A DNA stretch of 64,000 nt from positions 10,931 through 74,930 of the IMG/VR virus record IMGVR_UViG_3300014613_000002; one strand, given 5' to 3'. The translations under genes were made by a program, and so were the position numbers. This document shows, piece after piece, positions 1 through 64,000 of this stretch; within the stretch, counting starts at the first letter, position 1; each line of letters begins with the position of its first letter. A model generated the notes under the pieces. It ran no database searches. It saw only the letters and a list, made by a program, of their open reading frames with translations, and was not told the origin of the DNA. The DNA comes from a virus (Duplodnaviria > Caudoviricetes).

Positions 1-19
1 GGCTTATTTCTGCTCCATT

Positions 20-217
20 GGTGGCAACTGGTTACCCCACCACACTGCCGATGCAGAGACTGCGTCTCTGGCAATTTGCAAAGCTGCTGAAAAGAGTATC
101 AGTCGGCTCTGCAAAGGATATTGATGAGGAGTCGCCCAAATGATATTGCTATATGACAAAAGCCCCTCTCGGGGCCTCTGCCGTTTGTTGGGCAATCTGT
201 AATGGGCGAAGCCCATT
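20..217 (-). ncRNA. Candidate structured non-coding RNA, family unknown; may continue beyond the window
   Basis: Six helices; G-U wobbles work only on the minus strand; GAGA tetraloop; sigma70 promoter immediately upstream. Confidence 0.6.
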
Positions 218-229
218 AAGATTAAAACA

Positions 230-258
230 AGTATAACATGATAAAAGGAATATGTCAA
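230..258 (-). promoter_or_regulatory. sigma70-type promoter
   Basis: TTGACA-17-TATACT. Confidence 0.75.
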
Positions 259-274
259 TTTTAAAGGAGGGAAA

Positions 275-439
275 ATGGGATTAAGAGATATTTCAGCTTG
301 TATTGCAATTGCTTCTTTCTGGTCTCTAATTACTTGTATTGCAGTGGAGGTAGGAATCAACCTTACCTTTGCGGTTATAATTGATTTGGTGGGTATTATA
401 ACAACAGTACTTGCAGTATCTAAGTGGATAATGCAGTAA
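275..439 (+). CDS. Small 54 aa membrane protein (not in ORF track)
   Basis: AAGGAGG RBS; MGLRDISACIAIASFW...KWIMQ; two hydrophobic segments; TAATG coupling to next gene. Confidence 0.65.
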   Translation: MGLRDISACIAIASFWSLITCIAVEVGINLTFAVIIDLVGIITTVLAVSKWIMQ

Positions 440-1125
440 TGTCAATTCTAGTGAGTTCCAATGAGCGCAAGCCAATCAAGCAGGCCCTAGGTGACTTTGG
501 TATAGAAGCTAACATACCATACGACTTCAAGATATTTACCGAGAGGGGAATTATAGCTATTGAGAGAAAGAGATTCCCTGATGATTTATTGGCAAGTGTT
601 GATGATGGTCGTTTGTCCAAAGAATTTGCTGCCATGCGAGAAGAAGGGGACTATCAGATACTAATATCTGAGGGCAGAGGAAGATACACCAGGGAAGGAA
701 GACTGCTTTTGGGCAGGAGGCCTAGCAGATGGTTCAAGTCGGGGATAAGGTCGCTGTTCCGCTCTATAAGGTATGTTGAGGGCATAGACGTGGAATTCAC
801 TGACAACATTCCCGACACGGTAGAATGCTTGAAAGGGGTACAGCAATATTTCGACCAAGACAAGCATTTGTCCATCAGGACAAGGCTAAGCCCTGAGCCA
901 AAGCTGTTCATCTTGACCAAGGAAGAAAGGTATCTTCACTTCCTTCAAGGCTTGCCCTCTATCAAAATTGTTCGTGCAATGGAGCTGGCAAAGGTGTTCA
1001 GGTCACCACTGGAATTGTTTGGAGCTGATATGCAGACGCTGAGAAGTGTTCCTGGGATTGGAAATGTGGTGGCTGAGGGAATCTACAACTTCTTGAGAGG
1101 ATTTGACAAGCTGAAGGAAGTGTGA
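439..1125 (+). CDS. ERCC4/XPF-family nuclease with C-terminal HhH
   Basis: IERKRFPDDLLASVDDGRL (ERKxxxD..S..DGRL) and SVPGIG HhH; ATG 439 preferred to GTG 424. Confidence 0.85.
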   Translation: MSILVSSNERKPIKQALGDFGIEANIPYDFKIFTERGIIAIERKRFPDDLLASVDDGRLSKEFAAMREEGDYQILISEGRGRYTREGRLLLGRRPSRWFKSGIRSLFRSIRYVEGIDVEFTDNIPDTVECLKGVQQYFDQDKHLSIRTRLSPEPKLFILTKEERYLHFLQGLPSIKIVRAMELAKVFRSPLELFGADMQTLRSVPGIGNVVAEGIYNFLRGFDKLKEV

Positions 1126-1131
1126 TATAAT
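1103..1131 (+). promoter_or_regulatory. sigma70-type promoter
   Basis: TTGACA-17-TATAAT preceded by TGTGA. Confidence 0.8.
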
Positions 1132-1159
1132 ACTTATATAATAAGATACAGGAAAGGAA

Positions 1160-1432
1160 ATGAGAACATTCTACGGTGTCAATTGGTGGCTTAAAGATAA
1201 AGACGACTTCAGAGATATTGATGGCTACACCACTCTTAAGCAAGCATTATCCAAAGCTAAAGCATTAAGAGAAAGTGGTAAAGGCTACCATTCCTTTATA
1301 ATCTATGCTTATCATACAGAGTTAATTGATGCTGACTTCATAGAATCGGACATACTCTACCGTCGCCAACGGTGGCAACGATTAGATGATGACTTTGAGA
1401 AATTATGGGATATAAATGGCGAACCTTTTTGA
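1160..1432 (+). CDS. Hypothetical protein
   Basis: ORF with RBS downstream of promoter. Confidence 0.6.
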   Translation: MRTFYGVNWWLKDKDDFRDIDGYTTLKQALSKAKALRESGKGYHSFIIYAYHTELIDADFIESDILYRRQRWQRLDDDFEKLWDINGEPF

Positions 1433-1445
1433 AAGGAGATAGGAA

Positions 1446-1613
1446 ATGAAGCAATCCTTCTTGAGTCCTTCCTGGGTTTGTGAGAAGTGCAACACTCCTG
1501 TCTACGGGTGTCCAGGTCCGATTACAAAGTGTCCTGGCTGTGGTCACTATTATGACCCTCATAAGTATGGAAAAGACAAGTGCGATTGTAAATACTGTAA
1601 GGAGAGAAAATGA
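1446..1613 (+). CDS. Small Cys-rich zinc-binding protein (55 aa)
   Basis: RBS; CEKC, CPGC, CDCKYC motifs. Confidence 0.6.
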   Translation: MKQSFLSPSWVCEKCNTPVYGCPGPITKCPGCGHYYDPHKYGKDKCDCKYCKERK

Positions 1614-1985
1614 AAGGAGGTAGGAAATGAACAAACCAATCGATAATTGGGACTTCTGGGGTGTAGTATTGTTATTCCTAGCACCTACCTTGTGTTTAGT
1701 AATATGGCTTGTAATAATATCTGAAGTACGGAAACTGGATAGGAGATGGCAACAACATCATAGACATGAAAATAGGATTGGAGGTAAAGGAGAATGAAAC
1801 CAACTAAAAAAAGAAAACCTATTATCGTTTGGAATCCAGATTACAATAGATACGATAAAATCTGGGTGTAGGAGGTAAAAGAGAGAGGGGAAATGAGTAA
1901 ATATAGAGAAAAACAAATTTACTTAAGATTACGAAGGAAGGAAAACAGTAAGCGAATTGAGCAACTGAAGAAGGAGGGAAAGTAA

Positions 1986-2405
1986 ATGACAGGAAGGTCA
2001 AAAGATGTCGGAAATCCTATGTTGGTTAATCTTCCCCAAATTGGATATGAAGATTCGGGAGAAGGCGGTCTAGCTTTCTTTTTTGTGGTGAAGCAAAAAC
2101 CGTGTGGGAGTGAGAGGCAAGTCTGTTTCGGGGGATATGTTATGTGGCCACTTCAAGATTGCCAAATAAAACCTCGCAATTGGCCTCCATTTTTAGATAG
2201 GAAAAGAAGCTATACAGATTTTCCTCTTCAACCCATAGATGCTGGTGTTTTGGTTGGCAGCACAGGCTTAAGTCTTTGGTCGGATAATAAAGAGGAATAC
2301 TTCACTCCCAATGTTACAGATTTAACTCCTGAAGGTAAGCGATTATACCATACACTTAAAAAGATATACGGTGAAGTAACAATAGTAACTTTGCTTGATA
2401 CCTAG
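1986..2405 (+). CDS. Hypothetical protein
   Basis: ORF with RBS. Confidence 0.6.
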   Translation: MTGRSKDVGNPMLVNLPQIGYEDSGEGGLAFFFVVKQKPCGSERQVCFGGYVMWPLQDCQIKPRNWPPFLDRKRSYTDFPLQPIDAGVLVGSTGLSLWSDNKEEYFTPNVTDLTPEGKRLYHTLKKIYGEVTIVTLLDT

Positions 2406-2423
2406 AAGGAGGGAAGATATTAA

Positions 2424-2741
2424 GTGGCTGAACTTGATAAACTGAAATCAAGAATGGAAGAAGCTCATTCCCAAAGGTGTGAAGGCGACTTTAGCCTCAA
2501 CCAATACTATCGGGAGTGCTTGCTTGAGTATGCCAAGGAGCTGTTGCGGACTGAAGACATTGAGGAAATTGGAGAAATGATTACCAGGCTTGAGAAAGAG
2601 GCAGTTGTGATACAGGAGGAAATAGAAAATTTTTGGGGTATATGTGATGTTGGAGTATCTCTTGGCGAGCTGCAGGATGACTATTGTGAGCTAGTTAGTA
2701 AACATATTCGTCTCCTAGATTTGCTAGAGGTTTTGAAATGA
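2424..2741 (+). CDS. Hypothetical acidic helical protein
   Basis: ORF with RBS. Confidence 0.55.
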   Translation: MAELDKLKSRMEEAHSQRCEGDFSLNQYYRECLLEYAKELLRTEDIEEIGEMITRLEKEAVVIQEEIENFWGICDVGVSLGELQDDYCELVSKHIRLLDLLEVLK

Positions 2742-2898
2742 AAAAAGAATTAGCTAGCGCAATCAAGCTCCTGGCTTCTGGCTACAAGCGAGTGGATGTA
2801 ACTATCAAGATTGACAGCAAGGAGTATGAGGCAGTTTGCTATGAGATTCCAGGAGTTGGTGGCAGCATCATTAGGATTGATTTGAAGGAGGTGAAGAA

Positions 2899-3288
2899 AT
2901 GAAGGAGAATAAATTTAGAGTTTGGGATAAACTAAACCATAGATGGCTTGATTTATTCCAGTTGGTTTTTGCCAAAGATGGGACTATTATAGCTGTTAAT
3001 ACACTTGGCGAAACCTACGGCTTACACCAAGTAGATTTAGTTGAATATATAGGACGTAAGGACAAGAGTGGCAAGGAGATTTATGCTGGCGACCTTATCA
3101 ATTGCCGAGTTAGCCAGTTTGAGGGGGTGCCTGATGAGCGACTTATATCACAGTTAGTTCATTATGACCGTAGGGGCAATTTGAAATTCGGTGACTATTG
3201 TGCTTGGTTTTGCTATGAAGAAGAAATCATTGGCAGTAAGTATGAGAATCCTAAGCTGCTAAAAGGAGGAGAAAGTGAGAAAGATTAA
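2899..3288 (+). CDS. YopX-family protein
   Basis: KFRVWD...YIGRKDKSGKEIYAGD...IIGSKYENPKLL. Confidence 0.85.
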   Translation: MKENKFRVWDKLNHRWLDLFQLVFAKDGTIIAVNTLGETYGLHQVDLVEYIGRKDKSGKEIYAGDLINCRVSQFEGVPDERLISQLVHYDRRGNLKFGDYCAWFCYEEEIIGSKYENPKLLKGGESEKD

Positions 3289-3634
3289 ATTTAGAGCCAA
3301 GGATAGGGAGACAGGGGAATGGGTATATTCTGGTAAATTTGGTTTAGCTGAGTTCTTCTATGGGATAGAGGATGGTCAACTTGATGGCGAAACATTAGGA
3401 GAGTACATAGGTCTCCCCGACAAGAATGGCAAGGAGATTTATGAGGGGGATTGGCTCAAATGGAGTGATAACTTCTTTAAGATTATTTATGATACCTTCA
3501 ATGGTTGTTGGTATGGCGAGCCACACATTGATAATCCCTTTATAGGAATACTTACAGCAAGAAGTTTTCCTAAATCAGAAATCATCGGCAATATCTATCA
3601 GGATAGTCATCTACTTGACAAATCAGAAGTTTAA
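3275..3634 (+). CDS. YopX-family protein (tandem paralog)
   Basis: IKFRAKD...YIGLPDKNGKEIYEGD...IIGNIYQDSHLL. Confidence 0.85.
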   Translation: MRKIKFRAKDRETGEWVYSGKFGLAEFFYGIEDGQLDGETLGEYIGLPDKNGKEIYEGDWLKWSDNFFKIIYDTFNGCWYGEPHIDNPFIGILTARSFPKSEIIGNIYQDSHLLDKSEV

Positions 3635-3649
3635 TTATAAAATAGGGTT

Positions 3650-4222
3650 ATGATAATAAAAGAACAAAAGCCAATAATTTTTGATAATCAGTGTAACTGT
3701 CAATTTAATTCTAAGTTATTGAGTGAGGCACTTATTTGGTATTTTTATCCTAAACCTATATATCATAAGAAGGTAATTTTCCTTTGGAGAGAATATCCTG
3801 CGGTAGAAGCTCGCAATGTTACTTTACATATTCATAGACTAATAGGTATGTACCTATTCCTAAAGAAAGTGGTAATAGGCAGGTCATCAAATTCTATCGT
3901 TATTCACCACAAGGATGAAAATCATCTAAATTGTTATGAGAGCAATCTTGAGGTAAGAATAAAGGGTGAGCATATATCATCTCACCTCCACGGGAGAAAG
4001 TTAAGCGAAGAGCATGGAAGGAAGATAGGTGAAGCAAATAGAAGACGAAAGGGAATAAAGCAAAAGAAAAGACGAAATATTCCGCTAGATGAGTTAGGAC
4101 TAATGTTGCACGACAGAATGAGTATAAATTTGATTGCCAAGAAATTTGGTGTTGATTGGTCAACCATAAGAAACAGAATAGATGAAAACCCCGAGCTGAA
4201 GGAGACAGAGAATGAACATTGA
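3650..4222 (+). CDS. HNH homing endonuclease with NUMOD3-like and HTH tail
   Basis: HIHRLI...VIHHKDENHLNCYESNL; GRKLSEEHGRKIG. Confidence 0.8.
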   Translation: MIIKEQKPIIFDNQCNCQFNSKLLSEALIWYFYPKPIYHKKVIFLWREYPAVEARNVTLHIHRLIGMYLFLKKVVIGRSSNSIVIHHKDENHLNCYESNLEVRIKGEHISSHLHGRKLSEEHGRKIGEANRRRKGIKQKKRRNIPLDELGLMLHDRMSINLIAKKFGVDWSTIRNRIDENPELKETENEH

Positions 4223-4370
4223 AGCAACAGTAATAGAACTCTGGAACAAAGGATTGACCATACAGGATATTGTAGTTGAGCTGCAGCTTGAGGAGGAGAC
4301 TGTAGAAGATATTGTGGAAGCTATTCCGAACTATGTTGACAATATTTCGTCTTCATGATAAACTATAAAT

Positions 4371-4856
4371 ATGACAAAGGCAGGTAATAGACGACGGCGT
4401 GAATGGTATGCAAGACACAGAGAACATGTTAAGAAATACCAAGCAGAATATTATGCAAAGCATAAAGAACAAATTGCGCAAAGAGCTAAGGCAAGGATGG
4501 GGTGGGCAAAACGTAATCCGCATAGAGTTGCATTCTTTAACCGTAGATGTGGGATTAAGCTTAAGCAGGAAGTATTAGCTCACTATGGTGGGTGCAAATG
4601 TGTAATCTGTAAAGAGAGTAGGTTATCTTGCTTATCGCTTGACCATATTGGTGGTGGAGGCAATAAGGAAAGAAAAATGGGGAAGCTAGTAGGAACTAAG
4701 TTTTATCATTGGCTTAAGAAAAATAATTACCCTGATTTGCCTTTACGAGTGCTTTGTATGAATTGTCAATTTATTGAAAGAGATGAACAACTGAAACATA
4801 AATATATGGATGTTCACCCAATAAGACTATGGCAACCAATCTCTAATACCAAATAA
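4371..4856 (+). CDS. HNH-like zinc-binding endonuclease
   Basis: CVIC...LSLDHIGGGG...RVLCMNC. Confidence 0.7.
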   Translation: MTKAGNRRRREWYARHREHVKKYQAEYYAKHKEQIAQRAKARMGWAKRNPHRVAFFNRRCGIKLKQEVLAHYGGCKCVICKESRLSCLSLDHIGGGGNKERKMGKLVGTKFYHWLKKNNYPDLPLRVLCMNCQFIERDEQLKHKYMDVHPIRLWQPISNTK

Positions 4857-4880
4857 ACTATCTCAATACGGAGGTGAAAA

Positions 4881-5570
4881 ATGAGCAAGATTGAGGAAGT
4901 GAAGAAGATAATTAACCCAGAATGCTTTGAGCCGTTTATACAAATATGTCCTATATGTCCTATACCTAATAATCCAGCTTGCCAAAATTGTGAGAAGCAA
5001 GCCCACCAAATCTGCAAACTATTTGAGCCAAAGTCTGAAATGAAGAAATTAACTAACGAGGAAATGATGAAACTTCCAATGAGCGAAAGGCACAAAATCT
5101 TGGATGCACAAGTAAAGCAATTTGCCAAAGACCATCCTAACTACCCTGATACAGATGGTTGCATGTCTGGTGAGTCAACCTGTATACCAATAAAAGCTGA
5201 TGAAGTTAAGCCAAAGCCTGATGAGAGTAGGTTGCTAACGGATGACGATTTTATTCAACTATTTACAGAAGAACAAAGGACACAAGGCGTTCCAGACAAA
5301 TACAATTTCCCTGAAGCCATTGCTGGAAATGCTTGTTATCATCGGGTTCTAGCCAAAGCCCAAGATGCCAAGACAGCCTCCATCAAGGATGCTGAGTGCC
5401 AGCGAAGAGTGGAGAGGATATTTGAGGAGATTGAGGAGCATGACTTCAGTTATGACAGATATGGCAATCCTTTAATGAACCTAGATTTCCGAACCTCTGA
5501 TGGTAGGCAATATGTAGCTCCTTGGTGGCAAGCTCTCAAGAAACGGGAGGCGAAAAATGTGGAGACCTAA
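4881..5570 (+). CDS. Hypothetical mosaic protein
   Basis: ORF with RBS; N-terminal Cys cluster. Confidence 0.55.
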   Translation: MSKIEEVKKIINPECFEPFIQICPICPIPNNPACQNCEKQAHQICKLFEPKSEMKKLTNEEMMKLPMSERHKILDAQVKQFAKDHPNYPDTDGCMSGESTCIPIKADEVKPKPDESRLLTDDDFIQLFTEEQRTQGVPDKYNFPEAIAGNACYHRVLAKAQDAKTASIKDAECQRRVERIFEEIEEHDFSYDRYGNPLMNLDFRTSDGRQYVAPWWQALKKREAKNVET

Positions 5571-5808
5571 GGCAAAATGGCAGAATCCATTTCGCAAGAC
5601 AGGCAATTTTGGCTGTGGTGAAGAAAGCTGGAATGAACAGCCAGAGTTTTCGGTCTATGAGGCTGGTGCTGATGCTGCACATCAGGCTGACATTGAGTGG
5701 CTTGAGTTAAATAAATCTTCAGCAACAACTGCAAAGGGTTATCATATCTTTGTAGTGTCCGATGAGGATTGGCAAGCCTTCAAAGGAGAGAAAAATGGAT
5801 ACAACTGA
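5557..5808 (+). CDS. Hypothetical protein
   Basis: Overlapping operon ORF. Confidence 0.5.
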   Translation: MWRPKAKWQNPFRKTGNFGCGEESWNEQPEFSVYEAGADAAHQADIEWLELNKSSATTAKGYHIFVVSDEDWQAFKGEKNGYN

Positions 5809-6241
5809 GAAATATATCAAGATGTGTGAGAAGGCAGAAGAGATACAAGGTCTCCTTGATGAGGAGGAGGATGGTAATTATCTATACGTTAAGAAAACTC
5901 AATCTATAAAAATCACGGGGCATCCTTGGTTTTACTGGTTAGAGAACTATGGGAACGGCAATCCCTGCCAACAATGGGTTAGCTATTACTGGGAGAGCGA
6001 TTCCCCAGATTATTATGGTCAAGATGTTGTTTGGCTTCCTCGCCAAGACCAGTTACAGGAAATGATAGCAAAGCCTAAATATAACTTAGCGAAGCTAAGA
6101 GCAATTACTCACTTTATTATGAATGAATATGGAATATCAATTGATTGGTCAATGGAACAACTTTGGCTTGCCTTCGTAATGAAGGAACGTTGGAATAAGG
6201 TTTGGGATGGGGAGAAATGGGAAGAAAGCGTAAAGGATTAA
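5762..6241 (+). CDS. Hypothetical phage protein (likely start MDTTEKY)
   Basis: WLPRQDQLQEM and SMEQLWLAFVM segments. Confidence 0.6.
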   Translation: MRIGKPSKERKMDTTEKYIKMCEKAEEIQGLLDEEEDGNYLYVKKTQSIKITGHPWFYWLENYGNGNPCQQWVSYYWESDSPDYYGQDVVWLPRQDQLQEMIAKPKYNLAKLRAITHFIMNEYGISIDWSMEQLWLAFVMKERWNKVWDGEKWEESVKD

Positions 6242-6250
6242 GGAGGATAA

Positions 6251-6487
6251 ATGATACAGGATTTAATTGATAAAGTCGTAATTGAGGAGGAAAGGGGAAA
6301 AGCGAAATGGGGAAGTGTTGACCGAACACCTATTGACTTAATGATTGCAATTCAAGAGGAAATAGGTGAGGTAGCTCATGCAATAAACCACCATGAAGGT
6401 CATAATAGGGTCGAACAGGAAATTGCAGAAGTGATAGGTCTGCTTAGTAGGCTATACGAAACACAATCACTTAAGGTTGAAATTTGA
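6251..6487 (+). CDS. MazG-like nucleotide pyrophosphohydrolase
   Basis: QEEIGEVA...QEIAEV (EExxE...ExxD-like pattern). Confidence 0.65.
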   Translation: MIQDLIDKVVIEEERGKAKWGSVDRTPIDLMIAIQEEIGEVAHAINHHEGHNRVEQEIAEVIGLLSRLYETQSLKVEI

Positions 6488-6512
6488 CAAATTTTTGTGG
6501 GTATAATATAAT
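6484..6512 (+). promoter_or_regulatory. sigma70-type promoter for recombinase cassette
   Basis: TTGACA-17-TATAAT. Confidence 0.75.
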
Positions 6513-6536
6513 TTAGTTAAAATATAATTTAATTGA

Positions 6537-7424
6537 ATGATGAGAAATATACTAGATGATTACTATAACCATATTGCAAGCAATAGGTTTGCTGAAGGTT
6601 CTATAGTTCAGTATAAAAATTGCTTGGAAAGGCTATATTCATACCTAAAATCTAGAAGTATTGATAGTTGGGATAAAGTAACTCCTTTTCATCTAGACAA
6701 ATACAAAAGTTTCCTCAGCGAACGAAAAGGTAAAGGTGAGACAACATTCAAGGAGACAACACAGTTACAACATGCAGCTTGCATTAGAGCCTTCTTTAAG
6801 TATTTACAGGAAATTAGAGAGATAAATAATAAGTCGGCCAATATCGTGTTTAGTAATCTAAAACTCAAGCAAGAACCAAAGCAAGATTTCCTTAACCCAG
6901 AAGAACTAAAACGACTTTGGGATGCCTGCAAAGATAATACATTGTATTTAGCCATACTACTAATTATGTTTTCTACGGGGTTGAGGCATAGTGAGGTCAT
7001 AAATTGCGATGTAGATTCGGTTAGCATAGAAAGGAGAGAAATCAAAATTTTAGGTAAAGGCGGAATTCGGAGAAGAGTTTTACTTACTCCAGAATGTATT
7101 GAAGCTCTAGAAAGTTATCTTACCCAGAGAGAATTGAAGGTTGCTGAAAATGAGAAAGCATTATTTATATCTTCTAGAGGCACTAGACTTACCTATAACC
7201 AACTATCTTACATATTCGCTAAGTTAAGAAAATATGTTCCGAGAATTTATCCGCATTTGCTCAGGCATACTTTTGCCACATATTTATTGGAGACAGGCTC
7301 AACAATTAAGGAAGTTCAGCAGCAGTTGGGACATAAGCGATTAACAACAACTAGCAGATATGTTCATACCATTGAAGAGGAAACTAAGAGGAAGCACGAG
7401 AAGCTTTCTGCTTATATGAAATAG
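6537..7424 (+). CDS. Tyrosine recombinase (XerC/D-like integrase or resolvase)
   Basis: GLRHSE, GKGG, HLLRHTFAT, LGH, RYVH catalytic R-K-H-R-H-Y set. Confidence 0.92.
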   Translation: MMRNILDDYYNHIASNRFAEGSIVQYKNCLERLYSYLKSRSIDSWDKVTPFHLDKYKSFLSERKGKGETTFKETTQLQHAACIRAFFKYLQEIREINNKSANIVFSNLKLKQEPKQDFLNPEELKRLWDACKDNTLYLAILLIMFSTGLRHSEVINCDVDSVSIERREIKILGKGGIRRRVLLTPECIEALESYLTQRELKVAENEKALFISSRGTRLTYNQLSYIFAKLRKYVPRIYPHLLRHTFATYLLETGSTIKEVQQQLGHKRLTTTSRYVHTIEEETKRKHEKLSAYMK

Positions 7425-7426
7425 AG

Positions 7427-8212
7427 ATGATAATAGAAAATACCGAGCAAGTCAGCAAATACATTGAAAGGTACGCAGAGCGAATGTATCCACTTTTCTC
7501 TATAGAATTAGACAATCAGTGGTATATAGCAATAGGAACAAATAGGCCATTTGCTGTGGGTAAGCTGTTCCCATGTACTGAAGATTATGCCCTAATGAGT
7601 GAATATTTTCTTGGAGTGTTTGCTGCCTGTAATGACGAATTACCTTGTGAACTAGAAGAACTGAAGTCATTAAGTGCGAATATCAGTAAGACCAATGAAC
7701 GAGATGCTACCGAGCAGTTATATCGTTTGTTGCACAAGCATAGTATTCCGTGCAGAATTAACCTTCACAGCGGTCCCGATTTAACTCTTTACAATGGGTT
7801 TTATTTAGTTGAGATAAAGTCAAGATTTCCTAAGAATATGTATCTTCCCTTCATTCAAGTTATCGAGTATCTTAACGAGTATGGGAATGCTAGGTTTGCT
7901 CTACTTTTGGAACTATACACTGGAAAATATTACCTTATTGAGAAAGAGAGAAAACATACTCTTGAAAAGTTTAATATAGGTACTGGAATAATAACAGATT
8001 GTATAAGGAGTGATTATGTTAAACTTATAATAGAAAGCAGTATATGTTGGCGATGTCCATTGCATCATTTTACTGGACAACTTTGGTGCCACCAGCAGGA
8101 TTGTCCTGCTTATAAAGCTATAGAGGTGGTAGAAGAGAGGCAAGACTTTGAGCTTAAACTCAACTGGATTTCTGGGAAATTGACTGTAAATCGGAAAGCA
8201 GTTCCAATGTAA
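7427..8212 (+). CDS. Putative PD-(D/E)xK nuclease
   Basis: GPDLTL...LVEIKS. Confidence 0.5.
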   Translation: MIIENTEQVSKYIERYAERMYPLFSIELDNQWYIAIGTNRPFAVGKLFPCTEDYALMSEYFLGVFAACNDELPCELEELKSLSANISKTNERDATEQLYRLLHKHSIPCRINLHSGPDLTLYNGFYLVEIKSRFPKNMYLPFIQVIEYLNEYGNARFALLLELYTGKYYLIEKERKHTLEKFNIGTGIITDCIRSDYVKLIIESSICWRCPLHHFTGQLWCHQQDCPAYKAIEVVEERQDFELKLNWISGKLTVNRKAVPM

Positions 8213-8232
8213 TGAGAAGACAGCTAAAGCAT

Positions 8233-8318
8233 GAGAGACAGGTGTGCGGAATGCTCTTCGACCGAGTATTCGGCCTCGCTTTACTTACCATTTTGCGAGA
8301 CTCATGCACCTGTCTCTC
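8233..8318 (+). other. Intergenic three-way-junction structure
   Basis: 12-bp perfect inverted repeat enclosing 8-bp and 5-bp hairpins. Confidence 0.55.
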
Positions 8319-8360
8319 CACCCAAAATTACTATAAATTAGTATTGTAAGGAGGTAAAAG

Positions 8361-8537
8361 ATGGATATTTTGGAAATAAAAATATCTTTGGACGGAGACA
8401 AATGGTGTGCTCTTGTAGGTGAGGATTTGCAAGAAGGCATTGCTGGCTTTGGGGATACACCAATTGATGCTATCAGAGCATTGTGCGATGAACTTGAAAC
8501 TAATCCGTGGAATCTACAGACACTCACGTTATGGTGA
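8361..8537 (+). CDS. HicB-like fold small protein (58 aa, not in track)
   Basis: RBS; DGDKWCALVGEDLQEGIAGFGDTPIDA. Confidence 0.55.
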   Translation: MDILEIKISLDGDKWCALVGEDLQEGIAGFGDTPIDAIRALCDELETNPWNLQTLTLW

Positions 8538-8692
8538 GATAAGGAGGTAACAGATGGGGGAAGTAGATAAGAGTGACGAATTAGAGGAGCGTCGTGAGGC
8601 TGAAAGAGATGATGACTTGCTGTATTGGAAACTAGAAGCTATTGCTAGAAAGGACAAGGAGTTTTATGCTGACCAGCAGGAGGTGAAAGATA

Positions 8693-8923
8693 ATGACTAA
8701 GGTAATTCAGGTAATTGAGGGCAAACCAAAGATTGAGGATATTGATGCCTCCTTCTACACAGAGAGTCATGATATTCCTATGCTCTGGATTGGGAAGCAG
8801 ATTATTGATGTAGGTAATGGCTATGGTAGTTGGCCTAGTGATAAAGACGAGCAGCATCTAAGGTGGAAGCTAGACCCTAATAAAACCTATCGAGTGACAA
8901 TTGAGGAGGTGAAAGATGACTAA
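8693..8923 (+). CDS. Hypothetical protein
   Basis: RBS and operon coupling. Confidence 0.5.
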   Translation: MTKVIQVIEGKPKIEDIDASFYTESHDIPMLWIGKQIIDVGNGYGSWPSDKDEQHLRWKLDPNKTYRVTIEEVKDD

Positions 8924-9308
8924 GCAGGAAGAGATAAGAGAAGAATTGATACAAATAATATTAAGAATCCGTCAATACCTACTCAATACAGAATTTTGTC
9001 CCGAGCCATTTACAGAACCAATGAACCCTAATAAATTACGGGACGGTTTTTCCAAGGAAATATTAGAGTATCTCTATTCTCAAGGTGTAGTGATAAAGGT
9101 TGGGGAGTTTGACATTTTAATGGACATTCCAATATACCCAGAAAAAGTTATAGGTGGTGAGTCTCCCTACGAGAAGAGGACTCCGTATATGGAAGGATGG
9201 AACGAGGCACTGATAAAAGTAGGCAAGGAGGTGGTTAAGTCGGGACTTGACTTTGTAGCAGTAGCACCATTGATAAAGGAGGCAAAAGATGTCAGAAATA
9301 AGGGATAA
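8916..9308 (+). CDS. Hypothetical protein
   Basis: RBS and operon coupling. Confidence 0.5.
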   Translation: MTKQEEIREELIQIILRIRQYLLNTEFCPEPFTEPMNPNKLRDGFSKEILEYLYSQGVVIKVGEFDILMDIPIYPEKVIGGESPYEKRTPYMEGWNEALIKVGKEVVKSGLDFVAVAPLIKEAKDVRNKG

Positions 9309-9564
9309 AGCCAGAGAAAATTTAGAGGATAAACTATGGAAAATATATTCATGGGATTGGCACAGCGACCCTGACCAAGCTATGAAAGATGCTCTAGATG
9401 AAATCCTCTCTATCTCTGAGCTAGCCATAGTGGATAGGGTAGCAAAGCCTTTCGAGGGCGGAGAAGTGCCTACTATCTGGAATATGGCATACAGGGCTGC
9501 CATGAGGAATATGCTCAAAGATGGCTATGTGAAGGAGGTGATAGATAACTCTCACACCAAATGA
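9289..9564 (+). CDS. Hypothetical protein
   Basis: RBS and operon coupling. Confidence 0.5.
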   Translation: MSEIRDKARENLEDKLWKIYSWDWHSDPDQAMKDALDEILSISELAIVDRVAKPFEGGEVPTIWNMAYRAAMRNMLKDGYVKEVIDNSHTK

Positions 9565-9742
9565 GCTGCAACTCCTAAAGCTGCTAGCACAAGGGAGGTC
9601 AGACAAGTTGATTGCATTAGAGCTAGGCATAGGAGAGCAAACTGTGAGGAATGAGCTGCACACAATATATCGGAAACTGGGAGTGAGGAACAGGACAGGT
9701 GCTGTGGTTAAGGCTATCAGGAGAGGATTGATAACAATATAG
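9545..9742 (+). CDS. Stand-alone LuxR/GerE HTH regulator with apparent ATA start
   Basis: TLTPNELQLLKLLAQGRSDKLIALELGIGEQTVRNELHTIYRKLGVRNRTGAVVKAIRRGLI; in-frame TAG just upstream; RBS AAGGAGGTGAT. Confidence 0.8.
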   Translation: MTLTPNELQLLKLLAQGRSDKLIALELGIGEQTVRNELHTIYRKLGVRNRTGAVVKAIRRGLITI

Positions 9743-9751
9743 GAGGTAAAA

Positions 9752-10048
9752 ATGAATAAATGGTTACTATCACCCGAAGAGAGGTTGCAATTCAATCAAG
9801 AAGCCCATAGGCTGGCCAATGACTTAATTCAGAATACAGAGGGAGGTTTCAACAGTGAGGATATCGAGGCTATCTACAATAATGCTGACAGGGCTATGCT
9901 ACAAGCCCAGGATGCCAAAACCCTCAAGGCAGTAGGGGAATGGCTGGAAAAGGCAATTTCTCCCGACGAGCTATGGGCATGGGAGCCAGATATTGAAACC
10001 TTAAAAAGTGGGGAGATGCCACAGGAGGTAAAAGATGGTGCAGAATAG
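9752..10048 (+). CDS. Hypothetical protein
   Basis: RBS; shares AQDAKT segment with 4881-5570. Confidence 0.5.
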   Translation: MNKWLLSPEERLQFNQEAHRLANDLIQNTEGGFNSEDIEAIYNNADRAMLQAQDAKTLKAVGEWLEKAISPDELWAWEPDIETLKSGEMPQEVKDGAE

Positions 10049-10173
10049 TCTCTATGAACACAACCCAGAAACTAGATGTTGGTTTTATAATGGTGAAATA
10101 ATTGTAGAATGGGATTCTGTTCTCCTAGTTTATCCTAATTTTTATGGCTATAATAATTTAGAGGAGACAAAAG

Positions 10174-10512
10174 ATGAACACAAATAGAGATAGCAGTTGG
10201 AACATTGGTAATACAAACAAAGATAGAGGTTGGAACACTAGAAATGGAGCAGCTGGTGATAGCAACAAATTGAATATAGTGCCTGATGAGTCAGCTGAGA
10301 GAGGTAAGAGAATAAAGTGCAAAGCAACAATAGAATTTGGTGATGATTTTGGCGACAATACTTGCACTTTCCACTGTGAGCTTGAAAAAGGACACAAAGG
10401 ACTTCACAAGGAAACAGGAACTCAATATGGCGTGCCTTATACCTTGACTTGGGGAACGATTGAACCTGAGGAAGCTAGAGAAGTTTCTGCTGAGGGAATA
10501 GTGAAAGTGTAG
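10174..10512 (+). CDS. Hypothetical protein
   Basis: CxFHCEL..GH.G.H motif; last gene of the plus arm. Confidence 0.5.
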   Translation: MNTNRDSSWNIGNTNKDRGWNTRNGAAGDSNKLNIVPDESAERGKRIKCKATIEFGDDFGDNTCTFHCELEKGHKGLHKETGTQYGVPYTLTWGTIEPEEAREVSAEGIVKV

Positions 10513-11184
10513 TTAGGACTTACTAGGTAAGTCTATCCTAACTAGGCCTTTGTAATCTTGTGCGAAGACAAAGATATGCCGCTTTTGCTGGTATTCGCTC
10601 ATCCTATCGTAAATAGGCATAATCTGCCGATATAATTTGGAAACGCTGCTCCGTTCCAAGTCGGCGAAAAGCAGATTTGCGGGCTTGAGAAGCACTAGGT
10701 CGGAATCGAGAACATATTTGTCGCTTTGCGCCGAGCTTTGTGAGGAGAATATTAATGTCAGTTTCCGCTTGTGCCGAACCATAGGAATCAGCTTTTCCAG
10801 TTGTTGCACTAGTATGTTGTAGTAGTCACGACTTCCCATATACACTGGCAAATCGTCACACAGAAGGGTTGAATATGGTGGAGGCTCAGTATCCAATTGC
10901 TCCAGCTTCAGTTCAGTTACCCAGCTTGGGGGTGTTTGCTCTGGGAAAATGGCATAGGTTGGCTTGCCTATAATTTCAGCCAACCTTAATATAGTGACTG
11001 TTTTCCCAATGCCCCGCCTCCCTATAACTAGAATCACTGAGCCATCCTTATGCCTCAGTTTGATTATCGGCGCAATCTCGCCAAGCTCAGGAATCTGGGG
11101 CTTTTCTTCCTCTCCTTTATCTTTGCCAAACAGATATTGGTAGGCAAGCCCAAGGACAAAGTCTCCGATTGTTGGTTTGGTCAT
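10513..11184 (-). CDS. Genome packaging ATPase, FtsK/HerA superfamily (A32/P9-like)
   Basis: Walker A GRRGIGKT, Walker B LLCDD, arginine finger MVRH, sensor IFSSQ. Confidence 0.85.
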   Translation of the reverse strand: MTKPTIGDFVLGLAYQYLFGKDKGEEEKPQIPELGEIAPIIKLRHKDGSVILVIGRRGIGKTVTILRLAEIIGKPTYAIFPEQTPPSWVTELKLEQLDTEPPPYSTLLCDDLPVYMGSRDYYNILVQQLEKLIPMVRHKRKLTLIFSSQSSAQSDKYVLDSDLVLLKPANLLFADLERSSVSKLYRQIMPIYDRMSEYQQKRHIFVFAQDYKGLVRIDLPSKS

Positions 11185-11825
11185 TTTATCTTTTGAGCGA
11201 TAGTGCTCTCGCTTAATCTTTCTGTTAGTATTCTAACTTGTGTTTTCAGTAGCCTTATTTCCTTTTCTTGCTTCTTTAAGTCTCTCTTCAAATAGCATAT
11301 AGATAAGTGCTCTGCTTGGATTGGGAATAACTCTAGATTTTCTATTCGGTTATCATCTTTAATACCATTCTTGTGGTGAACAACTTCGTGTTTTTCTAAA
11401 CACCTGCCTAAGTGTTGTGCTACTATTAGCCTATGTTCACCTACCCAACCACTCTTGTCTGCTATATTGTAAAATGGGTTGTCTGAATAAATATGAATAT
11501 AAGTATAGTATCCAGGTTTGCTCTTTCTTCCACCTTTCCATCCTGGATGTTTTTCTCCTTTTAGTGGGTACGGATGTTTTTGAAAAGCAAGTTTTGTTGC
11601 CTCACTATGGGTTCGTCGAGGTATTTTAAATCTCCACAACCATGTAAATACTGTTCCCTCAACAACACCTTTAAGTTCACCAATTTCTCTAGCTGATAGT
11701 TGCTTATCCCAGTAAAGGGAATAGAGTTCACTTTTATCAACTTTAGCCTCAACACCTCTTCTAAGTGTAGCTTGCCTAATATTCTCCTTAGCTATAGCTG
11801 ATAACTTGTATCCTTTTGGTGGCAT
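11181..11825 (-). CDS. HNH homing endonuclease with N-terminal HTH
   Basis: EHRLIVAQHLGRCLEKHEVVHHKNGIKDDNRIENL. Confidence 0.9.
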   Translation of the reverse strand: MPPKGYKLSAIAKENIRQATLRRGVEAKVDKSELYSLYWDKQLSAREIGELKGVVEGTVFTWLWRFKIPRRTHSEATKLAFQKHPYPLKGEKHPGWKGGRKSKPGYYTYIHIYSDNPFYNIADKSGWVGEHRLIVAQHLGRCLEKHEVVHHKNGIKDDNRIENLELFPIQAEHLSICYLKRDLKKQEKEIRLLKTQVRILTERLSESTIAQKIK

Positions 11826-12059
11826 TTATTTTCCTTTCCCCTTGAAGATATCAAGGTATGCTTCTGCGGGTACATACTCTACTTTTGGGCCGAATATCGA
11901 GTGGTTAACAATCCACTCCCATCCTGTTAGGCCTCCTCTCATCCCACTCCGAAATATAGGGGTAATGAAGAATGCCACCGTTGCAAATACGGCAATTGTC
12001 TTCCAAGCATTACCCATATATCTCCAGATACGCTTCCCTGCATCTCTCAACTGCCTCAT
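11826..12059 (-). CDS. Small membrane protein, possible packaging pore component
   Basis: One TM segment; adjacent to ATPase. Confidence 0.5.
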   Translation of the reverse strand: MRQLRDAGKRIWRYMGNAWKTIAVFATVAFFITPIFRSGMRGGLTGWEWIVNHSIFGPKVEYVPAEAYLDIFKGKGK

Positions 12060-12207
12060 CTACTGGTAAGTGCAGTTGTGGGTCTGTGGCAAACGAATAC
12101 ATTAACTGCCACAAATTCAAAGGTTCGCCTACATTGGCTTTTCGCCAAATTGGGAAAGAACCTAAGATGAACGCAACAGCCAGGGCTTTCTCACAAGTGA
12201 ATTTCAA
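12010..12207 (-). CDS. Small membrane-associated protein
   Basis: Hydrophobic N-terminus; EAYL(D/E)I shared with neighbour. Confidence 0.45.
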   Translation of the reverse strand: MKFTCEKALAVAFILGSFPIWRKANVGEPLNLWQLMYSFATDPQLHLPVDEAVERCREAYLEIYG

Positions 12208-12208
12208 C

Positions 12209-12340
12209 TTAGCGTCTGCTGCGCTTTCGCCTTCTGGGATTTCTCCTCATCTTAGCAATGTGCTTCATCCAAAGCTTCCTCTTTGCTGACTTCGGGGGGC
12301 CGATTTTCCCATATTTGACTCTTGGTTTCCTTTTAGCCAT
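12209..12340 (-). CDS. Arg/Lys-rich core peptide (43 aa)
   Basis: MAKRKPRVKYGKIGPPKSAKRKLWMKHIAKMRRNPRRRKRSRR; GGAGG RBS. Confidence 0.75.
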   Translation of the reverse strand: MAKRKPRVKYGKIGPPKSAKRKLWMKHIAKMRRNPRRRKRSRR

Positions 12341-12791
12341 GATATACCTCCTTACTAAATAGTTCTTCCTGATACGGACTTAGCTTGCTTAATTCTACCC
12401 ATTTCTCCTTCATCCGATTTCGCTTCAGTTGCCGAAGTTGCTGGTAGCATACTTCCTTATCATGCTTGCACCATTTATTAGAGGGCAAGTCCAAATACCC
12501 TCGTAAAATTACTGCTTCTTGTTTTTTAGTAGTCAGGAAAGGAATTATGCTATCTAGGACATCGCTTATTAGTTGCTTTTTGTATATCCTCCAGCCCCAA
12601 CAATTCTCTCTTATTTGCATACTACCCTTAGCTATATTGCCTTGTAACCAAGACATAAGTAATGGGTCTCCACACACGAAAATGCAGGGTTTGTAATGTA
12701 CATGCGTTGCCTCACCATATTTACTAATATAGAGCGAGCCATCAGCATCAGTTACGCCAGCAAGATAAGCCCATTTAGCATCGTTAGTCAC
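12333..12791 (-). CDS. Single-motif LAGLIDADG homing endonuclease
   Basis: WAYLAGVTDADGSLYI; IIPFLTTKKQEA. Confidence 0.88.
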   Translation of the reverse strand: MTNDAKWAYLAGVTDADGSLYISKYGEATHVHYKPCIFVCGDPLLMSWLQGNIAKGSMQIRENCWGWRIYKKQLISDVLDSIIPFLTTKKQEAVILRGYLDLPSNKWCKHDKEVCYQQLRQLKRNRMKEKWVELSKLSPYQEELFSKEVYHG

Positions 12792-12841
12792 TAAATCTAC
12801 CCTACCTCATAGCCCATTTTAGACATTGTGTTCCTCAGTCT

Positions 12842-12916
12842 TTACCTTCTCCTCGGCATCTTGCAGCGGACTCTCTTACCCTTGACCTTGCGGAAGTAGT
12901 ATTTTCGCTTTGCCAT
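12842..12916 (-). CDS. Arg/Lys-rich peptide (24 aa)
   Basis: MAKRKYYFRKVKGKRVRCKMPRRR; AGGAGGTG RBS. Confidence 0.65.
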   Translation of the reverse strand: MAKRKYYFRKVKGKRVRCKMPRRR

Positions 12917-12950
12917 TTAATTCACCTCCTGAGATACTTTCTATTACCTT

Positions 12951-13064
12951 TTACCTTCTGGGCTTCTTTCGTCTGTAACCACGGACGGTAATCCTCTTGC
13001 CCTTGCGAACATAGGAATAGCCCTTCACGCCCACTGCTCCTCTACTTCGCTTCCTTTTAGCCAT
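12951..13064 (-). CDS. Arg/Lys-rich peptide (37 aa)
   Basis: MAKRKRSRGAVGVKGYSYVRKGKRITVRGYRRKKPRR; AGGAGG RBS. Confidence 0.7.
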   Translation of the reverse strand: MAKRKRSRGAVGVKGYSYVRKGKRITVRGYRRKKPRR

Positions 13065-13074
13065 TTTTAACCTC

Positions 13075-13659
13075 CTATATTTTATTTCCTAACAAGTTAT
13101 TCTTATGAGATTTTCTATTTGGTCTTTTCCGAGTATAAGCAGGTGAACTTATAGTTACACCACTCTGACGAGTGTAAACACAAGCTCTAACTTTAACTGC
13201 TGTTCCTCTCTTATGTCCTTTTCTCTTATGTTGGTGGATTGGTATAACTATTTCAGATTCTTCCTTAGTATATATGGTAGCTAATTTAGATACCTCTTTT
13301 GCTTGTTCTGGTATACTCGATTCTGATATTAAGGATAGTTGTTTATTTGCAGAATACATAATTATTCCAAGTTTTGGCAAGAATGGTAAAAATTTATTTA
13401 GTTCAGGAATATAGCTATCATCAATAACTAAATACGATTTATAACCATTGATTAACCCCTCTAAACATTGCATTAGACCTTGCCGTAGCTCACTATAGCT
13501 AATTAGTTCAGGCTTAATCTCATATACAGACACAATTTCATCATTAAGGAAAGCTAAATCAGGTCTCCAGTGTGAATTAGTTACTCTCACCCTCGTATAA
13601 TTTTGGCTATTGAGCCAACCTACTAGTGTAAGCTCTACCTCAGAATGTGTTAGTGGCAC
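13075..13659 (-). CDS. PD-(D/E)xK nuclease with basic C-terminal hairpin
   Basis: RPDLAF...VYEIKP...GLMQC; tail VKVRACVYTRQSGVTISSPAYTRKR. Confidence 0.7.
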   Translation of the reverse strand: MPLTHSEVELTLVGWLNSQNYTRVRVTNSHWRPDLAFLNDEIVSVYEIKPELISYSELRQGLMQCLEGLINGYKSYLVIDDSYIPELNKFLPFLPKLGIIMYSANKQLSLISESSIPEQAKEVSKLATIYTKEESEIVIPIHQHKRKGHKRGTAVKVRACVYTRQSGVTISSPAYTRKRPNRKSHKNNLLGNKI

Positions 13660-13766
13660 TAACTTCTCCTAGAACGCCGTTTGCGAAGGTAACTTTTAAC
13701 ATGAATTAGCTTACCTTTTCTACGCATAGTATATTCCTTAATCTTAGTTCTCCGTGCTTTAGCCAT
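13659..13766 (-). CDS. Arg/Lys-rich peptide (35 aa)
   Basis: MAKARRTKIKEYTMRRKGKLIHVKSYLRKRRSRRS. Confidence 0.7.
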   Translation of the reverse strand: MAKARRTKIKEYTMRRKGKLIHVKSYLRKRRSRRS

Positions 13767-13800
13767 TAGCTCACTCCTTCTATGTTTACTTTCATATTTA

Positions 13801-13829
13801 ATGATAACATAACCACTGAGCTATGTCAA
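13801..13829 (-). promoter_or_regulatory. sigma70-type promoter for core-peptide/ATPase block
   Basis: TTGACA-17-TATCAT. Confidence 0.65.
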
Positions 13830-13871
13830 ATTATACTATGCTTAAATTTTAGCTCGTCTTATAATCTATAA

Positions 13872-14972
13872 CTACAGCCAACCTCTCCTTTTAGCTTCAA
13901 CAGGACTAACTCCTCTCTTTCTCTTTCCCAAATATAGCTCTCCAGGCAAAAGTGGGTTGCCAGCCTCATTCAGAGGCACACCATTAGAACTCCTGACATA
14001 AGCACTAGGATTAGCTACTACTGGTGCAAAGCCAGAAGGCAGCCTGCGCTCCTTTCTAAAGGCTTCTCTCTGTGCTGGAGTCCAGCGCCACCAAATTCCA
14101 CTGGCGATTCGGGCAAGTCTTGCCTTAGTCGCCTTCGGATAAGAAGCTCTCAGACCTGGCAGCATTTTGGCGAACCATTCACGAGGTGGGCGGGTTTCTT
14201 TCCCTTCTGGGTTAGCCATAGCTCTTGCTGGGACTCCAGCTCTTTTGAGGCTTGCACAAGTTTCGTGATAAACTCTGCCTTTGTAGCGAACCCCACCAGC
14301 GTGAACGGGTTCTCCGCAATATTCGCATGTTCCATATCCACCAGCTCTTTTCCTAGCTGCCCAAGTTCGCCTTGAGACTTCAGGACGAGTTATGCCATCT
14401 AGGTGACCGTATTTAACTGTCCTTGAGCTAGGATTATACTTTACCCAAGCAATAGAACCAGCAGGAATTCTGTGTATAACCTTTAGTTTATATCCTCTAC
14501 TTTCAAGCTCTTTCTTGAGTTCAGAATACTCTTCTGGTTTAGCTGGTTTCCCTTTATAGTAGTAATCCATAGATGCTTCACCATGTTGCCCTATGTGTTG
14601 ATATGCCATTACCATACCCCAGTTTACAGGAACATCTGGTAGAAAGGCAGTAATGATATCATTAACCTTCTTAAAAACTACTCTATCCAATTTTGGATTC
14701 AATGCTCTTGCCCCATAAAACCTGTAAGCATCTCTTGGTTCTCCTCTCATAGCCCGCCTTGGGTTTCTTCCAATATGTCTAGGTTCTAAACCTATGCTAA
14801 AAGCCTCATAGCAACCTTTGTGCCAGGCTTTTCCTTGTGCACTTACTCCCCTAGCCCAAACTGGCTCCTTGCAGAAAAAGCAGATACCTTTATAGGCTCT
14901 CTCTCTTCTCCTTCTTTGCCATACAGCTCTAGATATTTTCGCTCTAGCTTCTCCTCGTAATACTGGATTCAT
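13872..14972 (-). CDS. Basic multi-module protein with 7 Asn-Pro motifs and two LIM-like Zn fingers
   Basis: CFFC..HKGC and CEYC..HETC; NP at module boundaries. Confidence 0.75.
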   Translation of the reverse strand: MNPVLRGEARAKISRAVWQRRRRERAYKGICFFCKEPVWARGVSAQGKAWHKGCYEAFSIGLEPRHIGRNPRRAMRGEPRDAYRFYGARALNPKLDRVVFKKVNDIITAFLPDVPVNWGMVMAYQHIGQHGEASMDYYYKGKPAKPEEYSELKKELESRGYKLKVIHRIPAGSIAWVKYNPSSRTVKYGHLDGITRPEVSRRTWAARKRAGGYGTCEYCGEPVHAGGVRYKGRVYHETCASLKRAGVPARAMANPEGKETRPPREWFAKMLPGLRASYPKATKARLARIASGIWWRWTPAQREAFRKERRLPSGFAPVVANPSAYVRSSNGVPLNEAGNPLLPGELYLGKRKRGVSPVEAKRRGWL

Positions 14973-14987
14973 TTTTCACCTCCTACA

Positions 14988-15191
14988 TTATTTCTTTCTT
15001 AAAACCCAAAGCAACAGCCCAACTCCTCCACCAACACCTAGAACCCACTTCCAGTTAGCTGTTAACCAAGTAGTTATATCGCCAACCTCAAATGGGTTGC
15101 CAATCCCACTAACTGGTAGCCGTTCTCCAGTTTCCCCACACTGGCTACATTGTTGGTATTGTGCTTCGTCTGTGACCTGTCTTACTGACAT
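14988..15191 (-). CDS. Small C-terminally anchored membrane protein
   Basis: CSQC, GNP, TM helix ending RKK. Confidence 0.6.
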   Translation of the reverse strand: MSVRQVTDEAQYQQCSQCGETGERLPVSGIGNPFEVGDITTWLTANWKWVLGVGGGVGLLLWVLRKK

Positions 15192-15202
15192 AATTCACCT
15201 CC

Positions 15203-16240
15203 TTAGAATTCTCTTACATCTCGACTAACAAATGCTTTCCTACATTTAGAACACCAGTAATAGGGCATACCATGCTTGCTGAGATGATGCATTTCCATAA
15301 GCCTACCACAATGCGGACACTTCGCTCTAGGATTCTTGATACTTTTACTCCTTATCCTCTTCTTCCAAAGAACATACCACTTGCCACTAGGAACAGATGG
15401 ATGTGGTTGAAACTCGATAGTTATTCGTGTCTTATAACCTTCGTCTGCAAGCTTCTTGGCGTATCTTTCTGCGTCATCTCTTTGGGTATATTCCCAATGT
15501 TTTCTAAATCGCTCATGATTGAAAATTCTTGTTTTCATCTGATAAAGCGTCTTAGGTTTTGGATTCCTCATATTACCTCCTCTTGGATTCTTTTTGTCAT
15601 AATGCCACTCTATAGATTTCTTGGTAGGGCGACCATTACTATAAAAAAATTTATCTAATTCCTTTTCTGTTCCCACTACTGCTCTTTTACCATCTGCTGA
15701 TATTTCAAAAAATAAACCTTTTTTATCAGCGTATCTATCTGCCTCTTTTACACTATTAAAAAACTTTAATGGATTCTTCACCCCCAGTATCCTCTTGACT
15801 GCCATACCTGAAGCAGCTAGGCCTGCCCCAAAGCCCAAACCTGTCACCATTCCTTCAAGCAAGGGGTTTATCTCTTCATCAGTGTATTTGTTGAGAGCTT
15901 CCGTAGCTTCGATTAAACTGACTTTATCAGCATGACTTTCAATCTCCTTAGTATAAGTTCTTGCACCTTCAATATAACTTTTGTAATGTTCCAGTTCGTG
16001 TCTAACTGTTTGGTAAAATTCGTGAAAAGCTCTTATCTCTGAATATCTCTTTAGCCTTTCAATAAAACTAGGTGAAATGTAAATACAAAGATTCTTAGTA
16101 CTAAACGCTCCACTTGCTCCAGCTATTTCCTTAAACAAAATAGGAATAGGTTTGAATCCATAGCTCCTATAGAAACTATTAGCTATATCATGAGCTACAT
16201 TAATTGAACTCACTCCTGTAGTTAACTGTTGTGCAATCAT
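15203..16240 (-). CDS. Multi-module protein: zincin-like metallopeptidase, hydrophobic segment, Zn ribbon; 5 NP motifs
   Basis: HELEH; CPHC..CSKC. Confidence 0.7.
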   Translation of the reverse strand: MIAQQLTTGVSSINVAHDIANSFYRSYGFKPIPILFKEIAGASGAFSTKNLCIYISPSFIERLKRYSEIRAFHEFYQTVRHELEHYKSYIEGARTYTKEIESHADKVSLIEATEALNKYTDEEINPLLEGMVTGLGFGAGLAASGMAVKRILGVKNPLKFFNSVKEADRYADKKGLFFEISADGKRAVVGTEKELDKFFYSNGRPTKKSIEWHYDKKNPRGGNMRNPKPKTLYQMKTRIFNHERFRKHWEYTQRDDAERYAKKLADEGYKTRITIEFQPHPSVPSGKWYVLWKKRIRSKSIKNPRAKCPHCGRLMEMHHLSKHGMPYYWCSKCRKAFVSRDVREF

Positions 16241-16989
16241 ATCATTAGCCCATACTTTTTATAGAATCTCAGTTTCTTTGGGAATGGCCAATCAAGACCT
16301 GGAGGTCTAGTTTTTTCTAGCTCTCTAATTACAGATTTAGGAAACTTCCGAATTGTTAGCATCTCAGATGGAGCTAAAATTCTAACTCTTGGTTCTGTAA
16401 CTACTGGATTCTTTCTATACCATTTCCTAAACTCTGCTGGGTGAGCACGCTGATAATGCCTCCTGAGCCAAGCCATTCTCTCTGGAAACTTAGGATGCAG
16501 TAATAGGGATTTTGGGACACAACGACCGCAAATTGAGCAACAAAACCTTTCCAGTGGATTAGCAGTAAAATACGCTCCAGCCTGCCCTCTCCAATATTCG
16601 GCAGCTTCAAGGTGGCCAGACTTCAGGTCTCCCCTATACCTTTTTAGCGACTCCAATGCTTCTGGGTGAACTTTAACTGACACTTTAGTTGGATTATAAA
16701 CCTTAGCTATCTTTCCCATTCCTACCGACCTCCCGTAATAGAATGAACTTTTAATCGGGTCATAACTGTACCTCCTAGATATGTCGTATTGAACATTGGC
16801 TAATTTCTTGATTTGGTCTTTTTCAGATTTGGTTAGTGGATTTCCCTTTATAGTTCCCCATTCTATTGCTCTCTTGGCATTTTCCAAGGAACCGTATGTT
16901 GCTATATACTTCCCTGATTTGAATACAAGAAATTTGTCTTCTGATTTTACTATTGTATATCCGTAGTATTTATAAATTTTCTCTTTCAT
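16237..16989 (-). CDS. Basic multi-module protein with 4 NP motifs
   Basis: ~45-55 aa modules; CSIC...HYQRAH finger. Confidence 0.65.
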   Translation of the reverse strand: MKEKIYKYYGYTIVKSEDKFLVFKSGKYIATYGSLENAKRAIEWGTIKGNPLTKSEKDQIKKLANVQYDISRRYSYDPIKSSFYYGRSVGMGKIAKVYNPTKVSVKVHPEALESLKRYRGDLKSGHLEAAEYWRGQAGAYFTANPLERFCCSICGRCVPKSLLLHPKFPERMAWLRRHYQRAHPAEFRKWYRKNPVVTEPRVRILAPSEMLTIRKFPKSVIRELEKTRPPGLDWPFPKKLRFYKKYGLMI

Positions 16990-17007
16990 AGCCCAAACCT
17001 TCTCTTA

Positions 17008-18021
17008 TCAAACTTCTACCGTAATTATTTCAAACGGCATAGGCACATAAGGTTCTAGTTCTCTAATATTAAATTGTCGAATAAGTTCTATAATTTCATC
17101 CTCACTTTTATTCATTAGGTTGTGTTCCCATATAATAAGACAATCATAATCAATAGAATGATAAGCATCTATTTTCCCAGGTTCGCTTGCAGTAAATCTG
17201 CATCCAGTTACTTCAGCACTATGCCAATAATCACCAAAAAACTCTATAACTTTCCTTTTAGATTTATGAGTAAAATCAGGAATAAAAGTTTTGCCATCAA
17301 CCTTTAACTGAATTTTGCCGTTACCAGTATATTCATACTCACTAGGGCAAGCTTCATCAATAATTTTGCCAAGCTGTAATTCGGATTTATTAGGTTTATC
17401 ACGAACTAATCGCAAAAAAGTTCCTATACGCTTCCTTTTATACTCAGGATTTGCCCAAAGTTCCCTTGTCCTTTTATGAGCAGCTTCCACATTTGGTTTC
17501 CAGCCAGAAGCAATCAATTCTAACTTCTTAATTGAGACCTTATTTCGTTCCTCAGGATTACTAAACCTCTGTATCGCTGCAATAGATTGCTTTTTCTTTT
17601 CTTCCTCAGTTCTAACTCTGTAACTATTATGAGCAGTATTCTTTCGCATTGGAATATCAAAATATCTTAAATAGTAAGCAGCCATACAACCTAACTTTTC
17701 ATCAATTGCCCTAGTGCTTAATTTTTGGTTAATATACAGTTCTCTCAATAATTCTTCAGTAATACCTTTTTCTCTTAATTGTCTCATTTTTGTGACATGA
17801 AAACACTCGGGCATAGCTCGTCTAGGCATCTTATTCTCATCCATAAACTTCCAAATATTAGCTCCTGGGAACATAGCACATATTGTATCCACACTCAACT
17901 TATCCTCATAATATAGTTTCGCTATTTTCTCTTTGGTTATACTATAATAACCTAGTTTTTCTTCATATTGTTTTCTAAGTCTTTTAGTATTAGCTTCTCT
18001 GTGTTCTTTTGTCCAACTCAT
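17008..18021 (-). CDS. Vsr/DUF559-like homing endonuclease
   Basis: PNKSE...PDF...VIEFFGDYWH...CLIIWE. Confidence 0.8.
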   Translation of the reverse strand: MSWTKEHREANTKRLRKQYEEKLGYYSITKEKIAKLYYEDKLSVDTICAMFPGANIWKFMDENKMPRRAMPECFHVTKMRQLREKGITEELLRELYINQKLSTRAIDEKLGCMAAYYLRYFDIPMRKNTAHNSYRVRTEEEKKKQSIAAIQRFSNPEERNKVSIKKLELIASGWKPNVEAAHKRTRELWANPEYKRKRIGTFLRLVRDKPNKSELQLGKIIDEACPSEYEYTGNGKIQLKVDGKTFIPDFTHKSKRKVIEFFGDYWHSAEVTGCRFTASEPGKIDAYHSIDYDCLIIWEHNLMNKSEDEIIELIRQFNIRELEPYVPMPFEIITVEV

Positions 18022-18397
18022 TTAACGCTTCCTGTATATATTCCTGTGGCTTGCGAAGTTTCCTTCTACTTATCAAATCTTTATAAATTCTAGGACTCAT
18101 TGTATCCTTATTAGGATAAGTTGAGAATCCTACTTTGTCCATATACTCGTTGTGATTCCACTTAAAAGCATAATGCCCCCCCAATTCATGAGCTAGGCGT
18201 TTATGTCTTTCTTGAGAGCTTTGCTTCATCCACTCTCTCGTAACTGTAATTTTTGGCATTTGTCCGTCTAGAGAAATCCAAATGTCTGGGTATGTTTTCT
18301 TAGAGTCTGAAAATTCTAGCTTCAGCATTCGAACACCAAAATATTTCATTCCTTTTCGCAGGAATTTTCTATCTTCTGGGCTTAGTAATTTTGACAT
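17990..18397 (-). CDS. Putative small zincin-like metallopeptidase
   Basis: LAHELGGH. Confidence 0.45.
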   Translation of the reverse strand: MSKLLSPEDRKFLRKGMKYFGVRMLKLEFSDSKKTYPDIWISLDGQMPKITVTREWMKQSSQERHKRLAHELGGHYAFKWNHNEYMDKVGFSTYPNKDTMSPRIYKDLISRRKLRKPQEYIQEALNELDKRTQRS

Positions 18398-18456
18398 CTC
18401 ACAATCTTTCTGTTATAATACCTATTGCATTTGAAGGCTTCGCCTTCTAAATGCCC

Positions 18457-19482
18457 TCAAACGGGAGAGCCCTCAGCTTGCTGGGGGTTTTCCTCAATAA
18501 AGCAATCATCATTTTTGTTATTAAAATCCTTAATAATTCTGATAAGTTCTTCTTCTGTTTTCTCTTTTAATTCGTGCTCCCATATAACTAGGCAACTGAA
18601 ACCAAATCCAGCATATCTATTAATTTTATCTTGAGGATTTTCTCCTTCGTGGAAATAATCTCCAAACATCTCAATTACCTTTTTCTGACTATTACAGTTG
18701 GTGAAATCAGGATGCAAATTGGCGATTGTTACAGTTCCATCTCCTGTGAATTTATATTGGTTTGGGCAAGCAATATTTATCAAATTCAATAATAAAGATT
18801 CTGGTTTATTCGGATGAGAGCATAGTTTACTAAGAACCTTCTTAGAGTATTCTGGGTTTTGCCAATTCTCTTTCTGATGCTTGGATATTTTTGCTGCTCC
18901 TTTTATGGCATTTTCTTTTCCAGGCTTTGATATTCCTTTATGAGCTATTCCAATCTTTCGAGAGCGTTCTGTATTTGAGCTTACTAGTTTATTTCTTTCC
19001 TCGGTATGATGTTTCCCATAAAATCCGTTTCTTTCCCCTAGCTGTTCTTCCCTATTACTTCTTCTTGGCATATCCCATTCATTCATTTTTTGACTTATAA
19101 TACTTCCAGATGTTTGCAAGACTTTGGCAAATTTGCACATTGGTAAGCCTAACTCCCAATAATAGTGCTGAATATCTTGCGAAGTAAAATCTCTATTCAG
19201 AATGGGTGGTCTACCAAGTGGTTTCTTTTTCTTGTGAGTTATAACTTTACGGGGGATTTCTCTATATTTATTAGTTAAATTGAATGATTCCAATCGAGTT
19301 CTTCTAGGTATATTATATCTTTTCATAAAACTCCAAACTGAGTTATCATTCGTTCCATAAAGAAATCCTATATCAGCTAAAGTTAATTCCTGTATCCAGT
19401 AAAGATTCTCAACCGTAGCTTTATCTAGCTTAACTTCACGCTTGCCTTCAGATATATTATTACACCATTCAGTAGAACGCAT
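18457..19482 (-). CDS. Vsr/DUF559-like homing endonuclease with HTH and NUMOD3
   Basis: PNKPE...PDF...VIEMFGDYFH...CLVIWE; FYGKHHTEE. Confidence 0.8.
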   Translation of the reverse strand: MRSTEWCNNISEGKREVKLDKATVENLYWIQELTLADIGFLYGTNDNSVWSFMKRYNIPRRTRLESFNLTNKYREIPRKVITHKKKKPLGRPPILNRDFTSQDIQHYYWELGLPMCKFAKVLQTSGSIISQKMNEWDMPRRSNREEQLGERNGFYGKHHTEERNKLVSSNTERSRKIGIAHKGISKPGKENAIKGAAKISKHQKENWQNPEYSKKVLSKLCSHPNKPESLLLNLINIACPNQYKFTGDGTVTIANLHPDFTNCNSQKKVIEMFGDYFHEGENPQDKINRYAGFGFSCLVIWEHELKEKTEEELIRIIKDFNNKNDDCFIEENPQQAEGSPV

Positions 19483-19550
19483 TTTCTTGTTATAAGGTCC
19501 TCTTTTTATTTTAATGTTCTGAAGTTTGCTTATATCCTTTCTTGCACATT

Positions 19551-20375
19551 TCAGCCTTCAATGCCCCTTTCAGTGAATTTCGGACTCGACTTGTCCTCAA
19601 TGACGAACAATCCCTTGCCATTCTTCCCTGTAGCGAGTATCGGTTTCTCTGGCAGCATCCTGGAACCAGTGTCCCCGAGCTTGTGAATGAAGGTCGTCCT
19701 TTTGCGCCTGGAGCTGCCATACGGCTGATATTCTATCGCTGTCAATCTACCAATGGATACAAGCTGTTCTCCCTTGTTCGGAACTCTAACCCTGACTTTT
19801 CGCACTTGGGGCGGATTTCCATGAAAAGATTCATAGAGTCCCTTGGGCTTGCCAAAGAGAGTATCAAATATAATAGGGTTTTCTATTGCACCAGTTCTAA
19901 GATTTATCCATCCATTTACTTTGTTACCTATAATAACTCTTACCTGTTCACAAGTTCTTGATTTACGACAGTGAGTTATTGCTGCATTTTTATCCTCAAA
20001 ATCAAGATGGTCATACTTATACTCAAGAAAAGGTTCATCTGGATAGTAGTGATATGCTCGATATTTAATTTTACTTGGATTCATTCTCGCTTTCACTGTT
20101 TCTATATGAGGGCAAGTCCTAACTCCTCCTTTCTTGAATATCCAGGCTGGGCAAGAACATAAGAGGTTTCCTTGCTCATCTGCCTTAACAGTATAGGTTT
20201 TGCTTGGGTCACTCTTGCTCCTGAAAGTAGTTACTGTTCGATAGACCTTCTTTGGGTTAGCAGTCCTAAATCCACTTTTCCATTCCCTAGCAGCTATCCT
20301 CATAGCATCTTGAGGTAAGTAGCCCATACGGACTAATGTCTTGATTCTTTTCTTTATGTAGTCTCGATATGTCAT
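19551..20375 (-). CDS. Basic multi-module protein with SWIM Zn finger; 4 NP motifs
   Basis: LLCSCPAW...TCPHI. Confidence 0.7.
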   Translation of the reverse strand: MTYRDYIKKRIKTLVRMGYLPQDAMRIAAREWKSGFRTANPKKVYRTVTTFRSKSDPSKTYTVKADEQGNLLCSCPAWIFKKGGVRTCPHIETVKARMNPSKIKYRAYHYYPDEPFLEYKYDHLDFEDKNAAITHCRKSRTCEQVRVIIGNKVNGWINLRTGAIENPIIFDTLFGKPKGLYESFHGNPPQVRKVRVRVPNKGEQLVSIGRLTAIEYQPYGSSRRKRTTFIHKLGDTGSRMLPEKPILATGKNGKGLFVIEDKSSPKFTERGIEG

Positions 20376-20984
20376 CTAAATTTTTCCTCTAGTAAGCTTG
20401 CCAGCCTTGGTCTTGGGGATTGCATTTTTCATCCTCATTACTTTTTTATAGAGAGCTACAGTTGCTTGATGTTCAGCCCTACCTGTAGGGTCGGACACCC
20501 AATCACGAGTAATATCAACTGCTGCATCTAGGATATCTATAGCTTCATCCAGTCGTTCTCTTGGGATAAATAATGTATTTCCCTTTATAGTTACCCAATC
20601 ATAACCCACATCAAAGAAACGGAAAGGAATGACTATATCTCTTTGTTTAGCTGATAAATATACTTTTATAACCTCTGGGGTAACAGGACGAATTGGATTC
20701 CTGTAAGCATAGCTCCTAAAGCAACCCTGGCAAACATAAGCTCTCTTGCTGTCAAGCCTAACCTGAACAGCTTCCTCCCATGGAATCCAAGAACCGCAAT
20801 CTATGCAGACTGGGTTCGCAACTTTCTTGATATAAATAGCCACCATTCTCCTAGCTTTTCTCCCAATGTAGGTAAAGGCTCTGACATTAGGTCTGCCGAC
20901 CTGTCTGACCCAGAATGCCAACACTCTATCCTTGGCAGAATAAGGGATAGTTTCAATAAGGGAATATCCTTTTATTTTTAACAT
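20376..20984 (-). CDS. Multi-module protein with Zn finger bracketed by NP motifs
   Basis: ANP-VCIDC...CQGC-..RNP. Confidence 0.65.
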   Translation of the reverse strand: MLKIKGYSLIETIPYSAKDRVLAFWVRQVGRPNVRAFTYIGRKARRMVAIYIKKVANPVCIDCGSWIPWEEAVQVRLDSKRAYVCQGCFRSYAYRNPIRPVTPEVIKVYLSAKQRDIVIPFRFFDVGYDWVTIKGNTLFIPRERLDEAIDILDAAVDITRDWVSDPTGRAEHQATVALYKKVMRMKNAIPKTKAGKLTRGKI

Positions 20985-20985
20985 T

Positions 20986-21315
20986 CTATAGTCCTGGTGG
21001 TTTAATTCCAGACTTTGGGAAAATTCTTACATCACCACTAAATGTTCCAGGTTCTTCAGCATCGAACTCAAAGCTGTGTTCCGATTCATCAGTTTCCACT
21101 CCACCTACTGATAAGTAGGTATGTTGGTCTCCTGCTCTATCTATTAGATTCCCGCCAGACCAAACTTCAGCGAGAGTATAATACATTGAACCATAGAACA
21201 AACCCTGAACATCTACTGAATAATTAACAGTCATTCTTACAGTATCACCCACCCCATATTCTGATTTATCAAAGGTAATCACTATTGGGTTGTGTAGCTT
21301 AAATCCTGCTGCCAT
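20986..21315 (-). CDS. Ig-like beta-sandwich structural protein
   Basis: FDKSEYGVGDTVRMTV...EPGTFSGDVRI. Confidence 0.55.
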   Translation of the reverse strand: MAAGFKLHNPIVITFDKSEYGVGDTVRMTVNYSVDVQGLFYGSMYYTLAEVWSGGNLIDRAGDQHTYLSVGGVETDESEHSFEFDAEEPGTFSGDVRIFPKSGIKPPGL

Positions 21316-21329
21316 ATTTACCTCCTATC

Positions 21330-22031
21330 TCAATTCAAGTCAAGTCCTATTTCATTACTCCATGACTGTTTGGAATCACGAATAACCATCACCTCAACCA
21401 TAACTCTACCTGGCCCTAGAAAATTACCTATAGTTACATACGTTGGTGGGCCAGTGTCTCTACTAAGGTCTAGAGTTAATTTAGTTGCTGTTGAAGTATC
21501 AGGTATAACTGTTATTTCAGGATACCCCACTATGGCTTTACTGAGATGTATCCAAGTGTAGTTACCACTAAGGTTTCTGCCGTTGATGATAATTGTTCCA
21601 CCTCTCCAACATGGGTCAGGTGTAATTGATTCGATATAGGGTTCTAGTGGAGGAGCTTCAGTAATTTCTATACTAAATGCTCTCCTGCCTAGTTCCTCAT
21701 TCCAGTCTTTCCAATCATTAGGTACTTCTGTTATACTAACGCTAAAACTTTTTCTCCCCAATTCTTCATTCCAATCTTTCCATTCAGTAGGTGGCGGCTC
21801 AGGGTAATGACATATTTCGATATTATCCTCTTCTGTTAGTACCCATTTGCCTTCTACAGAACAAGTGTATAAATCATAATCTTTACACTTGGTATCTCCA
21901 GGTTTGCATGGGATAACTCCTTCTTCTTGGAGTAAACGATAGATACCGTAGCCAGCTGCCCCAGCTAAACCAACGACTACTGCAACTTTACCAGCTTCTT
22001 CAATTGGTTTCTTTTTAGTTCTTTTAGCCAT
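21330..22031 (-). CDS. Membrane-anchored spike: TM, Cys knot, 2 internal repeats, IPT/TIG-like domain
   Basis: WKDWNEELGR twice; PYIESITPDPCWRGGTIIINGRNL. Confidence 0.65.
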   Translation of the reverse strand: MAKRTKKKPIEEAGKVAVVVGLAGAAGYGIYRLLQEEGVIPCKPGDTKCKDYDLYTCSVEGKWVLTEEDNIEICHYPEPPPTEWKDWNEELGRKSFSVSITEVPNDWKDWNEELGRRAFSIEITEAPPLEPYIESITPDPCWRGGTIIINGRNLSGNYTWIHLSKAIVGYPEITVIPDTSTATKLTLDLSRDTGPPTYVTIGNFLGPGRVMVEVMVIRDSKQSWSNEIGLDLN

Positions 22032-22500
22032 GTCTTCCCCCGAGTATTTCTGTAAGAAGCTTTATACCGAATATTCCTAATACTCCTATAGCTCCCCATT
22101 TTACTATCGTTGCCCAATCTCCAAAAATAGGTTTATCAACATCGCACCTAATGGTATAGATTAGTGCTGCCAGCCCAAGAGTAATTCCGATAGTAATTAA
22201 GCCAATGGCAAGCCAATGAGCTTTAATAAAGGCAAGAGCCGCTAATAAGAAAGCTGGGTCAGCTTCACACTCAATGGTAGCCTGCGACCCACTGCCGTAA
22301 ACATCAATCAAGTCTATGCCATCTGGCATAAATGGCCTAAAAATGTATTCAGCGCCAGGCAAACTAAATGCACTACCTACTGGCAATCTCAAGTCCATTA
22401 CAAATCGAACTTTAGTTCCTTTGGGTAACTCTATGTCGGTAGTTAAGTCATCGCCCAAAGTTTCGATTCTATCTGATTCTGCTACTGTTACCCAAGCCAT
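22024..22500 (-). CDS. Membrane protein with C-terminal TM helices
   Basis: Hydrophobic C-terminal half. Confidence 0.6.
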   Translation of the reverse strand: MAWVTVAESDRIETLGDDLTTDIELPKGTKVRFVMDLRLPVGSAFSLPGAEYIFRPFMPDGIDLIDVYGSGSQATIECEADPAFLLAALAFIKAHWLAIGLITIGITLGLAALIYTIRCDVDKPIFGDWATIVKWGAIGVLGIFGIKLLTEILGGRHG

Positions 22501-22506
22501 TGTCTT

Positions 22507-22689
22507 TTATCTCCTTTTCTTCTTCTTGCCTAATAGATAACCAACAAACCCACTACCCAGTATAGCTGGTAAAACTAAAGGACTTGCAAAGGCAATAGTT
22601 GCAAATGCTTTATCACCAGGAATTGTTTTCCCATCAACCTCCCATATTGTTTCTTCTAGTGGTTTGCCATCAATTAGTATCTGTGCCAT
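22507..22689 (-). CDS. Small membrane protein
   Basis: TM followed by KKKKRR. Confidence 0.6.
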   Translation of the reverse strand: MAQILIDGKPLEETIWEVDGKTIPGDKAFATIAFASPLVLPAILGSGFVGYLLGKKKKRR

Positions 22690-22692
22690 TTT

Positions 22693-23070
22693 TTACCTCC
22701 TCAATGTAAATAATAAAAATCCAAGGCTAACTGCACCAATAGCCCAACCCCACCAAGGAATGCCCAACGGCTCCTTTTCCAGTTGCCAACCAATAACTGA
22801 ACTCACTCCAGTAGCTATCACTGTAGCTGCTATAATTGCTAGAGGGTCGGTTGCCTTCTTAAACTTGATAAACACAATATGAGCTTCCTGCCTGATAGGT
22901 TCAGTTAGAATGACTCCTTGATTGCGCAGACTACTCTCAAACTCGTATAGGATATCTTCAGGTATTTTTCTATCAAGGTAAAGACGTAATTCACCTTTAT
23001 CACCTTCAGCAAATAGGCTTTCAGCTTCAGGTAATTTATCTAATTCTAAACTTTCAGCAACCAATTCCAT
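22693..23070 (-). CDS. Membrane protein with C-terminal TM helices
   Basis: Two hydrophobic helices. Confidence 0.6.
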   Translation of the reverse strand: MELVAESLELDKLPEAESLFAEGDKGELRLYLDRKIPEDILYEFESSLRNQGVILTEPIRQEAHIVFIKFKKATDPLAIIAATVIATGVSSVIGWQLEKEPLGIPWWGWAIGAVSLGFLLFTLRR

Positions 23071-23103
23071 TTAGTTTACATCTATAAAACTCTACTCATT
23101 TGA

Positions 23104-24504
23104 TTATGCCCTTGCTACTATTATATTACCAGCTGTCCACTCTCGCATTGTAGATGTTCTATAAATGTCACCATCATAGTATGAGTATCGTGCTCTGAAC
23201 AGCAGGATATATTCTCCACTGGGTATTGGGCCTCTTTCAAATCTACTCTCTCCAAATGGGCCAAGGTTTATATCAGCAAGGTCAATACCACCTGACGACA
23301 AATCCTCTATCTCAAATCCAGCAATATCACCTGGCCTGCCCCCATACTGGGTTCTCGGAGGTAATGGTTCAGGGTAAATTGCACAGCCAAGAGACCATCC
23401 AGAACTAGGACTTCTCGATACAGAAGTGCGGGCATTTAGATATTCAACAGGCGCAATAACTGCAACTGGTTGGAGGGCTGGTATAGCAGTCTCGTTATAT
23501 ATGTTCCAAGTTAGGCAAATGGGGCATGTCTTGACTGCCACCAACCTATCACTCCCAGGATGTTCATTTTGCTCCTCTGCTTGCGCTTCTATCCAATCTT
23601 CAATGAATACTTCTGCCTCGTGTGTCCACCATGGCATGACATAACCACACTTCTGGCAGACAACATCATATCTAGTTGTGCTCCCCGCAGTTAGTTCAAG
23701 AGAAACATTGGTTAGCTCAATGCCTGTATTAACAAGATACTTTTCATATCTTATAATATGTTCCTCGTCACAACTAATCCAGTTTTGTGTTCCAGGGTGT
23801 GTCAAGCAGTATTCTATTTCTGGGTATATATCATAAACAATCGTGATGGGAGTTTGCTCAATAGTTATCTCACTTGGCACTTCTGGTGGGAATGCTTCCA
23901 CCGTCATTGACAAACCATCAATCTCAATATCATAGAAGCCAGGAGTAGGAGGAGTATAAGTAAAGGTTACAGTGGTTCCTGCTGGCCATATATCCACTCT
24001 AACTAGAGTAACTTGTTGACTATCTATAACTTCACCATTTACAGTCAAAGCAACAGTTCTAGACACTTCTTCACCAACTGGAGCTATTTGTAGCATAGCA
24101 GTACAACTAATCTGGATAGGTGTACCTGCCGTGAATACTGGCGGCTCTACATTCAAGTGACTTAGCTCAATGACAAATTCAGCGGTTTCCAAAACCATTT
24201 CGACGCTTCCTAAATCCTTTATCTGCCCTGCCGTTAGTGTTAAATTGACAGGACTATCCCTGTAGCCATCTACGCTTATTACACTGTAATATCCTGGAGT
24301 AATATTCTCTATAATGAAAAGGCCAAGTAAATCACTGACTCCACTGCTTCTAACACCGTCAAGGTATACATACTTACCAGCGATTGCAGTCTTGCCACCT
24401 GTAGCTACATTCAGTTCCTTTATTGCTCCTGTCACAGTTGCTGGTACTGAAGCTAACGATACGTTTAATTCCTTTGCTTTACCTGCAGTTAATATTATTG
24501 ACAT
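23104..24504 (-). CDS. Spike component: N-terminal donor-like strand, carboxypeptidase-regulatory-like and CARDB/Ig domains
   Basis: ATVTGAIKE..F.IENITPGYY; TPPTPGFYDIEIDG. Confidence 0.65.
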   Translation of the reverse strand: MSIILTAGKAKELNVSLASVPATVTGAIKELNVATGGKTAIAGKYVYLDGVRSSGVSDLLGLFIIENITPGYYSVISVDGYRDSPVNLTLTAGQIKDLGSVEMVLETAEFVIELSHLNVEPPVFTAGTPIQISCTAMLQIAPVGEEVSRTVALTVNGEVIDSQQVTLVRVDIWPAGTTVTFTYTPPTPGFYDIEIDGLSMTVEAFPPEVPSEITIEQTPITIVYDIYPEIEYCLTHPGTQNWISCDEEHIIRYEKYLVNTGIELTNVSLELTAGSTTRYDVVCQKCGYVMPWWTHEAEVFIEDWIEAQAEEQNEHPGSDRLVAVKTCPICLTWNIYNETAIPALQPVAVIAPVEYLNARTSVSRSPSSGWSLGCAIYPEPLPPRTQYGGRPGDIAGFEIEDLSSGGIDLADINLGPFGESRFERGPIPSGEYILLFRARYSYYDGDIYRTSTMREWTAGNIIVARA

Positions 24505-24513
24505 ATTTACCTC

Positions 24514-25344
24514 CTAAGAGTAGTTTCTCTCTTTCCAGTTTTCAAGTAATTGGGATTTATGCCCACTACAGAAGTAAAGTTTCATTCCCTGATTTACCCA
24601 ATCTGTATAACTTAATGTGGGCTGAGCCATAACGCATGGTAAATTAGTACAGTGGCCTAACCCAAATAGGTGAGCCATCTCATGACTAAAGATACAACTG
24701 ATAGCATAATCCTCGCCTTCCATTCCCCTCACATCTAACTCTGTCTTCAAACCACGAATTACTATAGTGTGTAAACCAGGGTAAGCAAGTAAGCCACTAT
24801 GAAGGTTATCCTCAGTAATAATAACACACAAGTCCACATCATTATAGCCTTCTAAATTCTTTAGTACTCCATACATAACAGACTTGTTATGAAAGTCATA
24901 GCCTTCTGCCGGTACTTCATGCTTTATAACAAATTCTATCGGCATTTCACCATCGCAGTAATTAGCTAACAAATTCGCCTTGTAACCAACAATCCACCTA
25001 CACCATTCATTCCAATTATCATGCCAGACATAAATGTCGCTACTTCCTTCAAATCCCTCAAGGTAGAAATAATAAATACCCAATGTGTAAGTTTGGAGAG
25101 ATGGTTTATAGACAGCACTAAATTGGACAAAGTCATAAATGTCAATAACACCATTATCGTCAAAATCGCCTATGGGATTGTAATTGGCGTCTCCTAACTT
25201 CGAGCCATAGCATTCTCTAAAGGCTATCCAGTCAGCCTCACCAATAGAACCATCACCATCAAAATCACCCTTTCTCTCTATTTCTGCAAGGGTTAAGATG
25301 GCATCTAACTTTCTTGGTTGTCCCTCTGTTAATTTTATTGCCAT
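24514..25344 (-). CDS. Dockerin-like EF-hand pair plus archaemetzincin-like metallopeptidase
   Basis: GDFDGDGSIG, GDFDDNGVIDIYD; HEMAHLFGLGHC...CVM. Confidence 0.8.
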   Translation of the reverse strand: MAIKLTEGQPRKLDAILTLAEIERKGDFDGDGSIGEADWIAFRECYGSKLGDANYNPIGDFDDNGVIDIYDFVQFSAVYKPSLQTYTLGIYYFYLEGFEGSSDIYVWHDNWNEWCRWIVGYKANLLANYCDGEMPIEFVIKHEVPAEGYDFHNKSVMYGVLKNLEGYNDVDLCVIITEDNLHSGLLAYPGLHTIVIRGLKTELDVRGMEGEDYAISCIFSHEMAHLFGLGHCTNLPCVMAQPTLSYTDWVNQGMKLYFCSGHKSQLLENWKERNYS

Positions 25345-25350
25345 AACTCA

Positions 25351-25617
25351 TCAGACTTCTTTTGTATCGTAATCTGGATGACTAAACCTAATAGTGTAAG
25401 TCCCTGCAGGAATATTAGTTATCTGGTAGCTACCATTAGAAATAGTATAGTCAGATAAACCCGTTCCCACAACTTCGACCAACGCTCCACTTATTGCATA
25501 GCCAGACCCAGCTTCAGTTACTGTTCCATATAAAGTCGCTGGTTCTGGTGGAACATAAACTGGAGTTAGACTGATATCTAGCTTCTTTGTTTGTCCTTCA
25601 CTTAATGTTATCGACAT
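25351..25617 (-). CDS. Circularly permuted carboxypeptidase-regulatory-like beta-sandwich
   Basis: MSITLSEGQTKKLDISLTP then ATLYGTVTE...NIPAGTYTIRFSHPDY. Confidence 0.7.
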   Translation of the reverse strand: MSITLSEGQTKKLDISLTPVYVPPEPATLYGTVTEAGSGYAISGALVEVVGTGLSDYTISNGSYQITNIPAGTYTIRFSHPDYDTKEV

Positions 25618-25630
25618 AATTTATCTCCCT

Positions 25631-26125
25631 TTAGTATGTATTTACTTCCCAGAAATCAGTTTCATAAACATCAGCAGCGGCAAGTTTATCAGCTCTAGAC
25701 CGCCAGAATCTGAGATGCAGTGCAGAAACCAAGTATGTTCCGCCTAATTCACGTTCACGCCAAATGTAGGCATCATATTGTGGATTCCCTTCATAGATAG
25801 GGTGCCAAACTCCATCCCACTCGACCTCAAGTTGCATTAGACTTGTATAATTACTAGGCATAACTAAGTATCTGACTTTACTGCAAAGTAGTGGTGTAGG
25901 GATTAACTCAAGCCAACCACTCCAGTTAGGCCCATAAATTATATTACACATTGCAAATGTTTGTTCATCACCATCGTAAGCAGCTTCTGGAGGCCAGTTT
26001 GGATAACTACTCCAATCATTTTGGGGGTCGTTATATATTGTAGGTTTTACCCATCGAGCTTCTTTGATTGGTGTTAAAGAAACATCAACTCTTTTTGTTT
26101 TTCCTTCTTCTAATACTACTGTCAT
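25631..26125 (-). CDS. Donor-like strand plus galactose-binding-like (F5/8C) domain
   Basis: AAYDGDEQTFA...WLEL...KVRY. Confidence 0.6.
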   Translation of the reverse strand: MTVVLEEGKTKRVDVSLTPIKEARWVKPTIYNDPQNDWSSYPNWPPEAAYDGDEQTFAMCNIIYGPNWSGWLELIPTPLLCSKVRYLVMPSNYTSLMQLEVEWDGVWHPIYEGNPQYDAYIWRERELGGTYLVSALHLRFWRSRADKLAAADVYETDFWEVNTY

Positions 26126-26536
26126 TTACATCACCTTCTCTTCATATCGTCCTAGTGGGTCGGTGAATGTCACAGTATAAGCACCTGGTGGAATGTTCTC
26201 TATCCTATAAGTCCCATCTAGGGCAGTAGTTCCAGGATAGCTATCACAGTTAACTGATATTCCTTCAATTGGACTCCCAGTTGTCTTATCAGTAACAGTT
26301 CCATAGAGAATAGCAGTTCCAGGTATTATAGGACATCGTACTTCATCATTTGGTACAATAACATCCCACTTGGTTCCCTCTGGATTGCATCTACACCAGT
26401 TAAGTCCTATGCACTTTTCGTCCCCTGGAGTGCATATAGCTACTGACGGCTTGAGATACTTGTAAGCAACATATCCACCAACTGCTGCTACTCCAACACT
26501 TAATGCGACCTTTTGTTCCTTTGTTAGCTTTACCAT
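26126..26536 (-). CDS. Membrane-anchored Cys knot plus truncated carboxypeptidase-regulatory-like domain
   Basis: N-terminal TM; CTPGDEKC; AILYGTVTD...NIPPGAYTVTF. Confidence 0.7.
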   Translation of the reverse strand: MVKLTKEQKVALSVGVAAVGGYVAYKYLKPSVAICTPGDEKCIGLNWCRCNPEGTKWDVIVPNDEVRCPIIPGTAILYGTVTDKTTGSPIEGISVNCDSYPGTTALDGTYRIENIPPGAYTVTFTDPLGRYEEKVM

Positions 26537-26573
26537 GTTTCACCTCCGTTGATATTTTCTCATCTTTAACAAC

Positions 26574-26816
26574 TTACTTTTTTGTCAACTCAATGTAGGT
26601 ATGGACTGTTCCTTCTAGTTTAGCCAGGTTAACACTGACTTCAGATACCTTTCCCACTAGACCGTCTACCTTTTCCACTAGGCCGTCATCAACTTTTCCT
26701 TCTAAGTTTTTAACTTTTTGAGTCAGCCCACCATAGGTATATACCTTGGTGTAAACCCATCCGAAGACATTCAGTAGTGTGACACCACCTAGTGCTATCC
26801 AACTTGTTAAGTCCAT
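26574..26816 (-). CDS. TM plus coiled-coil small protein, possible lysis or membrane protein
   Basis: N-terminal TM and heptad pattern. Confidence 0.55.
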   Translation of the reverse strand: MDLTSWIALGGVTLLNVFGWVYTKVYTYGGLTQKVKNLEGKVDDGLVEKVDGLVGKVSEVSVNLAKLEGTVHTYIELTKK

Positions 26817-27796
26817 TGTATTGCCTCCTTATAGCTTTTATCCAGTCCTAATTTTTGGGTTACATTAGAAAATCTATTGGCTATAGTTGTCGTGTTGCTT
26901 CCTGCAAAAAGCAAGCCCACAACCATGTTATCTTCAGTTAAAATTATTGAACCGCTGTCTCCACCCTCTGAAACAGGCCCCATAACGAATTGGTCAGTAA
27001 ATATCGCAGTTTCGCCATTCATACCAACATTGACGGTAGCATCGACCGCTGTTATTTCACCGTGAGTTAAACCAGTTGTCCGCCCGGATTTCTTAATCTT
27101 CATTCCAACTTCTGGCCCAATTACCTCTTTGGGTAATCCAACTTCTAGAATTGAACTCAGTATATTCTTAGCATTATTGGGTTTGGCTAGGGCGCAGTCA
27201 ACCAAATTGTCATTATCAGCCATAGGAAATAATCTTGTCCTTCTGCCAAATGCCTTAGCGGTAAAGTTAAATATCTTGGCGATAAAGTTAGCGGCTGGGC
27301 AGAAGCTGGACATCCACATATTGATAGGAACAAATTCAGCCAATTTCCCTATTTCGCAGTCGCCCATCTCCGTTGTAATATCATAGGGGCCTGGCTGCAG
27401 AATGGCATCTCCTATCTGCCCTTTGTTGCAGGCAGCGAGCACATGATTATTTGATAAAATATACTTTTCACCATTCTTTTTAACAGTCATGCCCAAGGTT
27501 CCAGCAGTTATATCTTTATGTCCAATGGAAACACCACCTGGAGCTGGCCTCCACTTATCAGTTCTTTCCTTGTCAGCATCCAGCAGCCTTATCTCGCCTA
27601 CCTCAACTATGTCTGTTTCCTTTCCCTTTATCTTCCTTGGGACAATATCCCGTTTCCTTAATAGCTCTAAAGGCAGCTTCTTAACTACACCGATGACTAT
27701 GGCATCTCTGCCAGTGTCTACTCCACTGGTTATCTTTTTCCCTCTACCAACGAGAACCACATTGCTTTTTCTGAGTAGCTTTTTATCCCAATTCAT
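26807..27796 (-). CDS. Trypsin-like (Nal1-type) serine protease
   Basis: LSNNHVL, VDCAL, GDSGS triad motifs. Confidence 0.9.
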   Translation of the reverse strand: MNWDKKLLRKSNVVLVGRGKKITSGVDTGRDAIVIGVVKKLPLELLRKRDIVPRKIKGKETDIVEVGEIRLLDADKERTDKWRPAPGGVSIGHKDITAGTLGMTVKKNGEKYILSNNHVLAACNKGQIGDAILQPGPYDITTEMGDCEIGKLAEFVPINMWMSSFCPAANFIAKIFNFTAKAFGRRTRLFPMADNDNLVDCALAKPNNAKNILSSILEVGLPKEVIGPEVGMKIKKSGRTTGLTHGEITAVDATVNVGMNGETAIFTDQFVMGPVSEGGDSGSIILTEDNMVVGLLFAGSNTTTIANRFSNVTQKLGLDKSYKEAIQWT

Positions 27797-27832
27797 AATA
27801 TACCTCCAAATTCAAGCTCAAACATTTTTTAT

Positions 27833-27939
27833 CGGGCAAGGCACAAAATCCCACCACTTTGTAAGTGGGAGAAAGGAGGAAGCGGATGAAAAACCCAAAG
27901 CCTGGCGACTTCAGGAAAAGACCGCCTGTGCCTTGCCCG
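27833..27939 (-). other. Intergenic multibranch RNA or DNA structure
   Basis: 13-bp perfect inverted repeat CGGGCAAGGCACA/TGTGCCTTGCCCG enclosing inner hairpins. Confidence 0.55.
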
Positions 27940-27940
27940 C

Positions 27941-28096
27941 TCACTTCGTCTCCTTAAATTGCAACATAATATTCTCATCGCCCTTATCAGAATATGTTAT
28001 CTCCTGCTTACATACCATACAGTATATCCTGTAACCTTTCACAATAAAAGGTTGGTATTCACGGCAATTCGGACACCACGCCTTTCTTTCTGCCAA
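27941..28096 (-). CDS. Zn-ribbon protein (51 aa, TTG start)
   Basis: WCPNC...YCMVC. Confidence 0.55.
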   Translation of the reverse strand: MAERKAWCPNCREYQPFIVKGYRIYCMVCKQEITYSDKGDENIMLQFKETK

Positions 28097-28097
28097 C

Positions 28098-28277
28098 TTA
28101 CCTTCTTAGTTTTCTAATCTTGAGTGTTACTAGTGTTCCACCTACGCCTGCAATTGCTCCTATGATACCTATTATAGCGTAGAGCAGTTTTGACCCTTCA
28201 GGCTGTGTGTAGGAAACAGCTATGCCCAAGAGTGTCAAGCAGACTATTGCTACTACTAAAACTACTTCACTTCTCAT
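28098..28277 (-). CDS. Two-TM holin-like protein (59 aa)
   Basis: Two hydrophobic helices and basic tail KIRKLRR. Confidence 0.6.
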   Translation of the reverse strand: MRSEVVLVVAIVCLTLLGIAVSYTQPEGSKLLYAIIGIIGAIAGVGGTLVTLKIRKLRR

Positions 28278-28287
28278 GTCACTCCTT

Positions 28288-29133
28288 TTACTTCATTTTG
28301 TTAATCCCAAGTGCGCCATCAAAGATAGATGCTTTTGGCTCATGACCTTTCCCAACTCCCACATGGTCGCCTTGGTCTACCACCGTTCCAGCATCATAAT
28401 CTACTTTGAGAGCATGGCCTATTCGGTCTACGAATGTTATGTAAGCGGTCTGGTACATTGGTGGATACCCCAAATCTCCAGCACAAAAGATATGCCCATT
28501 CTGAGGTTCGAGAATATACCAGCTAGTCAGGTCATGCCAATCGCCACCCACATAAAATATGTTGTAGGCATGATTGCCTTTGCTCACTGAATCTCCACGA
28601 AGAATACATCCAGCACCCAATCCCTTGTAAGATGCCATTGCTGTGTCGGCGGAGAATCCACCACACATCATATCGTGGTATTCTGAAATCTTAGTCCAAG
28701 AGCCAGCATTCCCCTCAAACTCATCAATTCCATCTATCTTGAGCTTGATTAGATATAGTGGTATATCCTCCGTGTGTGGAAAGTGTGGTTCTTTGTAGGT
28801 CATATCTATTCCATACTCAGTCCTTATGTTGCTGCGAATTACTCCTAAGTCCTTACCACCAGCAATACCATCACCATCCTCGTCATAGTCCACTTCTTCG
28901 ATGGGAAGATAAGGTGCTGATTGGTCAATGAAAGGCAAGTGGAGTATCTTCTGGTAGGTCTTGCCATAGACTTTAGCAAACAGAACAAAATCAAATATAT
29001 TTACCTTCCCATCATTGTTGAAATCTGCCCTTGAATCAAACTTCTTGTCTCCCTTCTTGGAGTTATAGCAAGAGGCAAACCTCACAAAATCATGAATGCC
29101 TATCTTGCCATCGTTGTCAAAGTCGCCCTTCAT
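28288..29133 (-). CDS. Dockerin-like EF-hand pair plus transglutaminase-like cysteine peptidase
   Basis: GDFDNDGKIG, DFNNDGKVNIFD; CGGFS...HAYN...WYILEPQ. Confidence 0.7.
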   Translation of the reverse strand: MKGDFDNDGKIGIHDFVRFASCYNSKKGDKKFDSRADFNNDGKVNIFDFVLFAKVYGKTYQKILHLPFIDQSAPYLPIEEVDYDEDGDGIAGGKDLGVIRSNIRTEYGIDMTYKEPHFPHTEDIPLYLIKLKIDGIDEFEGNAGSWTKISEYHDMMCGGFSADTAMASYKGLGAGCILRGDSVSKGNHAYNIFYVGGDWHDLTSWYILEPQNGHIFCAGDLGYPPMYQTAYITFVDRIGHALKVDYDAGTVVDQGDHVGVGKGHEPKASIFDGALGINKMK

Positions 29134-29134
29134 G

Positions 29135-29335
29135 CTACTCCTTGCTTTCCTCTTTTGCCATTATCATGTCATAATGCCAGTGAATACACCTAAGCTCATT
29201 GAGTATTAAAACCAGAGCTGCCTCCATTTCAGGTATCCTCTGAGTCTGGGCGTAGCCCTCAATAGCACCACGTGTTCCCTCTATGATCTCAATCATAGTC
29301 TTAGGGTGTTCTATTTCTTTCTTTCCGTTTACCAT
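29135..29335 (-). CDS. Hypothetical protein
   Basis: Operon ORF. Confidence 0.5.
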   Translation of the reverse strand: MVNGKKEIEHPKTMIEIIEGTRGAIEGYAQTQRIPEMEAALVLILNELRCIHWHYDMIMAKEESKE

Positions 29336-29344
29336 TTTATCCTC

Positions 29345-30865
29345 CTATGCCTTTTGAATAAAGATTACTTCATAATACGCTGGTCTTCCCTCATCTGTGC
29401 TCCAAGGATTATGTGTATGGTCGCCAGGGTCACTTAATGTTGTATGAGTATGAGCATTCTCGCTATTATAAGTATGTGAGTGATTACCAGCAGCCAATTG
29501 CGAAGTTGGATAATTAGCACCACCTCCTGCTGCCTCAAAGTTAGTTGTGGTATGTGTATGGTTTCCTAAGGTGTTCGTAGCAGCGTGTTGATGTGCTCCA
29601 GCCGAAGTCTGTGAATGTGCTGAATGAGCACCAGCATTTTGGTCGGTATGAGTGTGGGTATCAGAGCCTCCTCCCCCACCAGGGTCAACTCCTGCATTTG
29701 AACCTCTAAGGAACTTACTCAGCATATTGGGTCTGGTATCGCCACCATCACACTGATTATATCCTACAGGGATATTTGCCAAAAGACCTGTCCATACCAC
29801 GATGCCATTTGCAGGAATTGATGTTGCTCCTCCATCGTTAATGATATATGCCACATCATAATAAGCAGGGAGAGAGGAGGCAACAACTACAGTGTGAGCG
29901 TGGCTACCATCATCACCCATAGGATTATGATTGTGGGTATCTATAGTATTACTATTAGCATGAGTATGGTCTCCAGCATGAGTATCAGTTTGTAGTAGTA
30001 TAGTGGTATCTGTCCCGATTAGACCATACTCGTCATTATGGGTATGCGTCCAGGTAAAGGCACTAAATGTATGGAAATGGGCAGCGGCATTATCCATCGT
30101 GTGGCTATGAGCAGCTTGGGCAGTCTCAGTATGTAAATGTGTTGCTGTTCCACCAGTCGTGCCAGGTTCAGTGACATTTGTATTAACCCCTCTAATAAAG
30201 CGAGAGCGTAAGTCTGGTCTTCCATCACCACTATCACAAAGCGACCAGCCAGCAGGTATAGCAGCTAATGTTCCTGCCCAAATAATTATTAAATTGGCTG
30301 CCACTGCTGCACCAGCACCTGCCTGTATAAAAGCTACTTCATAATAAGGAGGACGACCATCATCAGTGCTCAAGAGATGAGTGTGGTCGAGAGTTGCATC
30401 CATCGTGTGTGAATGCACTGCTGAATTTGTTGTGTGCTGATGTGCACCAGCACCATCACCATTAAATCTAGTTGAGCCATCACTAGCTACTCCAGTAGTA
30501 GCAGTCCTATGTACGTGAACGCCTGCACTAACTACTACATGAGTATGAGACTGGTCTGCAGTAGTATGAGTATGTGCTCCTGCAGCAGTCATAGTAGCAT
30601 GGGTATGAGTATCTGCTCCACCAGTAGTTCCTGCTTCAGTAGCAGCAGGTGCACCTCTTATAAACCTTGCAACGAGATTGGGTGTAGTACCACCACCGTC
30701 ACAGAGAGTCCAGTTTGCAGGAATATTACCAAGCGTACCACTCCACATAACAACAACTTCTTGTGCTAGAGGAATAGCCCATATTACCCCTTTTACCTTA
30801 GCTATATTGGCTGCAAGCACTCCCATTATTTTGGCTGGATTAGTCACACCACTTATTTTAGCCAT
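29345..30865 (-). CDS. Fiber with three tail-collar-like domains and His-x-His repeats
   Basis: Three W.G....IP..W..CD....P.....F.RG units, each followed by about 7 HxH motifs. Confidence 0.8.
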   Translation of the reverse strand: MAKISGVTNPAKIMGVLAANIAKVKGVIWAIPLAQEVVVMWSGTLGNIPANWTLCDGGGTTPNLVARFIRGAPAATEAGTTGGADTHTHATMTAAGAHTHTTADQSHTHVVVSAGVHVHRTATTGVASDGSTRFNGDGAGAHQHTTNSAVHSHTMDATLDHTHLLSTDDGRPPYYEVAFIQAGAGAAVAANLIIIWAGTLAAIPAGWSLCDSGDGRPDLRSRFIRGVNTNVTEPGTTGGTATHLHTETAQAAHSHTMDNAAAHFHTFSAFTWTHTHNDEYGLIGTDTTILLQTDTHAGDHTHANSNTIDTHNHNPMGDDGSHAHTVVVASSLPAYYDVAYIINDGGATSIPANGIVVWTGLLANIPVGYNQCDGGDTRPNMLSKFLRGSNAGVDPGGGGGSDTHTHTDQNAGAHSAHSQTSAGAHQHAATNTLGNHTHTTTNFEAAGGGANYPTSQLAAGNHSHTYNSENAHTHTTLSDPGDHTHNPWSTDEGRPAYYEVIFIQKA

Positions 30866-31362
30866 TAAGCAATCTCCACAAGTTCCAGTGAAGGATTAAA
30901 ATAAATTATATGAACTCCAATTATGCACTTACCAAGACACTGCACCTGCTCGCCACTATCCGCAGGTAATACATTATCAAAAGCACCAGCAACAGTATCA
31001 CTCACATAGAGCATATCGCCAAGAGTAAAGGTAAGTATGGTATCCTCTCGGAAGAAACCAATAAGTAGAAATTCCCCCCAAGCATCAGCAGCAAGTGTGG
31101 CCTCACAAGCCATGGCTATGGCAGGCATCGTACCCGCTGCATTGGACTGAGCTAACCACAGTTTACCATCGTTCTTCACATAGACAAGCTCGGTTCTGGT
31201 TATTATTTCACCAGCCTGTAATGTAGCAGTAAGCCCCGACCAGGTTTGGTCAGAAGTAAGGTTTGCGATTAGGTTTATGTTCATGCCTGAAGCTAAGTCA
31301 AGGCCAGCAGCTTCACAGGCTGATACTGCCCCAGCAGCAGTTACTAAAGCTCCTATCTTCAT
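30865..31362 (-). CDS. Capsid-cement/beta-tulip-like structural protein
   Basis: AGEII...LVYV..DGKLWLA...PAIAMA...GDMLYVSDT.AG. Confidence 0.6.
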   Translation of the reverse strand: MKIGALVTAAGAVSACEAAGLDLASGMNINLIANLTSDQTWSGLTATLQAGEIITRTELVYVKNDGKLWLAQSNAAGTMPAIAMACEATLAADAWGEFLLIGFFREDTILTFTLGDMLYVSDTVAGAFDNVLPADSGEQVQCLGKCIIGVHIIYFNPSLELVEIA

Positions 31363-31378
31363 TATCTACTCTACTCCT

Positions 31379-31894
31379 TCACATATCATACTTTAGGCAT
31401 ATATCAATGACTATCACCCCAGCCACATAGCCAGCAGCACCAACATTGGCTGTCCTGCTCAAGGTTACGGAGACATTATCCCCGTAAGCAATTGGGCAGG
31501 TGGCGTGGTCGTAATCCAGGACTATTGGCACCATATGGAAGCTGCCAGCGCCATTATAGGCCTCGATATTATGATTTACTCCTGGAGTCTGTGTTGCAGC
31601 AGTATCCACATCCTCGTGGTCGGCAACGCTTATTATCGATGTCTCCCAGTCTATCAGGTCATTGGCAGTCTCATCCGCATCAAGCACGCAGTGGAGTATA
31701 AGTTCAAGGTCACTCTCACCATTCCAACCTTTAGGAATGCAGAATTGGACATAGAGGATTTCCGCATCAGCGGAGAATAAGAAGCCAGCAACCCCATTGC
31801 GCACGGCTGCCACAGGTGACGCAACGCCCTTCCTGAAGTTCTCCATTGGGAGCCTTTCTGTTACGCCTTCCAATTTCCAGTCTCCCACTTTCAT
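31379..31894 (-). CDS. Beta-sandwich structural protein
   Basis: LYVQFCIPKGWNGESDLELIL. Confidence 0.5.
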   Translation of the reverse strand: MKVGDWKLEGVTERLPMENFRKGVASPVAAVRNGVAGFLFSADAEILYVQFCIPKGWNGESDLELILHCVLDADETANDLIDWETSIISVADHEDVDTAATQTPGVNHNIEAYNGAGSFHMVPIVLDYDHATCPIAYGDNVSVTLSRTANVGAAGYVAGVIVIDICLKYDM

Positions 31895-31895
31895 T

Positions 31896-33242
31896 TTAAT
31901 CCCACGGGCTTATTATGTAGGCGTCAATGACCCCATTGCTGTCATCGGTAGCGTATGCCTCAAGTGCCAATGCGAATCCCTGGTCACCAGCGGCAGCCTT
32001 CATAGCTATACAAGCAGTGGTAAATGCCCCCAGTATGTCGTCAATGGCAATGTCAATAGTTCCGTTAACCTTGAGTACAGCCGTGAAACCCTTTACCAGC
32101 ACATAGCCACTGGCATCATCCTCAATCGTTTCGGCGACCATGCCGTAAACCTTGTCATCTCCTTGCGTGACTGTTGTGGTAAACTCGACTGCTGTCGCTA
32201 TCCCCTTAATGATTACCACATCACCAGCCACTCTCTGGGAGCCAGAAGTGTTTTTGACATGGATGTAATGCTTATACTGGATTACATCAATCTCACGGTT
32301 GTCGTCTTGGACTATTGTCAGAGTCCCAGCGTCATTGAAGTTGGCTGTCTTGCCTGCATCGTGGAGGTCATTGCCCTGGATGATGTTCTTATCGCTGGCA
32401 ACATCCGATATGTTAATTCCATACCTTGGCTTATTTCCAAGAGCACCTTGCCTGCATACATTATTAGCGATGAGGTTGTAGTCGCTACCACCAAGGAAAA
32501 TATTATCATATGTATTATCTGCTGCCTGCGAATTCTCAAGACAGGTATTCCCTATGATGGTGTTGCTGTTGCTGTCGACGAGATAAATCCCGTAGCTATT
32601 CTCCTGACAAGTGTTGCCAATAATAGTGTTGTTACCGTTGATGAAAAAGTAAATTCCCACCCCGTCATTCCCCTGACAAGTGTTGCCACTAATAGTATTG
32701 TTATTGCTATTGGTAGGACAAATTCCACGGTTGTTCTCCTGACAGATATTGTTCACTATCTGGTTGAAGTCTGAATTGTCGAGATAAACACCACTATAAT
32801 AATCGCTGCCGTTATGCCTTCTTGAGTAGACATTTTGGATAAGGGAGTAGTCTACATACTCGAAGTAGATTCCACAGTTGCTTACCCTCCCAACACCACC
32901 ATCAATTTGCAAGTCAGCAATGACTATATGCACCTTCTCAGTACCAGCACCACCCACAGCACTAAGGAACACAAGGTCAGCAGTAGAAGTAGTCAGGATA
33001 GTATTCCTACCGCACCCTCTGAGGGTTTGGTAAGAGTCAAGGTCAATTTGGACTTCACAGTTGTAAGTTCCATCAAGCAGGAATACCTCCCCACCAGTAG
33101 CAGGGAGGGCATCCAGGGCTTCCTGAATAGCCAAATGGTCATTTACGCCTGTGCATACTAGGTTAGCCGCACTCTTATTCAAGCTATCACTGGCAGCTAT
33201 CACCAGTGTGGCAGTCATTGCGCCTTTGTTCTCAATTGTCAT
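31896..33242 (-). CDS. Right-handed beta-helix (pectin-lyase-like) spike with C-terminal beta-tulip-like domain
   Basis: N..I.GN.C..N repeats. Confidence 0.8.
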   Translation of the reverse strand: MTIENKGAMTATLVIAASDSLNKSAANLVCTGVNDHLAIQEALDALPATGGEVFLLDGTYNCEVQIDLDSYQTLRGCGRNTILTTSTADLVFLSAVGGAGTEKVHIVIADLQIDGGVGRVSNCGIYFEYVDYSLIQNVYSRRHNGSDYYSGVYLDNSDFNQIVNNICQENNRGICPTNSNNNTISGNTCQGNDGVGIYFFINGNNTIIGNTCQENSYGIYLVDSNSNTIIGNTCLENSQAADNTYDNIFLGGSDYNLIANNVCRQGALGNKPRYGINISDVASDKNIIQGNDLHDAGKTANFNDAGTLTIVQDDNREIDVIQYKHYIHVKNTSGSQRVAGDVVIIKGIATAVEFTTTVTQGDDKVYGMVAETIEDDASGYVLVKGFTAVLKVNGTIDIAIDDILGAFTTACIAMKAAAGDQGFALALEAYATDDSNGVIDAYIISPWD

Positions 33243-33243
33243 A

Positions 33244-33444
33244 TTACATCTCCGCCTTCACTGAATGTCCGTCACTGCATTTTATTGCTATACTATTTCC
33301 GCTGCTATTCTTGCCCAGAGACAGTGTTGACTTGCCATTCTGCATCAGCTTAACACCGTTATCATTCCTAATAACTTGTGCTGTTAGCTTATGGCATACA
33401 GGGCAAAATATCATTTTGTTGGTAGCCAATTTAATCCTCTGCAC
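33244..33444 (-). CDS. Small Zn-binding protein
   Basis: FCPVC...KCSDGH. Confidence 0.5.
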   Translation of the reverse strand: MQRIKLATNKMIFCPVCHKLTAQVIRNDNGVKLMQNGKSTLSLGKNSSGNSIAIKCSDGHSVKAEM

Positions 33445-33616
33445 CTTTCAGAACTGCTTCCTTTATCAATAGGATTTGGTTACTGATACAATATGTGCCT
33501 TTCTTTATAGGCATAGTAATTGTAGGAATAGGCATACCGTATTTACGGTGTATCTCCCGTATATCTAGTTGGCACTGGTTAAGGTCTTCTACTCTTACCT
33601 CATAATTCTTGCCCAT
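33431..33616 (-). CDS. Hypothetical protein
   Basis: RBS. Confidence 0.5.
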   Translation of the reverse strand: MGKNYEVRVEDLNQCQLDIREIHRKYGMPIPTITMPIKKGTYCISNQILLIKEAVLKGAED

Positions 33617-33631
33617 TTCACCTCCTTTGTT

Positions 33632-35518
33632 TTAGACATATTGCAACCTCAATCCTAATAAATAACAATTAGCATCAACAGTATCAAGAGCATCACTGGC
33701 TTCTCTGGTAAATGTCATACCAACCAGGTCACCAGCAGCTATAGGGTCTAATGCACCACTCACATCAATGCAGTTAATATCATTAATAGTTACTGCTACT
33801 TGCCCAGCAGCTATGGTATCCGTGTGGTTATTGTAATTTTCACCAGTGCAAACTTTACCCCAATTAGCAGTAAATGTTCTCCTTAAATTACCTGCGCCAC
33901 CTGGCACTATCATCACTTGGGCTCTTACAAGCTCTGTGAAATTGTTTGGGATATAGAACTCAAACCTGCTCATCACATCTATGCCATCAGTCAACAACTC
34001 GGCAGGATGAGTCCCTATGCTAGAGCTGGGGTTGGGCACTGGGACAAAGATATAAGGAAGAACTGTAGTGGTTCCACTATCAAGAATCTGGCCAGTGACA
34101 TTAGCCAGTAGTTTGTTGTTCTCGACCACATTATTGATACAGCTTGCGGCAACTATCTCAATGCCATAATCATCATTTACATCGCAGTAGTTATCCTTAA
34201 TTAGACAGTCACTGTTGTTAGCCATAAGAGCAATACCACTTCCCATACCCTTGTAGCAACGATTACCTATAATTTGCGCCTCGTTAGCTCCATCTTCAAG
34301 CTGGATACCATCTTCTTGCCTTGTGCCATCGCCTGAGCAGAAGTTACTATTTATCTGGCATCTATCCGCACCACTACTAAGGTTGATTCCATGGTAAGTA
34401 CCAGCAACAAGATAGCTGTTCTGGTAGCAGTAATTATCGTTTATGCTACACTCGACACCATCGGTATTTATGCCATGCTGAGTATTCTGGTGGCAGATAT
34501 TATTATTGAGGGAGTTTCTACTACCACCATTACGGATTCCATCAAGAGAACTGGTACAACAATGATTCCCTTCTACTATATTATCTTCCGAAGCACCATC
34601 TAGGTAAATACCACTTGAAGCATTACCATAGCAGTTATTACCTGAAATAATACATCTGATGGAAGTAGATAATTCTATACCATCGTCACCGTTGCCATAG
34701 CAGGTATTGTCAGTTATGCCACAGTAGTTAGAAGTACCAAGCAGAATGCCCTCTGCGATTGAAGCAAGGCACAAATTACCGCTTATCTCAGAATTGCTCG
34801 TGTCTAGTAGCTGTATCGCACGGTCACCGGCCTGATAGATGATGTTATCAGCTATAGTGCAATAGTTTTGATTCCCGGTATTGCCAAAGAAAATTCCAGT
34901 GCTACCTGTGCCGACAATAGTGTTGAGGGTTATCTGTGCTCGCAATAGTGCGTTGGCACCATCCATATCGGCATATATGCCATGGACATCGGCATCCTCT
35001 ATCGTAACATCGTGAATGGATAGGTCGTAAATTGTAGTGCCCTCAATGTGGATGGCATCACTATCGCTGTTTACAATGACAATCTCTTCAATATGGCAAT
35101 TGTTAGAGCCGTCCTCGATAAATATGCAGTGACAGACCTTCCCACCACCATCCTCGGTCTGTATAGCTAGATTCTTAACGATGCAATCAGCTACACTTGA
35201 AATGACAATGCCGTGCTCGCCAGTAGCAAGCCCATCTCCATCTATGAAAGTGGAGCGACCTTGGCCCTCTAAAGTGATATTATTTGCTGGAATGATGATA
35301 GGGTTAGCTAGATTGAAAGTGCCCTCGGATAGAATTACCCTTCCTTCACTGGCAGGGAGAGCATTAAGAGCTAGGTTGATTTGAACATCATCTGCCACTC
35401 CATCGCAAAGGAAATCAGCTTGTGCCCTTGACCTGTCAAGAGCATTATTTGCGGCAACAAATAGCGTAGCTACTCTCGGAGGCAGCCACATTCCTTGAGG
35501 AACACTTTCTCCTGGCAT
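33632..35518 (-). CDS. Right-handed beta-helix spike with C-terminal beta-sandwich
   Basis: NosD-like repeats; N-terminus homologous to 31896-33242 (ATL..AA...L..S.A...C.GV.D...I..AL.ALPA). Confidence 0.8.
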   Translation of the reverse strand: MPGESVPQGMWLPPRVATLFVAANNALDRSRAQADFLCDGVADDVQINLALNALPASEGRVILSEGTFNLANPIIIPANNITLEGQGRSTFIDGDGLATGEHGIVISSVADCIVKNLAIQTEDGGGKVCHCIFIEDGSNNCHIEEIVIVNSDSDAIHIEGTTIYDLSIHDVTIEDADVHGIYADMDGANALLRAQITLNTIVGTGSTGIFFGNTGNQNYCTIADNIIYQAGDRAIQLLDTSNSEISGNLCLASIAEGILLGTSNYCGITDNTCYGNGDDGIELSTSIRCIISGNNCYGNASSGIYLDGASEDNIVEGNHCCTSSLDGIRNGGSRNSLNNNICHQNTQHGINTDGVECSINDNYCYQNSYLVAGTYHGINLSSGADRCQINSNFCSGDGTRQEDGIQLEDGANEAQIIGNRCYKGMGSGIALMANNSDCLIKDNYCDVNDDYGIEIVAASCINNVVENNKLLANVTGQILDSGTTTVLPYIFVPVPNPSSSIGTHPAELLTDGIDVMSRFEFYIPNNFTELVRAQVMIVPGGAGNLRRTFTANWGKVCTGENYNNHTDTIAAGQVAVTINDINCIDVSGALDPIAAGDLVGMTFTREASDALDTVDANCYLLGLRLQYV

Positions 35519-35527
35519 ATCATCTCC

Positions 35528-36202
35528 TTATTGGGTAGCAGCAACTATCTCCTGTAATCTCAAAACTTGGCAGGTCGTATTAATCGAATAAACATAATTT
35601 ATAGTATCACCAGCTGAAACTAGCAAATCAAAGAAAAATAACGACCCTGCTGTTAATACAACCCCATGATTAAAAGCTAAAGTTTGCGTATTTCCGCCAC
35701 GAATAATCGTTGCTGAAAAAACTCCAGCTCCCAAAAAGCCAACTTGCACCCTGAAAAGGCATGGTGTATTAAGTGGGGCAATAGCTGCACCTAGAATGGC
35801 AACGCCCCCAACTACAGCTACGTTATGTACTTCAGCCCGAGCCAGTGGGCTAAGTGGGCTGGCTACTCTTTTTATCGAGTAAGTATCACCTGCAACAACC
35901 GCTGCAGGTAAGGGATTGGTGGCAAAATTCAGGGTGTTAGCAGCATTGGAATCAAGCTCTCTGGTGTATGAAATGCCGGTAGAAATGTCCAGTATCTCGA
36001 CCATAGCATCTTCCCATATATTAACCTGCCAGCCTTTGGTAGTATCAATAAGGGTGCTGATAGTTCCACCAGTAGCTACGCCAGAATCAATGGCAGTATC
36101 AGCCACAGTAACAAAAAGACTCCCATCTGGCCCAACTCTAACTGGTATCCAAGTTACTCCTGTTGCTGGTGTTTCACATCCCCAAATCTTTACTCCTGGC
36201 AT
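35528..36202 (-). CDS. Beta-rich structural protein
   Basis: Position and composition. Confidence 0.55.
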   Translation of the reverse strand: MPGVKIWGCETPATGVTWIPVRVGPDGSLFVTVADTAIDSGVATGGTISTLIDTTKGWQVNIWEDAMVEILDISTGISYTRELDSNAANTLNFATNPLPAAVVAGDTYSIKRVASPLSPLARAEVHNVAVVGGVAILGAAIAPLNTPCLFRVQVGFLGAGVFSATIIRGGNTQTLAFNHGVVLTAGSLFFFDLLVSAGDTINYVYSINTTCQVLRLQEIVAATQ

Positions 36203-36213
36203 TTCAATCTCCT

Positions 36214-36996
36214 TTATTCCACTGGATTAGCTGGCTCATTCTGAGTGATGATAGCACTATCCACGTATGCTGTTGACACATTATCACTGTTATTGGTTAT
36301 TGCGAAAGACATATAAAGGTATGGTGGGACAGGAGACCCAAAAGACTGAATAGCTATACCTGACATATCAAAAGCTGTATTATTGATTATAAACCTTACA
36401 TACTCATCTTTAGTAAAGTCTATCACCAGTTTCATGACATTAAATACATCATCATATGTGGTAACAGTCCCTTCCAATGGTACATAGACTCCTCCAGAGT
36501 TGCGATACCAGCACAAGTCAGAGACTCTATCGTAGTGAACACTACCAAAGTGTTGTAGGACACCATCATACAGTATGATATTCATGTGGACTCTAGATAG
36601 GAAGTGGTCGTGCTGAGTAGCAATCTCAAATCCTATCTTACTAAGAACAGGGTAAGCACATCGCTTTGCTATCTGGTAGGAATAACCTTCAAGGTCATTT
36701 GTGTAAAGTTTAAGACAAAAACCTCCATGAAGTGCATGATTGCCTTCCCAGGCGATACCTCCTCCAGCACCTCCAGTAGGTTCCCATTTAAGTATTCCAT
36801 CTTCAAAGCTATCTAAGAAGATGATATTGCCCCTGCGGTCAAACGTATCTATGCTCTTTAGTCTAGCAGCCAGCTCGCCTACATCAGTTGAGGTGTAAAC
36901 TGGGCCAACAGCCACCTGCCCTGTAGGCTGTGGCTGGGCATAGTCGGGAAGTCCATAGCCTCTTGTTCTTACTGTGTAAGTTTCTATTACTGCCAT
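36214..36996 (-). CDS. Concanavalin/jelly-roll-like structural protein
   Basis: FLDSFEDG...FCLKL; beta-rich. Confidence 0.55.
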   Translation of the reverse strand: MAVIETYTVRTRGYGLPDYAQPQPTGQVAVGPVYTSTDVGELAARLKSIDTFDRRGNIIFLDSFEDGILKWEPTGGAGGGIAWEGNHALHGGFCLKLYTNDLEGYSYQIAKRCAYPVLSKIGFEIATQHDHFLSRVHMNIILYDGVLQHFGSVHYDRVSDLCWYRNSGGVYVPLEGTVTTYDDVFNVMKLVIDFTKDEYVRFIINNTAFDMSGIAIQSFGSPVPPYLYMSFAITNNSDNVSTAYVDSAIITQNEPANPVE

Positions 36997-36997
36997 C

Positions 36998-37516
36998 TTA
37001 ATTTCCCTCTATTGTGACAATACACGATACTGTATGAGCAGCAGCACCATCGTGATTATCCATTATGCACCAAACAGCCTCTTCCCGCTTGCACATCTCA
37101 GAAGTGGGGAAAGTAGGGCAAGCGTCGTTAAGGGCAATAAAGCCAGAGATGGGGCATATTTGCTTATATCCATGCCCAAAGGCCATATCCACATTCCCGT
37201 TACAGTTTAAGGGAAAGTGCATTGTGACTGATGTTATGGCACCGTCAAGCGGCACCATATCCTCAAGTCTTACTCCCTGATTTATCGCTAATGTCTGTTG
37301 AAAAACTATTTGCTGTGTTTGTAACGGCATAATGTATCCTACCTCCTTTAGCTCACGGAGCAAGCTACCAAGTGATTCGACTGGGGCTTGAATGGCAAGA
37401 AGTTGCTTGACAGCAAAGTCCAACCGTTCATCAGCCCCAGTCAGATTGTCTCCAATCGACTCAAGCCAGCTAACATTCTGCTTGAGGTAGTTCTCGTACT
37501 CCTCGTAAGAAGCCAT
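36998..37516 (-). CDS. Structural protein with C-terminal jelly-roll-like domain
   Basis: Helical N-half, beta C-half. Confidence 0.5.
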   Translation of the reverse strand: MASYEEYENYLKQNVSWLESIGDNLTGADERLDFAVKQLLAIQAPVESLGSLLRELKEVGYIMPLQTQQIVFQQTLAINQGVRLEDMVPLDGAITSVTMHFPLNCNGNVDMAFGHGYKQICPISGFIALNDACPTFPTSEMCKREEAVWCIMDNHDGAAAHTVSCIVTIEGN

Positions 37517-37528
37517 TTGCTACCTCCT

Positions 37529-37882
37529 TTAGCCTATGTCGTCAACTTCTATGAGCACATCCATTGTTGTGCCAACACCAGCGTTGGCAGACCTAGCATA
37601 GATGTTGCTCTGGAACTCATACTGAGGAATCTCCCACTCACTAAGCTGCTCATCAAAAGGAGTAAGGATGTAAATTTCAGGCATCCTCGGAGTCCATACA
37701 GCAGCAATAACCTCGCCAAAAATCACTGTGTCATTGGCTCCAGTGTTGTTCATCAGCATGATTTTCTTGATTTTGGCAGTTCTGCCTTGACTGAGTGTGT
37801 AGATTAAGGCCTCATTTCCTGCTCCTGCGGCAGCAATGCTTACAAGCTGGGAAGTTTTTCTAACATGCGTTATTTCTTCCAT
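37529..37882 (-). CDS. Small jelly-roll-like structural protein
   Basis: LIYTL..GRTAKIKKIMLMN. Confidence 0.5.
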   Translation of the reverse strand: MEEITHVRKTSQLVSIAAAGAGNEALIYTLSQGRTAKIKKIMLMNNTGANDTVIFGEVIAAVWTPRMPEIYILTPFDEQLSEWEIPQYEFQSNIYARSANAGVGTTMDVLIEVDDIG

Positions 37883-37897
37883 TTAATCATTACCTCC

Positions 37898-38476
37898 TTA
37901 GAATCCTCCGCTCGATGCGAATGTGATTGGACCCAGTACTTTCCTCGCTTCTGTTGCAGTGTGGAATGTCCTGAGAGAAGCACTGTCTAGGGCATACCTA
38001 TAGCCAAAGAAAGCCACTCTCGATTGCACTAGAGCAACAGCAGTCGGGTTGAAGATGTTTATGAACGGGTTGCTGCTGGTCAGAATCACAACCTCAGTCG
38101 AGTGCAGGGACGGGTCAACTTGCATGGTGAATATGTCCGCCCTGGCTGTCTGTCTGGCGGTCATGAACCTGGTGTCAGCGTTGCCGATGAAGAACAGCAC
38201 CTCAATATCATCCAGCGGGTAGAACCTGAGCTGCATAGCTTCAGGCGGGGTTAGTCGTTGCTGTAATGTTGCAGCAGTGTCAGTGGCTCCAGTCCATGCC
38301 CCAGCAGCTACAGGACCAAAGTTGAAGACGAACTGTCGTGAGCGAGGGATGGGCTCGTAGTGGTTGACCTTGTAGCACTGCCACTGGGTAAGGAGCCAGA
38401 TGCCAATCCACTCATCGACCAATGCGAGTGGAGCTATTGGCCCTGGTCTTGCGTAATACCTTTCTTCGTTTGCCAT
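37898..38476 (-). CDS. Candidate second capsid protein (single jelly roll)
   Basis: 192 aa, beta-rich; terminal RVAFFGYRY resembles YIKFLGYVI of 44511-45053. Confidence 0.45.
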   Translation of the reverse strand: MANEERYYARPGPIAPLALVDEWIGIWLLTQWQCYKVNHYEPIPRSRQFVFNFGPVAAGAWTGATDTAATLQQRLTPPEAMQLRFYPLDDIEVLFFIGNADTRFMTARQTARADIFTMQVDPSLHSTEVVILTSSNPFINIFNPTAVALVQSRVAFFGYRYALDSASLRTFHTATEARKVLGPITFASSGGF

Positions 38477-38521
38477 TATTATAACCTCCTATCTAATCTT
38501 CTCTGAGATTATTTTATTCTC

Positions 38522-38818
38522 CTAATTATTAAAACCTCTACCAATTACAGGACGAGTTTGGTCTAAACTCTTTGCCATAGCTTGCCCATAGCGTGGTCTG
38601 TGCGTATCGCCACCAGGAAAGGTATAGCCACCTTTTTCCTTGTTAAGAGTCTGTAGCACCTTATCTCTACCTGTTTCTGATATAGTGAAGCTAGCAAGTG
38701 AGAACCTTCGTCTCATTACTTGCCCACAGCTACACCCCTGCTCCCTACCTGCTTCACTAAAAGGGAGCATTATCTCCTTTTCAGCTCCACATTCGCACTC
38801 AAACTCATAGATTGGCAT
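38522..38818 (-). CDS. FmdB-family Zn-ribbon protein
   Basis: MPIYEFECECG...CSCG..MRR.FS. Confidence 0.8.
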   Translation of the reverse strand: MPIYEFECECGAEKEIMLPFSEAGREQGCSCGQVMRRRFSLASFTISETGRDKVLQTLNKEKGGYTFPGGDTHRPRYGQAMAKSLDQTRPVIGRGFNN

Positions 38819-38836
38819 TTTATTCCCTTCTTATGG

Positions 38837-39727
38837 TTAAGCTGGACCAGCACTTAAAGCAGGGCCAGCATAATTGCCACACCATCCATTCGCTTCAGCT
38901 CCAGCAACCCCACTATCATCATTATATGGGTTTACGGCACAGGCAGCTCCAGTTATCCCTGCTAGGTTACCATGAACCCAGTTGTTGGTAGATGTTGCAT
39001 CAAGGTTTACCGCCCATCCTGCCAGCGCCAAGCCATCAGCGAAAGCTGAGAAGAACTGATTACCAAAGATGCCGACACCAAAACTACCAGCGAAGGGGGT
39101 AATACATCCCACTCCTGGATTACGGAATATGTTGTTGAATATTAATCCAGTGTTAAAGTAAGCAGTAATGGCAATATTGGTGAAATTAGGACCAAAGTAG
39201 TTGTTGTTTATAGACGGGTATATCAACGCACCACCACCAGTAAAGCCAATACAATCCGTACAAGAATAGTTCCAACCTAATGTACAATGATGAAGATGGA
39301 GCCTATTGCATTGGCCGGTCGGGTCTACGGCCATAGCAGAGCCGTCATTGCCCAAGTTAAATCCAGCAAGCTCAAAGTCAGTAGCATTATCTGTGAGTTC
39401 AATGGAAGCAAGTACGCCCCCATCTATATCGTTACCATTGTCGAAATTACCCCCACCCAGAGAAATAATGTGGAGGTCCTCAATATCAATAGTAAGCGGA
39501 GGGGCAGTTAATGTCCAGAAGTCCTGTACGAATATGTAGTCACCTCTCTGGTGTTCACACAATAAGTATGCTGTTTCAAGGTCAGCTACTGGGAATTGCG
39601 GGTCAGTACCCTCGTTGCTGTTATTACCGTGGCGACAATCGACATAGAATATCTTGCCACCCTGAGGATTTATTCCCTTAGATTGGTCAAAAGACTTTAA
39701 AGTTAAACTACCTAGAAGGTCAAACAT
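38837..39727 (-). CDS. Beta-helix spike paralog 3
   Basis: FYVD...G.NSNEG.DP..P. Confidence 0.7.
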   Translation of the reverse strand: MFDLLGSLTLKSFDQSKGINPQGGKIFYVDCRHGNNSNEGTDPQFPVADLETAYLLCEHQRGDYIFVQDFWTLTAPPLTIDIEDLHIISLGGGNFDNGNDIDGGVLASIELTDNATDFELAGFNLGNDGSAMAVDPTGQCNRLHLHHCTLGWNYSCTDCIGFTGGGALIYPSINNNYFGPNFTNIAITAYFNTGLIFNNIFRNPGVGCITPFAGSFGVGIFGNQFFSAFADGLALAGWAVNLDATSTNNWVHGNLAGITGAACAVNPYNDDSGVAGAEANGWCGNYAGPALSAGPA

Positions 39728-39740
39728 TTTATTATCCTCC

Positions 39741-40679
39741 TTATATTCCTACTGGTTCTATTACTTGGTTGCCACGATAGTTCATTGCCCAAGCATTCTG
39801 GGTGTTACCGTTCAAATCCCTGAATGGGTTGAAGGTATATCCAGCATTTAACATGCCCATGCCTGCGACATTGCCCTTGATAAAGTTACCGTGAGTTACA
39901 CCTCCTACGAGGTCTAAAGTAATTGCCTCACCGTTGACAGCATCAGGGACTGAGAAAACATTATCCTGAATAACCATGGAACTAGTTAGGTCAATATAAA
40001 TGCCACAGGCAGGTATCCCTTGGAACATACAGTTGCGTATTACTGACCAGCCGAAGCTCACGGCACCTGGGGCACCAGCTGTGGTTATGCCATGAATGCC
40101 GATACAACCACCAGCATTAGCATCCTGTCCGAGAAAATGGCAGTCTTCAACTAGACAGAAGGTATTGGAGTCGGCATAAACTGAAATGCCGTAAATAGGC
40201 AGCCCTCCTGCTTTGTTTGCCTCTACGCTTCCGAACTGGCAATGGTGAATCCAGCAGTTCCTGCCCTGACTAAGCTCAACACCACCATGGTCATCACCAG
40301 AACCAAAGTCAAAGCCAGCAATCTCCACGTAGTCACCAGTAACATTCATCACGGCAGTATTAGTAGCATCTGGCGGCTTTATCTTGGTGTAGGGTGCGTT
40401 GGGGGAAGTCATGCCTACGATATGTACTCTGTCCACAGAGACAGGAATTGGCCATGTCTCAGTAGCTTCAGCCCAGCAGTCCAACACTACAATGTAGTCG
40501 TTGCGGTTAGCAACACACTGAGTTAAAGCATAAGTGATAGTCAGGAAGGGAGTGCCTGGGTCAATACCATTATTAGTATCAGCGCCTGGAGCAAAATGGC
40601 TGACATAGTAAACTCTGCCAAGTGCAGGTGGTCGCCTAACGGTAAGTGTTTCTTGTGGTCCAAATTCAGTTATAATCAT
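39741..40679 (-). CDS. Beta-helix spike paralog 2
   Basis: VYYVS...GADTNNG..P.TPFLTITYALTQC. Confidence 0.7.
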   Translation of the reverse strand: MIITEFGPQETLTVRRPPALGRVYYVSHFAPGADTNNGIDPGTPFLTITYALTQCVANRNDYIVVLDCWAEATETWPIPVSVDRVHIVGMTSPNAPYTKIKPPDATNTAVMNVTGDYVEIAGFDFGSGDDHGGVELSQGRNCWIHHCQFGSVEANKAGGLPIYGISVYADSNTFCLVEDCHFLGQDANAGGCIGIHGITTAGAPGAVSFGWSVIRNCMFQGIPACGIYIDLTSSMVIQDNVFSVPDAVNGEAITLDLVGGVTHGNFIKGNVAGMGMLNAGYTFNPFRDLNGNTQNAWAMNYRGNQVIEPVGI

Positions 40680-40692
40680 CTATCATTCCTCC

Positions 40693-41604
40693 TTATGCAG
40701 GATAAATCACCGCATTGCCCGATATGTTATTTGACCAATGGTTGCTATCCAGAGCGGCTCCATCAAGATATGGATTTGCGGCCATGGCATTCTCGCCAAA
40801 CTGTGCTCTGTTGTCCACGACAAAGAAGTCACCACAAGTGGCTCCCAGCGTGATAGCTGACCCCTGAGTATCCGCATCACAGGCGAAAACATTGTCTTTA
40901 ATGGTTATGCCACCAGTGCCAGCACTTACGCTAACAAAGTTTATGCCGCTGCCTGGGCATCCTATGAACTGGTTGTTTATAATAGTGCCATTTAGAGGGT
41001 CGGCTGCGCTTGCCCAGTATATGCCGTCTCGTGACAATGTCCCACCAGCCGCATTCCCATAAAAGCTGCAGTTCTCTACCCGTATGGCAGTTGCGTTAAG
41101 TGCAACACGGATTCCATCCTGCGGCGTGTTGGCAGCAAGACTATGCCCAAACTGGCAATCATGGATATACAGCCCTTCTGGAGTTCCAGCAGTATTCTCA
41201 ATGCCAGCATGAGTTGCACCACCACCAAAGCTAAAGCCAGCTATTTCGCAATCACTGCTTGCTGCGGTGACTGTAAAAATAGCAGTAGCGCCAGCAGCGT
41301 TCATCTGGACAAACGAGTGGCTGGGATTGCTGGATACTCCTATAATGTGAACCTGTGCTACACTTATGGCTACAACTTCCTGCCAGTGGTTAAGGACAAT
41401 AATGTAGTCATCATTGTTATCGACGCACTGGGTTAAAGCATAGGTGATAGTCAGCCAAGGTGCAGTTGGGATTGTACCAACATTCGCATTGTCACCAGCG
41501 ACACCATCCACGAAAAAGACATTTCCCGTTGCCCACGGAAAACATCCAACCCCTGCCATCAACTTCAGGTAAATTGCTTTTTCTAAAGTATTTGCGCTTC
41601 CCAT
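40693..41604 (-). CDS. Beta-helix spike paralog 1
   Basis: VFFVDG..GDNANVG..P.APWLTITYALTQC. Confidence 0.7.
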   Translation of the reverse strand: MGSANTLEKAIYLKLMAGVGCFPWATGNVFFVDGVAGDNANVGTIPTAPWLTITYALTQCVDNNDDYIIVLNHWQEVVAISVAQVHIIGVSSNPSHSFVQMNAAGATAIFTVTAASSDCEIAGFSFGGGATHAGIENTAGTPEGLYIHDCQFGHSLAANTPQDGIRVALNATAIRVENCSFYGNAAGGTLSRDGIYWASAADPLNGTIINNQFIGCPGSGINFVSVSAGTGGITIKDNVFACDADTQGSAITLGATCGDFFVVDNRAQFGENAMAANPYLDGAALDSNHWSNNISGNAVIYPA

Positions 41605-41638
41605 ATAACCTCCTGTCTATTCTCCTTCGAGATTATTT

Positions 41639-41866
41639 TTAGATTTTTAAGTTTCCTAAGCCCAGATTTTGTGGAGGAGCCATCATCATCTTTGGTGAGC
41701 TGCTGACCAGTAATAGTGCCTTGAAGATGCACATGCCCTCCTTCTGTGGCGCTATCATACCTGGCTTACCCACCGCTATTTCTATCCACTGCTCGCACTC
41801 ATCTCCTATACACGGCTCCCCACTAAACCTACATATCTTTGCCTTTTCATGGTGATTATCGTTCAT
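41639..41866 (-). CDS. Small Cys-rich protein
   Basis: CRFSGEPCIGDECEQW...C. Confidence 0.55.
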   Translation of the reverse strand: MNDNHHEKAKICRFSGEPCIGDECEQWIEIAVGKPGMIAPQKEGMCIFKALLLVSSSPKMMMAPPQNLGLGNLKI

Positions 41867-41888
41867 CCTATCTCCTTTCAGGTAAGTT

Positions 41889-42386
41889 TTATGCAGCAGC
41901 CTCTATGTATGCCCCCAAATCAAGGGGATAATACACTATTGTCCAGGTGACTTCCCCAGTAGTATCATTTGCACCACCCACACCTTCTGCCATATTGAGG
42001 ATTATTACTCCAGGCAGTAAAACTTGCGGATTAGTGCCAAAGCTAGGCACTGCTAATCCTGTTGCGACACCCACCATTGCAACACCTACAGCACCAGTAA
42101 CAGTGTATAGTTCTCCAATGGTATGAGCTTTAATATCTAGCGTATCACACATATCAGTTGCAGCATAACCTGCAGCAGTTGGGTCAAGTGTAAGCTTAAT
42201 ATCAATGCTGGCTGCACTACTAGTAACATCATCACTTGTTAGTTCACCCAATATCGAAACCAACTGGACATTACCACCAGCCACAGTGAATAAATTATCA
42301 GTTCCAGCTGTAGTTGGTAAAACTCCCACCTTCTGCACTGCAGCTCCAAAAAGTGTTCCTATCTGTTCATTTGCTGGAATAGGCAT
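41889..42386 (-). CDS. Jelly-roll vertex/penton-like paralog 5
   Basis: LFTVAGGNV...PGVI...TWTIVYYPLD.GAYIEAA. Confidence 0.6.
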   Translation of the reverse strand: MPIPANEQIGTLFGAAVQKVGVLPTTAGTDNLFTVAGGNVQLVSILGELTSDDVTSSAASIDIKLTLDPTAAGYAATDMCDTLDIKAHTIGELYTVTGAVGVAMVGVATGLAVPSFGTNPQVLLPGVIILNMAEGVGGANDTTGEVTWTIVYYPLDLGAYIEAAA

Positions 42387-42402
42387 ATCATTTACCTCCT
42401 TA

Positions 42403-42894
42403 TTATGCGGCAGCTTCTATGTAAGCTCCAAAGTCAAGTGGGTAGTACACTACCGTCCAAGTTATTTCTCCAGCGGTATCAGCTTCAACACCTGCATTGG
42501 CCATATTAAGAAGTATTACCCCAGGCAGTGTGATTTGCGTGTTAGTGACAAAACTGGCTACCGCTACTCCTGTTATTGAAACTACCATCGCATTAGTAGG
42601 GTCACCAGTGATAGTGTATAATTGATGAGTGGTGTCACCCTTGATATCTAACCCAGTACACATATTAGTCGCAGCAAGTGCACCAGTCGGGTCAAGCTGG
42701 AGACTGATAGTAACAGTAGCAGAAGTGCCACCAATAGCAGCAACACTTGTCACTTCTCCTAATACTGAAACCAATTGGACATTACCAACTACCGTAAACA
42801 GGTCATCAGTTCCAGTTGCGCCTGGCAAAACTCCTACTTTCTGTACCGCAATCCCAACAAGAGTTCCTATTTGCTCATTCGCTGGTATAGGCAT
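42403..42894 (-). CDS. Jelly-roll vertex/penton-like paralog 4
   Basis: Close paralog of 41889; both start MPIPANEQIGTL. Confidence 0.6.
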   Translation of the reverse strand: MPIPANEQIGTLVGIAVQKVGVLPGATGTDDLFTVVGNVQLVSVLGEVTSVAAIGGTSATVTISLQLDPTGALAATNMCTGLDIKGDTTHQLYTITGDPTNAMVVSITGVAVASFVTNTQITLPGVILLNMANAGVEADTAGEITWTVVYYPLDFGAYIEAAA

Positions 42895-42909
42895 ATTTTA
42901 CCTCCTCGC

Positions 42910-43410
42910 TTATGTTACGTGAGCTTCTGGGTCTATCGGCACATAGCGCATTGTCCACTGGACAGAGCCAGTACCAGCAGCGGCATCTTCGTTCCACTGG
43001 ATGGTTCCAGGTGGAATAATCCAGCCATGAGTGTTCATGCCAGTTGCCAAAAGACCACCAGACATTCCAGCCTGCACAGCAAGGCCAGCATAACAAGCGT
43101 CAGCAGGATTGCCAGTGAAGGTGTAGATTGTGCCTACAATATCGGCATCAATCACTGTAGCAGCACAAAATGCTACTACACCACCAGCAGTCGGGTTAAT
43201 TCGGATAGACAGGTTCGAAGCACCAGCTGCCTGAGCTATTGTCCTCTCACCGACCAGTATAGTCATTAGAACAAGACCACCTGATACGGTGAAAAGAGTT
43301 GTCCAGACAGCGCCTGTTGGGCAGACGGTAGCAGGAAGGAACACCCTCGTGCCTAAAGTGCCACCTGATTGGCTTGCTGCTAAGGATTTAACATTACTAC
43401 CTAATCCCAT
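42910..43410 (-). CDS. Jelly-roll vertex/penton-like paralog 3
   Basis: LFTVSGGLV...PGTI...WTMRYVPID. Confidence 0.6.
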   Translation of the reverse strand: MGLGSNVKSLAASQSGGTLGTRVFLPATVCPTGAVWTTLFTVSGGLVLMTILVGERTIAQAAGASNLSIRINPTAGGVVAFCAATVIDADIVGTIYTFTGNPADACYAGLAVQAGMSGGLLATGMNTHGWIIPPGTIQWNEDAAAGTGSVQWTMRYVPIDPEAHVT

Positions 43411-43431
43411 TATTTTAACCTCCTAAATTTA

Positions 43432-43911
43432 TTATGCAACCACTATCTCAGAGTTGGCGTCCATCCGATAGTAGACGACATAGAAAACTAGCGTCGAAGT
43501 CAGATTCCCGTTGATAGTCAAGGCAATGTTACCTGGCCCTGCCAGTTGCCCACCTATAAAGTTATTAACTACTGCACCTGTCGTCGGCATTGGATTTGAC
43601 GCCACGTTCGGGACAATGACACTACCAGCAGTAGCCTCAAGCGGCCACATGATTATGTCGTCCAGTGTACTATTTAGTATCACGGCACCAGTCTGGGCAC
43701 CAACAAGATTTATTGTTATTGCGCCAGTAAAGCCACTGGTTTCGCCAATAACTGTAACATGAGCGAAAAGACCTGTTATCCAGACTAGCCCGCCAACTAT
43801 GGTGAACAGGTTGCCAGGAGCGTAGTTAGCGACAAGGTATATCTCGCCTGGCCTTATAGCCACCTCCATCACATCAAGGGATATTCTTTTAACTGTAGCT
43901 CCTAATCCCAT
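43432..43911 (-). CDS. Jelly-roll vertex/penton-like paralog 2
   Basis: LFTIVGGLV...PGNI...FYVVYYRMD. Confidence 0.6.
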   Translation of the reverse strand: MGLGATVKRISLDVMEVAIRPGEIYLVANYAPGNLFTIVGGLVWITGLFAHVTVIGETSGFTGAITINLVGAQTGAVILNSTLDDIIMWPLEATAGSVIVPNVASNPMPTTGAVVNNFIGGQLAGPGNIALTINGNLTSTLVFYVVYYRMDANSEIVVA

Positions 43912-43954
43912 ATTTTTTAATCTCCTTCCGCTTTTCTACAAGCGATTATTATTT

Positions 43955-44431
43955 TTATGCTACATCTATATTGGAGTTGGGGTTCATTCGATAGTAGACA
44001 CAGTAGAAACTGCACATTCCAACAGTAGAAGCAGTAGTGACAGCAAGAGTGATGTCACCAGGGCTTGCTAACTGACCAAAACAGTTGGCTGCAACACCCA
44101 ATATGGTCGGCATGGGGTTAGCCAACACATTCGGGATTGGAACAACTCCTGTTATTAAAGGCCAAACACAAATGCCATTTATAACTGTTGACACAATAGT
44201 AGGAACAGCACTATCTGCAGGCACGCCACATATCTGTATTTCCATTGTGGTGCCTGTTCCAGCGTTGTCAACCGCTTCATCAGCGAAGAAGAAAAGGCCC
44301 TTTATCCAGACTGGCCCACCGACAATTGTGAAGATAGGAGCCGCAGCAGCGATCCCATAAACCTGAGGCGGCCTCTTCACCACCTCCATTACATCCATGG
44401 ATATGTTCTTTACAACATTACTAAGTCCCAT
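43955..44431 (-). CDS. Jelly-roll vertex/penton-like paralog 1
   Basis: IFTIVGGPV...PGDI...FYCVYYRMN. Confidence 0.6.
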   Translation of the reverse strand: MGLSNVVKNISMDVMEVVKRPPQVYGIAAAAPIFTIVGGPVWIKGLFFFADEAVDNAGTGTTMEIQICGVPADSAVPTIVSTVINGICVWPLITGVVPIPNVLANPMPTILGVAANCFGQLASPGDITLAVTTASTVGMCSFYCVYYRMNPNSNIDVA

Positions 44432-44474
44432 AGTTTTACCTCCTTACCACCATTCTATGGTGTTCTTTTGTTTT

Positions 44475-44499
44475 GGGAGAGGCCATTAAGACCTCTCCC
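44475..44499 (-). other. Stable hairpin 3' of candidate MCP (mRNA stabiliser or attenuator)
   Basis: GGGAGAGG...CCTCTCCC stem with no U-tract in sense direction. Confidence 0.5.
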
Positions 44500-44510
44500 T
44501 TAACTTACTA

Positions 44511-45053
44511 TTAACTTACTACCATGCCACGAGGCTCAATCACATAGCCCAGAAACTTAATATATTCTGGGGCATGAATTGCGTCAGCCGCTATGTCCAC
44601 GATAACCAGTTCGCTTGGGTCGTAGACAACTGGCTCGCTGAGCATTCCTGCACAATAGGTGAAGCCTCGACAATTCTGCAGGTCGACCAGCATCTTAGTT
44701 GTTCCACCAAGAAGAGCAGTCCTGAAAGTGACCAAGGTGGCCATAGGAGCAGTATCATAATCGTCTATTCCATAGAAGACGATTATTCTGTTAGCTGGAA
44801 GGGCTGCACTCGTGATGGCGCCAACATTGGCACCAGCTGCTGCTAAGTTGAGACCCCACTCATCCTCATTCACCGTGCCAACAGCAAGGTCAGCAAAAGC
44901 CCTAATATCCCTGACAACCAAATTGGCATCAGTTGTCGTCAGAGCTAGGCGAAGCATATGGGTGACGCCAGCTGCAATCGCAGCCTGCTTGTAACTCTTA
45001 ATATCAGTAAGAGTCATTGTTTCCATAGGCACTAAAAAACTTGTTCCGTACAT
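44511..45053 (-). CDS. Candidate major capsid protein, single jelly roll
   Basis: 180 aa; helical N-arm then beta strands ending KFLGYVIEP; follows core protein gene and promoter; size like sphaerolipovirus MCPs. Confidence 0.6.
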   Translation of the reverse strand: MYGTSFLVPMETMTLTDIKSYKQAAIAAGVTHMLRLALTTTDANLVVRDIRAFADLAVGTVNEDEWGLNLAAAGANVGAITSAALPANRIIVFYGIDDYDTAPMATLVTFRTALLGGTTKMLVDLQNCRGFTYCAGMLSEPVVYDPSELVIVDIAADAIHAPEYIKFLGYVIEPRGMVVS

Positions 45054-45088
45054 TTATTTAACCTCCAAAAGTTATATTTTATTCGGAG

Positions 45089-45568
45089 TTACACGGCCTT
45101 TGGCCATGTGTCCACTATGTTCTTTGGCTGGGCTGGATAGCTGCCCACACCTGGATGTCCTCTGCCTAGCATTCTTGGCCCAGACCTGCCGATTTCAATA
45201 TCTGTGAAAGCAGCCAAGCCTTGAGACAACGCCCCCGCCATTCCTCCAGCAACAGCCGCCCTAGCTCCACTTACACCTCCGAGTGATTTGGCAGCAAGGC
45301 CAACTAAGCCAGCACTACCAAGAGCTAACAGGAATTTGCCGAACTTCTGTCCCCTAGTTGCAGCATCCTTGATTATCATTCCAGGCAGCATTATCGCCCC
45401 AGCGAATCCGCCAAGGGCAAGACCAGCATCCATCGGGCTAATTCCCTGCCAGAATTCTGCGAGACCTTTTGGCATAGCCAAAGCAGCAGCAGGGTTTCTC
45501 CTACTCCTACTCCTTCGGCGCTTCCTGCGGTAAGGATTCTCCTGCAAAAGTATTTCTGAATAACCCAT
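45089..45568 (-). CDS. Core/membrane protein with Arg-rich N-terminus bracketed by NP motifs
   Basis: ENPYRRKRRRSRSRRNP then three hydrophobic helices. Confidence 0.7.
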   Translation of the reverse strand: MGYSEILLQENPYRRKRRRSRSRRNPAAALAMPKGLAEFWQGISPMDAGLALGGFAGAIMLPGMIIKDAATRGQKFGKFLLALGSAGLVGLAAKSLGGVSGARAAVAGGMAGALSQGLAAFTDIEIGRSGPRMLGRGHPGVGSYPAQPKNIVDTWPKAV

Positions 45569-45603
45569 GTTTAACCTCCTAAATTATTCCTTCCTCACCT
45601 AAT

Positions 45604-45631
45604 AAAAAAAGGTGAGCCTTTCGACTCACCT
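45604..45631 (-). terminator. Intrinsic terminator upstream of core/MCP genes
   Basis: AGGTGAGTC-GAAA-GGCTCACCT followed by T-tract. Confidence 0.75.
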
Positions 45632-45706
45632 ATGCGATTTCGCCTTCGGTTAAGTTCTATTTCGTCCTAGGAGATGTCTCCTTCAGACTCAATATTCAAT
45701 TACATA

Positions 45707-45735
45707 ATTATAAAACAGTTAAGAAATTTTGTCAA
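45707..45735 (-). promoter_or_regulatory. sigma70-type promoter
   Basis: TTGACA-17-TATAAT. Confidence 0.8.
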
Positions 45736-45810
45736 ATCAAAAGAGGAAGGAGTTAACCCCAACTTTAGATTTTAATATTAAAGGGAATCTTAGATTCCTC
45801 CTTCCTCTCA

Positions 45811-46017
45811 TTAGAATTTAACCCCAATACCAACAGGTGGCTCGCCTTTATCAAATCTCACCTTCGGCTTAGCTCCCAGCAGCTCAACGGGTGCCCCAGC
45901 AGCAAACTTCACACTTAAATCAGATTCGGGATAGGTCGTTTGAACATACTGTATGAAGTTGAGCCACTGCTTGCCTATTTTGAATCCTTCGGCGGTTATG
46001 ATTTCTGATTCCTGCAT
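45811..46017 (-). CDS. Small beta protein
   Basis: Operon ORF with RBS. Confidence 0.55.
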   Translation of the reverse strand: MQESEIITAEGFKIGKQWLNFIQYVQTTYPESDLSVKFAAGAPVELLGAKPKVRFDKGEPPVGIGVKF

Positions 46018-46299
46018 TTAGTCTCCTTCTAGCTCTGCAAAGATAGATAGTCCATCTCCACCAACTGTTGCATTTAGCCACAAGTTATCCATTCGGGTTG
46101 CCTTCAGCGGGATATCTATGTTTGGCGCTATTTCATATCGTGTGCCTGGGGTTAGTGTCTCAGAGCTATCGCTGGCGATAAAGATATTCCCACCATTACC
46201 CAGAGTGGAAACTCGCATCTCATTGAATGTAAGCTTTCCCTTCGGAAATTCGACTGGGACTCCTGCTACGGGAGCGTTTACTCGGTAACATTTTATCAT
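46018..46299 (-). CDS. Small beta-sandwich structural protein
   Basis: NGGNIFIA...YEIAP..DIPL. Confidence 0.55.
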   Translation of the reverse strand: MIKCYRVNAPVAGVPVEFPKGKLTFNEMRVSTLGNGGNIFIASDSSETLTPGTRYEIAPNIDIPLKATRMDNLWLNATVGGDGLSIFAELEGD

Positions 46300-46379
46300 G
46301 GCATTATATTATCCAAAGGTCTATTTGTACAGTGTTCTCCAATAGTGATTACCTTTGATTTCTGCACTTAAGTATCTTC

Positions 46380-47444
46380 TCATTTCTTATTAAATAATTG
46401 AATTTGCTTTATTAGTTCATCGTCTGTCTTATTTCGCAAATCGTGCTCCCAGATAACTAAACAATCGAAACCTAACGAGTTATAAGCCATTATGCGCCCT
46501 AATTCACTCCTGCGCCAATTATCATTCGCATTATGAAAATAATCACCAAAAGCTTCAATAAGCTTCTTTTTCCCATTGACATTGGCGAAGTCAGGATTCA
46601 ATCCATTTATAATGAGGGAGGCATCTCCGGTATACTTATATTCATTAGGGCAAGCAACTTTAATTAAATGTAGTATCTTTGATTCAAACTTATTGGGCCT
46701 TAATCCTGTAGCTTCCCTCGACTTTTTGGCCATCTTTTCTATGTGCAAGTTTTTCTCTTCGGCAGACAAAGAAGCCCAATATCTTTTTAATGCTTTCTGC
46801 CTTTTAGACTTGTTTAACTTTAGTGCTTTTGATATATTAGCACAATGCTCAACAGAGAGTGGTTTACCTAGATGAGCAATGGACATTTTTGCTTTAGAAG
46901 ACATGCTATATTTTCTCCCTTTTGCCCAAGGTCGAGGTCGTTTGGCAAATTCAGTGAGCTGTTCTCGAAAATATAAATTTTTCCAAAGGTTCTTCATACG
47001 CTTAGATGTAGACTCTTTGCGTTCTGGCAGAGAAGCTGACATCTTAAATATATTAATCATTTTCTGTCTATAATTTTTATCTTGCCATCTATTCTTGGCA
47101 ATACTAGACATTTTATCTTTAGCTTCTTTTGTATGGTGGCTACCTTTACCAAAACTGTTTAAGCGTTGCTTCCTTTTAGCTTCTTCACTATATAGACTAT
47201 TCCTCATTATTTGCTCATAACTTGGATTTTTCCAAAGTTCTTTTAATGAATTAGATATTTTTTGCTTAGTTATATTGCTAACTTTATGGTCTTTCAGACT
47301 ATTGCTAACTTTTCTAGAAATGGATTGTTTATATTTACTATCTGCCCAGCGTTTTCGGGAAGCCTCGCCAATTTTCTGTTTACTTTCCTCGGTATAAGAT
47401 TTCATAACGTAATATCTACAATCTTTGAGTATTCTGTTCTCCAC
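46380..47444 (-). CDS. Vsr/DUF559-like homing endonuclease with multiple NUMOD3 repeats
   Basis: PNKFE...PDF...LIEAFGDYFH...CLVIWE. Confidence 0.82.
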   Translation of the reverse strand: MENRILKDCRYYVMKSYTEESKQKIGEASRKRWADSKYKQSISRKVSNSLKDHKVSNITKQKISNSLKELWKNPSYEQIMRNSLYSEEAKRKQRLNSFGKGSHHTKEAKDKMSSIAKNRWQDKNYRQKMINIFKMSASLPERKESTSKRMKNLWKNLYFREQLTEFAKRPRPWAKGRKYSMSSKAKMSIAHLGKPLSVEHCANISKALKLNKSKRQKALKRYWASLSAEEKNLHIEKMAKKSREATGLRPNKFESKILHLIKVACPNEYKYTGDASLIINGLNPDFANVNGKKKLIEAFGDYFHNANDNWRRSELGRIMAYNSLGFDCLVIWEHDLRNKTDDELIKQIQLFNKK

Positions 47445-47875
47445 CCAATGGGCCTTTCTGAAGTTAAATCAAGAAAAATCCAATCATTTATTTCTGGAGA
47501 AAATACTTGAGCTATGGCATGGTCGTATTCCCCATCAAGATTGCAGTCCAAAATTGAGATTTTGGTTTCATGACCAATTGAACCCAACAAACTTGAAATA
47601 AGCAAAGCTGCTGATTCACAATCCTCGTGCATTTTGCTAGTAGCTTGATACTGCTCTAAGAGCTTCCTCGGGGAAGTAAGTAGCTCCCTTCCGTGCGGGT
47701 CAGCGACATATTCAAAATTGGATTTCGCCCAGTTAAAAATCGAGGCTATCTCATCGCCTTCTTGTCTGGCTGAAATAGCCGCATCTCTTACCTCAGAACA
47801 ACGAATGCCGTCATTGAGCATTCTCCTAAGTTCTGTTTTGATTGTCTCCAAACTTGCTTCGGGAATAATTTTCAT
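47402..47875 (-). CDS. Transglutaminase-like cysteine protease, candidate maturation protease
   Basis: YVADP.G.E...EDCES...DHA...WIFLDLT (Cys-His-Asp). Confidence 0.8.
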   Translation of the reverse strand: MKIIPEASLETIKTELRRMLNDGIRCSEVRDAAISARQEGDEIASIFNWAKSNFEYVADPHGRELLTSPRKLLEQYQATSKMHEDCESAALLISSLLGSIGHETKISILDCNLDGEYDHAIAQVFSPEINDWIFLDLTSERPIGWRTEYSKIVDITL

Positions 47876-48057
47876 TTGATAGGCCTGCTAAAGGTAATTA
47901 ATCCATCCTTGCTTACCTTTCTCGCTTCGCCGCAGAACTTGCAAACCTGCTCTGAATCCTCAGCAACCCACCAATGGGCTTTTGTTGGACTTTTATCGCA
48001 CTTCCAGCTTCCAGAGTTGACATATTGCTGAAAACTCCTGTCTTTCGGGTAAGTCAT
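47872..48057 (-). CDS. Small Zn-finger protein
   Basis: C..SPTKAHWW...CKFC. Confidence 0.55.
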   Translation of the reverse strand: MTYPKDRSFQQYVNSGSWKCDKSPTKAHWWVAEDSEQVCKFCGEARKVSKDGLITFSRPIK

Positions 48058-48242
48058 TGCTTTGTCATCCTCTCGGTCACAATTTTCATTATCATTGGTG
48101 CCAAAGCTGATAGCGACATTTCACCTGCAATTTTCACCTTCCCTTCATCGAGATACAACAGCACATGACCTGAAAGTCTGTACCTTTGGGCTAGCGAACC
48201 TATGGCTTCTGTTAGCTCTAGTTTTTCACTTGGTGATAACAT
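48054..48242 (-). CDS. Hypothetical protein
   Basis: Operon ORF. Confidence 0.5.
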   Translation of the reverse strand: MLSPSEKLELTEAIGSLAQRYRLSGHVLLYLDEGKVKIAGEMSLSALAPMIMKIVTERMTKQ

Positions 48243-48308
48243 TCTAAACTCCTAAGAATTTACTTACTTAAATATTGTTAAAGTTTCCAAATTCTAGGTC
48301 AACCAAGC

Positions 48309-48635
48309 TTAATTAACCTCACAATAACTCCCATAATGACTACCAATTGGGCAACCACTCCCACCAGGCAAACTTCTATCACCACCACAAACAGGACATC
48401 TGTCTGCAAATTCGTATCCTGACCCTTTATAGTAATCAGGATTGTAATTGGGGGTCTCCAAATTTAAGATTGGGGTATCCTCAGCTACTTCAACCCAGCC
48501 TTTCCCACCACAACTTCTGCATTGCTCTGGATTAACACGTGAAGATACCCAAAATGGACAATCACCACCACGATTGTAAAAACCAGCAGATACTTGACCT
48601 ACCCCATTGCATACAGGACATATTACTGCTTTCAT
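48309..48635 (-). CDS. DnaJ-type Cys-rich Zn-binding protein
   Basis: CPVCNGVG, CRSCGGKG, CPVCGG. Confidence 0.6.
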   Translation of the reverse strand: MKAVICPVCNGVGQVSAGFYNRGGDCPFWVSSRVNPEQCRSCGGKGWVEVAEDTPILNLETPNYNPDYYKGSGYEFADRCPVCGGDRSLPGGSGCPIGSHYGSYCEVN

Positions 48636-49423
48636 TTATCCTCCTCAAATGCTTTTACTCGTTGGATAACTTTGTCTTTATCTTTAAGCTCGTGTTCCCA
48701 AATAACCAGACAATCAAACCCATACGAGTTATATATATACATTTTACCTATCTCACTGTATTCCCAATGGTCTTTTATAACTTCCCAAGAGTGCCAATAG
48801 TCTCCAAACATCTCTATTACTTTCTTTTTTCCGTTTATATTGATAAAATCAGGATATAAATTACCTATCTTCACATTTCCATTGCCACAGTAAACATATC
48901 TGTTAGGATAAATGTCATTAAGTAAATTACCCAATTCCAATTCTACCTTGTTTGGCTCTGGATGTTTCTGTCTCCATTGAGCTGCGGCTATACTTCCAGC
49001 TTCTATAAAATTTCTAAGCCATACCTCTTTCTTTTCTGGAGATACAGTTAGCCAGTATTTTTTCATAGTGTTAGACAGCTGTTCTAACTTTTCAGGGGTA
49101 TAACTATTGGTTAAAACGACTGATAATGTTCGAGATGAACTCATCACACGAGAATCTGATTCCTTCGTTAAACCTTTGTTCCAAGGAATACTTCCTTTTT
49201 GATAAGCGTTCTTAGGTGGTTTCTTGTGAAGTCGGCAACAGGAAGGACATACTATAGAACTTCTAGGCTCTCCTCTTACTGATTGAACCCAACGACATTT
49301 ATTACATACAGGACAAGAAACCCAAATGTATTGCCCCCATCCTTTCTTACCAATCTCGCAAGCTTTCCTAATTTCACCAAGTTCTGGCATTATATACTCT
49401 TTATAAATTTTTTGGCTATCCAT
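48632..49423 (-). CDS. Vsr/DUF559-like homing endonuclease with N-terminal Zn finger
   Basis: PNKVE...PDF...VIEMFGDYWH...CLVIWE. Confidence 0.82.
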   Translation of the reverse strand: MDSQKIYKEYIMPELGEIRKACEIGKKGWGQYIWVSCPVCNKCRWVQSVRGEPRSSIVCPSCCRLHKKPPKNAYQKGSIPWNKGLTKESDSRVMSSSRTLSVVLTNSYTPEKLEQLSNTMKKYWLTVSPEKKEVWLRNFIEAGSIAAAQWRQKHPEPNKVELELGNLLNDIYPNRYVYCGNGNVKIGNLYPDFININGKKKVIEMFGDYWHSWEVIKDHWEYSEIGKMYIYNSYGFDCLVIWEHELKDKDKVIQRVKAFEEDK

Positions 49424-49707
49424 GAACTCACTGCTGCTCCTGCTATAGCTGCTGGAACATCCCCAATATGTACTGATAGATAGCGTTGGATTAGTCCAGT
49501 TCCTGTTCCAGTCACGAAAGACCGCAAGTTCCTGGCTTGCTTCTCGTTCAGCGACAGCTCGCTGATTATGTTTTCTGGATTTTGGAAGATTTTTACCAGG
49601 TCAGTGCCGCCTCCACCGCTAAGGCGCTTGATTTCTTGCTCTAGTTGGTCAATTCGCTCACTGCTGGATATTACCTCTGGCTCATCATATTCATAATCTT
49701 GTTCCAT
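49390..49707 (-). CDS. Membrane-associated protein
   Basis: C-terminal hydrophobic hairpin. Confidence 0.55.
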   Translation of the reverse strand: MEQDYEYDEPEVISSSERIDQLEQEIKRLSGGGGTDLVKIFQNPENIISELSLNEKQARNLRSFVTGTGTGLIQRYLSVHIGDVPAAIAGAAVSSWIAKKFIKSI

Positions 49708-49925
49708 TATTTATCTCCCGATTCTTTAATTTCTGCTCCCTTTAGACTCTCATCTAATTCCCATTCTCTAGTAAATATTGCTTCATCTTCACCTGCAATA
49801 CCACTTATATCGAAAGTTACTCCAGCTTTTAATAGTTGTGATTCAGCTTCCCAGACATACTTTAGCTGTTCTTTTGATTTTATTGGAATTACTAGTCTAG
49901 CCACTAACGCTCCTATAATACTCAA
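49707..49925 (-). CDS. Hypothetical protein
   Basis: Operon ORF. Confidence 0.5.
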   Translation of the reverse strand: MSIIGALVARLVIPIKSKEQLKYVWEAESQLLKAGVTFDISGIAGEDEAIFTREWELDESLKGAEIKESGDK

Positions 49926-50949
49926 TAGCTATTTGCAGCCACTCCTCATCTGCCTGTTTCCGCTCCAGCTTCTCGACTATCCTCCTATATTCCTCATTTG
50001 CCTTAAATGGCTGCAGCATCTTGATTATTGTATCAGCGTCATTCTCAATCATCAAGTTCAGTGCAAACATGGCCTCTGGGCTGTCGTTCTGCTGAAGCTC
50101 TATCAGAGAGTCAATGAAGGGTATCGGCTCACCATCCAGATAGTCAGCCAAGAGGCTCAAGTCCAATTCCAGCACAGGCCTTGGCTCCTCAAGCTCCTCA
50201 ACTGCTGGTTTAGTCTCTTCAAGCTTAGGTTCCTCTTCTGGTTTTACCTCAGCTTTTTCTGGTTTCTTGCCTGCTTCCAGTCTCTTTAATTCTCTTTGCT
50301 CAAGGAGACGCTTGTAGCCCACAGCATCCATTTCCCTCAGTTGTCCGTTAACTTCGACTACATAAGTTGTTGGCTGAATTGGAGGCTGTCTTCCTTGGAG
50401 CAGGGCTAAGATATTCGGTACTTGCTTGGCAAGTTCGGTTAGAAGTTCAGCATTGATTAAGCCGCCCAACGGCCCAGATTTACCGCCAAACCTTGATTTT
50501 AGTTCCTCATAGTTATCGAGTTCTTCCAAGACTTGGCCAATGGCAGTGCCTTGTGGGTATTCCTCGTCTTCTTTTCCCTCGGGAATTTCACCTACTATAC
50601 TTTCAAGTCGCTTTCGTGCAAATTCTTTAGTTAATTCAGGGTCGTTCTTTATTTCTTCTAAGGCTTGCCTGGTAATTATGGAATCAATTTCATGTTTTTG
50701 CTTATCTTCTGGTCTAGGTGCTGGCGGTAATTCTAGTTTATATTTAGAAGCAATCATGCTCCTGTAAACTTCTTCATCACTAGATAGCTGTTGTATCATT
50801 CGCTGATGTAGAACTTTGTCTGTTTCCATTTGCTGTTCTACTTTCTCAGTTTCAGCTTCAACCTTCTTACTATCCAATTTTTGCTTGGGGCCAGGTTCTC
50901 TGGTTGTTGGGTATTTCCTTTTCCTAAAAAATCTCATGTTACCTCTCAA
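49897..50949 (-). CDS. Acidic helical/coiled-coil protein, first gene of the morphogenesis region
   Basis: 350 aa, E/K-rich; directly downstream of promoter. Confidence 0.6.
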   Translation of the reverse strand: MRGNMRFFRKRKYPTTREPGPKQKLDSKKVEAETEKVEQQMETDKVLHQRMIQQLSSDEEVYRSMIASKYKLELPPAPRPEDKQKHEIDSIITRQALEEIKNDPELTKEFARKRLESIVGEIPEGKEDEEYPQGTAIGQVLEELDNYEELKSRFGGKSGPLGGLINAELLTELAKQVPNILALLQGRQPPIQPTTYVVEVNGQLREMDAVGYKRLLEQRELKRLEAGKKPEKAEVKPEEEPKLEETKPAVEELEEPRPVLELDLSLLADYLDGEPIPFIDSLIELQQNDSPEAMFALNLMIENDADTIIKMLQPFKANEEYRRIVEKLERKQADEEWLQIAIEYYRSVSG

Positions 50950-50954
50950 TTTGT

Positions 50955-51015
50955 AGTATAATACAAAGGGAATTATTTGTCAAATTTGCATTTTAGCTCT
51001 TATACATTGTATAAT
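50955..51015. promoter_or_regulatory. Divergent promoter pair
   Basis: Minus TTGACA-17-TATACT (50983-50955); plus TTGCAT-18-TATAAT (50986-51015). Confidence 0.7.
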
Positions 51016-51026
51016 TATAGGAGAAA

Positions 51027-51218
51027 ATGAAACAAGAAGACAAAATTCAGCAATATATGAAAACTCCTAGATTTGGTGAAAGGAGAACTACGCTTCAGGT
51101 AGGTATAGGAACTCATATACTGGTAATTGCTTATGCTAGACGCCATAACTTTAGTGTTAGGGAAGCCACAGAGAAACTAATTACTGCAGGTCTTATGCTT
51201 GAGGAGAATATAAAGTGA
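51027..51218 (+). CDS. Small ribbon-helix-helix-like regulator
   Basis: RTTLQV strand plus two helices; at the divergence point. Confidence 0.5.
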   Translation: MKQEDKIQQYMKTPRFGERRTTLQVGIGTHILVIAYARRHNFSVREATEKLITAGLMLEENIK

Positions 51219-51787
51219 ACTGGAAATTTTGGAAGAAAGAAGTAATACCTGATGTTACCAGAGCTACTAATTACCAAACGATATTTAGAAGAGATGAAAA
51301 ACTACCATTAGAAGTTTGGACTTACCTAGTCAAGAGAAGAGCAGGATTTAGATGTGAAGTCTGCCATACTCACAAGAAATTGCAATCTCACCATATTAAA
51401 CCAACCTACCAATATGGTAAAAATATAATGAGAAACGGGAAGTGTCTTTGTACCAAATGTCACGGTATGGAGAAAACATTTTTTCAAGAGAACAGTAAAT
51501 TCCACCTTTCGCTTTGTGAGCGATTTGGCAATGAAAGAGGAACTACCATGTTGTATAAACTTTGGGAAGCGAAATCAGTAAGAAAAATGGAAAGAATCTT
51601 TGCTGAAACTATTAGTCAACAACAGCTAGAACTTGCAGAATCACAAATAAAACCAAAGAGAGAACTAGATAAGAAAGAAATTTATGCTCTTGCGAAGGAA
51701 TATGCAGAGCGTAAACTCAAACTAAACAAGATACTTACTGACCCTGATAAATTTTACGACTGGATAAATAAGGGAATGCCAGTATAA
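51215..51787 (+). CDS. HNH endonuclease domain protein
   Basis: CEVC...HHI...NGKCLCTKCH. Confidence 0.75.
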   Translation: MNWKFWKKEVIPDVTRATNYQTIFRRDEKLPLEVWTYLVKRRAGFRCEVCHTHKKLQSHHIKPTYQYGKNIMRNGKCLCTKCHGMEKTFFQENSKFHLSLCERFGNERGTTMLYKLWEAKSVRKMERIFAETISQQQLELAESQIKPKRELDKKEIYALAKEYAERKLKLNKILTDPDKFYDWINKGMPV

Positions 51788-52028
51788 GAGAAAACTTAGA
51801 AATAAAGGAGGAGAAATGAAGCCCTATTATCAGAAATCAGGTTATTGGTGTCAGATATGTCAACACTTGCATCGTAATTATAGCAAAATAGGTAAAGCTC
51901 ATACATTCGCCATAGACCACAGGAAAACAGAACAGATACGGGGACAAAAGTAATAAAAAGAAGGTTCAATGATTGAATAAGTCATATTATCAAGATAAAT
52001 GGGTAACTATATATAACAGAGGATTAAG

Positions 52029-52262
52029 ATGAGAGATTGTAAGAAAGAAGGACATAATCTAAAAGAAGTAATGGCTGTAGTAGGCTATCGGTGTAAGTCT
52101 TGTGGAGATTATATCAGAAGTGATGCTATACATAGATACGGACTTGGTAGGTGTCCCAAATGTAATGCACCGCAAAAGAAATTAGAAGCTCATTTTTCAG
52201 GTTCGGAGTATATAAAATATGATTGTAAGAATTGTGGGCATAGTTGGAGAGAGTTAATGTGA
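52029..52262 (+). CDS. Double Zn-ribbon protein
   Basis: CKSC, CPKC, CKNC. Confidence 0.6.
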   Translation: MRDCKKEGHNLKEVMAVVGYRCKSCGDYIRSDAIHRYGLGRCPKCNAPQKKLEAHFSGSEYIKYDCKNCGHSWRELM

Positions 52263-52308
52263 GATTTCAGCTAGGCGATATTCACAAGAGACCTTGATTT
52301 AGGGAACA

Positions 52309-52605
52309 TTGAGTCAATTAAAGGAGGACCGAATGAAAGGTGCATTCCACCACTACCGTCCAACAGACGATGAATTTATGCAAGCCCAAGAGCTTGCCGA
52401 CAGTTGTGCCTCCGAGCACTTCTTCCCGTGCAAGGAAGCCGAGAATGACTGCGACTACTGCCCAACCAAGAGGGACTGCGATGAACTCTGGGACAATGTT
52501 GTGACCAACTACCCTGTCTTCAGCAGCTCCCTCACCAACGGCAGTTACCTAGAGACGATAAGGCAGAAGTTCGAGGAGTTTAGGGAGAGGAAGCGGCAGG
52601 GCTGA
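52309..52605 (+). CDS. Cys-rich protein with loose WhiB-like pattern
   Basis: C..EHFFPC.....DCDYCPTKRDC. Confidence 0.45.
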   Translation: MSQLKEDRMKGAFHHYRPTDDEFMQAQELADSCASEHFFPCKEAENDCDYCPTKRDCDELWDNVVTNYPVFSSSLTNGSYLETIRQKFEEFRERKRQG

Positions 52606-52606
52606 T

Positions 52607-52635
52607 TTGACAAAGACTTTAGTTTATGTTATATT
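52607..52635 (+). promoter_or_regulatory. sigma70-type promoter
   Basis: TTGACA-17-TATATT. Confidence 0.65.
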
Positions 52636-52656
52636 TGCATATTAGCACATATAACA

Positions 52657-52884
52657 ATGGGAAAGAAGAAGGGAAGACCAAAGAAAACTAAGAAACCAAC
52701 CGCCTATGGTGGAACTAGAAGAATAATACGGTTGGGTGGTTCTCTGGCTATAACATTCCCTCCTGAGTTCATTGCAGCGCATCATTTAAAAGAAGGTGAT
52801 GACCTCCCTTACGCAGCTAATCACATAATTAAATATATTCCAATGCCTGAAGAACACTATGATGAATCTTCTGAAGAAAAGTAA
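52657..52884 (+). CDS. AbrB/MazE/SpoVT-type DNA-binding protein
   Basis: RRIIRLGGSLAITFPPEF...LKEGD. Confidence 0.8.
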   Translation: MGKKKGRPKKTKKPTAYGGTRRIIRLGGSLAITFPPEFIAAHHLKEGDDLPYAANHIIKYIPMPEEHYDESSEEK

Positions 52885-53289
52885 ATGAGAGGTATTTGTT
52901 TTGATTGCAGAGAAGAAGTGGACAGAATATGCCATCACCATCTGGATGGCAATCATGACAATGATGACCCGAGCAACATTATGCTGCTATGTAATCGTTG
53001 CCACTTAAGAAGGCATCATGCAGGTAAGGTTTCAAGTGAAGTTATTCTTGATGATGAAATAAGAGAGCAGTATGTGAGCGAACTAAATGAACTAAATAAA
53101 GAATATCTTGACAAACAAGAAAAAATACAAGAAAGCTTAGTAAGCCTAGAACATAAATATGATAAAAAAATGACCAAGTTAGGTAATTGGTATGGGCTTA
53201 CTGAAGATTGGATTCCAATATACAGTTATCCAAAACCTATTTGGGAATTGTCTCTTTATAGTTACTTAAAACCAGAAGGCAAAGAATAA
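52885..53289 (+). CDS. HNH domain protein with coiled-coil tail
   Basis: CFDC...HHLDGNHDND..SNIMLLCNRCH. Confidence 0.75.
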   Translation: MRGICFDCREEVDRICHHHLDGNHDNDDPSNIMLLCNRCHLRRHHAGKVSSEVILDDEIREQYVSELNELNKEYLDKQEKIQESLVSLEHKYDKKMTKLGNWYGLTEDWIPIYSYPKPIWELSLYSYLKPEGKE

Positions 53290-53290
53290 G

Positions 53291-53322
53291 GAAACTTGAG
53301 TTCTCGAACTTAGGTTTCTTTT
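53291..53322 (+). terminator. Probable intrinsic terminator
   Basis: GAAACTTGAGTTC/GAACTTAGGTTTC stem followed by TTTT. Confidence 0.55.
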
Positions 53323-53331
53323 CATTTAAGT

Positions 53332-53547
53332 TTGAAAAAGGAACTTCAACCAACTGAAGGAGATACTGTTATGAATAGATTATGGTTTCTTAAAGCGTGG
53401 TTTAGGCGATGCGAATCCTGCTGCGAAATAATCTGGCCTTGGCAGGAAGTTGCAGATTGCATCGAATACTGGGGTTACTGTCATGCAGACTGCTGGTATA
53501 CGAAATGGCATATGCTGGAAGGAAAACAGGAGGGACCGAAATGTTAG
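53332..53547 (+). CDS. Small Zn-finger protein
   Basis: CESC...HADC. Confidence 0.5.
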   Translation: MKKELQPTEGDTVMNRLWFLKAWFRRCESCCEIIWPWQEVADCIEYWGYCHADCWYTKWHMLEGKQEGPKC

Positions 53548-53873
53548 ACATAAACTGTTATCCAGATGAAGCCTCACTAGAAGCAATAAAGAAATGGGAT
53601 ATTCTCAAGCAAGGCGTAGATGGACTTCTGGATTTAGTGAGGGAAAACACCAATTGGGCTGACCGCCAGATTCATATTACGGGGAAGAAAGTTATCCACT
53701 TTGAATATCATACTGGTGGGTGGAGTGGCAACGAAGATGTTATTGCTGCCTTGCATCAAAATTTTCTGTTTTGGTCTATGTTCTGGCAAAAGTCTACTGC
53801 GGGTGGGCATTATTATTTCAAAATAAAGCACCTAGAATGGTATGGGAAATTAAGACAGGAGATGCCAGAATAA
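53541..53873 (+). CDS. Conserved-looking phage hypothetical protein
   Basis: YPDE..LE.I..W...HTGGWSGNEDVI...GGHY.F. Confidence 0.6.
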   Translation: MLDINCYPDEASLEAIKKWDILKQGVDGLLDLVRENTNWADRQIHITGKKVIHFEYHTGGWSGNEDVIAALHQNFLFWSMFWQKSTAGGHYYFKIKHLEWYGKLRQEMPE

Positions 53874-53945
53874 TTGGACTGGTTAGTTGACGGTTTAATC
53901 CCCAAAAATCACATTGTCCCGCTACTGATAATAAGGTGCTTATGA
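53874..53945 (+). pseudogene. Remnant N-terminus of a second AAA_25 helicase
   Basis: LDWLVDGLIPK mirrors LTWLVDGLIPE of the next gene. Confidence 0.55.
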
Positions 53946-54943
53946 GTTTTTGGAATGTTAGTCAGCTCACTTGGCTAGTGGATGGGCTAATCCCAGAACT
54001 GCAATCGATTCTGGTTTTGGGCAAGCCACACTCAGGCAAGTCGTGGTTTACAGAACAATTGGCGGTCTGTGTTGCTAGTGGAATCAAGTTCCTCAATGAA
54101 TTTGAGGTCAAGCAACGAAGTGTGGTTATATATGATGAGGACACCCCATCAAACACCTTCAAGCGGAGGATAGATAGGCTTGCCAGGGGGATTGGAAGAA
54201 ACATTAGCGATTTAGCGATTGACGCTCATACTAACGAAGGATTCCTGCTAACTAACAGCACAAACAGGAATCTTCTCATCAGCTTGGTTAAGGCACTGGA
54301 TAACCCGTTGGTCATTATTGATAGCCTGGTGAAGATTACTGGCAGCAAGGACATTGATAAAACAAAAGAAGGGTCTAGTATTTCTGCTCTTTGGAATCAG
54401 ATAAGGGATACTGGCGCCACGGTAATCATTGTCCACCACATGACTTTGAAGAAAGAAGCCAGGATTTACGACATGGATGTTACCCACCTATCGTTGGGCA
54501 GCACGCAACTGGTGGCTGGGTGCGACACGGATATTTCCATCTTTTCCACAAGCACAGACGAGTTCACGATAAAGCCCCATGGGCGCAGGGATATGCTGAG
54601 GGTTAACCATCCTTTTGCTGTTAGGTTAATAGAAGATAAGGAGCAAACTTGGGCCAAGCTCATTATGCTGGAAGAGCCACCAAGATTGCCGAGCGGCGAT
54701 GCCAAGTCAATCTTCCTGCTATTTAATGATACAAGCTCACTGACAGTGGAGAAAATAAGCAAGAGAACCCAGAAGGGGCTGTCTGAAATTGATATAAGGC
54801 TGGCCCTCAAGGAGTTGGTGGAGGAGAAGGTTATAGTGTCCGACAACGAAGCCCATAATCGGTTCATCTATCAACTGAACCTAGACTTTAATTCTACAAA
54901 TGCCTTAACTACTCAATATTGGGATGCACTTAGAGACAAATGA
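53936..54943 (+). CDS. AAA_25/RepA-like (RecA-fold) helicase with C-terminal winged helix
   Basis: WLVDGLIP, GKPHSGKS, YDED, VIIDSL, VHHM. Confidence 0.85.
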   Translation: MLMSFWNVSQLTWLVDGLIPELQSILVLGKPHSGKSWFTEQLAVCVASGIKFLNEFEVKQRSVVIYDEDTPSNTFKRRIDRLARGIGRNISDLAIDAHTNEGFLLTNSTNRNLLISLVKALDNPLVIIDSLVKITGSKDIDKTKEGSSISALWNQIRDTGATVIIVHHMTLKKEARIYDMDVTHLSLGSTQLVAGCDTDISIFSTSTDEFTIKPHGRRDMLRVNHPFAVRLIEDKEQTWAKLIMLEEPPRLPSGDAKSIFLLFNDTSSLTVEKISKRTQKGLSEIDIRLALKELVEEKVIVSDNEAHNRFIYQLNLDFNSTNALTTQYWDALRDK

Positions 54944-55168
54944 TGTTTAGTTTTAATAGTTTTTTAGATTGTGATTTTTTCTGGTTTTTGCCTAGATACA
55001 ACAGTATATAATAATAATAAAGCTATAAAATCTATATATATAGCTTATGTAGTATTATTATTATTATTTATACTCAATACAAAGGAAAATTGGTATTTTT
55101 ATGAAACTAAAAAGCTATGGAAACTAAAAAGCTAAAAATCTACAAAAACTGGAAAACTAAAAAACTGG
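54944..55168. repeat. Putative replication origin: AT-rich core with direct and inverted repeats
   Basis: GAAACTAAAAAGCTA twice (55103, 55120); AAAACTGGA-like repeats; mirrored ATA/ATT runs. Confidence 0.6.
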
Positions 55169-55375
55169 ATGGCAAAGAGAGACAAGGCTTTCAGGACAAC
55201 ATACCTTGGCGGTGAGGTCTGGTTCCTCCAGGACTGGACCTACAGGGGCAGGGCACCAAAGGGTGCCATTGTCTACATGCTGGAGGAGGCACAAGTCCTA
55301 GCAGGGCGTTCTGGGTGGACAAGGAGAATGGTGCATGAGGCCAAGAGGCTGGCTAATGCAAGAGTCTTAACCTAA
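55169..55375 (+). CDS. Hypothetical protein
   Basis: ORF. Confidence 0.45.
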   Translation: MAKRDKAFRTTYLGGEVWFLQDWTYRGRAPKGAIVYMLEEAQVLAGRSGWTRRMVHEAKRLANARVLT

Positions 55376-55414
55376 TGTAGTGACTAGGGTCCACTAAGCT
55401 TGCACAAATAATGA

Positions 55415-55645
55415 ATGAGTAAAAGTAAAAGGAGGTTAAAAATGCACTGGAGATGCTTGAACAACGTTTTCAATTACTGTAGTGAGCCTGAGTTCAGCAA
55501 GGATGAGCTGGTAGAGGGAACAGGCATTGTCGTGAGGACTTGCCCCAGAGACCCGAAGGCCTGCAGCAAGCGCCTGACTTTTTCCCAGGTCACAAAACAT
55601 GAATTTTCTCAGGAAAAACCCAAGGCAAAGGGCAAAAAGGCTTGA
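55415..55645 (+). CDS. Small Cys-rich protein
   Basis: WRCLN..FNYC...CP...C. Confidence 0.5.
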   Translation: MSKSKRRLKMHWRCLNNVFNYCSEPEFSKDELVEGTGIVVRTCPRDPKACSKRLTFSQVTKHEFSQEKPKAKGKKA

Positions 55646-55670
55646 CAAACTCTCTTGTTTGTGATATATT
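55642..55670 (+). promoter_or_regulatory. sigma70-type promoter
   Basis: TTGACA-17-TATATT. Confidence 0.65.
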
Positions 55671-55698
55671 ATTTATATCAAGAGGAAGGAGACAGGAA

Positions 55699-55947
55699 AT
55701 GAAACGACATAAAGCAAGATTCTTGTCAGAAGCGGAAATGCACCAACTCCACCCTAGCAACCTTATCAATCTGTCGGGTAGCGAGATTTGCACCATTTGT
55801 GGTGCCTTGAGAGTAGCAACATTCTTTAGAGGAAACCAAGGAGCGAGATGGGAAAGGGCTGGATGCCCCGATGCTCACCTTTGTGATGGAATAATGACAA
55901 GTGATATAAAAGTACGAAGGTTGTTGAATGGTTACAATAGTTCGTGA
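55699..55947 (+). CDS. Small Zn-binding protein
   Basis: CTICG...CPDAHLC; start moved to the ATG after the RBS. Confidence 0.5.
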   Translation: MKRHKARFLSEAEMHQLHPSNLINLSGSEICTICGALRVATFFRGNQGARWERAGCPDAHLCDGIMTSDIKVRRLLNGYNSS

Positions 55948-56176
55948 GAAAATAGGAAGGAGGATGGCTATGCCTAATTGGGTAGATATAAGGAAATGTC
56001 CTATTTGGAAGGAGCTAGGAGTTACTGAATGTAATAATTGCGAGACCAAGGTAAAGTGTTGGGGAGAGGAATCAGTTTTGCCTGAGCCAGCTGATGCTCA
56101 TAAGTTGTTGCTTACTTATGCAATGTTGGGAACTGCATTTAGACAGCAACACAAAGAGAAAAAGGGAGGAGGGTAA
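55928..56176 (+). CDS. Small Cys-rich protein
   Basis: CP.W....CNNC...KCW. Confidence 0.5.
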   Translation: MVTIVREKIGRRMAMPNWVDIRKCPIWKELGVTECNNCETKVKCWGEESVLPEPADAHKLLLTYAMLGTAFRQQHKEKKGGG

Positions 56177-56399
56177 TCGAATGGTCATAATCACTGAAAA
56201 AATAGGAAGTGGCAGGACGAGGACTTGCAATTTCAGGTGCTATCAGGCAAAAGGTAGCGTTTGTCGTTGCCTATGCTGTGGGAAAAATCACGGAGTTGGG
56301 CTTGCAAAAGTGGGAGAAAACGCAAGGGGGATTGCCCAGAAGCTAACACAAGAGCATCAGGATGCCAGGGTGACTGCTCAGGTTAGCTATTGGAGTTGA
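56094..56399 (+). CDS. Cys-rich phage protein (likely start MVIITE)
   Basis: CNFRCYQAKGSVCRCLCCGKNHG. Confidence 0.6.
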   Translation: MLISCCLLMQCWELHLDSNTKRKREEGNRMVIITEKIGSGRTRTCNFRCYQAKGSVCRCLCCGKNHGVGLAKVGENARGIAQKLTQEHQDARVTAQVSYWS

Positions 56400-56423
56400 T
56401 ATAAAAAGTAAGGGAGGTAAGAA

Positions 56424-56969
56424 ATGAAACAATACAAAGTTGGCGATGAGGTTTGGTGGGCGAGATGTGGAACTAGGGAGGTTAGAAAACCTTGCCCTAT
56501 ATGTTTCGGAGACAAGAAAGTCACTTTGACCCTAGGGAATGGAGACGAAGTCGTCTTACCTTGTGATTATTGTGGGCATGTACTCGGCGAGGAGCCTTCT
56601 GGAATGATTACGGAATATGAGTATCTGGCTGAACCAGAGCCTGCCACTATAACCAGGATATCCTCGGAAATCACAATAGCAGGAACTGAATACGAGTACT
56701 TTGCTGGTTGCTACAGGATAGAGGATGAGATGCTTTTTGATACTGAGCTGGGAGCAATCATGAAGTGTGCTGAAGTGAAAGAGAAATTAGAGAAAGAACA
56801 GATAACCAGAGCGGAATACATCAAGGCTGACAAGCTGAAGAGCTACTCGTGGAACGCAGGCTATCACCTGCGCAATGCCAAGAAAGACAGGAAAAGTGCT
56901 GAGTACCATGAAAAGATGGCTATACTTTGTAAGGATAGAGCTAAGGATGCGGACCAACGAGAGAACTAA
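56424..56969 (+). CDS. Hypothetical protein with Zn finger
   Basis: CPICFG...CDYCG. Confidence 0.6.
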   Translation: MKQYKVGDEVWWARCGTREVRKPCPICFGDKKVTLTLGNGDEVVLPCDYCGHVLGEEPSGMITEYEYLAEPEPATITRISSEITIAGTEYEYFAGCYRIEDEMLFDTELGAIMKCAEVKEKLEKEQITRAEYIKADKLKSYSWNAGYHLRNAKKDRKSAEYHEKMAILCKDRAKDADQREN

Positions 56970-56987
56970 CCACCAAAGAAGTAGAAA

Positions 56988-57437
56988 ATGGCTAAAGTGA
57001 TACTGCAATTTCCAAACCCAATCCTGAGCCAAGTCTCGCAACCAGTAACTCAGGTGGATTCGGCTGTAAGAGATTTAGCCAAGGAGCTGCTGTGTTGGTT
57101 TGAACTTACGAATCGCGTTGGCATTGCTGCAGTGCAGGTTGGAGAATTGCACAGGATTATAGCTGTGAGGCAAAACAGCGAAAGTCTGGTCATTATAAAT
57201 CCAGAAATAATCAAAACCTCCGAGCAATCGTATCCAAATATTGAAGGTTGCTTGAGCATAAACCACGGAGAATCGCTGTATGAAATCAAACGGTACAAAA
57301 TCGTGAAAGTTAGAGGCATTGACCTGAATGAGGAGCCTGTCACATACAAGTCACGGGGCTTGTTTGGTGCTGTATTGCAGCATGAAATTGACCACCTTAA
57401 TGGGAAAATGATAAACCAGAATGGGAAAATACATTGA
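56988..57437 (+). CDS. def: Peptide deformylase
   Basis: GIAAVQVG, EGCLS, QHEIDHLNG. Confidence 0.92.
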   Translation: MAKVILQFPNPILSQVSQPVTQVDSAVRDLAKELLCWFELTNRVGIAAVQVGELHRIIAVRQNSESLVIINPEIIKTSEQSYPNIEGCLSINHGESLYEIKRYKIVKVRGIDLNEEPVTYKSRGLFGAVLQHEIDHLNGKMINQNGKIH

Positions 57438-58039
57438 GAGGAGGTGAGACTGGAATGAAAGAGCACCCAATTATAATGTCAAGTGAATTAGTGCCGAAGG
57501 TTCTTGATGGCACCAAAACTCAAACCCGCAGGACTAGAGGTCTAGATGGGATAAACAGGAATCCCGACAACTGGATTTATAAAGGATTTGTAGAGGGATG
57601 TGCTGATTTCTCTCCTAAGGTTCAGGAGGGATACAAATCTGGATTGACCTATCATATTAAATGCTCCTATAGTATAGGAGACAGACTTTGGGTAAGGGAG
57701 ACTTGGAAGCAAGCCACAATCCAACCTCCGTTCTGCAAGGAAACTACTCAATTAAGATATAAGGCTGATTACTTAGATAGTCCTGATACTGCTTATTGGG
57801 TTAAATGGCGTCCTTCAATTCATATGTTCCGCAAAGACTCCCGAATAAACCTAGATATTACTAATCTTCGTGCTGAGTTGCTACTAGGTATAAGTGAGGC
57901 AGATGCAAGAGCAGAAGGTTTTAACTCAATAGAAGAGTTCCTTATATATTGGGATATTAAAAATAAGAAGCGAGGCTATGGCAGGGACGCAAATCCTTGG
58001 GTATGGCCTATTGAATTTAAGCTATTGAAAGGAGGTTAA
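57434..58039 (+). CDS. ASCH-domain protein
   Basis: VLDGTKTQTRR, GDRLWVRETW, WRPSIHM, ISEADARAEG. Confidence 0.8.
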   Translation: MRGGETGMKEHPIIMSSELVPKVLDGTKTQTRRTRGLDGINRNPDNWIYKGFVEGCADFSPKVQEGYKSGLTYHIKCSYSIGDRLWVRETWKQATIQPPFCKETTQLRYKADYLDSPDTAYWVKWRPSIHMFRKDSRINLDITNLRAELLLGISEADARAEGFNSIEEFLIYWDIKNKKRGYGRDANPWVWPIEFKLLKGG

Positions 58040-58042
58040 AAA

Positions 58043-58315
58043 ATGGAAACAATCCAAGGCATTGAAGTGAAGCCAACCAAGCCCTGGCCCTTCAGTGAGC
58101 GGTCGACCAGAAACTGCTGCCACTGCAAGACCTACAATTCAGATGGCAAGGCAAAGGTTTACTGCTCCAAGGGCAAGTGCCTATCTAGGGGCTATCCACA
58201 CGACGGCAGATACGGGATAAGTTTATCTGTTGTCCTCAAGTCGGCAAGGTGGGCGTCTGAGGCTTGCCAAAGTTGTGAGTATTTTGAGCATGATATAGAA
58301 GGAGGTGACAAATGA
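58043..58315 (+). CDS. Cys-rich protein
   Basis: CCHC...C..G...CQSC. Confidence 0.5.
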   Translation: METIQGIEVKPTKPWPFSERSTRNCCHCKTYNSDGKAKVYCSKGKCLSRGYPHDGRYGISLSVVLKSARWASEACQSCEYFEHDIEGGDK

Positions 58316-58548
58316 AGGTTAGCCAAGAAAAAGTAAAAGCTGAGTTCATTCCCATCACAATCACACTTGAGACTGAGGAAGAGGCAAACTTTATGTGGCA
58401 CATGCTAAACTGTCTAGAAAGTAGGGCACTTCTGGACTACTGGGGGGAATATGCAGTTGGGGAGTTTCCAACAGAATTGGAAACTAATATGTGGAAAGCG
58501 TTTGCTGGTTGCTATTCTCTGGAAGAACATAAGAAAAGTAAAACCTAG
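58312..58548 (+). CDS. Hypothetical protein
   Basis: FIPITITLETEEE. Confidence 0.55.
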   Translation: MKVSQEKVKAEFIPITITLETEEEANFMWHMLNCLESRALLDYWGEYAVGEFPTELETNMWKAFAGCYSLEEHKKSKT

Positions 58549-58557
58549 AGGCCTGAT

Positions 58558-58586
58558 TTGACAAGCAGTGGATAGTGTGATATAAT
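58558..58586 (+). promoter_or_regulatory. sigma70-type promoter
   Basis: TTGACA-17-TATAAT; shares ATTTGACAAG...GTGTGATATAAT with the promoter at 1103. Confidence 0.8.
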
Positions 58587-58779
58587 AGTTACATAATGGT
58601 AAAGCAAGTGAAAGAGTGCAAAACTTGTTATCATCATCGAGACGGAATCTGCCAGCTATTTGATTTCGAGTGCGTCAACGATAAAACCAAGACATCCTAT
58701 GTAACCCCTGAGAAGTGGCAGGAACAGCAGGATGAATATGTGGGAAGAAGGCAGAAAGTAAAAGGAAGGAGATAATTGA

Positions 58780-59001
58780 ATGAAAGACAAAATGATATGG
58801 AATACTAAGAAAACTGCCTCAGTTCGAATATCCAAACTTGAAAATATCACAATTACTGTATCCCCAGATGAGACCTTCGAGGTTAAAGGATGGTTTAATA
58901 ATGATGAATCATTTTACTTTGGAAATTTTACTTTCTTGGACGAAGCTAGAGAATATGTCGAAAAAGAAATCCATAAGCAGTTTGAGGAGGTAAGTGAATG
59001 A
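58780..59001 (+). CDS. Hypothetical protein
   Basis: RBS. Confidence 0.5.
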   Translation: MKDKMIWNTKKTASVRISKLENITITVSPDETFEVKGWFNNDESFYFGNFTFLDEAREYVEKEIHKQFEEVSE

Positions 59002-59201
59002 AAGAGGAACTTACCCTACGACCGAGATTTAAAAAAATACAGATAAGTCAAGTTCCCCCTGAACTTATTAGAGTTAGGGATAATTGGAGACATTACTGGC
59101 AATGGATACCAGTTATTGGAAGCCTCTATCACCGATTCGTGTATGTAAGAAAATGGGGCAAATGGACTTTGGCTAACAATATTGGAATAATCGAACATTA
59201 A
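58998..59201 (+). CDS. Hypothetical protein
   Basis: Operon ORF. Confidence 0.45.
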   Translation: MKEELTLRPRFKKIQISQVPPELIRVRDNWRHYWQWIPVIGSLYHRFVYVRKWGKWTLANNIGIIEH

Positions 59202-59219
59202 GAAAAGGGAGGTAATTGA

Positions 59220-59480
59220 ATGAACGAGAAGGAACTTAGAGAGAAGATAGACCAAGTCTTGCAAGAGGAAATGATAACAATTGGTACTTCTGTAGAGGAT
59301 GCCAAGACAGGGCAAATGTGGGCTTTCGATTCTGAGCGCCTATCAAAGAAAATCCTCACTATCGTCAAAGAAGCTGGCTACCTTAGTCTTTTGGCGGAGG
59401 AAAGACAGCGGCTAACGGTGTGCAAGCAGAAGCTAGATGAGGTTCAGGGAGTGCTTAGAAAACTGGAGGTAATTGAGTGA
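59220..59480 (+). CDS. Hypothetical protein
   Basis: RBS. Confidence 0.5.
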   Translation: MNEKELREKIDQVLQEEMITIGTSVEDAKTGQMWAFDSERLSKKILTIVKEAGYLSLLAEERQRLTVCKQKLDEVQGVLRKLEVIE

Positions 59481-60715
59481 CCCAGAAAGAAGAACTGTTA
59501 AGACAATCCAAAGAAAGAGGGCTGAGCACAACTGAAGCACATGTGCTCTCGATAGACCCGTTTTTCTGTGGTACAAAGAAGGACTATGATGATGCTAATT
59601 GGATTGCGCCGTTGTGGGATAGAATGATGGCAACTAGGAAAAAGCCTCTGCACCTGAGAGGATTTCACTATTGGGTCATGTCTAGTCGGATTAAAAAATT
59701 GGATGGCAGCTATTATGCTACTGACCCAGTCAAAGACTGGAGCTACTTGCTGCATTGTGCCCAGATTGCCAGATATCTAGGTATTGGAGATTGGAAAGGT
59801 TTAGTCGATTTGAAGCACCCAGAACCCAGCGACTACAACCTTTATGCTGTGGAATCTGGGCTATCCAACAGTGGAGAGGTCAATGTTCAGGAGGAACTTA
59901 ACACTAGGTTAGAAAACATAGTAGAAGACCTCATAGCTGGTTTGCTGAAGCAAGCTCCAAGATACTACACAGAATACTATCAGACATTCCATTGTGAAAT
60001 CTGGTGCGAAAAAGGCTCAATGGGGTTTGTTATCGAACCAGCCTGTAAGAAATATAAAGCTTGTTATCAGTCACTTGTTGGTCAGGCATCAGTTGAAAAG
60101 GTGAGAATGAGCTATGAACGAGCACTCAAGGCGGCTAGAGCTGGTAAGAAGGTAAGAATCTGGTACATCAGCGATTTCGACAGGTATGGGATGAGTATGA
60201 TTCCAGCAGTCGCCAGAAAGCTAGAGTTCTTCAGTCAGCAAGAGGACTTAGATATTAAATTAACTAGGCTTGCCTTGAATGAGGAACAGATTGATAAATA
60301 CAAGCTACCAAAGGCTCCAAAACACGGAGAGGAAGTAGTTGAGTTAGATGCTCTTGAGGCTATACACCCTGGTGAACTTGGCAAGATTATTGAAGGAGCA
60401 ATGAGGCCATATTACGATAGCGAGAAGCCAAAGCTTGTGGAAGAGGAAAACAGGAAGATAAGAGAAAGGGCAAGGAATCTGATTGAGAGCAAGCTCAGGG
60501 AGCCATTGGAGGAGATATTTTCTGGGCTTGACCTAGAAGGTGTGGCTGATGGATTTAGCTTGAAGGATACCCTAGATGAGGAGTTCGAGCCACCTGAGCC
60601 TGGGCACGAAGTTGTCGAAAGTGACTCATGGGTTTACGATAGCGATAGAACTTACTGGCAACAATGGGATGAGTATAAGAAATACAAGGCCAGTCGTCAG
60701 GAAGAAGAAGCATGA
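59477..60715 (+). CDS. Topoisomerase VI-A/JetD-like TOPRIM protein
   Basis: LRGFHY; EIWCEK; WYISDFDRYG; ELDALE. Confidence 0.75.
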   Translation: MTQKEELLRQSKERGLSTTEAHVLSIDPFFCGTKKDYDDANWIAPLWDRMMATRKKPLHLRGFHYWVMSSRIKKLDGSYYATDPVKDWSYLLHCAQIARYLGIGDWKGLVDLKHPEPSDYNLYAVESGLSNSGEVNVQEELNTRLENIVEDLIAGLLKQAPRYYTEYYQTFHCEIWCEKGSMGFVIEPACKKYKACYQSLVGQASVEKVRMSYERALKAARAGKKVRIWYISDFDRYGMSMIPAVARKLEFFSQQEDLDIKLTRLALNEEQIDKYKLPKAPKHGEEVVELDALEAIHPGELGKIIEGAMRPYYDSEKPKLVEEENRKIRERARNLIESKLREPLEEIFSGLDLEGVADGFSLKDTLDEEFEPPEPGHEVVESDSWVYDSDRTYWQQWDEYKKYKASRQEEEA

Positions 60716-60873
60716 ACTACAATCAGCTAAAAACCAGAAGCCAGTATTATCAACCGCTTTGCATAAAAGCCATAAGGCGGCACAAGCAGATTGTCAAGGA
60801 AACGAATATGGCTCAGCATAGCAAGGGGAGAAAGAATCTTGCCAAGGGTATGTCCTAAATGTGAGGGGAAGAA

Positions 60874-61131
60874 ATGAAGGTTAGAGACCGTACCAAAAGC
60901 TCCAGTGAGTACAAGGGCAGGTCAACTTATGCAATAGACAAATATTGCCCCTGCCGCTCATGCTGGAATTCACATGATTGTGGCAAATTTGAAGGAGGCA
61001 GATGGCATGCCAATATGGCATGCGCTACCAATTACAACACAGGATGCCCAAATCCTTTACCTGAACCACAACACATTTGGAAGGGGAAAACCTGTGTGAG
61101 GTGTGGAGCAAGGTTAAAAATAGATAAGTGA
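60874..61131 (+). CDS. Cys/His-rich Zn-binding protein
   Basis: CPCRSC..HDC...C...CVRCG. Confidence 0.6.
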   Translation: MKVRDRTKSSSEYKGRSTYAIDKYCPCRSCWNSHDCGKFEGGRWHANMACATNYNTGCPNPLPEPQHIWKGKTCVRCGARLKIDK

Positions 61132-61141
61132 CAATGTACGA

Positions 61142-61191
61142 GGTGTGGCAAGGCGAAGTATGGCGAGGCGTAGCATAGCTGAGCAAGGCAT
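61142..61191 (+). repeat. Pentamer array 1 (RGY-NN x10), candidate guide RNA
   Basis: GGTGT GGCAA GGCGA AGTAT GGCGA GGCGT AGCAT AGCTG AGCAA GGCAT. Confidence 0.85.
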
Positions 61192-61213
61192 AAAATAAAA
61201 AAGGAGGATAAAA

Positions 61214-61792
61214 ATGGAACCAGGCAAAATGAAAGTGGCTAAAATCAACATTACTCTAAGCGGGCTAGCAGACATTATGTTCGACAAGTTTGTTGGACAG
61301 GGACCAGACCCAGGAATACCAGAGCAAAAGTTGTATATGGTTGAAAATAACCAAGTTGTGCTACCATCAGAGAATATTTATGCTTTCTTGCTTAGCGAGA
61401 ACCCGGCGGGGTGCGCTAAGGCATTTGAAGGCAAAAAAGGGAAAGAATACATCAGGATGGGGCAGGGGCATCTTACTGTTTCTCCAGATATGATTCCTTT
61501 TACACAAGACAATAAACAAGTAGTTTTTAAGGAATTTGGCGAGACCTTCTATGTCTCCCAGTATGCCCCAAGAGTCAAGTCGGGTAGCCTGAGTATCAAG
61601 CAAAACATCAGGCTGAGACCAGTATTACGATTGCCCTGGGAGCTATCATTCCAGATTACGCTGTTTGATAATAAATTGATTGATGATAACAGATTGCATA
61701 ACTGGTTTGACCGTGGCGGTATTGAGATAGCGTTGGGCACTTATCGTCCTAGGTTTGGCAGATTTATGGTGAAGGAATTTAAGACCGAATGA
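61214..61792 (+). CDS. Stand-alone Cas7/RAMP-like RNA-binding protein (Vipr-like)
   Basis: Beta1 INITLSGLADIMF; VVLPSENIYAFL (cf. IPGSSxKG); thumb hairpin; WELSFQITL; G-loop ALGTYRPRFGRFMV. Confidence 0.75.
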   Translation: MEPGKMKVAKINITLSGLADIMFDKFVGQGPDPGIPEQKLYMVENNQVVLPSENIYAFLLSENPAGCAKAFEGKKGKEYIRMGQGHLTVSPDMIPFTQDNKQVVFKEFGETFYVSQYAPRVKSGSLSIKQNIRLRPVLRLPWELSFQITLFDNKLIDDNRLHNWFDRGGIEIALGTYRPRFGRFMVKEFKTE

Positions 61793-61810
61793 TAAACATA
61801 GGAGAATCGC

Positions 61811-61880
61811 AGCAAGGCAGGGCGGGGCTAGGCGTGGCGGAGCCCAGCGTGGCGGAGCGAGGCACAACTTGGCAAGGCGA
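61811..61880 (+). repeat. Pentamer array 2 (RGY-NN x14), candidate guide RNA
   Basis: AGCAA GGCAG GGCGG GGCTA GGCGT GGCGG AGCCC AGCGT GGCGG AGCGA GGCAC AACTT GGCAA GGCGA. Confidence 0.88.
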
Positions 61881-61901
61881 AATATTTAATAAGGAGGGAA
61901 C

Positions 61902-62198
61902 ATGGAAATAGAAGAAAAGCTCAAGAATAGAATTATAGAAATAGCAGACACTGGACTAGGCAGCATAGATGATTATTTCAAGGACACCGAGGTAGACCCT
62001 GGCAAAGTTAGCATGGCCTTCAAGATATTAAACCAGGCCACGAAGGTCTTGCACATGAATCAGGTAAGAGTTTTAACTGAAAGGTCGCAGGCTCTGAGGC
62101 TGTTAAGGTGGCTGCCTAACGACGAAGCAAGAAATGAGTATATCAAGATAACTAACCCGAAAGCAGCACCGCTGTTACTCAAAAGGCCAGAGAGCTAG
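61902..62198 (+). CDS. Helical hypothetical protein inside the RAMP cassette
   Basis: RBS immediately after array 2. Confidence 0.6.
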   Translation: MEIEEKLKNRIIEIADTGLGSIDDYFKDTEVDPGKVSMAFKILNQATKVLHMNQVRVLTERSQALRLLRWLPNDEARNEYIKITNPKAAPLLLKRPES

Positions 62199-62250
62199 GA
62201 GAATAGGCTTGGATGTGGAGCAAAGTTAGAAATTGAAAGGAGGTAATTGA

Positions 62251-62454
62251 ATGAGAAAGTTTGTAGCAAGAATGGTGCTTGATGAGCACCAGCCCGTGAC
62301 TCTCAAAATAATAAGATGTGCTGAGATTGCTGGCCAGGAAGGCGAAGAGAAGGAAAAAGAGGAATTGCTTGATATCGCTGAGAAATGTCTAGAAGTTGAG
62401 AAACTATTGTTAATTCATTTGCCGAAAGAGCAGTTAAAGAAGAATGGATGTTAA
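62251..62454 (+). CDS. Hypothetical protein
   Basis: RBS. Confidence 0.5.
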   Translation: MRKFVARMVLDEHQPVTLKIIRCAEIAGQEGEEKEKEELLDIAEKCLEVEKLLLIHLPKEQLKKNGC

Positions 62455-62465
62455 AGGAGAAATAA

Positions 62466-62654
62466 ATGGCTAGATGTATCAATGATTTAACTAAATATAA
62501 TTGCAAGCCAATTCTCGGAACTATCACAGGCAGGCTTGCATTAAGGTCTGAGCCTACTCCAAGATGGTCAGTGGGGCAAGCACTCGCCTTCATTGGGGAG
62601 CAAGCATATCCGCCTGAGGAAATGGCTAGGATAGCTAGAGCGAATGTTAGATAG
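62466..62654 (+). CDS. Hypothetical protein
   Basis: RBS. Confidence 0.45.
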   Translation: MARCINDLTKYNCKPILGTITGRLALRSEPTPRWSVGQALAFIGEQAYPPEEMARIARANVR

Positions 62655-63435
62655 TTTATTAGAACATGGAGGCAAGCACTTTGCAAAGCAGCCATTTGCT
62701 AAATTTTATAAGCAAGTTTATAATATAGCAAGTTCAATGAAAAAAACACTATATCCTTTAAATGAGATTAAAAAGCTCTACCTTGAAGAACAATTGCCTA
62801 GTAATCTTATTGCAGAAAAATTAGGCATTTCTAGAACCAGCGTTCAACGTCGGCTTCACGACCTTGGTGTTATGCGAACTGCTGCTGAGACCTATAAAAT
62901 TGGTGTTATAAAGGGTCGCATTAAACTATCTGGGTGCGCTAAATTCCACCCCGACCTTAACTCCAATTCTATAGCTGAAATGTATACACTCGGTAAAAAA
63001 TCAGCTAAGGAAATTGCTGAAAGGTTTGGAACTAGTCATGCAACAATTGTATGTCGCTTACGTAAATTGGGTATCCAACTTAGGGACAGGTCTGAAGCTA
63101 GACAGCTCGCCTATAAAACAGGCAGGTGGCAACCAGCAAATTTGCGAGAGGATAGAATTAAAGACAACCAAGGCTATATACTAGTTCGTGTTGAGGGTAA
63201 AAGAAAACGTGAGCACATTCTAGTCTGGGAGCAAAGTCATGGACATCTTCCTAAAGGATGGATTATCCACCATATAAACGGCAAAAGAGACGATAATCGC
63301 CTTGAGAATTTGATGGCAATGCCCAAAAAGAATCACACACCATATCTCTTATTGCAAGCCGTTCAAAAACGGCTACGTCATGTAGAAGCCAAGTTAGCAG
63401 CAATTGAGGGACAGAAGGAATTTAATGTTCAGTGA
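62644..63435 (+). CDS. HNH homing endonuclease with two HTH modules
   Basis: REHILVWEQSHGHLPKGWIIHHINGKRDDNRLENL. Confidence 0.9.
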   Translation: MLDSLLEHGGKHFAKQPFAKFYKQVYNIASSMKKTLYPLNEIKKLYLEEQLPSNLIAEKLGISRTSVQRRLHDLGVMRTAAETYKIGVIKGRIKLSGCAKFHPDLNSNSIAEMYTLGKKSAKEIAERFGTSHATIVCRLRKLGIQLRDRSEARQLAYKTGRWQPANLREDRIKDNQGYILVRVEGKRKREHILVWEQSHGHLPKGWIIHHINGKRDDNRLENLMAMPKKNHTPYLLLQAVQKRLRHVEAKLAAIEGQKEFNVQ

Positions 63436-63607
63436 GGAAATGGGGGGGAAACACTTCTCAAAGCAGCTGATTATAAGCTGGACGAAAGAGGTTGGCACAA
63501 CCGACCTAGAGACCCTTTGCGTATTCACAGGTTTGCCTAATAAGCTGCTACTGCCTTTGCTCCATGAGCTTGAGGAGGAAGGAGCATTAAAGAAGATAAG
63601 GAGATGA
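63404..63607 (+). CDS. Small winged-helix-like protein (likely start MFSEEM)
   Basis: LETLCVFTGLPNKLLLPLLHELEEEGALKK. Confidence 0.55.
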   Translation: MRDRRNLMFSEEMGGKHFSKQLIISWTKEVGTTDLETLCVFTGLPNKLLLPLLHELEEEGALKKIRR

Positions 63608-63780
63608 GAACTCCACTAATCCAAGCAACTGAAGACAAAACGCTCATTCGGATTGACACCCGTTGCTATGAGCATGATGATAAGTACATCAAGGAGATAG
63701 CACCTGAGGAATTCTGGAAGAGGATAAAAGGCAAAGAGTTGGAGACATTTGACCCTAGCCTTTTTGGAAGACGGGAATAA
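63604..63780 (+). CDS. Hypothetical protein (58 aa)
   Basis: ATGA coupling; MRTPLIQATEDK. Confidence 0.45.
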   Translation: MRTPLIQATEDKTLIRIDTRCYEHDDKYIKEIAPEEFWKRIKGKELETFDPSLFGRRE

Positions 63781-64000
63781 TACCAAAATGTTTTGCAAAG
63801 GAGGTGCAAGCATGAAGAACAGCAAGTCAAGAAAGGAGGTGCCAAGATTGAAGAGATAATCTCTGTCGAGCAATCACAAGTATCAGCAAGGAAGATAATG
63901 GAAGAGCTTGCTGTCACTGGCAACTACCAGTTGGTTGAAAGGTCGGATGGTAGCATCATATACAGCAAGGATGAGGATGGGAAGCATATCAGCTTATCCG

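Follow-up and report, generated by a model that had tools for sequence, protein, structure and literature searches.

Asn-Pro dipeptides at the seams of small modules in basic proteins of an uncultured prokaryotic virus: a possible processing code

Asn-Pro-seamed proteins and small basic peptides of the locus

The window considered here, the whole stretch of 64,000 nucleotides that was analysed, derives from an uncultured 75-kb dsDNA virus with a prokaryotic host. Five of its open reading frames (ORFs), all on the minus strand, encode basic proteins (pI 9.7-10.5) in which short modules are separated by the dipeptide Asn-Pro (NP). Their genes lie at the end of a late minus-strand block, probably the distal end of the structural genes, and adjoin the gene for a 223-aa P-loop ATPase.

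The protein encoded at 13872..14972 (366 aa, 7 NP) carries a LIM-like Zn finger module twice, along with short basic modules and a helical one, and ends in a conserved 27-aa module; its NP codon pairs are at 14964, 14760, 14694, 14430, 14208, 14007 and 13953 (low coordinates). Two of its modules are internal duplicates, both terminated by NP. The ORF at 15203..16240 (345 aa, 5 NP; codon pairs at 15863, 15770, 15584, 15560 and 15329) reads as a zincin, NP, a Gly-zipper hydrophobic helix, NP, a 62-aa module, NP-RGGNMR-NP, a 75-aa module that also exists as stand-alone proteins, NP and a Zn ribbon. Its start codon overlaps the stop codon of 16237..16989 (ATGA), which encodes 250 aa with 4 NP (codon pairs at 16837, 16690, 16555 and 16405), including a Cys/His module and the highly mobile module VHPEALESLKRYxxDLKAGHxxAAEYWRGQAGAYFTA-NP. 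At 19551..20375 (274 aa, 4 NP), a SWIM-pattern module (CxCxnCxH) is accompanied by a C-terminal '...RGIxG' module, which is a stand-alone ORF in the relative L008. Directly abutting it (TAG then ATG) is 20376..20984 (202 aa, 2 NP), with an N-terminal module, NP, a Zn ribbon, NP and a 106-aa module. Of the module labels given in an earlier sequence-only reading, the zincin is borne out by its fold, while LIM-like refers to sub-threshold Pfam matches and SWIM to a match to the CxCxnCxH pattern alone.

Several smaller minus-strand ORFs share the theme. A 43-aa protamine-like peptide (12209..12340) consists of a conserved portion, an NP and an Arg-rich tail, and its homologs in L002 and L008 stop exactly at the point where NP starts here. 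In the same block of conserved small basic peptides lies a very basic one of 37 aa and pI 12 (12951..13064), similar to peptides in L002, L006 and L008; a further one, of 35 aa and also pI 12, is found at 13659..13766, and both are devoid of NP. The 67-aa protein at 14988..15191 has a C-terminal membrane helix and one unconserved NP, replaced by 'SS' in the L002 homolog. In the Gly-rich hydrophobic protein at 45089..45568 (minus strand), NP brackets an N-terminal Arg tract, QE-NP-YRRKRRRSRSRR-NP, a layout shared with L004:2188-2901 and with L010:10748-12601 from an unrelated 245-kb virus. The sequence-only reading had also reported NP in ORF 14988, in the 12209 peptide and on both sides of the ORF 45089 Arg tract, and all of these are present.

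Enrichment, conservation and module swapping at Asn-Pro

The same reading had set 22 NP in the 1437 aa of the five basic ORFs against about 3 expected. Its counts prove exact: the Asn and Pro content of the five ORFs predicts 2.77 (Poisson 3.4e-13), so that NP occurs 8-fold over expectation. The rest of the genome itself has a 1.66-fold NP excess, and against the correspondingly scaled expectation of 4.6 the probability is still 4e-9. Part of this genome-wide excess is due to W-x-NP-E/S-Y motifs in paralogs of a NUMOD3-type homing endonuclease. NP is the sole outlier dipeptide, with DP, SP, TP and NG at the expected level, and 41% of all Asn residues stand directly before Pro. The flanks are nearly uninformative (Lys 2.4-fold at -1, Leu 2.6-fold at +1), and 108 non-redundant junction contexts have NP alone in common. 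Both wobble positions of the NP codons vary (AAT/AAC; CCA/CCT/CCC/CCG), which places selection at the protein level and excludes a DNA motif.

A count of NP in homologs, proposed together with the original observation, gives 279 against 37.3 expected (7.5-fold) in 71 proteins from other metagenomes. About 20 of the 22 NPs of the window are conserved seams, so at the level of sequence the earlier proposal, a cleavage or packaging signal, survives the test it had set itself, that NP be conserved at module junctions in homologs, and it is partly supported. Its statement that NPs fall mostly between modules thus holds for these sites and not for NP187 of ORF 19551 (FHGNP), which is unconserved, lies inside a module and forms no seam. 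The pattern is kept in relatives at 23-30% identity and in a genome of 63% GC, and the complete, unrelated 245-kb virus also encodes NP-seamed proteins. Tandem NPNP occurs, and a single protein may have up to 9 NPs. Asn is replaced at two seams, by Asp in L002 ('RDPRAKCP') and by Ser in P0002 ('AGSPLTTK'). No publication on the NP seam pattern was found in the literature.

The homologs differ by whole modules, which were added, dropped or rearranged precisely at NP. Internal HSP ends fall within -5..+3 of NP in 69% of cases, versus 10% at random positions, and 102 of 296 lie exactly on the Pro. In homologs of ORF 13872 (P0001-P0005, L006:2393-3007), entire modules are present or absent exactly between NPs, with N254/P255 and N339/P340 invariant. 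The homologs of ORFs 16237 and 19551 have only single modules in common with them (16-42% coverage, mostly 55-87% identity). When the sequences are cut at NP, 18 recurrent module families result, which appear in varied order and are shared across ORFs.

The same modules are also found as stand-alone ORFs with NP at neither end (P0010, P0012, P0013 and P0022, and in L008 9167-9463, 7376-7573 and 13117-13278). Within the window, the 72-aa ORF without NP at 49707..49925 (minus strand) is homologous to NP-flanked internal modules of P0032, P0053 and L002:2810-3556, matching 98% of the NP-to-NP segment at E 6.5e-21. Conversely, in P0031 an NP connects the first two modules of ORF 20376 with the final one of ORF 19551; in the window, stop and start codons stand in for NP as the separator. 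NP is not confined to internal junctions: in 18 of 77 proteins only a Met and 0-7 further residues precede an NP, which in some of them stands immediately ahead of a Zn ribbon, and 26 of 302 NPs stand ahead of a CxxC knuckle.

An artefact of composition, codon usage or DNA motif, or of a few recent duplications, would find some footing in the NP-terminated duplicates of ORF 13872 and in the genome-wide excess. The significance over that same background, the codon wobble, the single outlier dipeptide, the unrelated junction contexts and the persistence of the pattern in distant and GC-rich relatives refute this explanation, to which we assign practically no weight.

A minimal zincin and candidate processing enzymes

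The N-terminal module of ORF 15203-16240 (aa 1-124, followed by Asn125-Pro126; 15863..16240, minus strand) was modelled by AF2 with pLDDT >90 across residues 1-124, and its fold ends at NP. The predicted fold confirms a minimal, intact-looking zincin metallopeptidase. It matches SPRTN 6mdx (Z 8.6), the minigluzincins jannalysin and selecase (Z about 8) and Wss1, a set whose Z values of 7.6-8.6 over about 100 aligned residues rank as middling in the calibration of the tool; the ArdC metallopeptidase domain matches at Z 5.7. Profile searches gave no Pfam or PDB match. Across 16 homologs the invariant columns are F46, H81, E82, L83, H85, Y86, N125 and P126, so the HELxHY active site is no more invariant than the C-terminal NP. 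As candidates for a third metal ligand (Glu or His) downstream of HExxH, the alignment has a conserved acidic position ahead of a near-invariant A104, and a near-invariant E122. The module comes first in 16 of 16 proteins, and four homologs carry an NP inside the folded domain. Together with the Zn ribbon at 304-341, the zincin is one of two confidently folded domains in which the predicted boundaries could be compared with NP, as the sequence-only reading had suggested; both are NP-bounded and uninterrupted.

A second zincin-like protein of 135 aa is encoded on its own at 17990..18397 (minus strand). Its motif is HELGGH in the window and HExxH...GH in relatives. A Pfam search assigned it no family, and its homologs adjoin NP proteins in three relatives (L002, L004 and L008). 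The HELxHY zincin of ORF 15203, the invariance of its C-terminal NP and this syntenic stand-alone zincin are new here. A trypsin-like serine protease at 26807..27796 (minus strand) offers an alternative, with a match to phrog_20754 'protease' at 4.9e-60, Pfam Trypsin/Nal1_C matches under the cut-off and a homolog in L008 (1799-2788). The protease nominated earlier, at 47402..47875 (minus strand), finds no specific support, having a sub-threshold match to the papain-fold Transglut_core (E 0.0029, 18.3 bits versus a cut-off of 23). Judged from sequence, the other three appear to be better candidates. None of the four has a detectable homolog in the complete 245-kb virus.

Possible roles of the seam and comparison with known systems

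On comparative evidence we favour, at about even confidence, the reading that these proteins are polyproteins and that NP shows where a protease is to cut them. On this reading the five ORFs are polyprotein-style chains of small autonomous units, each 25-80 aa long: a minimal zincin, a hydrophobic Gly-zipper helix, Zn-binding fingers and ribbons, membrane anchors, Arg-rich oligopeptides and basic modules of alpha/beta type. Asn-Pro is then a selected seam signal wherever two of them were fused. Cutting at NP would turn a fused ORF into the free mini-proteins for which relatives have separate genes, and these might serve as virion-core or injected proteins. The best candidate enzyme is the zincin of ORF 15203-16240, which would behave as a leader protease and first cut the invariant NP at its own C-terminus; the stand-alone zincin of ORF 17990, which is co-conserved, would be the next. 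In favour of processing are the NP enrichment, the similarity breakpoints on NP, the module families that recombine across ORFs, the NP-less stand-alone equivalents, the short leaders ending in NP even where no helix would call for a cap, the recurrent NP-bracketed Arg-rich oligopeptides and the confidently modelled N-terminal zincin that stops at an invariant NP. The poor information in the NP flanks resembles short viral cleavage codes. Counting against cleavage, peptidases seldom cut before Pro, and the Asp and Ser at the two Asn-replaced seams are N-cap-type substitutions, as a structural role predicts. The zincin homologs with in-domain NP imply that some NPs are uncuttable.

The main rival, a possible reading that we consider less probable, takes NP as a structural insulator that is not cut, an Asx-Pro turn at which one secondary structure ends and the following one is capped, leaving full-length proteins as beads on a string. 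By insulating folding it would let mini-domains fuse in any order, and a conserved Asx-Pro turn could equally occupy domain boundaries. In two AF2 models, mostly of low confidence around the NPs, a predicted helix has NP directly at its N-cap in 4 of 12 cases; the model of ORF 13872 was too poor for placing its NPs. The rare Asp-Pro and Ser-Pro replacements, the in-domain NPs tolerated in zincins and an NP-seamed virus in which no homolog of the candidate proteases is detectable all point the same way. However, ordinary inter-domain linkers do not keep one and the same dipeptide strictly invariant over hundreds of junctions that are unrelated, and DP, SP and TP cap equally well, yet remain at expectation. 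Moreover, NP is kept after N-terminal leaders of 1-7 residues and before Zn ribbons, where nothing calls for insulation or a cap, it brackets very short Arg-rich peptides, and it occurs in tandem. With modules that exist alone without NP, and stop/start codons interchangeable with it, the linkage itself looks dispensable.

Could NP instead cleave itself, the Asn side chain attacking to form a succinimide as in asparagine peptide lyases? In unstructured peptides, Asn-Pro bonds need weeks to months to break spontaneously, and known lyases need a dedicated fold at the scissile Asn, whereas the junctions here number in the hundreds and are unrelated and probably flexible. The in-domain NPs of the zincins would be self-destructive, and the analogy with FlhB/YscU drawn by the sequence-only reading fails at the motif level, their NPTH being seen at 1 of 302 sites. 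Although the strict requirement for Asn and Pro with free flanks, the shared seams in a virus with no protease in common, and the stable N-terminal Pro that every module (M-NP leaders included) would keep are in its favour, we regard self-cleavage as unlikely. Precedent exists in FlhB/YscU, which self-cleave at Asn|Pro, and in several viral coat proteins with Asn-dependent self-cleavage (PMC3207474). Slightly more doubtful still is an uncut docking or sorting tag, in which NP, often beside Arg/Lys runs, would be recognised by DNA-bound partners or by the machinery for packaging or ejection. The Lys at -1, the bracketed Arg tracts and the tag-like leader-NP layout would suit it, but a tag is unexpected at every internal junction of one protein and absent from stand-alone versions of the same modules, and no candidate reader protein emerged.

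Processing at NP would have counterparts in several known systems. Virion core proteins mature by adenain at (M/I/L)XGX-G in adenovirus and at GG-X/AG-X in ASFV and poxviruses. Basic DNA-associated proteins (here putative precursors), short Arg-rich peptides, a code of 2-3 residues and late-block genes are common to both, but the motif differs and the host here is prokaryotic. An adenain/Ulp1-like route is rejected, as the site is NP and no such cysteine protease was matched by Pfam or PHROG in the ORFs scanned. With the asparagine peptide lyases (FlhB/YscU, family N6; reovirus mu1, family N7), the same scissile dipeptide would apply. Reovirus mu1 cleaves at Asn42 and FlhB/YscU at Asn|Pro-Thr-His. 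The viral lyases release small membrane-active peptides, comparable to the NP-flanked Gly-zipper module; in contrast, the sites here share no surrounding fold and are many per protein rather than one. The NPTH count, the uninformative flanks and the absence of such a fold among the matches set the proteins apart from family N6. Ribosome skipping of the 2A/StopGo type (D(V/I)ExNPG|P) likewise finds no match, with NPGP at 0 and NPG at 10 of 302 sites.

The zincin itself, with HExxH on a helix in a fold of three strands plus helices, falls by its predicted fold within the zincin superfamily and shares the minimal fold of the minigluzincins and SprT/Wss1/SPRTN (PDB 4jix, 4qhf, 6mdx, 5xbn), but has the motif HELxHY and no family membership at the sequence level. 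Its position recalls the viral N-terminal leader autoproteases, such as pestivirus Npro and FMDV Lpro, in that the protease is always the first module with an invariant site at its own C-terminal boundary; the catalytic class differs, and the virus here is a prokaryotic dsDNA virus. The closest architectural likeness may be to the polyvalent proteins of phages and conjugative elements, which have variable domain architectures and a zincin-like MPTase hub, sorted into 12 clades and predicted to process the polypeptide, and among which HEXXXH zincin variants, as in ORF 17990, are described (Iyer et al. 2017, PMC5512222). Unrelated domains are likewise combined here in one polypeptide, with 18 families recombining in different orders. 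However, the modules are tiny and mostly Zn-binding or basic instead of large enzymes, and the proteins have 200-520 aa, unlike the giants there. The available part of the description defines no junction or cleavage motif (PMC5512222), and what is new here is the strict NP seam.

Asn-Pro enrichment in the five basic proteins and their relatives

The five basic ORFs lie on the minus strand at 13872-14972, 15203-16240, 16237-16989, 19551-20375 and 20376-20984 (cited here by their low coordinates), and the pI of their products is 9.7-10.5. The sequence-only reading had pointed to an excess of the dipeptide Asn-Pro (NP) in these proteins, and the excess is real: their 1437 aa hold 22 NPs (7, 5, 4, 4 and 2, in ORF order), where the proteins' own composition predicts 2.77 (P 3.4e-13). 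Elsewhere in the genome the excess is mild (1.66-fold), part of it coming from the W-x-NP-(E/S)-Y motifs of four NUMOD3-type endonuclease paralogs, and against that background the five ORFs still stand out (P 4e-9). The dipeptide is encoded by AAT or AAC followed by CCA, CCT, CCC or CCG. Since the wobble positions vary, the constraint acts on the protein and not on a DNA word, and a DNA-level motif as the source of NP is ruled out.

Searches with ORFs 13872, 15203, 16237 and 19551 gave a set of 66 proteins (P0001-P0066), which includes two from the window itself, and five contigs were fetched with their gene context (L002, L004, L006, L008 and L010). The enrichment carries over to relatives, where counting it had been proposed, with 279 NPs versus 37.3 expected over the 17,737 aa of 71 proteins from outside the window. 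Among the 400 dipeptides of an initial pool of 35 proteins, NP is the sole outlier (119 versus 16.7), while DP, SP, TP and NG are at expectation and 41% of Asn residues precede Pro. On the syntenic contigs the excess is limited to the homologous genes and is absent from their neighbors.

Across 108 non-redundant contexts of seams (NP joints between two mini-domain modules), NP alone is held in common, with weak flank preferences for Lys at -1 (2.4-fold) and Leu at +1 (2.6-fold). NP also sets off very short peptides. Met, 0-7 residues and NP open 18 of 77 proteins, NP and a tail of at most 12 residues close five, and 26 inter-NP spacers measure 14 aa or less, several of them basic (RGGNMR, KRR, VRRTERR); tandem NPNP is present as well. 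Arg tracts bracketed by NP are found in ORF 45089, in L004:2188-2901 and in L010, and the peptide at 12209 consists of a conserved peptide, NP and an Arg tail that is absent in relatives. Protamine-like peptides of 35-37 aa are encoded at 12951-13064 and 13659-13766 (minus strand), with the motif (V/I)(K/R)(G/S)Y..R(K/R)GK...V(K/R)(G/S)Y.RK(K/R), which is kept in L002, L006 and L008 and recurs at the C-terminus of the 194-aa ORF 13075-13659; they are possibly DNA-condensing core peptides. A Cys-rich 108-aa ORF at 48309-48635 (minus strand) combines two NPs with repeated CxxCxGxG-like knuckles, a DnaJ-type zinc-finger pattern.

Exchange of modules at the seams

That NP marks module junctions, as the sequence-only reading had it, agrees with the alignments inspected, in which about 20 of the 22 window NPs are conserved seams; N187 of ORF 19551 (FHGNP) is an exception, being variable and within a module. 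Aligned to ORF 13872, its homologs have or lack entire blocks of 57-94 residues, each running exactly from NP to NP. The homolog P0005 runs beyond the usual C-terminus (...RRGWL) with NP and the Zn-ribbon module that closes ORF 15203 in the window. For ORFs 16237 and 19551, most homologs have one module in common with the query (16-42% of its length, 55-87% identical), the rest of the chain being unrelated. In an all-against-all BLASTP comparison, whose HSPs are interdependent with the zincin family contributing many, 69% of the 296 internal HSP ends fall within -5 to +3 of an NP, versus 10% for random positions; 102 of the 296 stop exactly on the Pro, and 30 of 128 internal starts fall exactly on the Asn. 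Cut in silico at NP, the proteins yield segments of mostly 25-80 aa, which form 18 recurrent families in varying order and varying ORFs. Modeled domain boundaries also coincide with NP, as had been supposed. In ORF 15203, AF2 predicts residues 1-124 with pLDDT >90 and this zincin module ends at N125-P126, while the C-terminal Zn ribbon (pLDDT ~83) begins directly after NP303. The AF2 model of ORF 13872, with a mean pLDDT of 53, is unusable for placing NPs.

Modules fused in one virus are found free in another. The 75-aa module at residues 228-302 of ORF 15203 is a stand-alone protein of 66-83 aa in P0010, P0012, P0013 and P0022, and the window's 72-aa ORF 49707-49925 matches a module of P0032 that is internal and has NP on both sides (E 6.5e-21). 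Several modules have a small gene of their own in the syntenic relative L008 (9167-9463, 7376-7573 and 13117-13278). No NP stands at either end of any of these free forms. Compared with P0031, the window has extra sequence between two NPs, with a stop and a start codon in it, so an ORF boundary can replace an NP seam, and the five ORFs are themselves tightly coupled, with an ATGA overlap and with TAG followed directly by ATG. Judged by these comparisons, fused and free forms are interchangeable.

Candidate proteases and their genome setting

The zincin module (HELxHY) is N-terminal in all 16 homologs, at identities down to 23%. Its fold matches SPRTN (Z 8.6) and jannalysin and selecase (Z of about 8), values that are middling on the tool's calibration, and also Wss1, IrrE and the metallopeptidase domain of ArdC. 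The columns invariant in the 16 homologs are F46, H81, E82, L83, H85, Y86, N125 and P126, meaning that the seam following the protease is conserved as strongly as the catalytic motif. A zincin with an invariant NP at its own C-terminus would have the layout of a leader protease cutting there. Complex prediction for residues 1-124 with an NP-bearing segment of ORF 13872 gave 'no answer' (score 0.00), which is neutral on binding. A second zincin-like protein, unrelated to the first (17990-18397, minus strand, HELGGH), is syntenic in L002, L004 and L008, where it reads HExxH...GH, and hhalign found likeness among three zincin types at the HExxH level only. A trypsin-like protease (26807-27796, minus strand; phrog_20754 at 5e-60) is common to the window and L008. 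The ORF at 47402-47875, previously put forward as the processing protease, has no specific support for that role, its one match being transglutaminase-like and sub-threshold.

Wider searches returned little. No significant match came from a PDB profile search seeded with the zincin alignment, Pfam and PHROGs gave nothing beyond sub-threshold Zn-finger matches for the five ORFs, and GenBank phages held no tblastn match to the zincin protein or to the ATPase described below. IMG/VR pattern scans with ORF 13872, ORF 15203 and alignment A3 found no relatives, nor did GTDB representative genomes hold a relative of ORF 16237.

The source IMG/VR record is complete (74,930 bp, direct terminal repeats), and the window is its bases 10931-74930. 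The NP-protein genes occupy the distal end of a minus-strand block of ~40 kb that also encodes beta-helix and tail-fiber-like proteins, many small membrane proteins and the trypsin-like protease. The last gene of this late block (10513-11184, minus strand), like L006:5194-5865 at the same place in a relative, encodes a P-loop ATPase of 223 aa, which in size and position is like the packaging ATPases of membrane-containing tailless viruses, its Pfam matches being weak and AAA-type. HK97-type capsid protein, portal and terminase had no match among the window ORFs scanned, and the putative capsid protein (44511-45053) matched only uncharacterized viral clusters in the ESM Atlas. Homing-endonuclease-like genes at 17008-18021 and 18457-19482 break up the NP-protein block; together with 46380-47444 and 48632-49423 they are the four minus-strand paralogs with NUMOD3-type W-x-NP-E/S-Y repeats, and they share a C-terminal 'FGDYWH...CLVIWEHEL' nuclease (weak DUF559 match). 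L008 has one such gene (12168-13154). By eye, two further endonuclease-like ORFs adjoin the block at 11181-11825 and 12333-12791 (minus strand), one HNH-type-looking and one with 'LAGVTDADGS' (LAGLIDADG-like). A 149-aa ORF on the plus strand (56988-57437) contains EGCLS and QHEIDH, as peptide deformylases typically do, and is a candidate virus-encoded deformylase. L008 also encodes membrane-anchored proteins with classical C2H2 zinc fingers ('YICPYCNxxFxxxxELxxHIxxxH') at 5017-6006, 7604-8212 and 8209-8769.

The seam format extends to an otherwise unrelated, jumbo-sized virus. L010 (IMGVR_UViG_3300017971_000001; complete, 245,276 bp, DTR, 63% GC) was the sole IMG/VR record matched by alignment A5, and BLASTP against its 364 ORFs matches only 2 of the 145 ORFs of the window genome. 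It encodes two adjacent NP-seamed proteins, with 8 and 9 NPs versus 0.85 and 1.5 expected. At locus 9452-12601 an 'AAEYWRGQAGA' module lies inside one of them, and the adjoining one is Arg/Lys-rich with a Gly-rich hydrophobic domain. None of the window's four candidate proteases was detected in L010, and the format is thus wider than any one recognizable viral protease. This weakens the case for one conserved viral protease; divergent enzymes, an enzyme of the host, self-cleavage and uncut seams are all still compatible with it.

Cut or uncut seams and known systems

Cutting of the seams by a viral or host peptidase is the leading reading and, on the sequences compared, about as likely as not. 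NP occurs solely at fusions of modules. It persists behind trivial N-terminal leaders and ahead of Zn knuckles, flanks Arg-rich oligopeptides on both sides, and can give way to a stop/start pair. Each of these is expected of a processing site, and the four are not easily explained by a simple linker or a helix cap. Against cutting, seams that lack Asn carry Asp-Pro or Ser-Pro, as an Asx/Ser-Pro turn would allow, and four zincin homologs have an NP within the fold, where Ser-Pro is the usual pair. These two observations favor an uncut structural insulator; however, other capping dipeptides are not enriched, and we consider this reading rather unlikely. If it were true, NP would be a natural universal domain insulator for plug-and-play fusion of mini-proteins. 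Self-cleavage would likewise cut the seams and is improbable, with NPTH at 1 of the 302 pooled NP sites, a scarcity that rules out an FlhB-like NPTH site. Skipping of the 2A kind is ruled out by the absence of NPGP. That NP is an uncut docking tag seems more improbable still.

Pro at P1' is accepted by few peptidases. Were proteolytic cutting to fall between Asn and Pro, every product would have a stable N-terminal Pro, including those after M-NP leaders. Our tentative proposal is that several lineages of uncultured prokaryotic viruses may use NP as a general 'cut-here' code, one that would permit the free fusion, splitting and swapping of small effector or core modules. It would be read either by the leader module of ORF 15203-16240, as a minimal zincin of a new, NP-specific class, or through a self-cleavage chemistry. 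If the embedded 124-aa zincin is the enzyme, it would be a sequence-specific protease of very small size and thereby of practical interest. A two-residue seam conserved at hundreds of unrelated junctions in several virus lineages would be a directly testable processing code, and with it thousands of viral proteins now called 'hypothetical' could be parsed by rule into functional mini-domains.

Cleavage of polyproteins at a short, defined motif is characteristic of eukaryotic viruses. For the 'polyvalent' proteins of phages, processing has been proposed, but we know of no defined site. If the 'cut-here' proposal is true, prokaryotic dsDNA viruses would have true polyproteins with a defined site, like eukaryotic RNA and adenovirus-like viruses. 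Literature searches yielded no relevant account of cleavage, or of Asn-Pro seams, in phage polyproteins. FlhB/YscU are known to cleave themselves at Asn|Pro, and Asn-dependent self-cleavage has been established for viral coat proteins as well (PMC3207474). The nearest concept in the literature is that of the polyvalent proteins of phages and plasmids, for which the available text describes a zincin hub, proposed autoprocessing and HEXXXH variants (PMC5512222). That text defines no cleavage site (PMC5512222), whereas the NP-seamed proteins have a strict NP.
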